64,000 nucleotides of DNA, from positions 8,426 to 72,425 of the forward strand of contig ADNK01000237.1 of assembly GCA_000320545.1 (NCBI GenBank), in the 5' to 3' direction. The notes beneath the pieces were generated by a model. The model saw only the letters and a program-made list of their open reading frames with translations, made no database searches and was not told where the DNA came from. This document shows, piece after piece, positions 1 through 64,000 of the stretch. Origin of the DNA: Bigelowiella natans CCMP2755 (lineage: Eukaryota > Protista > Cercozoa). A program made the translations under genes and the position numbers. The stretch's first letter is position 1, and every line of letters begins with the position of its first letter.

Positions 1-21
1 ACGAAGTATTGTCACAAGCGA

Positions 22-843
22 CTACACCAAATCCCAAAGAGGGTCATCTTCATCTGGAATTTTGTGCTCATTTTTCCTGTCAGTAGCCGGAACCATTGTG
101 CTATCCCTCGTACAGTTCAACGGTTTCGTGAGCAAAGGATTATGACCCGATGTGAGCCTGTTCTCTACATAGTATCTTCTAGCTTTCATTATGCTTGCTT
201 TCGATGGCACCTTCTTCGCCCCCTTATGCTTCCTTCTTTTCGTGATATGTTCGCGAGGAATCATCGTTATGTAAGCTACCAGTCTTGCCAAAGGTTCACT
301 TTCTCTTCCAGGCAATGCTTTTGATACTCCGGCTGAGTAGTCAATGCCTTGAGCACAATGAATAACACGCGAATCCCACATCAGGAAGTCTCCTGGCTTC
401 AACACAGCCTGTTGAGCCTTGCTTAAATACTTGTCATAGTCATCACTCTTAGTGACTTTAACGTAGTCAACCTGTTATGATTGCCGACTAATTCAACCTG
501 CTATCACTTTTGAATGTAAGTGAATGCATATCTTGTTGCATATTTTTTAATTCGAAATGGCATTTAATGATGGTGAAGTATACTTTTGCACGAGACACAG
601 GTCAGTGTGGTCTTTTCCTTTGTTTCTAGGATAATTTTTGTTACTCACCGTATTTTGCCGAACGGACTTTATTGTTCTCGAACCATCGAAGACCTTCTTA
701 AAGTCTTTGTGAGATCCCTTGACAAGAACCGTACTTCCAGTTGCTGCGGTAGCCTCATAGAAGTTCAAAATGCCTTGATACGTTGTAAGTTCAGGATCGC
801 TATAGTAGCTTTGGTCGATGTGAAACCTTTTGTTACATTACTT

Positions 844-887
<44 letters not shown>

Positions 888-1010
888 ATTTTCTTCAGCT
901 ATTATGAAGTTTTCAATCTTAATGGAATCCATTTGTTTCACTTTTTGTCACGGCGTAAATATCGTAAAATAGTACATTCTACGTTTTTGATACGTGTATG
1001 TATGATGATG

Positions 1011-1047
<37 letters not shown>

Positions 1048-2000
1048 CATTTCAGAGTAATTTAAAATTTTAGAAATATACATCGCTCAGAAAAATGGTC
1101 AGGGAGAATTACCATCCGCGTTTCGTAAGCCACGATTTACTTCCGCCTGGAAACCCTTCGGAAAGCATTTGAGTATAATATAGAGCATATTCATCATTTA
1201 TTATACATTTTTTGATTGATTAATTATCGTCCTCTTACATGGATTTCGATAGGCTCCCCAGCCATCAAAAGAAGTAATGAGCTCATTGGAACCCCACACA
1301 CTTTCAAATGCCCTTCGCACGCCAGATATCAACCGACAGTACCACATGAACTTGCTCTGCCCCACCCCAAATTTGGAGCAAACTCCATTTTTTGGGAAAC
1401 TAGAATATGTCGGAAGTGGATTAGTGTGTAATTATAAAAACATCAATACCCCTCGGTAATTATTGAGCTTTGTGTGTACTTAGAACATATCGTTAAAAGA
1501 GAGAAATTACACCAGATTTGGTTCCAATTTCCGTCTCCGAAGCTCTGTGGATCATCTTTACAGATTTTTCCAGGCGAATTTTTAACCCAATCCCAAAAGA
1601 GAGCCTCAGCTTCCTTCAACTCTCCAGACTGTCATGCAAAGTTAGATATCCTAGGGTGAGATGTAAAAACTTCCATTTTTGTGCGTTTGAAGATGACGGA
1701 TATTACCGAAGCCGTGCCCTCAAAAATTACAGCCCCGTACTTCTCCAATGCTGCCAGTGCTTTCTCCGAGAGCTTCTCTTCGTTGATTGATACCCTAGAG
1801 ATCTCTCCTGCTGGAGATCGAGGCAAGGGGCCTGGTCGTTGCTCGCCTAAAAATGAGCTCTCTAATCAGTCTTGCTGTATTCGTCTGCATTCATGAAACG
1901 TGCATTATTTTTCCATAGAGTGTTCAAGCTCCAAGTACGTGATGGCGCATGCATGGCATCTATGTTTATGCGCAAGCTCATTCTCACCCCCGGCCATCAT
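22..2000 (-). CDS. Phytanoyl-CoA dioxygenase (PhyH)-like 2-oxoglutarate/Fe(II) dioxygenase, multi-exon
   Basis: Spliced minus-strand exons give MMAGGEQRPGPLPRSP..., GVGQSKFMWYCR...VWGSNELITSFDG, FHIDQ (HxD)...YQGILNFYEATAATGSTVLVKGSHK and LKPGDFLMWDSRVIHC...RLVAYITMIPR, typical of eukaryotic PhyH-like proteins. First exon inferred at 2000-1988 with a GT donor. Confidence 0.85.
846..884. repeat. (TA)n microsatellite (intronic)
   Basis: Pure TA run seen directly. Confidence 0.95.
1013..1045. repeat. (GT)n microsatellite (intronic)
   Basis: Pure GT run seen directly. Confidence 0.95.
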
Positions 2001-2551
2001 AGCCTGAAACTTTCGGATTATGTGGGAGCTGGTCAAAAGTATTCTCGAGTATTCCAATGGTGTTCCTGGAAATTTCTAGTTAGAACTCTCTGAAAAAAAA
2101 CGGCAGGTCGCTGTGAGCATGTCCATGGATGTTGCAGGATCAAAATTTAGAAAAATTACCTGAATCTTGGTTTCTGATTGAAAACAATGAAAAATCGCGC
2201 TTTTTATGCATGCGACATGCATATTATTGCAGTAACACTAGAAGGATACCGGTATGTGGAAGATTTTTGGCGGGAAGGTCTTTGGGGCACAGAAGGTAGA
2301 TTGACCATGTCGCAGGGAAGGAACATCAAGTGTTTTCCTACCTACTCACATGAGACAACTCAAAATGGAGAACGGGGAAGACATTCCTGGCACTCCCTGT
2401 AAGTAATCCCCCCCCTCCTTGTAATTATGTGAGTCTATAAATGTATTAATTACCAACAACATAACAATAGAAACCCTTACAATTTGGTGGAAATCTAACA
2501 CGTGTATTGTACACAGCAGAGGCAAGGACGCCGACACGAAGAAGTAGACAC

Positions 2552-2949
2552 ATGAAGGAGGTATACCTTTTCAATTAAGAAAGCGAGTTTTGAAATAAAA
2601 ACGTAACATTGGGATATGTCAGGGTGTTCTTAAAGAAGATGGAGAGATTCATGAAGTCCTATCAACGCAATCTTCTGATAAAGGGGATGTTAAGGAGGAC
2701 AACCAAGAGCTCGCTCATTTAAATAAGGTGGAAACAATGGTATTAAAAGTTAACGAAAATCTTGTGAAAATGACCTCGAAGCTGGGAGATATGGAAAGGT
2801 ATTACTTAATTTATAGCACAGCAAATGCTTAGCTGAAAGCTTGTTTATTTAGAGTCATGTCAAACACGGAGATTGTAGTAGATAAATGGCTCGGGATGTG
2901 GCAAACAACACGAAGCAAGGAGAACATCAACCACCCGAACATTCGCTAG
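2552..2949 (+). CDS. DUO1: Small coiled-coil protein, probable DASH/Dam1 complex subunit Duo1-like (93 aa, 3 exons; not in ORF track)
   Basis: Exons 2552-2560, 2623-2798 and 2853-2949 joined by GT-AG introns give an open 93-aa frame containing ELAHLNKVETMVLKVNENLVKMTSKLGDMERVMSNTEIVVDKWLGMWQT. This matches my recollection of the Duo1 core pattern (EL..L.KI...I..V...L.K....M.......N...LLD.W). Family call by eye. Confidence 0.6.
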
Positions 2950-3479
2950 ACTACCAGCAAGAACATTTTGTGCACAGGTGGTGTGGTTTATGTGCACAGA
3001 ACCTTAAAGTAGTTTGCGCAAACTTTAGGCACAGTGTGGATTGTGAAGCGTATACGTTGTGTTTGTTGTGTTCGCTGAAAGCTCATTTTGATTTTTTCAC
3101 ACACTGAACACAATCATTTCGCATCGGCTACCCAGAACCTTCACGCTATGTTGTCCAACCATTGCATGTGCAACGTACAACACGCACAAATTGTGCAGCA
3201 GAAAAGCAGATTCCTTGTGTCCATCACCGCTACTAGGCTAGCTTGGAGCGCACACGGCGATCGATGGATATGCAACATGCACGATGGGAGCAGTCACCGT
3301 TCGCTGTATCACACATGATGCCATGATGTGGCCACTTGCATTGTGTAGACACAGCACACAGTAACAGCATGTGCAATGTGTGTGTAGTATTACATGTCAG
3401 TTGTTTGCTAGCGCTAGCTAGCTTGACATCATCAACACATCTAATCTAGACATGTGAAATGACAACGTGGTTGACAAGT

Positions 3480-4900
3480 GTTGTCATCGGACAACAACGC
3501 ATGATTGACCTGCGCGCTCAGTGCGGACAGCTAGACGTGCAGGCCTAGAGGCTGGCAGGCTAGCAGAGTCACTCTAGCACTACCGCTTCGACGGCTGTGA
3601 GTTGCACAAAACGAAGTGAGCCCCGCTAGCCCGATCGTGAGCGGGTGGAGTGGCATGGGAGTGCATGACGCAGGGCGTCGGCGACCGCGAAATTGCAATT
3701 CACAGCAATTCGCTTCTGCCTGTTGTTGCATGCCTCACGCACGTCTGCTGCGCTCGATCACACTTCAACTGAGCACTGAGCACACACGCTGGCTAGCTGG
3801 TCTGATGTGTGCAGATTGGTCAACTTGAGAAGTTGCGTCATTGTGACACAAATGGATGCATGAATCATCTGACAGCGTGCAGATTGGTCAAGTTGAGAAG
3901 TGCACAATCTCGCAATCAGGAACACGAGTGTGCGCACGCATGCGCATGCCAACAATTGAGCGGCGACGAGGCACTCCGATGCTCAGACACATCGCCCGAA
4001 CAAGTTTGCGCTTCAGTGCCACCCCCGCTCAGAAGCACGCAGCCTGCCTTGACCACGAAGTCAAAGACGATGGCCCAGCTGCGGCCGTTTTGCACGCGAA
4101 TGACGGTCTCAACAACGACGTGCTGCACGCATCACTGCACCGTGCCTGTGGCCGCGCAGAGCCGCCAAAAACTTTTGCAATGAACACTCGCGTGCCAATG
4201 ATGTCTCCCACCGAAAGTGGCAGTGGTGGTGCAACACCGCGCAGCGCGACAAAGTGCGTGCGATGTGAGCCGCGCCTTGTTGTAGCCTTTGTTCCACACC
4301 CTCGTCCGCGCACCTTGCACTTCTGGACAACAAGACTTGCCAGCTTGTTCGCATGCAAGTCCAGACACCACGCACACGTATACACGCACAGCTTGGCAGG
4401 TGACGTGCCGCCTACTTGCAAACTGCGCCACGCATGCGCATGGACACGGTCGGCGGTCTGGGTGTGCAAGTGATGCGTGTGCCAGTGGCAATGAACAATG
4501 ATGAACAATGAACAATGATGATGAACTGCAATGAACAATGATGATGAACCACGTTTCCAAAGTGTCACAAGACATTTGCAGTGTGCGAAACGCAGTGCCT
4601 CGAACTGACTTCAGTGAGGACTGCAACTAGTGAACTAGCAGGTTTTTCAAATTGGAATGATCTGGCTGTGTGCCATTGTGAGACAATGTGTGACTAGCAG
4701 CAACGTGGCGATGGCGCAAGGCATCCACTCTGAGTAGGAACTTCCCAAACGCAATGTCTACACGACGATCCATGTTCAGATCATCCGAAGGAGCACCCAG
4801 TGAAACTTTGGTTTTGATGGAGCCAGGAGCATCAAAGAATGAAGAACAGGCAGGAGAAGCTGGGCCCAGAGCTGCTCTCATGCTCCAAAATGTTGCAAGA
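3480..4900 (-). pseudogene. Degenerate, hypermutated coding-like or mobile-element relic
   Basis: Long Cys/His-rich, Tyr-poor overlapping frames broken by TGA stops, internal direct repeats and extreme TpA depletion. No recognisable intact product. Strand is tentative. Confidence 0.4.
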
Positions 4901-4912
4901 CATTTGCAGTGT
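4556..4912. repeat. 29-bp direct repeats (4556-4584 and 4884-4912) flanking a ~300-bp insert
   Basis: tccaaagtgtcacaagacatttgcagtgt vs tccaaaatgttgcaagacatttgcagtgt; the last 17 bp are identical. Confidence 0.85.
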
Positions 4913-5914
4913 CAAGTCGAATCCAAAGTGAAAAAAAAAATCTCAACGAAAAAAATGCCGGAAAAGTCATGAAAACGATCAATTAGGCGAGTTTGGTGGG
5001 AAAATGCATGCGACTTGCGTGCACAGGAAAGAATTTTTTCAAAAATTTTGCGACCGAGAACCGTGTTTTGGATGGATCGGATTTCCTGATTTCCGGGATT
5101 TCACCTAACACAACTCACACAACTTCTCTCGTGCTCGTGGCGACGAGACAATTTAGAAACCGCATGGGGTACACCTTTCACATAGGGGGGGGATTTTCAG
5201 CAAGACACAACTTTCCAAGAATCATCTACGAAAAGTCGCAAATTCTGACACATTTTCGAATTATTAAAGGAAAATTTGAGAAAATCACCTTAGTTCTTTA
5301 AATGTGATTTACCTGAAATGTGTGACCGATCTGATACTTTTCGCGCCAACCGGACTTTCTGCCATCGGGGATACAATCTTAAATCCCGGCATTCTGTTGG
5401 TTCTAAGGACTTTTCTCCAAACGTCAGCCAGTGGGAGGAGAACATGTGGCTGACATTCTTCCTCGTTGACTGAAACCTCCACAAGTTCACTAGCCCAAGA
5501 GACGTTGACTGAGTTTCCTCCCCCCCCCCTTTTGTCCCTGCATCTTTGTACAGGTTGCATACGAATAATTTACTTTAATATCTTCATAGTGAATGTCTTT
5601 CTGCTAAATTTTAATGCTAATATTTTGGTGGCAAAATAATATGACGGCGGTTTCGGAAGTTTGGACAATTCTCACTCTTATCAATATCCTCTTTGGATGA
5701 AATTGGAATAGATAAATATTTGAATAACTTTTCCAGGCGAATAGGATGCATGGGCAAATCAAGATTCCGGTTCCACCTCGAAAAGTGGTGCCTTCCCGTC
5801 GAACAGGAACTTCGCAAAGGTGTTCTAAAGTAGAAATTTTTGTCCTTGTACATTCGATGATCAAACTGAATTCACACGGAAAATCTAAATATTTAACATG
5901 GACTCTATTGTAGG

Positions 5915-6859
5915 ATGCGAGATATGATTTTTGCTGGGATGGCTCCGAGCATCAGCATACTCCTGACTTCCCCTATTGATGTAGTGAAGGCTCGAATGCA
6001 GGTACATGGAGAGGGAATTAAGGTTAGCTTTCAACGAACAGCCTTCGGAGAACTTCGTGAGCTTTTCCAAAAAGAAGGACTTTCTGGGTGTTATAGAGGC
6101 CTTGGAATATCTATAATGCGAGAGGCATCTTTAAACGTAATGCGCCTCGGCCTATACGATCCCATCATGTCCCTGATGCACACCGGCTACTACGACATGG
6201 CGTCTACAAAGGAAACTGGTTTGCCTCCCTTGTACAAACGGCTGCTATGTGGGAGTATTTGTGGAATTATGGGGTCTGTGGCCTCGAGCCCAATGGAGCT
6301 AATCAAGTGCCGCATGCAGTGTGGCGGGGAAAGCGCTGCCGCGGGTCACAAGTATAAGTATACGAGTGCATATGACGCTTGCACAAAAATAATACGTTCA
6401 GAAGGTGTGAAAGGCCTTTGGAATGGTGCTGAAGTCTTTGTGATGCGCAATGCAATTGGATCTGCGGCGAATCTCAGCACTTTCTCCGCATTTAAGGCAT
6501 ATTTTCTCAATTTTCGTGAAGACTCCGTGCTAGTTGACGTTGCTGCGGGACTGGCATCGGGTTTTGTAACAACCTGTGTAATGTGCCCTCTTGATATGAT
6601 CAAGACACGTCTTCAGAATCAACCAGTAGATGAGCTCACAGGAAAAGGCAGATTGTACCGGCATGGAGGTGATGCAGTAGCGAAGATCGTGAAAAGTGAG
6701 GGAACGTTCGCTTTGTACAAAGGTTTCTCGTCTCTCTTTGTCCGGACTGGCCCTCACTACGTGCTTACGTTCGCAATCTATGGCCTGTTAAAGCGGTGGG
6801 CAAGCAGTAAAGATAACTCTGATGGAGATGTTGGAACTACTGTTAACCATTACTACTAG
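5915..6859 (+). CDS. Mitochondrial carrier (SLC25) protein, OAC1/SLC25A34-35-like
   Basis: Three carrier signatures Px[DE]xx[KR]xR (PIDVVKARMQ, PMELIKCRMQ, PLDMIKTRLQ), plus RLGLYDP and GPHYVLTF motifs resembling oxaloacetate/dicarboxylate carriers. A short upstream exon is possible (acceptor-like tgtag just before the ATG). Confidence 0.92.
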   Translation: MRDMIFAGMAPSISILLTSPIDVVKARMQVHGEGIKVSFQRTAFGELRELFQKEGLSGCYRGLGISIMREASLNVMRLGLYDPIMSLMHTGYYDMASTKETGLPPLYKRLLCGSICGIMGSVASSPMELIKCRMQCGGESAAAGHKYKYTSAYDACTKIIRSEGVKGLWNGAEVFVMRNAIGSAANLSTFSAFKAYFLNFREDSVLVDVAAGLASGFVTTCVMCPLDMIKTRLQNQPVDELTGKGRLYRHGGDAVAKIVKSEGTFALYKGFSSLFVRTGPHYVLTFAIYGLLKRWASSKDNSDGDVGTTVNHYY

Positions 6860-8590
6860 TACGCTGATTCTCCTAAAAAAATCCTAAATAATGAACTGGC
6901 TATGGAAGCCGCCAACCAAATCTCCCTATGCTGGATCGTAAAATGAAAAATATCAAAAATCTATTCTAGTATCTTTGACATGTGTTCTCAAAGCATGCTA
7001 TGCATCGTCTCGGAAAGAAATATGCTATCAGTTCTTCACTCAGAGACATTTCTAATTTTTAATCACGTATCGTTTTCAGCTATTTAAGGAAGTAGTTTTT
7101 TTATTCGATTGGAAATCTATTGCACCTGGACAAATGAAAATTACCTCTTCTCTTGGCACCTTAACAATATAATTACTGGGGAACAGTTAAGGATTACACT
7201 ACATGTACAACTGATATTCATCGTCAGCATCTACAAAGTGATCATGTTTAACTCAACACCGTTATCGTGGCCATTCACCAGCATGCATACTATACAGTAT
7301 ACACATCTAGACTATGACTACTGATATACTTAGTCCGGCGACGTAAATATCTTGTAGCAGCGCGCTATATTGCACTGGCGACAGATTAGACAGCGCTGCA
7401 TATACATTATTAAATGGCCATGCGACATGCAGGGTCCAGCAATAGCGAAGATGCATCTATACGCAGTGGCATCACATTGCTAGATTGCGTATGTGTCGTA
7501 CAAGTGCGCGTGTGTGCAGCGCATGCTTGGTACACATACATTAAACACTAGCACATGCATGGCCGCGGCAACATATGTATATATGGACGCGCACAGTAAA
7601 CATGACAATGCAACGCACGCATTTTCCGTTCTGCTTACGCGCGCCGTTCTGCGCACGATCGACGTGTGCATGATGATCGACTGCCAATGACGCCATGTGG
7701 CTGTGCACGTACAAGCTAGCTTGTTGTCACGTTCTAGCAGAGTTGTGCTGTGGCGCCCGTGTGATCGAGCGGGTGTGCGTGAGAACATGTATGAACCTTA
7801 ATGTGTGAGTACGACGTACTTGCACATCGATGTGTGAAACGCGTACTTCTAGGCTTGCACGTCACACTAGCGCACACTGAGCGCGTCGCTGCCGTCGCTC
7901 TCTTGCTTGTACATCCTACTGCCGCCATGCAGGGACCACACCTAGCACACCCCACATTTCATTTCCCCACATCTAGCACATACTATCGATCGATCGGCAG
8001 TAGCAAAAATTGCGAAAATGAAATATGGGGCATGGTCCATACACACGGCGGCGCTCATATCAGCTCAACAAGGCCATCCATGCAAACTGCGTGCAGCCCA
8101 TGTGCATGCAACTTGAGATGACAAGTACGTCTTCATGATGTGCATCGCATGTGCCATGCATGGCTACATGCATGTCAGCTAGCGTTGCCTATATGCCAGC
8201 ATCGTTGCTACAACTACCAATGCATCGCATGCACATTCAAGGCTAGGTGTGAGCTTTCAGATGTTGTTTACGCTTCCTAGAACCTCTTGCAGAACATCAA
8301 CTAGCGACACATACATACCGTGTGCCACGTGCACGCGTGCACGCGTGTGCGCGTGTCACTTGTTGGATGCATTTGCAAAACGAATGTTCAATGCCTAATC
8401 ACATCACCTGGAATGTCTAGATGTTCACCTCTCATTTCATTTATAATTGGTACAGAAACTTTTATTTTTTCAGCTTCTTGAAATTAACTTCAAATAGTAT
8501 GTACAGAAGACAAACATGGTATCATGCTGTGGTACTACAGTTGACGATGCCTATGTGCCATCTCGCTATACTGCATTTTAACGTTTGCAT

Positions 8591-8901
8591 TCAGCGTGAG
8601 CGCTCTTCGTTATTTGTATGGTTGTTGCTCACCGATAACCCACCATTCACATATCGATGGACACTCGCTGGGATACCAGCGGTCAGGATTGTTTCACGTA
8701 CGTGTGAGTCTGTACTATTATGGCTACGTTCTTTGTGCTTCAGATTCAAACTCTTATTTCCACGGCTGGCTATCAAGCGATTAGAGTTTTCAATTTTGTG
8801 ATCGACCGTTTTTGACGTTGAACTGGAAGAAGATTTGATCTTTGTCTCCCTTTTGAATAAATCAACACGCTCAGAACTATTGAAGCTTTTCAGACTCTTC
8901 G
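8591..8901 (-). pseudogene. Orphan 3'-terminal exon (Ser/Lys/Asn-rich, low complexity) of a gene lacking its 5' part
   Basis: Open frame to a stop at 8591, preceded on the minus strand by a microsatellite-containing intron end (...acacacagagagag...gtacag). No plausible upstream exons or promoter in the 184 bp before the opposite-strand exon. Confidence 0.4.
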
Positions 8902-8906
8902 CTGTA

Positions 8907-8939
<33 letters not shown>

Positions 8940-9029
8940 TGTGTGCGTGTAAGAAAGAGAGAAAGTATGTGTAAATATGTGAGTAGTACAAGAAGGGGTG
9001 ATAAAAAATAATTCATGCCCGGGGAAGAG

Positions 9030-9060
9030 GAACTAACTAAACCCCTGATACCCTAACCCA
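9030..9060. repeat. Short degenerate (CCCTAA)-like telomeric remnant
   Basis: aactaactaaacccctgataccctaaccca; only one perfect CCCTAA unit. Confidence 0.3.
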
Positions 9061-9085
9061 CTTATTCTTCTTTCTCCAATCTCAG

Positions 9086-10312
9086 GGAGTGGAAATAGGC
9101 ACGTGCGTGGACAAGAAGCTAGTGACCGTTTGGCCAACATCGTCATTAGAGCACAGCGACTTCCTATACTTTTCCCGCAACAACACAATCTACAATTCTC
9201 ACGACATCGAGGGATTCCAGCAGTTTTCCTACGACACTGCATGCTCTGCCCGCACTCCCTCATTCTCGGCGCTCACAGTAGATCCCAAGATGCGGCGTCT
9301 CCCTTACGACGCCAGCAGTAGTATCGTCGTCCAATCTGGAGTCGATCCGCGGGCTCTGGTTTGTGGGCCACTGTACCAAGACGTGGACACGCCTCCACCG
9401 ACTAGCAATGGTTGGTTTGCAGCTGTCAACTACAAAGGTGCCTTTGGAAGCAGAAGTTGGCTCGACTTGTGGTCGTTTGTCGCCCAGAATAGTGCCTTGG
9501 AACCTGCGATCCCTTGGGCCTGCAGCACAGCGAACCCAACGGTACTAAGAGGCGAGATCGTGTTTCACCAAGCCCTGATCTGCCCAACAGGAGCAATAGT
9601 CGAAAGCGTAGCTTCCTCAAATCTTTCTTCGACAGCGAGTCCAGCTTTATCAATATCAGGGCAACACTTGTATGCCAAACTCCGCTCAGTGTTAGAGGCA
9701 AAAAACCTTGTTGCGGCAGCAAACATTCGCCTCTCCGTCCAATGCGGGCCGATCACCACGACCGTCGTGTTGGAGATGATATTTAATGGTCCGAGAGAAG
9801 TCGCAACAACTTATGCCGAAAATTTCTCCAACTTCCCGCAGAAGACACTAGGAGAGGAGCTTGTGCTGCTGTATGGTGCCCCTCAAGTATCGATTGCGTT
9901 AGTTGGGGGCCAAAACATACCCGCTCTTCCCACACCGGCGCCGACAAACTACCCTACTCCGTCACCTACGCCGCAACGGGTGAGGGACTCGACCCTTGGG
10001 CAGGTGTACCTAGGGATCACAGTGGCGTTCATGTGCACGATAGCATGCCTCATCATAACGTCCTCCATCATCTGTGTGACAGAGATAAAGAAATCCTCGG
10101 TGAATTTGTATTTAAACATACTCTTCCGAGGTGATTCAAAGCAAATCTCAGTCGAAAGTAGAGAAAGCAAAGAAGAACATACATCAATGGAGAGGTGCGA
10201 TGACAGTTTAATTGGAATGTCCGTATTGAGAAGAAGATGCAGACTCAGTTCTGAGATAGAGCTTCAAGGTATGGCATCGATGAAGTCATCAAATCAACAA
10301 TTTAACATTTAG
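9086..10312 (+). CDS. Large terminal exon of a single-pass membrane protein, apparently 5'-truncated
   Basis: Begins at a polypyrimidine+CAG acceptor (9085). The open frame of ~408 aa has a GWFAAVNYKGAFGSRSWLDLWSF motif, a PTPAPTNYPTPSPTP linker and a TM helix (VYLGITVAFMCTIACLIITSSIICV). Confidence 0.7.
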   Translation, partial: GVEIGTCVDKKLVTVWPTSSLEHSDFLYFSRNNTIYNSHDIEGFQQFSYDTACSARTPSFSALTVDPKMRRLPYDASSSIVVQSGVDPRALVCGPLYQDVDTPPPTSNGWFAAVNYKGAFGSRSWLDLWSFVAQNSALEPAIPWACSTANPTVLRGEIVFHQALICPTGAIVESVASSNLSSTASPALSISGQHLYAKLRSVLEAKNLVAAANIRLSVQCGPITTTVVLEMIFNGPREVATTYAENFSNFPQKTLGEELVLLYGAPQVSIALVGGQNIPALPTPAPTNYPTPSPTPQRVRDSTLGQVYLGITVAFMCTIACLIITSSIICVTEIKKSSVNLYLNILFRGDSKQISVESRESKEEHTSMERCDDSLIGMSVLRRRCRLSSEIELQGMASMKSSNQQFNI

Positions 10313-11159
10313 ATACAGATAGTTGGTCTTTTATTACTTAGTTAATCTAGAATAGTCAATGAGATAGTTTGCTTTCCAAAATTCAAAATGACTATTCTCA
10401 CGTCCGAATCAGCAAAGGTGAAGATTCCACTAAACATTCTGTCAAGCAATTTATTTCATGCGCATGATGAGTCATGCAAAAGCTAGTCGAATCAACGACT
10501 TGGTTTGCAATTTACAATGTATTTGCATGCAGTGCTCCTCAAATCTCCGTTGACTGTGCCGTAATGTGCTGTCTAGATGTGCAGTGTGCATCGCGTATGC
10601 GCATGTTCATGCACAACACTAGCTAGCTAGGATGCCAGTGTAGCCACAGCAGTGTAGTGTATATATTTCCCTAGCGTGACTTGCTTCTGAAAACGTCAAC
10701 CATAGCAAATACAGTGCATGTCACGTTACTTGCATCCGCGTGCATGATGTGCACAAGTGTCTATTACTAGCACGTATTAAGTCCACCAGACACATCTGCT
10801 AGACATCCACATCTAGACATGCATGACATGTATGTGTGCGATGCATGCAAATCTCGATTACATTTTGCTGTCCGCCTGGCTTCTGCCATGTCATGTGATA
10901 CATGATTCTCGCGCATTCCCCCGTTTTGCTGCCCCGAATAGCCATGCAAGGTAGGGCACTGGATCATCTACGTTCTTAATTGAAGACCCATCCGAATTTT
11001 AAAAAATTGTATTGGAAATTTCAAGAAGCAGAAATACAACATAGGTTTCGTAGTTGTTAAAATAATTATACCACACAAACAAAAATGAAATGCGGATCAA
11101 CTACGCTTCTCATAAGTGTTTGCCTTCATCACTCCTTCACACATCGCCTAATCTCCCAG

Positions 11160-11903
11160 CTACGCTTCGATCCCTAAATTTGAAGACGAGAAGTACTCTT
11201 CATCTAATTTCACTGCTTCGATTCGTTCGTCATCATCTGTTTTTTCCTTCATGATGCCTTCAGTTGTCTTAGCTTCGATTTTCGGTGTCGTTTCGGGCAT
11301 GTGTTGTTGCAGGCGACGTAGGAGACATGGTAGCGGGAGAGTAATGCTGAGGGAGCAGAGGATTTGGAAGATGAAAAAGGGATACATCATCTTGATTTCT
11401 CGAAAGAAATCAGTCAGACAACTGTAATCTTCTTCAGATTTTGTCTCGACATCTTTGTACTCTTGCTTCCGAGCAGCTTGTATATTCTTCGTTGCTTCGG
11501 TCGACGAAGATGATAGCTCAGTGCCATTGAAGTTATGCACTGGGTCCTCCATTATAGGGTGTTCAATTACAACAAAAGTCGAAGACATGGTTATAGCTGA
11601 GCAAGTGCGAGGTAGAATTTGCGTTCGTCCGTCGTGTGTGTGTTCGGAATGTGGGCTTCCGATGGATGGACTACGGGCATTTTCTTGTGAAAAAAGATGA
11701 ACACAGCCCACATTTGGACAAAACCCAAGGGATCTTCGCGAAAGAGAAGGCCGCGCACCGGACTTCAACACTTCGTTCTTGGGAGTTTGGAAGTTTGTGA
11801 AGCGAGTGGGGGAAATAAAATGTGCTGGATTTGGAGTTGAAGACAAGATAAAAAATAATGTCGCAATTGAACAGATGCCCGTCAAAATACCAAGGGAGTT
11901 CAT
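11160..11903 (-). CDS. Hypothetical protein with signal peptide + transit-peptide-like N-terminus and one TM helix
   Basis: 247-aa ORF. Hydrophobic N-terminus (LGILTGICSIATLFFILSS) followed by a Ser/Arg-rich segment, an internal hydrophobic stretch (MMYPFFIFQILCSLSITLPL) and an acidic tail. Confidence 0.6.
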   Translation of the reverse strand: MNSLGILTGICSIATLFFILSSTPNPAHFISPTRFTNFQTPKNEVLKSGARPSLSRRSLGFCPNVGCVHLFSQENARSPSIGSPHSEHTHDGRTQILPRTCSAITMSSTFVVIEHPIMEDPVHNFNGTELSSSSTEATKNIQAARKQEYKDVETKSEEDYSCLTDFFREIKMMYPFFIFQILCSLSITLPLPCLLRRLQQHMPETTPKIEAKTTEGIMKEKTDDDERIEAVKLDEEYFSSSNLGIEA

Positions 11904-12226
11904 TAAGCAATTTGCGATGCATTTTCCTTCTGGCGCCGTCCTGTCTGTTGTCTCAGGAAAAATTATAGTCTACAGGAGAATTCATTGTCGCAGTGCATAA
12001 AATGGTAAGAATCATTTTCAGATCTGATGGACACGTGATATCGAAGGTAAATTCAACAAATCTATCTGCAATGTAGTCGTATGTGAAAATTTCCATCCTT
12101 TTTTGGTTTCTGGTATGGCTTGTCGGAAGAAGAGAACAGAGCAGCTGCAACGCAGCCTCGCTTTCCATAGCTCTAGTCAGCCCACCGTCTTGCTGCCCCT
12201 GGGAACGCAGATGACAATGTTAAACG

Positions 12227-13465
12227 ATGAAACTGTTTAAGGGCAAGGTTGTTTTCGTAACCATTTTGAATTTATGAACATGAATAGAATGAATCGGTGG
12301 AAGATCTAGTTAAGAATATCTGCATCGCTAGAATCTGGATGACGCAGACTCCGACGAATTTTCTCGTTCTTAATGTTATTTTTGAATTTCCATAGTATTT
12401 GGATGAATTTAAATGGCCATTCAATTTTGGGGTGTATTTTACAGGTTTTTGTGGTTCTGGGCGCCGATTCGGTGCTCGGGATGGAAGTGATAACGTCGGT
12501 AGCGCCATGGGAGGCCAGGATTGTTGCTGTGGGGGAACACAAGCAAAGGTAGCGTGCGCTAAGTTTGGTTCATGATGTGATATCATAAATTCTTGTCAAT
12601 ATTGATATTTGTTTTCAATCCTCGTTTTTCAGCCTGGATGCCTGCGTGTCTGAAGCCATGAGGTATGGCTCCGAGGCCATATCAGTCCCTTTGGACATGG
12701 TTAAAAAGAAAGATTATGAGGTTAGTTTTTGCTCACTTCTTGACCTCTTGTGTCATTAAATTGATAACGTTGAGCTATACCTGATAGGCGATGCTATCCC
12801 AAGCGCTCCAAGCATATGGCCGTGTAGACTATCTAGTTCTAAATACAGGTACAACAACAATTTTATGTTTCACGATTTTGCCTTTGTCTAGGAAGGCTAA
12901 GCTTGTGTTTCTATTTTCAAGGAAAGGATTTTGCCCCGCCGTTCATGGAGTGGAGTGGTTTGTCGACGGCTCAGAGGTTACCCAAAACGACCGTGATTTT
13001 GGATTTTTTTCAAGTAACCACCGAAATTTCACAATCTTCAGGCTTTTCACTCGTTATCTCACAATGCCAGTCTATGCTATCCAGCTCTGCTTACCCTATC
13101 TCACTAGAAATTCTGGATGTATTATGAACTTTTCATGTTCAAATGAAAACGAGCCACAGCCCTGTTCTGCAACCCTGGAAGCATTTTTGGATAAAATCGA
13201 CGAAGAATTCAGAAGTTCTGGGAGTCGTGTGCATGTTTTAAATGTGCCTGTAGGAAAGTATGATTCGAAGAGACCGAATGAGGGCATGGGCATCATTGCT
13301 CGTTCTGCCGTGAGGGCATTAGCCAGCAAAGTGGCTTCGTCAAGAATAGATTCCAGTTACAGTTTTGGTTTTCGGAATTTTTTGGCAATTATGTATCCAC
13401 AATGGGTCTTTGACATTCTCTACTGCAGATATTGTCGGCGTGGAACAGTAAAAAAGATGCAATAA
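12227..13465 (+). CDS. Divergent short-chain dehydrogenase/reductase (SDR)-like protein, probably catalytically inactive
   Basis: Spliced N-terminus MKLFKGK|VFVVLGADSVLGMEV...ARIVAVG (Rossmann start), then LDACVSEAMRYGSEAISVPLD and YGRVDYLVLNTG. No YxxxK where expected. Confidence 0.75.
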
Positions 13466-13478
13466 CTTCTTACAAAGC

Positions 13479-13620
13479 CAAAACTTGATGCGGCATGAAT
13501 TGCGTAGGACAGAACTTTCGTAGGCGTATTGAGTTCACGTCACAAATGGTATAGACAAAACTTGATGCAGCATGAATTATGTAGGACCAACTTTAGTAGG
13601 CGTATTGGTTTCACATCACA
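13479..13620. repeat. Imperfect tandem duplication (~66-bp copies, period 77)
   Basis: caaaacttgatgc[g/a]gcatgaatt[gc/at]gtaggac...gtaggcgtattg...ttcac[g/a]tcaca at 13479-13544 and 13556-13620. Confidence 0.9.
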
Positions 13621-14328
13621 GTCGTGCAGAACTAGCTAGCTAGAGAGAGACAAAGAAGACGGGAGCAGCTGTGCTGGTGAATTGCATCGAATCGTGACAT
13701 GCTAGCATGCTCGTGTGCAGTCAGCACACGCTAGCATGCACATCTAGACATCTCTAGATCTAGATCTGGACACAAATGCAAATGCACGTGCTAGCGTGGT
13801 CTTCACATAGCAAATGCGAAATTTCAACAACAAATCGAGCTAGCAAGAAAGAACATTATGGCAATAGACACTGTGAATTGGCTACGGTACGTGTTACATT
13901 GAATTTCAACATCAGCACGGAATGAACGTGTGATGTCCGATATCTAGATGTAGCAGCCACAACAATTAACATACAAGCTAGCAAGGCTAGAAGGGGTAAC
14001 AAGCTCCCATCCATCATAATTGCATGTTCACCAAGCACGCGAAACATGTCAAATCACGAAAGTTGCGTTTGCATGGCATTACATTGTGTCAGATGTGCAG
14101 CAGCATTGCTACTATTAGACTAGTATGTGTGTACACGCACATGTCATTTCTTGATAGACCTGTAATGGCATGCATGCACAAAACTGGAACACAATGGACA
14201 CGTAATGTCATTTATATTAGACACGTAACATCATTTATACTTCATATTTCATATGTGTTATATTACTTTATGTCTATCATGAATGTAGTTTCCGCCTGGA
14301 ACGATGCCATTTGCAATGTAAATAGGTA

Positions 14329-16329
14329 TCACATTATTGAACACCCACGTTTGTTTTTAAGTTGAGCAATTTTGGATGCTATTTCCTTTCTTTTCTTAGT
14401 CATTTGGGGCCTATGTAACTCAATAAGCTCGGATTTTACCTGCCGTTAATGACGTCTTAAAGGATCAATTTGACTACATATAAGTATCTGGCATTACACT
14501 TTGAAAAGCTTCTTTAATGTCTCTTCGAGCGACTCCTATTCATTCATTTCATATTATGTTTGTAAAAGAGAATTGGAGAATTAAACAACCAGTGACATCA
14601 AAAATGCTAACTTCCTTCCCCTTCGGAAGCTGCTCCCTAAATTTTGCTTTCAAAAAGCCGAAAGCAGAAGCATAGGAATTGTCTCCTTTGTACTCTGGGA
14701 AACATGTTGAGAGCGATTCAGAGCGGATCATTTGTTCAAATAGATCTTTCTTGTTTAAGAATAGAATTATAGGAACATCCTACGATTGCGGTAAGTATCA
14801 AATACATTGAAAAGCATATTCACAAGCTGAATTACTCGACCCGAAATGTTCTATCATGAGATATTTTTCTGAATAATTCCAAGGACTCAATCATTCTGTT
14901 CTTTTTGCAATCCTCAAATAGAACCTCCAACCAATAACATCACAAAGATGCGTCAGAAAATTATGATATTATCATTCTCATAGATACCTGGCGATATCCA
15001 GCCATGCTAGAAAGGAACAGAACGCATTTTACATCGTCTAATTTTAATGAAATTAGGTGGTCGTCAAGCACAAAATTTGATTTAAGATAAAAGGAAGCTT
15101 CAGCTTACCAAAACAATGTAGCCATTTTTTACGTTCATTTCGTTGCCCACCAACGTCTACCATTTTTATATTCATATATGGAGGCTCCAGATCGTGTTCA
15201 CGTTGGTATCGAGTCTTTAAAAGATCGTTAAAAAAAATCATTGAACGCTAAAATTCGAATTATTTCAATTATTTCTAATACTTTCAAGTCTTTGGAAATT
15301 ATTCCCGTAGTTCGTATTCGCACTCTCAAAATCTGAACCAGAAATTTGAATTGATGCTGAGAGTTAGGACGAGTTTTGCTCCACTGAAAGTGATGCACAC
15401 ATAAATAAACATTTGTACATCTTCCTCGTTTGGTTCAAAGTCTTCTTGAGCGAAACGATCGAGATTCCTCATATAGTATTCGCATGAGTCCAACAACCAA
15501 AACTCAGCCCTGCGTTTGTAGGCCTGCTGGATCGGATCACCTATTCCACATCAAACGTTAAACCTGAACGACTTAGTTTTCTTTCCAATCTCAATGTCAA
15601 CTTTTATATACGGCTTGAAAGTCAGCGGCCTCTGCGGCAGAAAGTTTAATACGTTTTGTACTCCCAGGTTCGTATCGTTCCAAAACATCCTGAATACTTT
15701 CTCAATGAATTTACACATTGGAGATCGAAGAAATTTTACCATAATGCGTGCTGCCTCTCTGGACTCAACCTTCAATCCATAATTATCCAAAGCTTGAAAA
15801 AGAGATCTCATACAGTCCAGTGCATTCTCGTGTAAGCTTGTGATTATATTTTCGACTTGAAATTTCCTGATCTTGTGATTGTGAATGCTTTCTAGTTGTT
15901 TGAGTATAGTACCTTGATAAAGTTTTTCGAGATAAAATGAGATAATTTCTTTAAAATTCGAATCCAAACCAAAATATTTTTTTTATGAAATGATTAATTT
16001 CGATTTCCACGTTTGTACTACTTTTGCCGCTCTCTCCAGCCCCAAGCAGCAAAATCTAATCATCCAATTATCATTGCTCCAAAATTTTCGAAAAATACAA
16101 CAGCTTGCCACGTCACCTTAAAGCTGAAAAGTTGGGCTAATTCGCTTTGAAGGAGATTCTGATCCACGTTTTTGCTCCTAGCCCGCGCTTCCCATTCATC
16201 CTCTTTTTGTGCGACTTGTTCTTGGGTATCTTCCTGGGCATTTCTATCGAAGACCTCATTGAACTTTTTCTCTTCGATGGGTGTATTGTCCTTTGCTTTC
16301 GACTTAGATTTGGAGGATTTGCTTCCCAT
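14329..16329 (-). CDS. Heterotrimeric G-protein alpha subunit, multi-exon
   Basis: MGSKSS myristoylation site; [13 protein letters not shown] (G1), RIRTTGI (G2), [16 protein letters not shown] (G3), LFLNKKDLF (G4). Last exon ends ...KNKRGCSIM*. Confidence 0.95.
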
Positions 16330-16832
16330 TCTACCCTCCTCAGTAAAGGCTGAGAACGTTGATCAATAACAGCTGCTTGGAAGCAAGGTTTTGTAATGTT
16401 GTCTTTTCCCAAGAACCCTACTCGTCTTTTATTTGCGACAAAAGAAATCCGAATATTTGACCCAGACTCCGGAACTGCAGTCGCCAGTTTGTGCTTGCAG
16501 GCAGAACAGACACGGAAACCGTTCCTTTAGGATCGGTTGTTCCAGAAAAATGCACAAAATGGCCTCTACTTCGACACCGATTCCAGGAAATTTTATTTGA
16601 TCCATGATTTCAAGGGGAAATTTTGTTCAAACTCTTCTTTTCAAACTCGAATCCGTAAATACCGGAGATTATTCCTTCTGTTCAACTGAGAGGTACTCGA
16701 ACACCACGAGCAAGAGGGAGTAAGGATCGTAGAGAAAACCTCCGGAATCCCTCCACCTCTCTCCAAACTACGACTATCAGCACGACAGAACAATGGATAA
16801 AATTTTCTAAAAGTAAGCCCACGATATATAGA

Positions 16833-17087
16833 GTGATGAGAAATGTAAGGAGACAAATGACAATATTTCTTTACACCTCTCCTATCGCATTAGTTGGCGC
16901 ATGTTTAGTATTGGGTACCATCATTTTAAGGCAGGAAATTGATGGTGGAAGATATCCTGACGTAATTGACGAGCAGAGAAACAGTTACAGCTTAGTAGGA
17001 GATGCAACTCTTTGGGGATTTATTTTGTGCCTTTTTTTTATCATTTGGGAATCTAGATCTCCTTATCCAAAATGGTGCTGCATCTAA
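16833..17087 (+). CDS. Small hypothetical two-TM membrane protein
   Basis: ~76-84 aa ORF with two hydrophobic segments (IALVGACLVLGTIIL; LWGFILCLFFIIW) and a C-terminal CCI. Sits at the expected partner position of the G-alpha divergent promoter. Start uncertain. Confidence 0.45.
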   Translation: MMRNVRRQMTIFLYTSPIALVGACLVLGTIILRQEIDGGRYPDVIDEQRNSYSLVGDATLWGFILCLFFIIWESRSPYPKWCCI

Positions 17088-17930
17088 ATGTGAAAATCTT
17101 AGAATCTGTCAGCGGCTAGTTATCATGGCATTAATAATACTACACCCCGTCCGCCAACAAAGTAGCGTTCAAATGAATAGCAATGTGCTTCGACAGGGCT
17201 TTCACACAGTTTGTTCCCAAAAGTAGAGATTGAGCAACATCTCAAATGTTGCACCACCATTGTGCGAATCAGTGCTGTGCATGTCTAACTACATGCTCAA
17301 TGTGCATCCAATGCGGCATCATGTTATTGTAGTGATGACATCGCACTTTAGTGGACAGTGATGACAACAGAAACTTCGCACTTTGACCGCCTGTCATTGA
17401 CCACCACATTCAAATCTTGCACCGCGGCGCACAGCAAGAGTGCATTGGTGCTGTTGTTACATGTTCAGTTGTTCTGCACCATGCTAGCATGCGCACTCAT
17501 CACGCTAGAACGTCTGCACAAAAGAATGAAGAAATACCATGCATGGAGAATGTACAAGTGAGAATGATGGACACATAGTAATACCACATATAAACAAAAT
17601 ATATATGATATTACGTTGTCTATTATGAGACGATCATTTGTTGCATGCACGTACCGTTGAGGAACATGAGCGCAAATTCCAAGCTAGCAAGGCTAGAAGG
17701 TGATGCATCAGATGTCAACTGCGTCTAGATGACATCTGTGCACCGGAAGAACTCTATGCGAGTCAAGCTAGACATGCGCACATGGAACATCGATGACGTA
17801 TTTAGCTGAGCAAGTCCATGCAAACTAACGCAATTTGTGCAAGAGCGGTGTTTTCATGGCCGCATCCTGTCCTACTACAACTGTATTACTCGTGAATTTA
17901 TCTAGCCATCTTTTAGCCCTGCTCTTCATT

Positions 17931-19090
17931 CTACGGTTTGTATTCAGGGTCTCCGGGATTACGAGCCTTGTCCAAGGGACTGCGTTTAGCATCCGAGCCA
18001 AAATACCACCCATTCCCACCCAGTTTCCCGAACAAGCAATGCGAAAGAGACACCGTACCTTCCATTGGTGTGAGTTTTGCGCCAAATCCTTTAGTCATAG
18101 CTGTAGCAATGAAGCCAGGGGAACAGCTGCTACTGGTAATATGGGGATGCTTCTTTGCAAGATGCATGGTGTATGCTGTAAGGCCAGCTTTTGAGATCCC
18201 ATATGCAGAAAATCCATCGATCTCACCACCTCCGGCCTTCTTTTCCAATGCAACTATGGTTAAATGATCCTCATTAACTTACTTTGGATAGTAGGAAAAG
18301 AAAGCACAAACGACAACGTCATATGATAATAAGTGATGGATGACAAAGCAAATTGAATGGTGTCCACTCTCTTTGGATGTCCTCATGCTCTAGTAATCTT
18401 GGTGTAACAATTTCAACTCACCAACTTCTTGGATTTGTTCCCAGGTCACGTCAAAGCTAATCAGAGGTGCCTTCTCCTCTTTCGAGACCTTCCCCATTGG
18501 ACTTTTACCCAAACTCCCTTTCATGTATGCAGAGGCAGCACCGCTGCTAACGTTTACGATGCGGCCGTCCTTTTCATCAAGCATGGGAAGAAATGCGTCG
18601 CAAACACGCTTTGGGCCCTCTAGATTGACATTCAGTATCGTCTCCCAGCTTACGCCGTGGCTCAAACCAGCCCCAGCATTATTAACGATACCATAGAATT
18701 TGGTGCCTTTTAACTTCTTCGCAGCTGCTGCAACCTGTATGGGGAGAATAGAATCACATCTTCAAAAAAGGTTTTTGAGGGTGCTGATGAGAGACAACTT
18801 AGTTTTCGCTACCGATTCATCCTTGCCTACATCAAGAACAACAAGCTCCACTTTGGCCTCAGGAAATTCTTTGAGAATCTTAGCCACTGCAGCTTTTCCT
18901 TTGTCCTCGCTACGCGAACAGAGGTACACGTCGCACTTGTGCACGGAAGCGAGCTTCTTACAAAATGCGAACCCAATCCCAGCGTTGCCTACAGATTCAT
19001 GAAAAAGTCGTATCTTAGACTTTGCCTCGATACCCCCTCCCTTTGAAAAGGATTGTGCATACCTCCAGTTACGAGTACTTTTTTGGCCAT
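17931..19090 (-). CDS. Carbonyl reductase-like classical SDR
   Basis: MAKKVLVTG|GNAGIG (TGxxxGxG), [20 protein letters not shown] (YxxxK) and PGFIATAMT motifs across spliced exons. Confidence 0.92.
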
Positions 19091-19546
19091 GGCTCCGATC
19101 GGATATTGTTTATCCGGCCCTCGCTGCTGCTACTTCGTACGGTCGGATAGGATATTTTTCGATGTTTTTATCATCATTATCATCGTCATCGTCATAATCA
19201 TCATCACCGATATGAAAATAATGAAATATTTATACCTGCATCAAATTTAAATACTTAGTAGTTTTCAGTGTTTTTTTTAATCTAAATGTGAATTGGGAGT
19301 GCCGGAACACAGGGTCATGTATTTTGTATGTCTCAGCGAGAAAACGACGAGATTTTATTTTTTTCAAACTTTTTCCTTCGTGTTGAAGTGCAACATAATT
19401 CAAAACAGGAAAGCCCCCGCGTGGCGCTACTGGGTTGGAAGATATTACGTAATGTCTTAGATTTTTATAAAACGACATCATTCATTAAGGATAACCGATC
19501 AAAATCGGCATCAACTTGTTTTGTCGCGAGAGCATAAATCAAAGCC

Positions 19547-21435
19547 ATGGCCAGTGCAGGTCGAACCCCCCCCTTTACCTTGTGATCGTCTCACAGAAGG
19601 CGGCAATGGGTCGATGAATTCGTTATGTTTCATAGTAAGTAATTAGCACTCATTGCACCAATCTTGTAAAGTAAGAAGGGTGGTTTGGGTTGTGTAGACC
19701 AATAAACACATTCGAGCTTGTTATTGCAGGCGGACACGTTTTAACCCCATGCCTGACGGCAAGGCAAAAGCGCATCTTGGAGGCCATTAACAGTTACCTA
19801 TTCTCTAAAAAAAGATCCTTCGACTGTCTGAAATTAAACCTAAAACTTGACAATGACCTGTAGGTGCTAAGAAGGTGCAGATGGAGTCACTGGTTGTGAC
19901 TGAAGTGGTGGAAGCTCCCAGAGGCGTTACCATCGAAAAACTTAGAGCAAGTGTATCTATGTCTCTTAAATCCTTTTCCAGTCTTAGAGTAACGTATGGG
20001 AAGGGTGATGGCAAAATCAGTGTGTTGCCAATGGAACAGGTGTTGTTACCAGCAAATTCAACACATACTCGTACACACCACACCATGACTTCCTGCATGA
20101 ATCCGCATTAGTATACACATAAAGCCAAGGATGATGCACCAAACACCCAAGTCATTTATGGTTTGGCATTCCACCTTAGATTAATATCTCAAGCATCGTA
20201 ACAGTTGCGACGTCTGCAAGCGGGCCCTCACAGCAGAAGGAGGATGAAGCTCCCCTAGACCCCTCTTCTGGCAAGCTATTTACTCTCTGCCTTATCAAGG
20301 GGTCCTCATCTATGGGAATGAGCTGCCTCAGGATGTGTGGGACAGGAAACGACGACGGGGGCCAGGTCCAGAAGCTGAAACTACGCGTACACTCTATTGC
20401 CGCCGACTACGCATCCGTGAGGATCTTCTTGTTGGCTGTTCTCTCAAACCTCTCAGCTTCGAACGAGGGGATATCTGCTTTTGGGGGTATGGGGGGGGCA
20501 AAGGCTGAGGACCTGTGGAAGGTTGCAGCTAAGGAGAGCAATATAATTGCTGCCGCGGATAAGGGTGAGTCGAAGGAGCTCAAGTATTGGTCATCTGTGA
20601 TCGATGATACTGCCCCTGTCGTGCAGCTCAACGCTGACTTGTCGCGGCCTCTGGAAAAGTCTTTAATCGCCCGTCGCGTCGCGGAAATGGTGCCCCCTGA
20701 GCTCGCCGCTAAAGTCGATGCCTTGGCCAAAGAAGTACTAGGTGGCGACCATCACAGCGCCCGCATGGCGGTCTACGCGGCAGCCTTTGCGGTGCTGATA
20801 TACAGGCGTTCTCTTGAAGAGGTAAGGAAGGTTGAGCCTATATTTGATGTATCGAATACTAACACGTACACCCGAGTGAGTGATCTCTCTGTAGCTTGCT
20901 TTACATAAAAATGTTGCGACTACCTGAGGTGCCATTTGCCATTGTGTGCTGCATAAAAAATAAATGCTATGAGCTGACAATCGACAAACCACCCGATTTT
21001 TGTCGTGTGTTTAATGTGCGTGTTGTGTGTGTGTGTGTGTGTGTGTGTGTACGCATTGGTATTTGAAAAGGATTTGGTGATATCGACGTGCCTGGATCCT
21101 CGGAGTAGCAGCAGTTCCTCCTCTTCCTCAGCATCATCATCAGCTGAAGGTGTTTTTGGTCCGTTGTCACAGCAAGCATACCTTCGCATTGCAGTGGAAG
21201 ATAACAAATCATTCGAGGTGCTCGCCAAGGCAGTCGCCAAAAGACTTGAGGAGGCCAAGAAAAACCTGGTGATTGCATTAGGGAGAAATATCATAGTATC
21301 GCTGAAAGGAATGATGATGACGATGATGATGATGACCCAAGATATTTACCTCAACTATGAAAAAGGCAAACATTGCTACAAATAAATACCGTTGCATTTG
21401 TCTTTTTAAATCGTGGGGGTTCCATTTTTGTTACA

Positions 21436-21469
<34 letters not shown>

Positions 21470-21785
21470 ACATACAACACACCAACCAGGGACTGCCTTT
21501 CGAGGAGATCGCACAAAAGCTGCTCGAGAGCGACGAAAAGGCCGCAATGCTCCCTGAGGACTCTCGTTTCTCACCCGTCGAGTTCGTCATGGACAAGTAA
21601 GATCTGGCTGTGCTGTCTCTTCGCCATCGCCCTTGCGATTTTAGCAGCAGCAACAGCAGCCATTTGGAAATTTCATTCCATTATCGAAACCAAAAGAAGT
21701 GAATAATGCTCTTGAATGAATAAGCTAATTCCCCCAGTTCTCATGGCGATTACCCCAACCTCCCTATCCACCTAATCCTTCGCTT

Positions 21786-21821
<36 letters not shown>

Positions 21822-24800
21822 AAGGTCGCCGTACCGTTCGCTGTGTAAGTATGTGGCGAGCTCGATGGAGCTGCGTGTCCGAGTGACAGACGTTGGAGGA
21901 GACCAGGGAACGATGCTGGCTGTTGAGTACCAAGAGCAGCTGTTCCACCCGCTCACCGCTGCTGATACGCTCTCCCAATACATCCTCGTCCTCAGCCAGA
22001 TCACGAAGGGGGCAAACGGTGCGCCGAAGTCTCTCATGCACATAAGGTGAGGGAGAAGCGAGCGCGCGAGCAGAGGGGGGAAGAGCGTAATGGGATGGGG
22101 GAAATGGGGGTAGATGGAGAACGTGCCCCACGGTTGATGATTGTGCTACTACTACTACTACTACTACTACTAATCGACAGTCTTGTGACTCCGCGAGCTC
22201 GGCGGCTAGTCCCTTCTCCCACCTCCCCCCTGAACGCGGGATGGGAAGGCTCCATCGCCGCGTGCTTTGACAAATCGGCGGCACGGGTGCCAGAGCGCAC
22301 CGCAATCGTGTTCGAAGGCAAGAAGATATCCTACGAAACGCTTCAGAAGCTGGTGGATGCAGTGTGCTCTTCGCTTCTCTCCGCAGGAATACAGAAAGGC
22401 GACGTGGTTGGGCTTTACGGGCACCGCAGCCCAGCGGTCGTTTGGGCGATCATGGGCATATTGAAGGCGGGAGCTGCGTATACAATGATGGACCCAAAGT
22501 ACCCGCGTGAACGGATTGAGCTGTGCCTTGGGATTGCAGGAATCAAGGCTTTCATCCATCTTGAGGCTGCTGGAAAACTCGACCCTAAGCTCCAGAAGTA
22601 TCTGGAGAACAAGAAACTCAGTCTCTGCGGACCGCTACCGGCTGATCCGGACCCGGAGGCGGTTAGTCTGCTGCTACTTGCTCGCGGCGCTCTGGCATTT
22701 CGCACAAAGCCCCCGCGATATTTACCCCCGCAATCATACAACAACTATTTCTAACAGTCCGGATTTTTTGTGGACGTTCTCTAATATACCTCGAAATTTC
22801 GTCTTTGTTGCTGGTATCATCAGGTCCTTCGGCTACTAAAACCAAACGCCAAAGCTGCGTCGGCAAACGATGCGAAGACGAGCAGCTCAAATCCTCCATC
22901 CATTGATCCGTGGGACGTAGCTGTGGTAACCTTCACCAGCGGCTCCACTGGTATTCCAAAAGGAGTCCAGGGTCGCCACGCCTCCCTCACACACTTCTAT
23001 CCATGGATGGCGGAGCGTTTTGGCATCAGGGAGGATGATCGCTTTTCAATGTGAGGAGCTTGGATGATTATGATATTGAGGAATTCCGCCGGCGGTGGTG
23101 GTGCTGCTGATCGTGGGATTGATGATAAGATGAATGATGTGCGAGAATTGGAACGGCCACAGTGAAATTAATAATTACCTATTAATCCACACTTTCAAAA
23201 AAAATCCGAAACCAACCCTCCACACACAAAGTAGCTCATTCATTGGCAGCATCAATCAACATTACCATCCATATCATCATCATCCTCTCGAAACCCCCTT
23301 GCTCTACTACCACCAGGTGCTCCGGGATCGCTCACGACCCACTGCAGCGAGACATTTTCACACCGTTGTTCTTCGGTGCGGCTATTCACATCCCAACCGA
23401 CCTCGACATCGCAGAACCTGGCCGTCTGGCGCGATGGACGCACAAGGAGAAGATCACGATCTCCTGCTTCACGCCTGCTATGGGGCAGTTGCTGGTGAGA
23501 CAATTTTAGGATGTTGGGACGAAGAAGGAGGAGGAGGAGGAGGAGGAGCATTTAGGGAAGGGGGGGGATGCAAGGCTCCTCTATTGGTCGGCTTGGTTGT
23601 TGTCATATTCTTGAGCGTTCTCCCACCATCACACCATCACCATGGGCAATATCAGTCTTTAACACTGTCTTCGTCGTCGTCGTCATCGTCTCGTGTAGGT
23701 TTCAGGCGATAAGGCGTCCGCGCCTGTTCTGAGCGATTTCCGTTTGGCGTTCTTCGTGGGTGCCATGCTGGTCAAGCGCGACGTGCAGATGCTGCGCGCT
23801 CTTGCGCCGAACGTGCGCGTGATCAACATGTACGGGTCCACGGAGACGCAGCGTGCGGTCGGCTACCTCGAGATCGTCAGCGCGAACGAAGAAGCCAAGG
23901 GTGCCCCCACCGCTCGCCCAAGCGCGCAGTCGCACGCCACTGCGCAAGTGCCCATCAAGTCGTGCAAGGAGGTGATCCCAGTAGGCATTGGAATGCAGGA
24001 CGGTCAGATGCTCGCCATCAACAAGGCCGGCATCATTGCGGGTATTGGGGAGATGGCCGAGATCTACATGCGCTCGCCGCACATCGCCCTCGGATACATA
24101 GGGAAGCCAGAGGTCACCAAGGCGAGATTCCTGCCCAACCCGTTTGGAGGAACCGAGGCCGAGGAGAAGGACGGCGACCAGAGGTACGGGAAGCTGGGCG
24201 ATAGGATGTACAAGACAGGCGATCTGGGGCGTTATCGATACGACGGCTTCGTGGAGTGCTGCGGGCGCGCCGATGATCAGATTAAAATTCGCGGGTTCCG
24301 CGTGGAGCTAGGGGAGATCAACGCGACGCTCTCGCAGTGCCCTGGGCTACAGGACAACATCGTGATCGCAGTCGATGACACGATAGGCTCGAAGATGCTG
24401 GTCGGATACCTCGTGGCCGAACCAAAACCTGGCGTTCCCCCTCCAAAGCCACTCCCGCGCGGGGCCAAGCCGATTGTCCGTACCGACGACGATGCGCCCG
24501 CGCTCGCTCTCAAGGCTAAGAAGTTCTTGTCGAAGCGCCTGCCGCACTACATGGTTCCCACCTTCTTCGTCGTGCTAGAGGCCCTTCCCCTCACGGCCAA
24601 CGGGAAGATTAACACCCGCGCCCTCCCCCCACCGGAAAGGCGCTCCGGACCGCAGGGTGGGGATGGGGATGGCGAGGACCCTGCCACGCACAAGAAGTAC
24701 AAAGGAAAGCTCACGGACACGGAGAAGGCTTTGGTTAGGGCTTGGTCTGATGTCCTCAAGGTAGTATCTGTGATGATACAATAATAATCATAGCAATTAT

Positions 24801-26859
24801 GCTATAACAATAATGGTGGCGGTGGTGATAATTACGTACATACATTACCACGATGGTAGTAACGCTGCTGCTCGCCGTCGTGACTAGGTATATTTTTCTA
24901 AACACGCATTCGTTGTTGATTACAGGTGCATGCTCCTGGGCTTGATGAGGGGTTCTTCGACCTTGGGGGCCATTCTCTTGCCGCAACTCAGCTGACGTTG
25001 CAGATGCGCGAGGCTCTCCCGCACCTGAGCATCCCGATGGACTTACTTTTCAGGCACCCGACGATCAAGGCTCTCGCGGCTGCTCTCGACAACGACGATG
25101 GAGACGAGAAACAACAGGCGCGGCAGCAGCTCAATCTGGCAGCGGAAGCGGAAAACGTGGCTAAGGAGTGCCTCAAGGACGTGGGCACCAACGTAAACAA
25201 AAACGGGATCTGCACTACTCCTTTATCCGAGGCTACCGGCGTTCTTCTCACAGGTGCTACAGGCTTCTTGGGCGCTTTCCTGGCCAGAGAGCTCCTTCGC
25301 CGTACCTCTCCTACTACCACCATATTTTGTGCCGCTCGGGGGCGTGACCTGGAGGCTGTGGAGCAACGTGTGAGGAATAACCTCCGGAACCATTGCATTG
25401 ATCTGAGCGACGAGGACGCCAAGCGTCTACGACCGGTTGTCTGTGACCTTTCGAAGCCATTGCTGGGTATGGAGGCTGCAGCGTTCGAGACACTCGCACA
25501 GAAAGTGCAGGCTATAGTACACAATGGCGCATACGTCCACTGGCTGCTGCCCTACGACAGGCTCAAGCCGACAAACGTGCTTGGAACGCACGCCGTTCTG
25601 AAGCTGGCCTCCCTGGCCCCCAAGATCGCAGCTGTCCACTACGTCTCCACCACTAGCGTCTTCGATGACGCGCACCACGCCAAGCAGGCGACGGTGGCGG
25701 AGGATGATACTCTGCAGGAGTGGAAGGGGCTGAGCGGTGGTTATCCGCAGTCCAAGTGGATGGCAGAGCGCCTGCTCATGGCCGCCGCCAAAGACGCTGG
25801 GGTACCTGTGGCGATCTACCGACCTGGCTACGTGACGGGAGACTGCGAGAAGGGACTGTGGAACACGGACGATTTCCAGGTGTCGACGTCGTCTGAATCG
25901 CCTGCTTGCCTGCTACTAATTGCGGGGTTGTGAGCTGAGGAGTGTGTAATGCTGTCGTTAATGGCGGTGCTCCCATGTGAGGATGCCGGCGACTAGCAGC
26001 AGACAACTCTTGTGCATGCGTGTTGTTATGACTCATCGTTACGCTGCGTGAGAGTATATATAAGTGAGTTTTGTAAGAATCGTATCTGCACAATAAGAGA
26101 TGCTGATCGGTTGTGCTTAATACCCTTTTCTCACATCTTCGCGGAGGTATTCTAATACCCCCACTCTCTCATGATGATTGCTTTCAACCTCATCAGGTGC
26201 GTTTGATCAAGGGCTGTATACAGCTGGGAGCATGCCCCTTCATGAGCGAGAAGGATACCGATGGCCGCCTAATCGGACTTGACGCCTCTCCCGTGGACTA
26301 CGTCGCCGAAGCCATCGTGCACATCGCGGGCCAAGTGGAATTTTCGAAGGGCAAGGAAGGGGATGTAGTAGCCCACAAGGCGTTCAATATCGTCAACCCT
26401 TCGCCGTACCCATACGCTGCTCTTTACAATAAATTGGCGAGCTTCGGGTATAAAATTGAGGCCATTCCCTACGAAAAATGGAGGCAGCGGCTGCAAGAAG
26501 CCGTTCGTGGTTCGGCGAGTGGAGGGTCTAAAGAGGCCAATCCCCTCGCAGCCGTTATCACCAACTTCTCCGAGGGGTGGGCAGCCGGACTTCCGAACCC
26601 AAGTTACGACATGAAAAATGCTAACGCGCTCCTCGCCAACTCCAAATCCAACATCAAGCGTTGGTCGGATGAAGAGGGAAAGGTGCAGCAGCGATCCATC
26701 GCCTGCCCGAGCATCGATGAGCTGGTGCAGGTGTACCTGGCTTATCTCATAGCATGCGAGTTTCTACCCAAGCCGCCTTCTGGCAGCGCAGGCGACAAGG
26801 TTGACTGGGCCAAGATGTGTCAGGGAGTCGCAAGGCTGAGCCGCAGTAACCGCACGTGA
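19547..26859 (+). CDS. LYS2: NRPS-like C*-A-T-R enzyme, L-2-aminoadipate reductase (Lys2)-like
   Basis: A domain with Lys2 signatures (FTSGSTGIPKGVQGRH, SGIAHDPLQRDIFTPLFFGA, TPAMGQLL, INMYGSTETQRAV, YKTGDLGRY, DQIKIRGFRVELGEI, LPLTANGK); T domain GFFDLGGHSL; thioester reductase TGATGFLG...VHNGAYVHW...GYPQSKW; N-terminal degenerate C domain. The 5' exons and start codon are approximate. Confidence 0.88.
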
Positions 26860-26998
26860 GCGAGACCAACGCGAATAAGGCAGTATATATTGCAGGCGTT
26901 GCGTATCCTAAGTATCATTGAGTCTACTGGCTCTCGTTTATGACGTACATGAGGCCATTACACATAGCCATGCTGACATAATTCATAGCTAAATGTAA

Positions 26999-27029
<31 letters not shown>

Positions 27030-27827
27030 CATACATAGATTTAATATTAGCGCTGTAGCCGCTACATTGCACAGCTACATAAGGATGACTATTGAGCAAA
27101 ATTTCATTTTATCCGTCTTATACATACATACATATCTTCGGTACTTCGTATTGACTTAGATCAACTAAATCTTTTATTATAAATCGGCATATTGGTCTAT
27201 GATATGCTAGCTCGATGACTAGCTAAGCCTTTGTTTCACCGTGTGGGATGATTAGCATGTCTAGCTAGCTAGATGCATGTGCGCGTGATGCGACTGCTAG
27301 CTTATGATACGATAAATATGTAGGAACATATAGTTGTTTGCGTGTGCAGCCATATCTAGCATGTAGCTACTACAGGGTAGATATGTGTGACTATGAAGCA
27401 CTAGATACATAGCTGACTTAACACAAATATGCGAAATACAATATACATTAAATACATATGCCTAGATGCTTATGGCGGGTGTAGCGTAGCTAGCGATACA
27501 ACATACTAGCATGCATATGACTCCGCTACAGTAGCGCTATGTAGTTAATTATCTATCGCTTTGGCCAAATGTATAGTTGTCTGCTCAGAGCTACTAAATA
27601 CCATGTGAGACACGAAAAGGAAGAGAAACGTTTCATAGACTTGGTCTGACAGATGGAATGCTCACTATCATGCGATCGAGGAGGTGAAAGTATCTGTTTT
27701 ACATTTCGATTTCACCATGCTAGCATGGTAGAGCTAGAGAAATTGGCAATAGGGATACCTTTTGTACCTTCCTTGAATATCTCTCCCATGTTGATCACAA
27801 CTTTATTACGAAAATACTGTACTGCCA

Positions 27828-28313
27828 TTAATGAGCGTTTTGCTGGTCGAGTGGACGATTGAAGCCTCCTCGGCGGTTCATATACTGTCTGTATTTTCTC
27901 TGTACTTTGATTCTAGCAGCACCCTTATCGTTTCCCTTCACCTTTTTCCCTTTGGTTGAGTCAAATCCCACTGGAAAGCCCATTGCCTTCATAGCCTCGA
28001 GTTCATCCATATCTGCAGGAATAGTCATCTTCCTCTCAGCATCTTGCTTTGCCTTCTTCTTCTTCTTCTTGTCGCGTTTTTCCTTCGCCCTTGCTGCACG
28101 CTCCCCAAAAGGAACAACCTCTCGTCTCCCTCGCTCCCTGGAGCGGCTTCTACGGCGGCGGTCATCTCCTTCACGGTCGCGGTACCTCCCTCCTCTATCC
28201 CTGTCATATTCACGATCGTAGCGATCATCTTTGCTGTCATAATCGCGGTCTCTCTCGCGATAACGGTCCCGCCCTCGGCCCCGCTCAGGTGAACGAGAGT
28301 CGTCCCGTGGCAT
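27828..28313 (-). CDS. SNRNP27: U4/U6.U5 tri-snRNP 27 kDa protein
   Basis: RS/RD-rich N-terminus and the conserved C-terminus [18 protein letters not shown]...[18 protein letters not shown]. Intronless. Confidence 0.97.
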
Positions 28314-28687
28314 CTACGTTAGAATTTTCTGGTCCTCGTGGAAGAGAAGGAGTTTTGAAAGAGGGGTTAGAAGAAGAAGAAAGAGATGGGGTGGGAGCGA
28401 CACCGGAGTACAAGTTCCCCTGTTCAGTTGCGAGATGTAAAACGCCGGGGAGTTCTTCTCTACGACAAAGTATAAAATAAAATAATATTAATCCCCTATA
28501 CTATATTAGTACGACAATCCGATTAAACAAGTCGCAGCTGGAAAGGTAACCTCATCACTAAACTGAGTTTCGGAACTCCTTCACTGGCACTCAAGGCGAA
28601 GAGCGTAGTTTCTGTGCAAGTGGAGCTGAGGGGGAGAAATGTGGTGAATCTTTCCTAAGCGATCGACAGGTGCTAGCTCCGCAAACT

Positions 28688-29089
28688 ATGCGTATAGTGA
28701 TGAAGTCGATGGCGCGCGCATTTGGTGGAGGTTTTAAAACCAAGGAATGGAAGGTTGCTGTGCATCCATCTCTTTACTTCGCACGATGCTTCTCATCGTC
28801 GCCACCGGAACCATCTGCGGAGGAGATTGCGGCCCATGATCCTTATCGAGGTGGGGAACAGGAAATAAATGGCAATCCCGTAGACATCACCGATAATCTA
28901 CGCAAACGTCAGGGACAGGTGTCAGAATTCACGGCTAATAAGTCGAAGACTCCAGTAGTAAATGCTTTGTTTCTGCAGGTTTTTACATCAAAATCTTATG
29001 AGCAAGGATGGAATCGGATATTTAGGAAACAAGAGAAGCCTAAGGATGCAAGTGATGCAAACAGCTCATCTCCAGGCTCGGGACGATGA
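28688..29089 (+). CDS. Small mitochondrion-targeted protein of unknown function
   Basis: Basic amphipathic presequence ending ARCFSSS (R-3-like cleavage site). Probable 60-nt in-frame intron at 28919-28978. C-terminal SKSYEQGWNRIFRK motif. Confidence 0.7.
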   Translation: MRIVMKSMARAFGGGFKTKEWKVAVHPSLYFARCFSSSPPEPSAEEIAAHDPYRGGEQEINGNPVDITDNLRKRQGQVSEFTANKSKTPVVNALFLQVFTSKSYEQGWNRIFRKQEKPKDASDANSSSPGSGR

Positions 29090-29396
29090 CATGAGAACCA
29101 ATAACTAAAATCACATACATAATAGCATTGATCAGTGTACATCTTCGAAGAAGATTGAAAATGTGATGAGCAGACACTCTCAACTAAACCCTCTAAGGAG
29201 TCGTACGTTCGAGTGTATTTATCGATAGATGGAATCCTCTCAGTCAGTGCATCGTTTACCTGCTCAGATCATTCCCTCACCCTCGATTCTAAATTTCGGT
29301 GCTTACTTACATCTTTGTTTCTGCATGACGGACAAAACAACACTTGCCTTCTACAACTGTGCTTAACAATAAGATAATAGACACAGACACAGCAAT

Positions 29397-29399
<3 letters not shown>

Positions 29400-29470
<71 letters not shown>
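29400..29470. repeat. (TA)n microsatellite
   Basis: Pure TA run of ~70 bp. Confidence 0.95.
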
Positions 29471-29474
<4 letters not shown>

Positions 29475-29569
29475 TGTCTATCATTAAGTATATTTCAATC
29501 GTGCGATCACATCGCCATCAAATATATATAATGCAATATATATCAGCGCACGTAGGAAACAATGATTTT

Positions 29570-29663
29570 CACATAGATGAGTATATCACGATCCACAACT
29601 TTGCATCGTCTATAGTCACATAGATGAGTATATCACGATCCACAACTTTGCATCGTCTATAGT
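29570..29663. repeat. Perfect 47-bp tandem duplication
   Basis: cacatagatgagtatatcacgatccacaactttgcatcgtctatagt x2 (29570-29616, 29617-29663). Confidence 0.95.
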
Positions 29664-30227
29664 ATATGGCACATATGTACTCCGTAATGATGCGGCGAGG
29701 CCACTGAACAGCCACATCCACCACGCTACTATTAGCACGGTGCACATGTAATAATAAGCGGTCAAGTTTGGTGTTTAGGCACAACGTCTGGACACAGCGT
29801 ATAGCATCTAGAGTGTGTTTATAGTTCCATGTAACATGTTAGGTGGATGTAATGATATGAATAAATATTTTCTATGTGGTCATCCTATAATGTACATAGA
29901 TAGATAGCTATATTGTGAAGCGCAGCGTGCTATGCACATCTTACATGCACCGTATGAATAACTATATAGATAACACATGACACATCTAGGCATCTAGACA
30001 CACAAATTGTGTACGCGCATATGCACAACTTAGCTTCGTGCAATTCAGGTGTAGACGGCGTAGTCTATGATTATTACGAATCACTAGATGTTTTGCTACG
30101 ACACAATTATGATAAAGGAATAGCGGAAATATTGCACACGCCAAATAGCATGGCAGAGCAGCTGCTGTTGGATTCTAATACCAATACTGTTGTATAGATG
30201 CTCCTCCTTCACACCAGATCTCGGTTA

Positions 30228-33219
30228 TCAATTTTCGAACCATGTGACGCAGTGCTTTCGAGCATTACCCTCGAAGTCAGTAAAATTTTCGCGCCCGTGC
30301 AGCACTCTGTAGTTATCGAGGAGCACAATATCTCCAGGCTGCATGGCGACCTTGTGAAGGTTCTTTCGGGTGATGTCGTCTATGTGCTGTACGTCTTGAG
30401 CAGCGATAGTGCTCAGATCACCGTAGTACACATCAGCTCGAGCGATCTCAACAAGACTGTAGATAAAGCCAAAAATCGATGAGACTCTAGGATAATAAGT
30501 GAGCGTCTATGCTTATGTGTGTGTGTACTCTAAAGAGAGCATACAGAAGCTCGTTAATAACTCAGAATAGAAGCCAACGATAACACCTGTTAGGCCTGCG
30601 GTCCGAAAGGTAGCGAGCATGGTTGTGGATATTGCAGAACCAGAGAGGGTCGCCGGTCTTAGGATGACGATTAAGCTGAAGGAGGAGCAGATGAGAACAA
30701 ACTCAACCAACTAGCATTTATCACGACTAAAACAGGAGCAGAAAGCAGGGTATTACATATCTCGATCTTACTCACAAACTATAGAGTCTGAGTACCGGAG
30801 ACTGGCGAGGCTCCAGACCTCCGAAACGTGGAACACCCTCGTAGTCGTCGAGAACAAAGAAGTCCAACTCGTATTTTTCCATAAGGTCAGCGGTTGGGCC
30901 TGGCATCACCTTCGCTGCGCCTGATTCATGGATAATATTATTCAGCATTGGAATTCTATATCACCCATCTCATCCTTATGCTCATGTCTTTTGGTTCTGG
31001 GAACATACGAATGAAACTCAATACCTTCGAAAGCTCCAGCCAGCATGTTGCGGGGGACGATGTTCGCTAGGGGTCCTGCAGGGAGGCCGACCACCTTGAT
31101 TCGGACGTCCTTGTCATAAAACCTCTGCACAACATCTTGATCCAAATCGAAGAACATTTTGCGTCCATCGAGAAGAGTAAACTCACCGCCGACGCTGATT
31201 TTGGTGATGAATCATTAATGAGATGATTTTGTTGTAATAATTCGGAATATAATAAGAAGGGCTAGTAACAGGGCTACAGCGACCATTTTGTTGGATAGGA
31301 GCAATATATATTCATTCGCTCATCGGCATCCGATATAGTTCTGTTACCAAAACTAACCTTGCAGGATTCCCACACCAGAAAGCTCCTGACACAGGGCCGA
31401 GAGTATGTGTGCACTCCGTGTGCATGCCAACGTAGTGAGTTGGGTTCTGAAGTCCGCAACACACACACCCACACACACAGTGATTATCCATCGAACTGCA
31501 TCCTGTCTACACTTATCGTCTACTTATTCCCCTCTCGAAGCTAAAGAACCTGGTTAAAAGTGAACTTGATCTCCTTGTCAGCGTTCTTTCTCAAGAAGGT
31601 GCCTTCCAGAGGATCTTCGCAGGATGAAAAACCTAGGGCCTTGTAGGCATCCCTGTATCCGTCCATGGTCATCGTGGACTCAAATCTAGTTTTTTAGAAG
31701 GAAGAGGGAAGAAAATAAATGGCAGACGAGGAGATGATAAGGACCATAAGGACCCAAATAAAGCAGCTCAGACATGTCGTTTAAAGAAGAGATGGGGACA
31801 AGGCCATGTAAACAACAAACGGAAATGATGACGACGACGAAGATGACGACGACAGATAAGGCCACGAGACTAACCCTCTGAAAACAAGCGCTCCGTGCTT
31901 CAGCATCAGCTGGCGAACCTGATAATAAGACGATGCGATGAAGGGGTAGCAAAGATTAAAGAGGGATTAGACCCCGAAAAATTTAACGGGGTGCTTCTCA
32001 ATCTCCTCAACTCTCAAGAATTCCAGGGAGCATGAAGGTCCAGCAAATGCCCATTTACCAAGTCTTTCTTTTCTCCAATAGCTTCTGCAGTAGCATCCGC
32101 TGGGAGGTTGAGGTCCTCGGGAGAGATGTAGAGGGGAAATTCAACATCAAGATCCTGAAGAATATCGGTATCAGCAACAGCATTAGCATTAGGAATAGCA
32201 TCAATAGCAGCGACTTTAACACAAAAAGAAGACACGGTTTCCTTTCATCATGATCTAAGTACTTCTCTGACTGACCGCAGGAGGGTTAGCCCTCAACGCT
32301 GGAATGTCCATATCCTTTGAGTTCCACATAGTAGCAGGGCAGGGGCGGGAGCCGGTGCCTTTGCTCACAAACTGAGGGTAAATTTTCAAATTAATTCCAT
32401 TTTTTCTTGCGCTCACCAAGAGCAGTACCTGATCAATTAGATCCTTGTTCCTTCCCACATAGTCAACGAAAGATTCGGATGACTTCTTCTTCTCGTCTTC
32501 CACAGTTGATCTGCAGATCTGAGCGAACATCGGAGAATCAGTCTCCGCTGGAAGAAGTAATATTTCATTTGAATTCATACCATTTTCCCATTTATCCTTC
32601 CCCGAGGCCTTGTTCCAGCAGGACATACTAGTGAGTTCCTCGCGACGGTTGAGCGCGAAAGGGTAGATGCCAAACCTCCATTACCATACTGAGGAGAAAA
32701 ACGTGACATGACACATACCACGTGAAGCAATTAGGTGGGAGCTGTTTGTTAGATAATCTACATACAGTATCGATGGCTAGCAAGTTAATAATCGTCATCT
32801 CAATCTTAAGTTGTTGCATCGAATTCCAACGTCCCCCCAGGGGAATGAAGAATGTTCGATCGTCGTGCCCTACGGGTACCTTAGCTGCATCTCTCTTTTG
32901 TGCTCTCTACTATTTCGCTTATCAACATCTCCCAATTCTCTCTACTATGATAAAAGTTTTTATTATCGAATTTGATATGTATTCGTGGTAAAGATTTCAG
33001 CCGTTAATGCTTGAAGGAGACGTGATGACTCTCACACTTCCGAACTAAAGCAAAGCGAGCAAAATATGTTAAAAAACTCTCAGGGTCGTGGACCTGTGTG
33101 AAGGAGAGCGTCACAGTGAAAACTGCGGCCGCAACAAGGCCGAGACCAAGCAGAGCCCGCACGGTTCGAGACTGCGTGCGGCGACGAAGTGGTGCTGGTG
33201 CAAAGGGGGGAGCCATCAT
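30228..33219 (-). CDS. TauD/TfdA-family 2-oxoglutarate/Fe(II) dioxygenase with probable plastid presequence, multi-exon
   Basis: Exons encode VGMHTEC (HxE)...GAFWC, GGEFTLLDGRKMF and MQPGDIVLLDNYRVLHGRENF. The N-terminus has a basic region plus a hydrophobic segment (ALLGLGLVAAAVFTVTLSF). Confidence 0.8.
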
Positions 33220-34002
33220 CGTTGCGGATAGCCAACCGTGGTGTCGACGTGTCCGCAAAATCCTTCTCAGAACCAAAAATGTTGATGTCGCACATATGAA
33301 TTGCCTTCATAAGTCACTATAGTGTTCTATTTTGGACCATAAAGTGAGAAAATGTGTGGTTTCATGTTCGAAATTGGGCCAAATTGGTGCAATCGTCTTG
33401 TTCATATTCAGACCATAGCCATCGGGTACCCCTCGTACTATTTTCAGCCCAAAATTAATCAAAGTGATTTCTTTACGACTTCTACAATGTGTTGTCGTAC
33501 AATTATAAAGAAAGTAATTGACCTACAGAAAATGCAAATGACCGGTGATTTTTGACCTAGATTCTCACTCTATCCTCACCTCTGGATCCAAAGCCGCCTT
33601 AAGGCAGAAGCGGCCCAATCTTTCCATGCTGCCCAAAAAAAGGAAGTTCGCAATATTTTCAGGTCTCTGGTGCATAAATCAAAGGCATTGATCCGGGAGA
33701 AGGAGCCAAAAGAGTTGCCTTCAAATAACTTAAAAAAAACAAAAGATGTATGGATATGCTGCTACTAACGCCAGAATATCCGGGATTGCGATCACTCGGA
33801 AGCTACATTTCTGAGCCGGAATCCAAATTTTGTACAACCATCGCGTCAGGCCCCGAGTATTCAATTTTATTAGATGTTCTTCCGATAAAAGTCTTCCTGA
33901 AAGAATATTTTTAGCAGAACAGTATTTAGAACACTTTCTAGTCGACACATAGCGAACACAGAACCAACACCCCATTCGAAAACCGTTAACGGTCGGATCG
34001 TC

Positions 34003-37000
34003 GTGTCCCGCCCGTCAAGTGTCAGACTGGCTGCCAAGCAGGAAGGCTGCGAAACTATGCTCCCGAACCAACGAGATGATACAGGAGGTGTGAAGAAGAC
34101 TCTCAAAAGTTTCTTCGATGGCGCAGATGACAAGGGCAGCAGGGATAACAAAGGCAGAGAATCGCCCTCGAAGGATCTTTTGACGTTGCCGAATCCTAAC
34201 CAACTATCCTTAGATTCATTTTCACTTGCGCAGAAAACTCAAAAGGTTTATGACGATCTGGAGAAAATCTATCTTCTGGTTAGTAGCAGCAGTATGCTTC
34301 TTGCTCGCGGCTTTACATCAAACATCCGAAACTCATCACATTATTTCCGTGCCATGTCCCCCCTCTGTTCTTGTCTCCAGGGATTCAAGGATATTGTGGA
34401 CCATCTTGGCGAGCTTAAGCAAGAACTTGAGGTAGTGATCACGCCCCAGCTAACAATTCTAGCTCAAAAGAGAGATTTGCCGTTCTTTTCCTTTGAGTTC
34501 ATGTTGTCCATTCACACATCAACCAATATGAAGAAACCTAACTGTGGGTGGTGGCGGGTTTCATACAGGCAGCTCACGCAACTGGAATCCGACTGGAGAA
34601 TGAGATCGGAAACTTGGAAATCGAGCTCCTGAATCGCTCGCGTGAATTGGCAGGCTCGTCGGGACGCCTTAAGGAAAAGGAGTCTATGCTCCAGGTGGCC
34701 ACCGAAGAGGATCAGACGCTGAAGGCTTCTTGGGAGACCATTTCAAAGCAGAGAAACGTGGTTTTATCCCATGTGCAGAGAGGGCTTTCGGCATGGGCAC
34801 AAGCTCTTCAGCCTGTCGTGGATAAAGGTTCATCGAGAGGTGGGCGAGATGGTGATGATAATGATGCAGGCGATGGTGTTGCGATATCACCTGATGGCTC
34901 CGTCGCAGCAGCACAAACAGGACCAGCAGCTGACTCCCCCAAGACAATAGCTTCCCCATCTAGCCAATTCTCCTCCCCTACAAAGCTTCCCCCGTCACAG
35001 CAGGAAAATAAAACATTCACCCCAAAAATGAGGGGCAGCAGTGTCGACATTGTTCAAAACGCGTTGTCGGAGCTAACAGCAGCCACTGTTGCGCTTGGTA
35101 CCCACACCGCTAAATGGATAGTAGTCGCAGCACAGGGAGGACAGAGAACCCCATCACAGACATCGGTCCGAAGGCGAATGCGTCGGGTATTAACAGTATG
35201 GAGACTCTTGCTCTGCCAAACTATTGCGCGGAGAGAATCAAACTCTGCGAGATTGCGTTGCAAGGAGGCTGAGCTTTTCTACTCGTGGCGCTACCAAAGC
35301 CAGAGGAATAGCGTTTATGAACAAGCTTCAAGCAATTTGACACAGTTAAACAACGAAGCTCGGACTAAGAAGTTCTGGTTGGCTTGGGTTCAAAGGACGA
35401 GGCAGAGACTTGCTTTCCAGAAAGCTGCGGATAGCTTCCAGAAGCTACGAGGAAAGACAATACTCCTGACCAAATTAAGTTCTTGGAGGCGCATCCTGCT
35501 TTCGAGGCGGATGATCCGGGGGTCGCGTACCTGGGCGATATTGCAGCTTCGAAGAAGGCGACTCCGACAGCACTTCACCGCCTGGGCGAGCATGAGCACA
35601 ACGAACGAACTCAGCCACATTCTCTCGGTTGTTGCAGAGCAGAAGATGGAAAAAAATATCGTCGAAGACAATCTGGCCAAGTGTCTTGCGGAGAGGTAAT
35701 TGCGGATTAGTGTAGCGTCTCACTGTCTTGCGTGAATATAATGGTATAGGGTTACTCTATTCAGCAGTCTATCTTGCACGACAAAGTAGAGACACTGACA
35801 CCCTCAATATCCAGCTTTGTTTGGTGCATTCTCATTCGTTAATGATGATATGTATGGTCATTCTTAAAAGGGTTGATCTCGAGAAGGACAGCAATGGGGG
35901 CCCGTTTGTAACGATGGAGACTACTACCTTCTCCTCAGCTTCCCCATCCTTTCACTCTCCCTCAAACTCGGACATGACTGCGACGAACGAAACGATGAAA
36001 AATGGGCCTGGGAAGAACGAAGAAGCGCCTGTTACCACAACAGAGACAATCCGCGTGCCCGCGAGAATTGTTGCTCTTTCATGTCGCACTCAGAACGCGA
36101 GACGCTTGCTCCTCCTTTCTACGATATCTCGATGGCGTGCGAAGATCAATGTTGAAGCAGGCCTTCGGAAGTCCCTCGCAATCAGAAGAACCACCAGCGA
36201 GGCAGCGGCGACTACCCGAAAAATGATGGAGGTTTGCTTGTGTCCATCTTAATGTTATCTTTAAGTTCTGTTGACCCTCTGCCTCCCACCAATCAAGCGT
36301 CCAGAGTAGAATAACATTCGAGGATGCATGATTCAAACTAGAGTTGCTTCTTTCTTTCGCCTGCACAGCCACCACTACCATCACCGTCACCATCACCATC
36401 ATCGTTTTCATCATTGCCCCCATCATTAGGGATTCGGCCGGGCGCTGTCACAGTCCCTCAGCAGAGGCTTGCTGGTTGTTCGAGCCGTCCATATTTTATG
36501 TGGATGGAAATCAACTGCGATCAAGTACCGCAGAGCACGTTTGCTGGGTGAGAACCTGCAATACGAGCGAACACAGATGGCGTCTAGGAAAATGCTGCTC
36601 GCATGGATGGCCATCGGAAAGAAACAAAGGTTGATTCAGGTCATGAAACGATCCAGAGAAAGGAGCAATAGAGACTTGATCACGGCAGGCGAAGGCAGGC
36701 AACGGGCGCGACAAGTGCATCCCTCTACTTTCTCCTCCTCCTCCTCTTCCTCCTCGAAGAAATCGATTACTACCGCTACAGCTGCTGATAGAGTTCGGAG
36801 GCTAGCAGTCGCTGTCTGCCCGTTCTCTAGGGCACGCCTACGGTCGGCTTGGAGGCGTTGGCTGCGAGTTGACAGGGAGATGTCAGCGGAAGCACGACGA
36901 ACCGCACGCCAGGCCTGGGAAGCCGCCAAGAACGACTTGGCAGCGACAGCGTCGCAGGCTGGAAGACGGGAAGAGAGCTTGCTGCGAACCGCCTACGAAC

Positions 37001-37566
37001 GCTGGCGACGGAGGATGATCACAGTTGCATTGGTCGTCCGCCGCAGGAGTTGCAGCCGCGCGATGAGTAGTTGCAGAGAATGTAGTAATGGCGGTGGTGG
37101 GAACGCAGTTACAGCTAGTAGCAAAAGTAGTCGCAAGTGCACGAATAGGGGTCCCCAGCCAAAACAGCTGCAACAAGCGCGTGATTGGAACAGGAAGAAG
37201 ACAGTTATGTCTGTTTTTCGGGGATGGTTCTCGCGTATGGCCGTTCAGCGCTCTTACTCCCACGAGCCCCAATGCGCTCGGATCAAAGCACAGATCGAGG
37301 CAGCTGAGAAAGAGAACGAGAGACTGGAGAACGAGATACACGCGAAGAGGAGCTCACTGGTTGGGCACAGGCGATGTCGCGAGCGCCAACTCAAGTTGTT
37401 GGAGGATGCTAATAGATTGGATCGAGAAGCAGGACAGATGAAAACGGTGTATGAAACTTTGCGAAACGACATTGCAAGGGGGAAAGAAACTTTGGCAGAA
37501 TCTTTAGAGCACAATATTAAGCTTAGAATGGCCTTGAAAGAGAATGACGGGGATAACCCAAAGTAA
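34003..37566 (+). CDS. Large coiled-coil protein with Sfi1-like (centrin-binding) Trp repeats
   Basis: Long exons (34548-35699, 35871-36231, 36457-37566) with recurring [FL]xxW[RK] motifs (LTVWR, FYSWR, LSSWR, FTAW, ISRWR, LCGWK, YERWR, FRGW) and terminal coiled coils. 5' end uncertain. Confidence 0.65.
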
Positions 37567-38131
37567 CTATAGCACCAATAATCTATGCCAACTGGCAAGG
37601 GAGAAGCGTCAGCCAACTTGTAGCCCCCTGCTCCTCTATGAAAGAATGTTTTGACAAGAGCGAATAATGAAATCTAAAGCTCGATAATGACAAATAAGAA
37701 TAATATTTCGAAAATACATATGCACGGAGTTCAATGATTTTATTCATTACTACGTGCCCAAGATCCCATGGTAATAGAATGTACATGACTGTTGTCATCG
37801 ATCGCGTGTACGGGTACGGCGCATGTAGCTTTTCCCGCTTTTAAGACAGATCGATAAGCGTCAGATCGAGTGACCATGCCATGTGACATGTCGCTATTTA
37901 GATACACGTGTAGCCCTACGCAGCACCTGTGTAATCTCACAGTATTGTTCAAGGCTTTTTAGCGCTTCTTCTGAAGCAGATACAGTACAGACATGCGACG
38001 CGAATAGATGTACAACTGAATGGCTAAGCGTTGCGACGTGAGCGCAAACGGGTGGCTAAGTCAGTCAGTTTTTAATGCCGAAATTAGCGCATGATATGTG
38101 CAGCCATGCTGCTTTACTGTAAGGGAGGATG

Positions 38132-38177
<46 letters not shown>

Positions 38178-38376
38178 GCGAATTCATGCCCCGCCATGCA
38201 CAAATCATTGTCTCTCCATTGTTAGCAATACTGCGTATGACTGAACAAAATTTGCGCTGACATCGCATTCCTTTGCTCGCGTGAGCTAGTGAGGTGGTGA
38301 GCACAAGCACGGCGACTTCAGCACTGCCTTATTCGATCGTAATTCTACCCATTGTTTAATAACTGCATTCCTACAG

Positions 38377-39053
38377 CTATGGTAACTGATCGATATCGTC
38401 CCGCCTTTCTCTCACTGGGGTTCCGCCTTCCATATCCGCCATGATTATCGATCCGTGTCGCATGCCGCCCTGTTTCTGTTGAAAGACAATCATCCGACAA
38501 ACTGAAGATTAGCACAGAAGGAACAATGAATCTCCTAAATAGCTTATTATTGCACGCAAGAGAAAATGCAGTATCTGATTGTAAATGATTCTTGTGCGGC
38601 GTTTTTTGCTTTTGAAAAATACCCTATGCGTGTTCCCTGAGCTTGGCGTAACGCGTGGTGGAGGAGCTCTCATTGTATTGCCACTCTCTCCCTGATGACG
38701 CTGCGGTGTAATCATAACACCCATCGCGCTCCCGCCTGTAGGTCGGCGTAGTAGCGCAGAAGAAGAGAGAGAAGAAGAAAGAGAAGACGGTGATGAAGAA
38801 GAAAGCTCATTCAAGATGAGGGAGAGAGAAGAGTGGGGGGGGGGGGGGGGATGTTCTTATATCACCGGTAGATTGTCCAGAGCTACTGCCATTCTGAAGA
38901 GATGCTGTACCCTGAATAGGACACGATGATGACAAATAATAAAGATGGTGATAATTATTATGGTCACTATTATCAAAATGGGTTGTGACGAGATGACAGC
39001 GAGGTGGAAACTAGAGGCTAACAAGTGTCTCCAAAGTACACATCCACTGAGAG

Positions 39054-39103
<50 letters not shown>

Positions 39104-39748
39104 AACAACATATTAATAATTTGGATGAGCTGACTCATACAATTTACAACAGCACCTTGCTGCCACCACTGCCTCCTCCTCCCCCTCCTCCTTGACTGTC
39201 AGTACTCCCGTTTCCACTTCTATTATCATTAACGTTCTTATTATTATTATCATTCCAATGCTGCTGCTGCTGCTGGTGCTGCTGGGTGCCGTTGAGAGCA
39301 AGCCGGAGATTGGCATTCTCATTTCGGAGCTTCTCAAGGGTGTCCAAGAGCTGCGCTTTATCTAAATCCTCCGTTGCCAGCAGCACCAGGACGTCCTCAT
39401 GCTCCTAACAATCATCATAATGCATGCATTATGGACAAATAACATCCAACGAAAACCCTCGTCAGCTGTAGCAGCCATAGAGCAAAAGACAGAAAGGTAT
39501 GGTGCGACGGGAAAGAATGGAGAGAGAACAGAAGTCTCTTCCTCCTCCTCCTCCTCCTCCTCCTCCCATTTTCCTCCTTCTTCCCCTCAATCTTCACATC
39601 CTCATATGTTTCATTATTACCTCGGTGAGCTCGGCAATCTTGTTTTGCAATGTCGCGAGCTGCTCCTTTCCTTCTGCCCCAGCGTCGTTCACACGGGAGC
39701 GAAGATCCTCATTTACGGCCTCTTTTTCGGCGCATATTCGCTCTAGTT

Positions 39749-39789
<41 letters not shown>

Positions 39790-41221
39790 GCCATGACGAT
39801 AACAATGCACAAGCTACTACTACAACAAGTACTTACTCTCTGTTAGTACCATAATTCGGTCCTCATAGTGCTTCTTCTCTTTCTCTGCTGCTTCCCTTTC
39901 CTCTTTGGAGGAGAAGGAGGAGGAGACACCATTCGCAGCTGCTTCGGGACCCTCACCACCACCATTGGTGTTTGGCGCTGCTCCACCAGAGGTGGGAGCT
40001 TGGGCCTTCTTCGACACTGCAGCCTGCTGGTTCTTGAGTTTGGCATCCATCATTTTAATCGCTCCGAGAGCACGCTTTAACTGCCCGGCTAGCGTCTTCT
40101 GCATGGCCTTTGCCTGTATTATACGCAGTGTCATCATATTTCCATGTCATAATCTTCTTCTGTTCTCTTTACTATTAGCTGCGGCATCGTCATCATCCCC
40201 CCCTTCTCTTCCTCCTCCTCCTTCTCATCATCACCATTACTGAATCACTACAACACAAGCAGCACACCAGCATAAACACTACCTGATTGGCCTCTGCCAC
40301 TGCCTTAGCTAGTGCTGCTTGGAGAGCAGCGGGAGGAGGGGGAGAAGAGGAGGAGGAGGACGAAGACCCCCCCCCCTCGTCGCTAGTTAGTGGAGCCGGT
40401 GGCGTCCTTGTCATCGTCGCCGTTCTTGCCTTGCTGTGCAAAGCCGCGGTGAGGAGAGAGAGAAGCAGGGAGTCAAGGCTCCCAAGTATGCTTTCATATC
40501 GCGACACAAACGCGAAATCGAAGAGATCAAGCCCAAGGAACGGAAGGGACTTGCTGCTACTGCCGCCCCCCGATGGGGCGGGGGGGGGCATCCGGTCCGC
40601 CGCCCCTCTGGACTTAGCTGCCAAGAAGGCCTGCGTCTTGCCGATCAGCGACAGGCGCGCCTTCAAGGTCTGACAACGGGGAGTGAATAGATATTTTAGG
40701 GAGCGATGATGGGGAATTGAAGAGCGGTTTGAATGAGTTTAGCGGACTCAAATTACGAAAAGAAGAAGAAGAAGAAGAAGAAGAAGAAGAAGAAGAAGAA
40801 AAAGAAGAGGAGGAGACAGCTACTACCGCCTTTATCAATGCAAAACACTGCTTGCGTGGCGTGGCGTTGTGTTGTCTTGTGTTGGATACCGCTCTTCATG
40901 AGCCCCCCCCCCCTCTACCAGCTATGTACTCGTTGGCACGATGAAAGCCTGTTATTCGCTGCTGCGGCACAATGTGGCCACGAATCATTACCTTCACGGG
41001 AAGTGAGCTCGTTGTGACGGCCTGTATCAATATACGGTGCAGCCTTTGGGCACAGGCATTGAGGCCACCACCGCCTCCTGACCCGCCATCTTTGTTCGTC
41101 GCCGTCATCATCTTTGAGGTGATCTCGAATGCGTGGCGGAGACACATCACAAGTACGATGCATGCCAGACCCCGTGCAATTAACACCTATTTTGCACGTG
41201 GTAGTAGTAGTAAGTAGTAGT

Positions 41222-41256
<35 letters not shown>

Positions 41257-41871
41257 CCCGCAACAGGCAACAACAACAACAACAACAACACAACACAACA
41301 CATATTTAGCTTTAAGACAGGATGATGGATGAATGAAGACAACTAGGAGTGAGGAGAGAAGAAGGGAAGTAAGGGCGAGTATTTGCAGAGTGAGCAAGGG
41401 TGCTAACAGCGACCTGCTCATTATTCTGGGCGCTGCTCCCTTTCGCAGGAGCTGATGATGCTCCCGCCATCTTGATGAGTAAGCGAATCACAGATGGTAT
41501 CGCCTCCTCCTCATCTCCCACTCCTTTCATCTCTTCATCTCCTCCGCCCTGCCCCCCCCCAGCCCCCATGAGCTGTACGATGGCGCTTGGGTTCGCTTGT
41601 AGCCCCTCAATAATAACCAGAAGGCGGGCGGAGAGCGCCTCTGCTGGAACTAAGAAAGAGGACCCAGCGTTCTCTCCTCCTCCTCCTCCTTCTGTGCCTC
41701 CCTTGCGAGGAGACGACATACGTCCTCCCCCCCCCCTCTGGCCAGGAAATGCAGCCGAGAGCGGTGTTGTCGAGGATGGCGCTGAGAGAAGTTCGTGGCA
41801 TATGAGTTGTCTTATGTGTAATGAGATGAGCGAGGAGGGGAAGGTGGAAAACATGGAGAGTATGATCCCAA

Positions 41872-41907
<36 letters not shown>

Positions 41908-43149
41908 CGTTGGTGATGCAAAGGACTAGTAATCAACTCTGTTGGCTAAACAGGGTCAAAGAAGGTCATAAAGCAAGTGAATACCTCTCCCTCTCTCTCC
42001 CTCCCTCTCTCCCTCTCTCTTTTGTGCATGTGCATGAGCATGTACGTATGTGGCGTGTGTTTCAAGTTCTCCTCTCTTCTTACCAACGTCATCTTCATCA
42101 CCAACGACTTTAGCGGGGGAAGCTGGAGTGGAGGCCGCAGCGAAAACAGGGCGTGGGGAGGCCTCCCAGTCTAGCAAGTCTTCTACCACACGCTCAAACA
42201 TGCTCGGAGGAGATGGAGGGGGAGGATGAGCTCGCCCCGTCCTGGCCTGTTGCGGCGGGGGCTTTGCAAACAATGCCTGCTTGGCCATGGCGTTGTTCCG
42301 CATGGCGTGCAGCAGAAGCGAGTGCGCGGTCCACACATCTGAGGGGCAGAACAACGGGAAATCGGAGGACTGCTGTAATGACATCAAGGCGGCGGCGGAT
42401 GAGGAGGAGGAGGAGGAAGGAGATGCCCCCACCGCCTTAAGAACACTTCTATGTGCTGCGTCCCTCGTTGGAGGGTCCATGTAGAAGGCCTCGAGCAGCG
42501 TCCGTGCAAACAGTCGCACTGGATTCAGCGCATGAGGGCTCGCACTGCCCGGCCTCCCACCCTCCTCATAAGTAACGGCCACGTGGGAGAGGGCCTGGCA
42601 CACCGCGGCCTGCCCTCCGAAATTCTTCCGGAGCAAGCTGCGTAAGGCGTAGTGGGCTGCGCTCATCACGTCTGCTGGGACTCCCGACAGGCTATATATT
42701 CAGGTAGAAAAGGAGGCGGCACACGGAGGGTACAAGGGAGGAGAAAGGACAAAAAGCAACCGCATCATCAAGCCATCAAACCATAGGGGGAAATCTCTTC
42801 AGCTGGCGCAGATGTAGCAGCAGCTGAAGTCATCGAAAGAAGGTCATCCCCGCGACAACATGCGGTACCTTGCGGGGTCGTGTCCAAGGGCCAATTGCAG
42901 CACGTATACCAGCGCTGGCCTTCGCTCCTCCTTTGCCTCAACACCACCCCCCGATCTCAGATGAGTCTCCAGGTCCGTAATGACCGGGATGATGCTAACA
43001 CTGGCGGAGACCATGGTCGTTTGGTTTCGCGCCCGCCCGTCGATTAACCTGCCGACGATCTTCAGAGCGTACGCCTTCACCTTGGAAGGCAGTCCTGCGT
43101 TTGGGTTTGTAATATGCGTTATTGAAAAACACGCACGCACAAACACACG

Positions 43150-43198
<49 letters not shown>

Positions 43199-44212
43199 AA
43201 GAGAGAGAGGTTGCCAAAAGTGAGCAATAGCAGCAGCAGCAACAACAACAACAAGGACCTGGCGCGCTGGTGATCCTGAGAAGAGCGGGGCAGAGGCTCT
43301 TCCCAGAGGACACACGGTGGTTGTCCGTGAGGAGAAAGTCCAAAATCTGTCCACCATTGCAGCATAACAAGATAAAGAATAAGAAAGGAAAAAAGACATC
43401 AAATAATAATAAGGAGAAGAGGAAGAGGAAGAAGAAGAAGAAGAAGAAGAAGAAGAGACAGCAAGACAGCTCTGCGCAAATTGAATTCGAGAGCGGAGAG
43501 CAATCACCTGCAGCGTGGCGTTTAGAATTTCCATGCGTCTCTCAATGCTACCACCGGATCCTGCCAAGCCACAAGGTAGCAGCAGCAGAAGCAGTAGTAA
43601 TAGTAATAGTAGCAGTAGTAGTAGCATCACACAGAAGAAGGAGCAGCAGCAGTAGTAGTAGGGTTAGAGACTCCATAAGAGCAACAAGAGAAATACAAAA
43701 AGGAAATCCTGGTTGTTTTATTTCTTCATGCGCTTAAAGTATTGGGGAATTGTCGTCATTTTTTAAAGTGGAAGAGGAGGAGGAGGGATAAGTAGAAGTC
43801 CCAACCAGAGTTCATCGATTGTGCTGCTGCGCTTTCGAGAAACGGAACCAGCCGGCCAACGCACCTGTTGAGGGAGGGAGGGAGGGAGGGAGGGAGAAGA
43901 TGAAGACGTGGAATGTTGGCAAAGACTATACTACTAATGATGATGATGATAATGGTGATAATCAGGACGAAGATTTCTATTCATACAGTAACTAGTACAG
44001 GTTTTGCTGTCGATGAGTGCCATACTTCAACCCTTACAGCGGCAATAGCACGCAGACACACAACACCCACCACCCGCAATAAGAACAACAAGAAGAACAA
44101 CAACAACTTGCTAGTGTCCTCATTACCCAGATTCAACGAAATAGGTCTGATTCGAACTGTTCTTTTCCACCTGCCGTTGTTGTTGTTTTAGCAAGATATC
44201 AGGGGGGAGATG

Positions 44213-44258
<46 letters not shown>

Positions 44259-44261
44259 GGA

Positions 44262-44292
<31 letters not shown>

Positions 44293-46193
44293 TAATAGTG
44301 CAAATAGCAAACAGCATTGATTTGCTAACCATTGTAGCGATAAGCTTGAGTATGTCGACAACGATCACACCACCCATTAGATATCCTTCACTCTTTGCGA
44401 TCCCGAGGACCTATTCAATTTACCATTGCGGGAAGCAGTCACCAGCAAAAAACTCCCCTGCTACCCTTCTCTGCTGTGTTTGTACTGACTACTAGTACTG
44501 CAACTACTACAACAACTACTACTGCCAAGTACCTTATCGAAGACGTTGTCGAATGCAACTATCTTTTGAATCGTTGGATTGCCGTCAATCAACCGTCGCA
44601 ACAGCAGAAGGGCCTGTGGACAAGCATAGCAAGACCGCAACATTAACAACAACAACCACCACCACCGCCACAACAACAACACAAGGCTTGTGGGTAGATG
44701 ATGACCTCATTGCGGACCATGTCCCCCGTGCCTTCTAGCAGCGCCACGAGCTGGTTCACTGCGATAGGCTTCGAGAGGATAATTTGCTACCACAGAGTTA
44801 CCAACAACGTTATACTTGTTAGAAGACGGTGATGGAGGGAAAAGCAATGGCTGGCATGCAACAACAAGGAGCAAACACAAAAGACCACCTGGGCGCGGTC
44901 CTTTTTACCGCTGAGGATGTTCGTTAGCAGAATCACCGTTGCCAGCTGCACGTAAGGATCTCTTACCCCGACCTAGGGAGGAGGAAGAAAGAAATTACAC
45001 GAGAATGGATGCAAGGATGTAAGCTATAGCCCTTCTTCGTGGTGCAGCATACCAAATCCATAAGCAGTAACACGTTTTCGCTCTCCATGACAAATCCATC
45101 TAGATTGCTCGACACAGCTTGTTTATCACGGGCAGTGGCATTTGGCGGCGGCGGCCTGTCGTTAGTTTGAGAAGTGTGAAATAATAACAATCGCTGACAG
45201 AATGATCCGCGTGTGTAGAAGAGTCGCAAATAAAACATATTACGCAAAACATCATCTGGATAAGTGCGTGCGTGTGTGGGTGCGTGTGTGTGTGTTTGTG
45301 TGGAGTTCAATAATATGTATTAATGTATTTATATTTGAGGTTCACTGTTGTCGGTGTTTAAGGTAGGACTTTGTAACGTTCTTGAGAAGCTGTATGCAGG
45401 GCCGTACGAGGGCGGGGAGACTAGAAACAGGCTGCCCATCTTTCTCTTAAAAGGGGAGAAGAAGGAGGAAGAGGAAAGGAAAACAGCCCAACCACACAAA
45501 GGTGAAGAAGTCGAAAGGAGGAACTACGAGTATGCTCAGGACGGATACGCACTGGTCATCACTGAATAATAATTTGTTTGATTTTCTCTGTGCTCTTCGC
45601 CCGCTTGAAACCCCTCGCCTCTGCGCCCCCTCTCCGAGACAACCTTCTTGTGCCTTTTTTTGCGCTTCACGAGCCCGCTTGATGAGATCTATGATCTTGC
45701 CCACCGCCTGCTTACCAAGAGGGAGGAAATTGTATTGATTCGACAGATCTTGAAGCTCCTGTACCACCTGAAACGTAGCGAATAATTGCACTAAATTGAA
45801 CGCTCACGGGTCATGCCATCATGACGTGATGGAAATCCTGCTACTATCGATTTGCACCTATCGATGCGTTGGTTGCAACTCTAGTCTTTACCACATTTCT
45901 TCCATGCAAGTTACCTTCTTATGTTCAATCTTCTACCTTAAGTTGGCGCTGAGGATCTGTAGTCTTACTCAAAGCCACCAAGAGTCCCGTGCAATCTGAC
46001 ATCACATTCGCCACCTGTAAAAAGAAGGAGAGGTTTGGTGAGTCAGCAGCCAAAGAGGTGAAGGAGGGAAGTTTCGAATATATATTGGCAACAAAAGAAC
46101 TGTATGAGGGATAAAGATATTTGAATACTGTACTTTGCTATCCGCTTGACTCTGAGCCCCCAATAGGCCCTCGGCGAGGCGCGTAACATACAT
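38377..46193 (-). CDS. USO1: Golgi tethering factor Uso1/p115, many exons
   Basis: Head motifs DMVRNE|ALLLLRRLIDGNPTIQKIVAFDNVFDK, SEGYLMGGVIVVDILKLI and NSSNQTYFVE; C-terminal coiled coil with DVLVLLATED. Last exon inferred to end ...DDIDQLP*. Confidence 0.88.
40760..40800. repeat. (GAA)n microsatellite in USO1 intron (representative of dozens of intronic SSRs)
   Basis: Pure GAA run seen directly. Confidence 0.95.
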
Positions 46194-47343
46194 CTTCCTC
46201 GCTCAGCCTGGGCGCTCGTTTTCCGATCCTGGGCTGCAGAGGGTAAGCCACGCGCGAAAATAGAACTGAATCACATATGAATGGGCAATTTGGATAGCAA
46301 AATTAATCTTTTCCCAATTTTTAAGAGGATTTTTTAGCCATAGCACGCACAGTACATCGCTTATATTGGATCAAATTTGGTCGACGTGCAAGCACGGTCG
46401 TCAGAACTCTGTCAACAAAAATGCCATCACCATTCAAAGATGTCGCACTAAAGAGCGATTCACATCATGTGCAAAATCAGAAATGCATCGTTCTCATCTC
46501 ATGGTCAGTAGCCCTTCGGACCGTCGATTCGTCATACCTATTCCAGAGGGGGGGATAGCCAAAAATGCGGAAGCAGGCCTTTTCGCTTCCTACGACCGTA
46601 ATCCTTGCATGACGTATTTGGTAAATAGAATGGCATTTCATACATGTTTTATTCATTTACCCACAAGCCGGCAACATAAGCAAGAAGGAAGTGTAGTCGT
46701 CATCACGAACAGCGTGACATATCGTATCGTATCGTCAAGATCTAGAACCATCAATGTGTCTTCGAAATAGTACCAACAGAATTTGTCCTCAGATCAGATA
46801 TTTGATAGTTCATTGAAAGCTTAGTCATGCATAAGATGTTCTATGGAGGTATTCTTGTCTAGATTACCAATTGAAGCCTCCTAACATTCACCATTTGCCT
46901 TCTCCTGACACGTGTCCGCGGGGCTGAAATCAATCGTTCGCCAGGAAATGCCATATTTTTAGGTCTCAAAATGCTGAAAATGCTAAGTCGCTGACAGAAA
47001 ACGAGTGACAATTGCGTCATGAAAATCACCAAAAGTCTTAAGTATGCCCAACCACCCTGCGGCCTATGAGCGTACCCCTCTTCCCATGTTACCCCACGCT
47101 CCCTTTCTCATAGAGGGGATCGAAGGCTAGCTAAATTTCGAGAATACGAATTTCTAAACGTGATGTTACGTACCTACAGAGTGGTGAAGGAAGATCTCGC
47201 TACTCTGTATCGTTGTTGCACGGATTAGACCTCTCAAACCTACGAATCAATTTCTCGTGTTTATCGATCCAAATAAATACTGTTAGCTCTGCCCACGTAA
47301 TATTTGCTTACCCGCCTAAAATTTCGCAGGTTCGATTAAGGAA

Positions 47344-48647
47344 ATGCAGCTGTTTCATTCCCACAACGAGCAGCAAGCTCTGAAGTATGCATCCCTCAAG
47401 CGATGGTTCGGATTCAGTGTTGCTTTGAATATGATCGTCGCCGGATATATCGCTTTCGGGGCATTCGGCATGAATGATACCCTCGGGTCGGTACTTACTC
47501 GAGTATCAGGCGTTTCAAGCAGAGCCCGTATGCCGATGGGTGTGGTGATGAATCCAATGACGCCCAGTTTCATGGGCCACGCAGCCACTGCGGGCGAATC
47601 AGTCGGAGCTAAGAGCGCGATGCAAGCTATTCGTGCACCCTCGAGCGCCGGGAGGAACCTCGCTGCAAGTAGGAATTTCTCTGTGAATTGGAATCTATTT
47701 TGGAACCTCTGATTGCTTCGTAACTGATCATGATGTTGTTAAATCTACTGTCTGTACAAGATGTGCGAGAGATGCCGTTTTATTTGTAATCATGCAATGA
47801 TGGGTTCTAATGTGTATTAACCTTTTGTCGCCTGTAGACGCTGCATCGGTTCCCCTCGTTGGATCCCAAGCTCCGGACTTCAAGGCAACAGCTGTATACG
47901 ACCAAGAGTTCGTAGACGTCCAGCTATCATCGTACATTGTATGGCCACTGATCGTCCCTCTTTTGCTGGTTTCTGATTTCACGATGTGTTTCAGGGCAAG
48001 AAGTATGTGCTTCTGTTTTTCTACCCGTTGGATTTCACCTTCGTCTGTCCCACAGAGATCACCGCGTTCAGGTGTACCACGCGTCCTGCATGCAAGCGCA
48101 GCAAAACAAAATCTCACCGACTAATTGTTCCAACAATTTCTAGTGACCGCTACAATGAATTCAAGGAGCTCGACTGTGAGGTCCTCGGCGTCTCTGTCGA
48201 TAGCCAATTTTCTCATCTTGCGTGGCTACAAACTCCTCGTGCAGAAGGGTACGCGCGACGTGTTGAGATTAAATTGAATTTGCATGGCCTTACATTATCT
48301 TACATTATTCTCATTATCTCACTATTAGGGGACTCGGAGATCTTGAATATCCTCTCGTCTCTGATCTTAAAAAAGAGATCAGCGAGGCGTTTAACGTCCT
48401 CACAGACGAAGGTGTTGCACTCCGGGGGCTCTTCCTCATTGACAAGGAGGGTGTGATCCAGCATTCGACCATCAACAATCTTGCCTTTGGCCGTAATGTT
48501 GATGAAGCTCTTCGAGTACTCCAAGCCACTCGCTATGTACAACAGAATCCAGACGAAGTTTGTCCAGCTGGCTGGCAGCCTGGAGATAATACCATGAAGC
48601 CTGACCCTAAGGGTAGCAAGGAATACTTTTCAAAGGTTTTCGAATAG
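47344..48647 (+). CDS. Plastid-targeted typical 2-Cys peroxiredoxin (BAS1-type)
   Basis: [51 protein letters not shown] and [10 protein letters not shown]...SKEYF. Bipartite presequence ([15 protein letters not shown] + Ser/Arg/Ala-rich segment). Confidence 0.97.
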
Positions 48648-49302
48648 GTTATCGCACAACCATGTTGGCGTGTGACACCAGCTAGCCAGCCTCTTATTTT
48701 AAAACCATGATAGCGTGGTTTACAAGCGAAAACGCGAATCTGTAGTTGTATAACCGTGCGATGAACAAAAGTATAAATAATATATTTGACATTGCGCCAG
48801 CAGTCTGCCAGCAACTATGCTGTTGTGTGTATGTAGCTAGGTAGTCGCGGTGTCCTTACTTCGTGCGACACTTTATATTAAAAGGGCCACGATCGTAGCA
48901 GTCAGGCATACTTCTACTATGTTGTAAATTCGTTGCGGCGCTAGCACTCATCATGTACGCGTCAGATGTAGGTATATACATAGGACTGCTTTATTTATCA
49001 TGCATCTAGGCCATGCGTGCGCCGCTGTATTCCGCAAAATATGTTGCTATAGTCAAAAGTAGTGGTACCGTAGCACAACAAGTAAAACGCCTTAAATCAT
49101 GGTTGCATGACATATGATGCGTTATACATCGACATTGCTGTAAATAAAAAAATACATACAGATAACTAGAGAACACAAGCTTCTCGTGCTTCGATTCGAG
49201 ACATTAAAGAGAGAAAAACATGCAGGAAATTGCTTGTTTGCTTGCTCTAGGCCTTCGAACCATCTTCCTCTCGTCAAGTACATCCTTGTCATCCTTACTA
49301 AA

Positions 49303-49408
49303 TTACTTGGTGAGCTCTTTGAACAGATCTAGAGATATTGCTAGTTATGGCAGTGACTTGTTTATGTTGCTGTGTTCATACTACTTATCACAAGACAAAA
49401 GTACGTCG

Positions 49409-49453
<45 letters not shown>

Positions 49454-49616
49454 TTTCTCTACGCCAGCTTTTCGTCACAGCTGTGCCACCCCCGCCTTCT
49501 ACGATCGAGATCCTCCTTTGCCCCTAGTGAAGGGTGAAACCTAGTGGAATAGAAAAGATGCTTAAATATTTTGGTGATTACAAAAGCACCCACGTCCCCT
49601 CCCAAAATTATACACA

Positions 49617-49676
<60 letters not shown>

Positions 49677-49833
49677 TCTATCCACTGCACCTTGGTGTTT
49701 AATCGGAATCCCTTTCCCATCGTGGACGACGCGACAGCTTTTAGGAAGTACGTTCCCACAGCGGTGGAAGGCTTAGCTCTGTATGTTTGTATAGTTATTA
49801 TGAGAATTGCATCCTACACGTAATCCTACTCTC

Positions 49834-49881
<48 letters not shown>

Positions 49882-51502
49882 CCTCTCTGTTCCCTACTTG
49901 TCAATGTCTTTTATCAGTTGTGATATGTTCTCGATCAACTTCTCATCGTCGAAACTCACCTGTAGAAACATAAAGTTAGAGGTAGCAATACAACAAAAGA
50001 ACGACACTTAGCATCAATAATCCTTGCCGACAGCAACCATGATTTGATCGAAAGGGTGAAATCGAGATGGTACGAGGAGAAAAATCCAACGAGTACTGTT
50101 GTCGTTGTTATTCTTCGCATTTTGCATACCTTTCCAACGGGGGCGGAAATGCCGCCATTGCGATCCGTTTTAAATGAGACTTGTCCCTGTTTGCATGATC
50201 GAATTCCATCCTGAATGTCGTTCGTAATCGTGCCCATCTTTGGGTTGGGCATAAGGCCTCGAGGACCCTAGCAGCAGGGCAAGGAAGAAGTGCACACATC
50301 ATCATATGATTACGAGTATAATTGATAGATTAGTACTCCGCAATACTGGTTAATGAATATGAAGTAGCAGAGCCGGAGATCGAACAAAAAGACAGAAGCA
50401 GCATTAGAGTGGCGACGAGCAGTACCACCGGCATTTAACACCGCCACCATCCAGTATAACCATCATCACTTACCAGGACGCGCGCTACTGTCCCCACGAC
50501 CCCCATACAATCTGGGGTGGCTAACACTCGGTCGAAGTCTAGAAATCCATCCTGTCAACACAAAAGCATCAGCAACAACAACAAACGGGCAGCACGTAGG
50601 TGTGTTTTCGAGTCTCCCTATATCGTAGCTACTACTAACTTTAATCTTTTCAGCGAGGTCTTCGGCTCCTACGATGTCTGCTCCCGCAGCTTCGGCCTCC
50701 GCAACTTTTGGACCCTGAGATTCCGTTGAAATAATAACAACAATAAGGAGCCCGGACGTAACAACAATAGATGATATCGACAACACTGATAATAGTGATT
50801 GTGATGATGGTGGTGGTGGTGATGATGATGATGATGATACTAATTTTGATAAGAATATCATAATAAATATAATACTATTCACGGTGGCAAATTCGTTATC
50901 GTTAACAATAATGACAGTTGGTGAGAAGAAAGAAAGAAGAAGAAGACGAAGAAGAAGAAGGAGAAGAAGACGACTTTCTGCAATTCTGCACTACCCACTC
51001 TTATTACACTCACACATTGTCTGTTTACTCGCCATTTATATATATAAGGACTACCTTTGCAAACACGGCAACTCGGACGGTCTTTCCCAATCCGTGTGGA
51101 AGCTCTGCGAGACCTCGCACCATCTGATTGGGCTTTCGTGGGTCTACACCAAGCTTAATCGCCACCTCCACAGTTTCATCGAAGCGGGCGTTTGCGAAGC
51201 ACTTAAGGAGCCTCACGGCCTTACAGAATAGATATCAATCATAATTACTCCATGAAGAACACGTCGACATATTCAAAATCCGATTGCTGGTAGACATCTG
51301 TAAAGCGCTGAGGGGGGGTAGACGTGTACACTCCCCTTCTCTGTGCGTATACTTGGTATTGTTCTACCTCTGGCAAATCATAGGTAACCGCCTGTGGCAC
51401 TTTGGACTTTCTGACGACCTTCTGCTCTTTGGAGCTAGCCTGTGTGGCGAGCGAGGAGAAGCGCAAGAGTGGACGGCGCGAGAGCTGCCGCAGAGCACGC
51501 AT
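49303..51502 (-). CDS. MRPL1: Mitochondrial ribosomal protein uL1
   Basis: Mitochondrial presequence [17 protein letters not shown]; [26 protein letters not shown]...[28 protein letters not shown] and SSTMGKG. 3' end approximate. Confidence 0.93.
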
Positions 51503-51867
51503 TCAGGCTGATGAGTTCTTTCTCTTACCAATGAGGAAATCCATGCCCAGCTAATTCGGGAAAACCGCCTTTAATAGCCTCTATAATATCCATAATTTTG
51601 AAGTCGTAAGGTGTGATTTAAAGCCGTTCTCCATCACAGTCCCCCGGCTTGGGTGGCCTGAAAACCAGCGTACGTTCCACATCGAACCATTTACCGAGAG
51701 AGACGCGAAAGTTTCGCCGGTCCCTCCTGGAAAAATTAGGTTGGTTCATTATTATCTCCGAGTCCTACATCTATTACGATATATCTGGTGTTTATTTATT
51801 TCTAAATAAAATCTAGGTGGAAGACGCAAGACCCTCGGCGTTAATCGGCTGGAACGAACGGCTCAAG

Positions 51868-54298
51868 ATGGCGTCCAGGGCTATCCGGCGAGCTCTGCTG
51901 CTCTCGCAGCATGGGCGGCCGGGAACCCAACGAGCCACGCCTCCGTTGTCAGCACTGAAGTCTCCATTCTCAACAGCACGGATGAAGGTGTCGAATGGAA
52001 GCAAATCCACCGTACACGGTAACCACAAGAAGTCAGGAGAGGGGGAAGAAGGAACAGCAACGACACCTCTCGAGCTTCAAAGGAACAAGGACAGTGCTGT
52101 GGCTCCTCCTGAAGATGACAAGGCAAAAAAGAAGTCTACTAGCGAATATACCTTCCCAAAGCTTCCAAAAAGAAGTGCCCTTCGTAGCCCAGAGGCCCGG
52201 GAAAAGGTAGTGGTGGTAGTAGTGGTGTAGTAGTGAGAAACGTTACGATGGAGCCTGGTCGTCTACCTACCTGTTCACCGGCCAGTTTTCCCATAGATAG
52301 AAAAGAAGATAGAGAGAGGGGGGAGGAGAGGGGGGGGGGGGGGGGCACATAAGAAGCAAAGTGGGGAGAATAGGAGCACAAAGCCTAAAGCGAGTTTAAG
52401 GAGGGTTCGAATTTGTTTTGAGGGATTATGGGTATAAATAGAAGTTAAAAACTGCCAGGAAATGGTGAATGAACCTTAACACTAATTGCAGGCGCTTGCT
52501 GCACTCGATTCGAGGATGATGCAGACTACAGAAGAAATCGACGAGAGCACAGTGTATGTTACTCGCTGCTTCGAGAAGCCAATAACCCTCGGCTATGCGC
52601 ACTCTACCCTTCTCAACCGCTGCTTCCATGACCTCCAATCTGAGTTGAAGAAAGCTCTTTCAGATAGTAAGAATGGTGACCTGAAAAATAGTGGCCACTT
52701 ACTTCCCTCCTCTTCGTCTGAATTGCTGCCAGCGTCTACCCAGCAGCCGGCCCCTCGAAATGATGGGCGGCTCCATATCGCTGAGAAAGGTGAGGAAAGC
52801 GCAGCGGCAGATCAACCAGCGAGTAGTAAATACAATGAGCCCGGGGCTGGACATAGTGATACGCTCTCATTGATTGGCTCCGAGGATACCGAACTCACAA
52901 AGTCATCGTCACTAAATTATGACACGGAAAAGGCAGCAGCAGCGGTTGTCCCTGTTGTAAGCAGGGACCCTGCCGTTCAGCAAGCTATGAATCGCCTTGT
53001 ACGCGTATTTGACCACGTCTGCGAGCATGGCGACCCCTCAGCCTCGCACTATACAATGGTAGTTAATAAAATCTTTATTATTCATATGCAGGTGTGCGTG
53101 CTGGAAAACAATCTCTGTTTTTTTCCACCACCTTCCTTCTCTTCGAACACCTCTTATTCCTCCTCCCAATATAAAGATGATGAGCACGTACCTACGCCTC
53201 GGTCACCTAGACAAGGTGCTGGATGTCTACCGTACGATGACTATCGACGACAGAAAGCCGGTAGTAATATTACTAGCGGTACAAGTAGGTTGGCCAAATT
53301 TTCCGTACCTTCCTTTTAATGACAACTTCTACCCATCTCTCTTTCTCTCTCTCTCTTTCTCTTATATTTATCTCCCTCCCTTACCCTCACTCCCCCCCCC
53401 CCCCCCCTCTCCCGCTCTCCTCCTAATATCAGGATGCGACGACATGCAATGTGCTCATCCGGACGTTCGTGAATGCTGGCCACATGAAGGGCGCGATGCA
53501 AGTTTATCGGTTGGCAAGCACATCATATCCCCCAATCACGCCCGACGTTACCATAAGGCCCATTTTCTTCACCTTCTTTTGGTTAAAACGCTCTCGTCTC
53601 TCCTCCTCCTCCTCCTCTTTCATAAAGATCTATGAAGACGGGCAAAAGGCAGCCGAGACCGGACGCCTATACGTTCTCAACGTTCATCAATGCGCTCTCC
53701 GAGGAAGGGCCGAACCAAGACCTGAAGCTAGCTTACGAGGTGGTAGAGGAGATAGTAGTCATGGCAGGCAGGGCAGCAGCATGTATGTTTTACGCGTTGG
53801 TAGGCGTATCCCCGCCCCCCTCTTTAATTCTCTTGTTGTTCTCTTCTTTGTGTCGTACAGGTGTTGACGGACATGCAAAAGAGCGTCCGTGGCAGACATC
53901 GGGAGAAGCAGGTGTATGGCTTCAGTCCGCTGATAAACGCTCTTGCAAAGGCGGGAGAACTAGAAGCTGCACACAGGCTGGTGGAGATTATGCAAGTGAG
54001 ATCATAAGATAAAATGCTCTGTCTCCCCCCCCTCCTCGCTCTCTGCCCCTCTGTGTCCCCATCCCTCCCTCTCTTTCTCCCTTCTTCATTATCCTCTTCC
54101 CTCCCCTCCCTTATATTGTTCACGCTTCCCTGATATTTGGTTGATGCTATTATTGCGCAGGTTCGATCTCGAGTAAAGCCAAACGTCGTCATATACAACT
54201 CTCTTTTAGGTAGTAGTGGTAGCAGTAGCTTTTTTAGATATCACCCATATGGAAATTAAATATAAAATAGAATACTAACAAATTACAGCGCACGGATA

Positions 54299-54341
<43 letters not shown>

Positions 54342-55697
54342 TCCCCCCGCTTCCCCCTCTCTAATTTACACATACACCGTATGTTTAGAATACATGCAAA
54401 CGCTAACTTCCTCATAGCACGTGCATAATTCTCGCTAGCCGCTACTTTCTCGCGCTCTTCCTCCATTACAACTACTACGATAAACACAATCAGCTGGTCA
54501 TGCTCGCAAGGGGGATAGTGACGGCTGTGCGAGAGTGTTGGAATCTATGAGACGTAACAAGGTGGATGCTGTCACAAAGATGAGCAGAATGATGATGATG
54601 ATTAAATGATTATGATTATGATTATGATGATGAGCTTCGTGGGGAGTTGGCAATCAGGAATCCCTACAGGGCGAGCTTGCTTACGTGCTTTACTCTGTCT
54701 TTCCTCACCACGCGCTAGCGTATATGCTTAGATCTGCGTTGCATTTGCCCTCTGCGCCAGCTGCGTAACTTTCTCCCATTTCTGTCCCCCCCTTATTCTC
54801 CACACTCACTTGTCCTCCTCTTCCGTCCCCTTACCCAGGTGGAACCGACAGCAGTAAGCTCGATGAGCCTGTTCAATAGCTACAAGTCGACTGGTTTCCA
54901 TACCGCCATTCCGGCTGTCGATTCGTTGGACAGGGTAGTGTTGTTGCTGGCCTCTTTTCACCGTACACTTGAGATATATCGTAGCATTTACGTGTGCTAC
55001 TGCTTCTTTGGGCGTGCTACATTTTCAAACCCCCGTGCCGCCATCCTGAACATCATATCTCTGTGAAACTTTGCATGTAGATGGCGGAGACGTGGGATGT
55101 ATTTGATGCACACCCGAGCACGTTGACGTGGCTCGTGGATAGCGCGGGCCTTCTGCTCAAGCACGCTCGGCTCGTGTCCAAGGCGACGACGGATAGTGAA
55201 GAAGAAGAAGCACGGGTATATAATGATGACGAGGAGGCAGATGAAAGTGACGGGGACTCCTCCGCATCTCTCCATCTCGGCGCAGAGGAGGTGAGAGAGC
55301 TGCAGATCAAAATTCGAGAGAAGGGGATCTCTTCTATGGACGCGTTGGAAGTTTTCGAAGCCGCCCTCGACCATGGTAGTATCTGCGTTGCTTATTCATT
55401 TTGTTTACCCCTGTTGTGGGCACGCATATATTTCCTGCAATTAAATTAATCAATGCATCCCTCATGTAGGCAGAAACTTGTCTTTGTGTTTTTCTATCAC
55501 TGCTCCGTATTACTAACGAAGAAGCGCCCGCACCATCACCATAGGTTATTCACCTCGCATACGCTCCTCCAGCCTAAATCTTACACGTCTCGCTAGTGCG
55601 GAAGGAACAGTTTTGGCAATTGAAAATGGTAATATGGTGACTGGCAAGTGGGTGGGTGTACGGGATATTGGGGTGTAGTGAACGATGCCGGCCTTTC

Positions 55698-55730
<33 letters not shown>

Positions 55731-56571
55731 CCAAAATGAAAATCTATGTTTTCACTTGAGATCTAATGATGATTATGTTAATTGCCATACCTCGATACGG
55801 GGGCAGCGCGCATAGGAGAGCTACCTAAAAAAAATGTTATGTCGCTGCTTTTTGAAAATGCCTGCTCTTACTGCTGTTATCTGCTGCTACTGTAGCGCTT
55901 CGGGGGCTGGTGGAAGTGAGAGAAAAGCACATCCAGAAGAGGAGAAAAAGGAGCAAAAGCGCCAGCAAAAGCAAGGCCAACAGCGATGATGCTGATGATG
56001 CTGATGATGCTGACGATGCAAGCTTCAGTGAGTGGACGCCTGATGGTAAAGCACAGATCGATGGGCCTGTTATCAAGAAGAAAGGTCTCTTCGTTCTGAC
56101 AGGAAGGTTTATAGATGACACCACTGTGTAGAGTAGCAGCAACAGCAAAGCGACCAGAAGAATGCTTATAGTAGTCTCTCGTGCCTCTCCCACTATTACC
56201 GATCCATCCGCGCAACGACTCATCCAACAATTCCCTCCTCCTCTTCTCCTCCCCTCCCGCCCCCTGTCTAATCTGATATATTGCATGCATGTTCCTCTAG
56301 GCGCTCGATCCCACACCGCGTGAAGCAATATCTAAGTAAATTCAAGCCGAAGCTTATTGTCAAGTGCATAGAAGGGGGGAGAGGAGGTGGAGGAAGACCA
56401 TCGGAAAAAGAAGGAGCGGTTGAAGGCATCAGCAGCGGCGGTGCCACGCCACCAGAGCAAACGTTGTACATCAGCAAGGCCAGTGTTCTTAAATGGGTCA
56501 AAGATCAGAAAAGAAGCGGATGGGCTCATCGCCGCAGTGGCAGCAGCCATAGCAGCAGTACCTTGGAGTAA
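51868..56571 (+). CDS. Pentatricopeptide-repeat protein with probable C-terminal SMR domain, organelle-targeted
   Basis: PPR motifs (HYTMMMSTYLRLG, DATTCNVLIRTFVNAG, PDAYTFSTFINAL, YGFSPLINALAKAG, KPNVVIYNSLL). C-terminal LNL...A...LFVLTGR...VKQYL...YISKASVLKW pattern resembles Smr. Basic N-terminal presequence. Confidence 0.8.
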
Positions 56572-56658
56572 TTAGTCTTAGAGTCTGAACTGTTGACCTG
56601 CATTAAAGATGTCCGTGTTAAGGAACACCTTTGTAAGGCCGACTCTATGTTAACTCAC

Positions 56659-56692
<34 letters not shown>

Positions 56693-57430
56693 GGTGCAAC
56701 TATGAGCTGTGCTGCAGTGTGCGATGTCTAGGTGTATCATGTCGTATTTAGATAGGTTTAGAGGTACGTTTGCTGGAGTAATATCACTGGTCACTGCAGT
56801 AGCGCAGCATGCATGCAGCTCATGTGGAAAGTGCTTACCTTCTGTGGGTGACATCAAATTCTCCGCCATCGCTAAGCATCGCAATGTCAATGCTTCTTTT
56901 TCTGATCGACGCTTCATGAGCACAATCTACATCAAACATGGCTAGATGTTCTTTATGTCTCTCTAGATCTAGCTAAATACAGCGGAATGCTTTGCCATGA
57001 GCGAGCTAAGCATCATCGTATGTTACTTATATACTAGGTCAGTATACATTGCCTTGCTAGCTTGCGCAAAAAAAAAAATACATATTGATTAGTCGACCCA
57101 GCTATAGCCAGCTGCCGGGATGCTTTTATTTTACACAGCAAATGGCCAATTATCACTGGTCACTGTAGTAGCCTTCATGTCAAGCAGTCATGCATACTAG
57201 CATACCACAGCGCTTATATATGCATGCACACATGCATCGATCATATGAGTCAGCAGACATGCCGCCGTGAATAGTGGGGACAATTAAGCTAATAAGACGT
57301 GCGATAGGCAGCAGGGCTAGAGGAGGAGGCGGATTAAAAGCACGCATATCTTATGTTTGTTACTTTGATCTGAAATTCATTGAATTATTGACATAATTGA
57401 TAACATTGACTCTATGTATACATGTATAAC

Positions 57431-59242
57431 TCACAGCACGTCGACACTGACGGGAGATCTATTGTTGCTAGATCCTTTAGCATAGGTTATTGCTTTCGCA
57501 TCGTCAGCACGTTCATCATTGGTATTTCCTCCGAGTTCTAGGATTTGATTTTTCTCTACATGGAAGGTGCTATTGTCGCTCACGTACCGTACTTTCACAG
57601 TTCCTATAAATCGCTTCCCGCTGGGCTTTGGGAGTTCGACAATTGCTCTTTCTATCTCCCCGTTAGGCATGCGGATCGACACCTCCTGTCCCTTCCGTAA
57701 TGCATTTTCCTCCCCCCCTCCCCTAGCGAGCTTGAGTAATTTTTCGACTCCTGCAGGTCTGTTGATATCTGGCGCCCCTGGCGGTGGCCCTTGCATGAGC
57801 GACATCGATATCCTTGGTCGTGAGCGAGCAACTAGCTCGTTTTCCTCAGAGGTCTGTATGTCGCCGTCTCGGTACAAATGCCACTTATCGAACTGCTCCT
57901 TAGTTTCAGCTCCCACCACTACCTTATGTGGTCGTACACGGGCCGACGTTTTGCATGCCTCAGTGCAGCATCCCTGACGCGCCTCCCAGCAGGCCTCGCA
58001 ACAGAGATGAAGCCGGTTGCAGTCCACATTGCAGCAGTTCCGGAAGATCTCCGTTTTCTTGCTGCAGTGAAGGCATCTCCCCACGACCTCCGAGTTCTCT
58101 CCAAGAGGGACGGCATTGCGTCTGTCGAAGACGAAGAGTTTACCGCGCCAGTTGTCGTCCCCGACTACATTGCCGTAGTGTTGGATGCCCCCCTGCAGTT
58201 TGTAAACCTTATCGAAGCCCCTTTTCTTCAACATGGCTGAGTAAATCTCACATCGTATACCGCCCGTGCAGTACATCATAATAGGCGTATCGGTCTTGTT
58301 TGGCAGCTTGTCCAAGTCGTAGGCCTCCACCGGGTCGAATTCCTTGAATTCACGATATTTAGGACGGGATGCTCCCTCGAAGTGCCCTAGATCCCACTCA
58401 TAGTTATTGCGGACGTCGAGCACCACTGCACCAGTTTCCTTGCGCTTATCAAGCATCTCTTTCCACTGCTCCGGGGCGATATCTTCGCCCCGACCACCGA
58501 TAAGATCCATGTCCTCCTTCTCCCAGCCCCCGACTAGGGGCACAAGCCGCTTCTCTTTGCACCGGAGGCGAGGGAAGGCCAGCTCTGGAGAGGGGTCCAA
58601 CTTGAAGATTATACGAGTATCCTGATGTCTTGTAGAAATCCATTCCATATAGTCCTCGATGTCCTTGGCGGATCCTGACACCTGGGAGTTTATGCCATCA
58701 GCGCTCACGTACACCCTCCCAACGATGCCCCGCTCGCTAAGATACGCACGATTCGATTCGACCTCAACATCAATGTCCGACACCCTAGCAATCACGTAGA
58801 ATGCCAAAACACGGTAGTCATACATCTCTATCTCATCGGCTGTGAAGTTCTTTGGTAAGGAGATCTTGTTCTTTCCGATCCGTGTTCGAACAGGAGATGT
58901 TCGTTGGAGCTGCTGCTCGCCGTCGCTTGCAAGCCCCCTAATTTTCCCAAGTGTCCCCCCTCGCCTTCCTCTAATGAGATAATTGCGAGAATGGAATGTT
59001 TCTTTGGAGGACAGGCGACGAGGGCTTCTACCGCAGTTGTTAGGGAGCATTGGTGTCTGTTGGGAGCAGCACGAAGCTGGGCCTGGCATAGCTGCACGAA
59101 GGCGAACGCCGCTGAAAAAGGTCATAACGAGGAGTGCACATGGGAGTGCGTAGAAAAAGATCGAGACCGTCTTCATCGAACGTGGTTTTTGCCGCCTTAT
59201 TCCAGATGGCAGGGTGGGAGGCCCCACCTCTGTCAACCCCAT
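57431..59242 (-). CDS. trhO: Plastid-targeted TrhO/YceA-family rhodanese-domain protein (tRNA U34 hydroxylase-like), intronless
   Basis: GRVYVSADGINSQVSG, VLDVRNNYEWDLGHFEGA, MYCTGGIRCE, YKLQGGI, GKLFVFDRR and a Cys-rich C-terminal cluster. Signal peptide plus transit peptide at the N-terminus. Confidence 0.9.
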   Translation of the reverse strand: MGLTEVGPPTLPSGIRRQKPRSMKTVSIFFYALPCALLVMTFFSGVRLRAAMPGPASCCSQQTPMLPNNCGRSPRRLSSKETFHSRNYLIRGRRGGTLGKIRGLASDGEQQLQRTSPVRTRIGKNKISLPKNFTADEIEMYDYRVLAFYVIARVSDIDVEVESNRAYLSERGIVGRVYVSADGINSQVSGSAKDIEDYMEWISTRHQDTRIIFKLDPSPELAFPRLRCKEKRLVPLVGGWEKEDMDLIGGRGEDIAPEQWKEMLDKRKETGAVVLDVRNNYEWDLGHFEGASRPKYREFKEFDPVEAYDLDKLPNKTDTPIMMYCTGGIRCEIYSAMLKKRGFDKVYKLQGGIQHYGNVVGDDNWRGKLFVFDRRNAVPLGENSEVVGRCLHCSKKTEIFRNCCNVDCNRLHLCCEACWEARQGCCTEACKTSARVRPHKVVVGAETKEQFDKWHLYRDGDIQTSEENELVARSRPRISMSLMQGPPPGAPDINRPAGVEKLLKLARGGGEENALRKGQEVSIRMPNGEIERAIVELPKPSGKRFIGTVKVRYVSDNSTFHVEKNQILELGGNTNDERADDAKAITYAKGSSNNRSPVSVDVL

Positions 59243-59667
59243 TCGTTGAGTATTAGTTTTTAGTTCGTAGCTATTATTTAGCGTCGGGCATCACGGTTGT
59301 CGTAGCTATAAAATCGTCTCCGGTTTTATCAGATTTGGGAAATATGATGACCACCGCAGATCTCCGAGAGAGAGAGAGAGAGAGTGAGAGAGAGGGGTAG
59401 TTTTTGCACCTTGAAAACACGAATGTGCGAAGCGTGGGTGGAAATGTGCCAACAAAAAGTGTTGCGAAGTTATTGCCGACTAATATTGAGTCTCGATACG
59501 AGCAGCTACCCCCGAAACATCCGACAAATACCGGTCGAAAAGAGGAAAAAGACAGTCTTGATAAGTGTTGGGAAGTTGTTGCCGATGGTGAGTCTCCGTC
59601 TGCTGTTCGTCTGGCTACGAGCGGAGGAACGGAAAACGCAGGAGAAGCAGTGTCTGCCACGGGCTAC

Positions 59668-61495
59668 ATGCCTCCGAGTAGTAGTAACCTCCTGCAGTCA
59701 ATGAACGACGCTTTCGGCAACCGTGTGGCTGTGAGATGCGGCAGCACTCTCCTGTAAACATTATACAATCGACTCTCCTTCCAAATGTGTATGTGTCCGT
59801 TTGCATGTGGTCCTGGGGTAGCTTTTAATGGGATGCTAGTAGCCAGGTTAAGGGCTCATGTTCCGAGTATCGTAGACCGGCTGAGCCATTCTGAGCCGTT
59901 CTGGCGGGGAACGAGTGCTCCATGCGAACCCCCTCTTTGACCACGCCCCTATTGGCGTTCATGATGGTCATGGAATGTAATTTCTGCTTATGCTTTCATC
60001 CTACAGGTTGGCGTCTTCGTTGGTGCTATTCGTCGGGTATTTCCAGCACAGAACAGAGACAGATGATTTAGGCATGAGTATCCGAACTAGAATGATGACC
60101 ACCCAATATAGCAATAAGCTAAGCACGAGGCGGAGAAACCTCCAATCAGCTGTATCACGTCACCGCCAACCCTCATCGCTCCCTCCCCCTTCCTTCGCAG
60201 CAACGGTACCTCCAATTACTTTCCTTGTTCACCGTCTCACAACTTTCCTCACTATGAGGCGGTTACTTGCTTTCGAATAACCTGCCTCTCTTCCGAGGAG
60301 GAGAGAGGAGAGGAGAGGAGAGGAAAGAGGAGAGCAGAGAAAGGGAAAGTGGAAGAGAAGAGGGAGGAGAAGAGTGATGCCGATTACGGAATGCTACTCG
60401 ATCTTTACAAGGCCTATAAGCTTTTGATGCGCCTTCTCATAGGAGTTAAACCGAGGCTGGAGCAATGCTATTGCACCGTCGAAGCGACGGAGACTGTCAG
60501 TGTTTGCAGCAGATGGAGGTACATGTGAAGCGGGGAGAAAAGGAGAGGGAGTGAGTCGGGGGGGGGGGGGAGAATATCGCTTCTCTCTATATCCTGCCGT
60601 CGTTCATTTATTCGCATGCCCACTCCTTCTGTCTATATGTCTCTCTCACCGCCCACCTTCCTTCCCTCCCTCTTTCCCTCCTTCCCAACAGAAGAGGACC
60701 CTAAGGAGGCATTAATAAAGAGCCTGACAAAAGCCTCGACGGATGAGGAGTTCAATTCTTTAGTGGACGAGAGTACGATGCTCATTGACTCTCAATTCTG
60801 GCTCAAGATAAATTCTCTCTCAAAGCAAGCCCCCAATTCACACGAGACTGACCGCCTGTCCACCGTTGCACAGAAGGTCGGGTGGGCGGGGGAGGGAGGG
60901 AGGCAATTTCTTTTTCTTCTTCAACACCTCTCAGTGATAGCTTTCTGCATCATTTTCCCCCACTTCCTATGCCATGGGGAATTACGTACCCCTCTTTATT
61001 TTTTATTTGTTTGTTTGTTTGTTTATGTATGTGTGTGTGTGTGTTTGTGTGTGCACAATGCCTACAGGTTTGGATTCGTCTCGAAGAGCTAAACAAAGGG
61101 GCAGAAGACGACAGGTAAATCATCGGAAAAGTCTTCTCTTTCTCCTTGCATCTGCTACTGAGACGGAATAGATGTATTACTGCTCCAATCTGACTTACTA
61201 ATCAATGTGATCAGTGGTAATGGTCTCGATGAGTACTACGCCGTGTTGGGGTCGCCTGATGAGGAGATCCAGGTATGTAATTGACGTTTCGCGCCTTGCT
61301 ACCAAGAAAATGATTTGTGTTGTATTCGATGCAATATAAAACACTAATGATGACAATGACCTACGGTTTATACTGACATTATTAGTACATATTACTGGCA
61401 CATAGCACACAAACGTACACACACACACGCACACACACACACACACATATACTTATTTAATAGGTATGTATACTAAACATGCTCTTTCCCCCATC

Positions 61496-61550
<55 letters not shown>

Positions 61551-61921
61551 TGTAGGAGCTGACGGCAGAGCAGATAATGGAGAAACGGACGAAACGATGG
61601 CTCGACCAGCAGCTGAGCGAGATGTGGAGGAACTACCGCACCTTCGAAAAGCACCACATCGGCACTTGGCACGGGCAGTGGGAGACATACGACGACATCC
61701 TAGGTGGCGAGCGTATGGTAGGACCCTCGCACACCGCAAACCTGGTGTCAACGATGGCAGGGTAAGACAGACAGACAGACAGAGAGAGAGGGGGGAGGGG
61801 GGGGGGGGGGGGGGGGAGGGGGATATCGCGGTCGGTACTGGAAACACCAACACGCTGCATCAGTGTGGTGTCGCTGTCATCAACGATTTCCTAGGAACCT
61901 TAAAAAAGAAGAAGAATAGTA

Positions 61922-61952
<31 letters not shown>

Positions 61953-62222
61953 CAGTAGTGTAGTGACATCTTCCCATCCCTTTGTTTATGGTAGCATAAA
62001 CGCCTTTAATGTAGTGGTGTGGTAGGAAGAGGGGGGAGTAGGAAGAGGTCGCCTGCGGTAGATTATCATTGTGTTCTTGATAATTAAAACTATCAGCTAC
62101 GCGGAGGATGTCGAGGGCATTAAAGTCTGCAAGCACAAACAAACCGTAGAGGCGGTGGAGGGCGAGATCATGTACCCTTCGTCCTTGCTCGACAAGTACT
62201 ATAGAAGCAAATAAATAAGTAA

Positions 62223-62269
<47 letters not shown>

Positions 62270-62946
62270 CACACAGAACGACATAGTACTCCGATAATAA
62301 CTGACAACCACGAATCCCATCATCACCATCGTCATCATTATTATTATCATCAGAGGTCTGGGCTTTTGGCCAAACTCTCCCAAGACCTGGCTCGTGGCAA
62401 ATGTCTTCAGGTAGCCCCCCCCCTGAACACCAACCCACCCTGCTGATGCACAGGCGTGCATGTGCACGAAGTAACATTTCAATTCAGCAAACCGGTTGCT
62501 CTCGATGATACTAATCAGAAAACAATGAAAGATGTGTGTTACAAGAAGTATCGTCGGACTCCCAGCATCATCACGGCATCATCGCCATTCTCTTCTTCTT
62601 ATTATTATCATTATCATTATTATTCATCCAGCACGGGGAATCGTGTGCAGGAAGGCGATCAAGATATTATTACAATGGAGACGGGTGCTGCAGTAGCAAT
62701 GTTCAATCTATTAATGCCCTCATGAATGGTTATTTCCTAATGGATTAAGTCGTATACTTATTGATACCAGAATAAATAAAGATGAAGAGGATTTTGAAAT
62801 AATGCATGATGATGTTAAAGAGAGGTTTCCGTTCCCATCATTACTAGAAAATACCTGCATTTCGGACAATCTCCCAAGCCTCCATCATCATCATCAGCAT
62901 CATCATCATCCTTCTCTATCCATCGCTTTCTCTCTCTCCCTCCCTC

Positions 62947-62996
<50 letters not shown>

Positions 62997-63444
62997 TTCT
63001 CCAATCAGCGATACGGTGCGACAGTGTCCGCATGCGCGTGCTCGCAAACTACGAGAAGCTTGACCCGAAAGTAATGTTGATTTGAGAGAGAATGTGTCGG
63101 TGATGAGTCGAAGGAGTGGTATCTTCTGCTGCTGCTGCTGTTTCCATCCACTTCTTGTATAACAATACCAAAATTTGCCGCTGGCTTCCCTACTCCTCCC
63201 CCCTCTTACTTCTTTCTGATATCTTCCTCTTGTGACGATGACCTGTGGAGCATCCCCCTTCACCCCCCCCACCCCCCCCCAACACCTTTCTCAAAGCCGC
63301 CTGCTCCTCATCGTGCGTATTGCTTTTGTGTCTGGCGGTGATGTTGTCTCGGTTAGAACGCCGAGGATGAGACGTTCGTCCTGGGCTCTATATCTGTGGG
63401 TCGAGAGAAGCTTGAGGTTGTTTGGCCTGAGTACATCATGAGTT

Positions 63445-63476
<32 letters not shown>

Positions 63477-63925
63477 TAGTAGTAGTATATTAATTGCTGT
63501 AGCAGCAGCAGTTACGACTACGGCGGTATTGTTAGTAGAAAGAGGGGAGTGGGGTTCTGGCACCTTCTTCTTTTTCTTGGTTTTCATCATGCTTCTATAG
63601 TCCTTACACCGACAACACACGCGCTCGTTGCCACTTCACCAGGAGATGCCATCGGGCGAGGAGAACGCGCTCTTTGCCTCGAATTCCATACTGGAAGATA
63701 GCCCTGGCCTGGTACTAATTATGGGGGGTGATGATGCTGATGATCGTGAAGAAGAAGATGATGATGCTGATGCTAATGGCGATGGTGACGATGTCAGGGA
63801 TGATGATGATATAGTGAGAATAATAAGGGATTGGAACCACCAAACGAGAAAAACGATAAGCACGCCCACTCGATGATAATGATTATTAAAGTGTGGACAG
63901 CGGGGATTGTTCAAGATAGACAAAA

Positions 63926-63970
<45 letters not shown>

Positions 63971-64000
63971 AACGAAAGGATGCTGCCCCTCCCCCCCCCC
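59668..64000 (+). CDS. Probable plastid-targeted protein of unknown function (DUF3598-like beta-barrel motif), likely continuing past the window
   Basis: Short exons among microsatellite-rich introns: hydrophobic segment (LLLASSLVLFVGYF) plus Arg/Ser-rich presequence, a helical acidic region and WRNYRTFEKHHIGTWHGQWETY (GxWxGxW/F start typical of DUF3598/lipocalin-like folds). Later exons are uncertain. Confidence 0.55.

Follow-up and report, generated by a model that had tools for sequence, protein, structure and literature searches.

Genes and repeats at the locus

The window, a 64,000-nucleotide stretch of Bigelowiella natans CCMP2755 (assembly GCA_000320545.1, contig ADNK01000237.1, positions 8,426 to 72,425), is intron-bearing eukaryotic DNA with mitochondrial carrier, NRPS-like and rhodanese-domain genes. 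The exact mitochondrial carrier protein is present in EukProt, and its nearest named relatives are found in Amorphochlora (69% identity) and in Gymnochlora, Lotharella and Norrisiella (60–68%). The NRPS-like gene (20180–26860) is split by introns and encodes adenylation, carrier and reductase domains together with a weak condensation match; we take it to resemble Lys2-type or carboxylic-acid reductases. The rhodanese/UPF0176 protein (57431–59242, minus strand), presumably TrhO-like, is encoded without introns, and its N-terminal extension resembles a bipartite plastid-targeting sequence. Two intron-split open reading frames (ORFs) on the minus strand, 14549–16362 and 17931–19109, appear by eye to be G-protein alpha subunit-like and short-chain dehydrogenase-like. 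A 52-nt GT–AG intron supported by spliced reads (2799–2850) precedes the last exon of a plus-strand gene, which ends at ~2880, just within the first of the patches described below (Table 1). Positions 1–20000 are AT-richer, with compact genes, and hold all five patches; positions 20001–64000 are GC-richer, with many intronic microsatellites that include long intact (TA)n runs, and hold no extended patch.

Table 1 Features of the TpA-depleted locus and its surroundings. P1–P5 are the patches carrying the signature; their borders were set by eye on the CA+TG profile, without use of CTAG.
Feature	Position	Strand	Description
TpA-depleted, CpA/TpG-rich core	3481–4560	.	11 TA, 6 in CTAG; from dinucleotide ratios
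P1, whole signature	2860–4900	.	ρ(CA+TG) 1.3–2.0 per 300 bp; TA almost gone in 3600–4990
P1a	2860–3480	.	Single-copy, directly 3′ of plus-strand gene; CTAG-rich; TA depleted less
P2	7200–8450	.	CTAG at 14 of 20 CYRG sites; 3′ of mitochondrial carrier gene
P3	10400–10950	.	CTAG at 9 of 12 CYRG sites; convergent ORFs on both sides
P4	13480–14300	.	CTAG at 14 of 18 CYRG sites; convergent ORFs on both sides
P5	17100–17850	.	CTAG at 7 of 8 CYRG sites; flanking ORFs apparently convergent
Mitochondrial carrier gene (PF00153)	5915–6859	+	Host gene flanking patches; TA content normal
Internal direct repeat	3807–3904	+	Two copies of ~30 bp, 68 bp apart; from alignment
Low-copy repeat	4022–4243	.	Few divergent paralogous contigs; no recognized protein family
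A-rich simple-repeat tail	4490–4549	-	Common to paralogous copies; putative 3′ tail of retroposon-like element
High-copy core of element	4530–4625	-	587 (run X8) and 581 (run X11) contigs, placed on 136 bases; summed depth is not copy number
Lower-copy continuation of element	4625–4925	-	Depth drops with distance from tail; from contig depth

The stretch 3481–4560 is a nest of repeats, an ordinary repeat relic, and the location in repeat relics that had been proposed from the sequence alone is borne out by paralogous copies at 4022–4243 and 4490–4925. Fourteen DNA runs from one organism contain 96–97% of the words of 2600–6900; six marine RNA runs with small shares lie outside the analysis. 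Contigs and reads placed at 80% likeness give single-copy depth across most of 1–19000. The core motif recurs in degenerate form at ~4883–4921. The drop in depth away from the tail is what would be expected of 5′-truncated copies, and RNA reads of the repeat family (run X21) are almost all on the minus strand, the first mate of this library being the sense strand as judged from the spliced plus-strand gene that ends near 2880. The anatomy of 4490–4925 would thus fit the 3′ end of a 5′-truncated non-LTR retroposon on the minus strand. Like the 3′ ends of LINEs and SINEs, it has a simple-repeat tail, a steep fall in copy depth from the tail and sense-strand RNA; unlike them, it has no reverse transcriptase (Pfam, six frames of 2860–4961), tRNA-like head (Rfam, none near threshold) or target-site duplication identified here. 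The reverse transcriptase and the tRNA-like/Pol III parts may lie outside this truncated copy. A word at 4600–4612 (minus strand), which we judge to be B-box-like against the Pol III consensus, sits where the high-copy core varies least; Rfam gives no tRNA-like match. Two sub-threshold snoRNA matches in Rfam were rejected.

Open frames occur in the relic because TAA and TAG have been lost. Four of its ORFs and the six read-through frames of 2860–4961 have no Pfam match, and seven ORFs have no PHROG match below E 0.07. The best score in an Atlas comparison of one ORF, 0.83, is at chance level, and a degenerate pattern derived from the repeat core matches neither viral nor metagenome contigs.

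Depletion of TpA

Eleven TpA dinucleotides occur in 3481–4560 (1,080 bp), at 3532, 3546, 3561, 3575, 3581, 3627, 3794, 4283, 4379, 4381 and 4413, against 51.2 ± 5.5 expected and a minimum of 31 in 5,000 base shuffles. Six lie in CTAG, two in CTAC, one in GTAG and two in GTAT/ATAC. The sequence-only reading had counted 11 TpA, six of them in CTAG and three in CTAC or GTAG, and none in ~3796–4282; the recount is exact, with no TA in 3795–4282. No other stretch of the window is free of TA for so long (489 bp, against 225 bp for the runner-up). The ρ(TA) of 0.21 is also the lowest in the window: across 997 windows of equal length outside the patch it goes no lower than 0.47 and has its median at 0.76. 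Seven ORFs of similar GC (48–61%) range from 0.52 to 0.80, all above 0.21. CpA and TpG are abundant (ρ(CA+TG) 1.71) and CpG is normal (ρ(CG) 0.99), which agrees with the earlier description of a pattern opposite to that of RIP or 5mC decay. The TpA depletion of 3481–4560 is confirmed as a real and striking feature, but the extent first given to it was too small: the depleted zone runs to ~4990, the signature begins at ~2860 and four further patches carry it.

These further patches, P2–P5, are high in CA/TG and in CTAG, yet their overall TA is hardly depleted (ρ(TA) 0.7–1.1 per kb). In P1a, the TA share is 0.08 at sites without a flanking 5′ C or 3′ G, and the CTAG share is 0.78. The density of YR steps in P2–P5 is 0.30–0.33 per bp, compared with 0.24 in the background, which is more than transitions can create, so the ancestral composition of these patches must have differed from the background used here. 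All five patches, the first being represented by P1a, sit 3′ of gene ends, and P3, P4 and probably also P5 lie between convergent genes. RNA reads (run X21) pile up on or beside the five patches and leave gene bodies almost bare. The DNA that carries the signature may be 3′ UTR or terminator DNA.

A single element behind all patches was considered and rejected, with blastn giving only one weak inverted similarity of 68 bp (14214–14280 and 17564–17626). Transition-tolerant alignments gave composition-driven scores throughout, except for a short identical stretch of little over 20 bp with two CTAG, shared by P4 (~13971–13994) and P5 (~17678–17701).

Direction of the change

Where YR sites of P1 have neither a 5′ C nor a 3′ G beside them, TA has a share of 0.03 instead of the 0.22 of the background, and CA+TG one of 0.76 instead of 0.56. 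Because the CG share is unchanged (0.21–0.22), the loss of TA equals the gain of CA and TG. Paralogous copies provide a second view. In run X8, transitions account for 125 of the 167 variable places. Among the paralogues, variation affects both letters of nine YR sites, seven in the placement on the high-copy core and two more in the wider one. A surplus that must be TA is seen at seven of the nine, although three of the seven residues are only 0.01–0.02, within the noise of contig-depth weighting, depth not being copy count. The residue is clear at 4550 (0.24–0.27), 4606 (0.12–0.14), 4612 (0.04) and 4746 (0.15–0.48); the surplus at 4801 is ~0, and that at 4566 (−0.02) is confounded by two transversion alleles. 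The four sites with a clear residue are those with a 5′ C or a 3′ G, keeping 0.04–0.48 TA, whereas the five without keep at most 0.02 (Fisher p = 0.008, with the threshold set post hoc). As judged from contig depths, the polymorphism among paralogues supports the direction that had been proposed, TA to TG/CA, in that TA rather than CG is left at seven of nine doubly variable sites, though clearly so only where a 5′ C or a 3′ G adjoins.

RNA reads are richer in TA than DNA contigs at six of seven such sites in the region of the high-copy core (0.46 versus 0.12–0.14 at 4606), the exception being 4566; more TA in RNA would be expected if expressed copies are less edited, in a comparison where strain and method also differ. 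The loss of TA is neither the sole nor the commonest change: among the 40 listed of 189 paralogue differences, 13 are CG↔TG/CA, five are single TA↔CA/TG changes (one of them confounded) and six form three TG↔CA pairs. As to ongoing mutation at the locus, the long single-copy contigs listed (runs X1, X8 and X11) show 0 differences from the window, where few TA targets are left and the comparison has little power.

The tail at 4490–4549 had been taken to polarize the change, on the ground that it becomes a plain microsatellite when TG and CA are reverted to TA. The repeat is real, and the raw counts (all 12 G fall in TG, and five of the seven C in CA) are suggestive, but the tail is shared by the family, so that its reversion is weak evidence and no independent polarization.

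Retention and excess of CTAG

Within 3481–4560, TA is retained in CTAG with an odds ratio of 29 (p = 8 × 10−6), compared with 0.99 in the remainder of the window. Of the 90 CYRG sites in the five patches, 60 are CTAG (background 0.24, p = 9 × 10−18) and only 2 are CCGG (background 0.155, p = 1 × 10−4). In the background, the TA share is indifferent to the flanks, being 0.24, 0.22 and 0.22 at sites with two, one or no flank. The corresponding shares are 0.50, 0.10 and 0.03 in P1, and 0.70–0.88, 0.17–0.33 and 0.13–0.16 in P2–P5, and the flank effect is significant in each of the five patches separately. The TA share of CYRG sites is 0.38–0.40 in 3481–4900, compared with 0.70–0.88 in the other patches. 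As CTAG is down to ~0.4 where other TA has vanished, it is slowed and not immune.

These numbers modify the sequence-only reading. A change of TpA 'blocked' by a 5′ C or 3′ G is upheld as a flank effect in all five patches, but 'block' is too strong a word for a context in which CTAG is eroded. CTAG is indeed retained; it is also enriched far above background, beyond what sparing can give if the DNA began like the rest of the window.

A four-state kinetic model was fitted from a start of background composition, an assumption that the high YR density of the patches puts in doubt. Models without a C→T inflow, in which CTAG is merely spared, were rejected (deviance 94–109), as was a model with no block at all (143); a block by the 3′ G alone (46) or by the 5′ C alone (67) fitted poorly. 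A plain block of the palindrome was accepted (14.2), and an 11-fold C→T hotspot at CYRG without any block did about as well (15.9). A full palindrome block with a partial single-flank block reached 7.2, and a partial block per flank with a CYRG hotspot reached 2.3, the best models having six parameters for seven degrees of freedom and being nearly saturated. Under a background-like ancestor, a C→T inflow into CTAG would thus be required, to which simple models would have to add either a slower loss of TA or a hotspot for C→T.

The flank protection itself is probably real. A different account, possible but at well under even odds, keeps the TpA process and leaves CTAG unprotected: a C→T hotspot acting on the inner C in CCGG/CCAG, for example through context-specific 5mC, would generate CTAG in excess, or CTAG would be a selected motif. 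The excess of CTAG over sparing levels, the near absence of CCGG and the fit of the hotspot model without a block are all in its favour, as is site 4077, where the window has CCAG and 90% of paralogue depth has CCGG. B. natans is also reported, in the excerpted text of 10.1101/2021.06.11.447926, to encode DNMT6. However, sites with one flank retain more TA than unflanked sites (0.18 versus 0.11, all patches), the addition of a partial block lowers the deviance to the minimum given above, paralogues keep TA residues at CTAC, CTAA and TTAG besides CTAG, and the literature holds no chlorarachniophyte methylome among the matches listed.

Relation to known hypermutation

The sequence-only reading knew of no described system with TpA specificity. 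This is overturned by a study of mutation-accumulation lines of B. natans, in which 231 of 302 nuclear point mutations fall within two virus-derived regions and all but one of the 231 are A/T→G/C changes on TpA that give TpG or CpA (Mettrop et al., bioRxiv 10.64898/2026.01.13.699255). The same preprint reports TpA-poor, CpA/TpG-rich transposon-related genes and unannotated DNA in 124 genomic clusters, proposes an ADAT2-like adenine deaminase as a candidate and draws the analogy with RIP as a genome defence. Its cut-offs for a window are ρ(TA) ≤ 0.43 and ρ(CA+TG) ≥ 1.52, and a cluster is three or more successive 1-kb windows. Both 3481–4560 (0.21 and 1.71) and the tile 4001–5000 (0.18 and 1.64) lie within these cut-offs; the patch falls short of a cluster, as one of the 64 1-kb tiles qualifies, the neighbouring tile 3001–4000 having a ρ(TA) of 0.50.

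The hypermutation described there and the depletion seen here share lineage, dinucleotide, direction and long-term footprint (low TpA, high CpA+TpG), and are very probably the same process. They differ in that the process was active there only in two virus-derived regions, whereas here the footprint lies in a retroposon-like repeat and in short intergenic patches. The main text of the preprint mentions no CTAG, tetranucleotide, trinucleotide, flanking base or context and no C→T inflow, and the CTAG rule is undescribed among the matches listed in a literature search on TpA depletion, CTAG and hypermutation. The TpA process is therefore known; what seems new is the CTAG rule, together with the opposing C→T flow and the polarized evidence that a retroposon-like family provides.

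Other systems resemble it in part. RIP of fungi is likewise a repeat-directed, dinucleotide-specific transition mutagenesis of both strands and a proposed genome defence, but it turns C into T and creates TpA, the opposite of what is seen here. RIP prefers CpA. CpG methylation decay would deplete CpG, and here only CCGG is depleted. Hyper-editing by ADAR and APOBEC resembles the present case as a context-specific deamination of parasitic sequences (viruses and retroelements), but the substrate of ADAR is dsRNA and APOBEC makes C→T changes. ADAR prefers a 3′ G (UAG), the context best retained here. It also favours a 5′ U (bioRxiv 10.64898/2026.01.13.699255). Enzymes of the ADAT2/TadA family acting on DNA could in principle supply both flows, one enzyme serving A and C: amphioxus BjADAT2 is reported to make A-to-I and C-to-U edits on DNA, with a preference for GAA and TCG (PMC10354150, in excerpt), motifs unlike TpA or CCRG. 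The excerpted text of PMC10960570 gives no sequence context for TadA. The ADAT2 family is a plausible candidate whose motif is unmatched.

Model and alternatives

We propose that the near-total loss of TpA in this repeat nest most likely arose through the TpA→TpG/CpA hypermutation of B. natans, a reading to which we assign a probability of roughly 0.78. Observed in its support are the loss of TpA with an equal gain of CA/TG, the repeated state of the DNA, the TA left among paralogues and the excess of CTAG. The predicted editor would be an adenine deaminase of the host, directed at repeat or foreign DNA and working more slowly where a 5′ C or a 3′ G adjoins the TpA; as regards a foreign or viral origin, the target is repeated DNA without a match in Pfam, PHROG, Atlas or viral contigs. 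Repeats would be marked as heterochromatin or as foreign DNA, and deamination would then turn the A of TpA into inosine on either strand; inosine is read as G in copying, so that TpA becomes TG or CA. The rate would drop by about half with each C or G at a flank, so that CTAG would be slowest, and an opposing C→T flow (CCGG→CCAG/CTGG→CTAG), possibly through cytosine methylation, would refill CTAG as the end state. A single heterochromatin state, with H3K9me3 and H3K27me3, is reported on transposons and repressed genes of B. natans (10.1101/2025.03.17.643675, in excerpt).

As a fuller form of this model, we tentatively suggest two opposed mutators in chlorarachniophyte repeats, a TpA editor slowed by C/G flanks and nearly stopped at CTAG, and a C→T process focused on CCRG, which together would drive old repeats to a CTAG end state. 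The editor would nearly stop at CTAG perhaps because the palindrome carries a shielding DNA mark.

Adenine deamination has a slightly better than even chance of being the chemistry. Modification of the T of TpA (oxidation to hmU or formyl-U, base-J-like), leading to T→C, would leave the same footprint, since TpA is self-complementary and the two routes should have identical double-stranded outcomes; the strand asymmetry after a 5′ C (TG 140 versus CA 118) is not significant (p = 0.26). We consider this thymine route unlikely. Thymine marks (hmU, fU and base-J-like) are normally not strongly mutagenic, which counts against it. The preprint, for its part, points to an ADAT2-like candidate and favours deamination (bioRxiv 10.64898/2026.01.13.699255).

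The composition might also be inherited, if the elements came or amplified in a TA-poor form, for instance under selection to escape the editor, with little editing of this copy at its present site. Across ~580 contigs, 8 of the 23 YR sites of the high-copy core (seven CA/TG and one CG) have no transition variant at 1% among the rows listed, which are 40 of 55, with at most two further transition rows in run X8. The family master was therefore itself largely TA-free, and much of the depletion may be inherited; the tail unit, too, is common to other copies. Such an origin of the whole signature is nevertheless quite doubtful: several sites still segregate TA, TG and CA, single-copy patches that, one short identical stretch apart, are not homologous to one another also carry the signature, and an editor would still be needed at an earlier stage.

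Ordinary 5mC decay (CG to TG/CA) together with a general genomic avoidance of TpA, with no special process, is very improbable and as a sole cause largely refuted, for although CG↔TG/CA changes are frequent among the listed paralogue differences and CCGG is depleted, CpG stands at its expected level while TpA lies below all control windows and the seven ORFs, CpG decay does not remove TA, and all six CG-polymorphic sites of the high-copy core carry either CA or TG but not the two together, whereas TA is what remains at sites where the two products coexist.

The preferred process, editing of TpA, amounts to an 'inverse RIP' for which the enzyme is only a candidate, and the CTAG rule is a clue to that enzyme. 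Together with the opposing C→T flow, the rule would narrow the candidates, as the amphioxus ADAT2 motif is mismatched and the ADAR motif is spared. The CTAG statistic would also sharpen the signature for old targets, including patches in which TA is no longer low, and for other rhizarians. If true, the reading with two mutators would give the recognition code of a eukaryotic DNA editor, would extend the targets of that editor from viruses to retroposons and gene-proximal intergenic DNA, and would suggest masters already stripped of TA, and thereby out of its reach, as the source from which active elements multiply.
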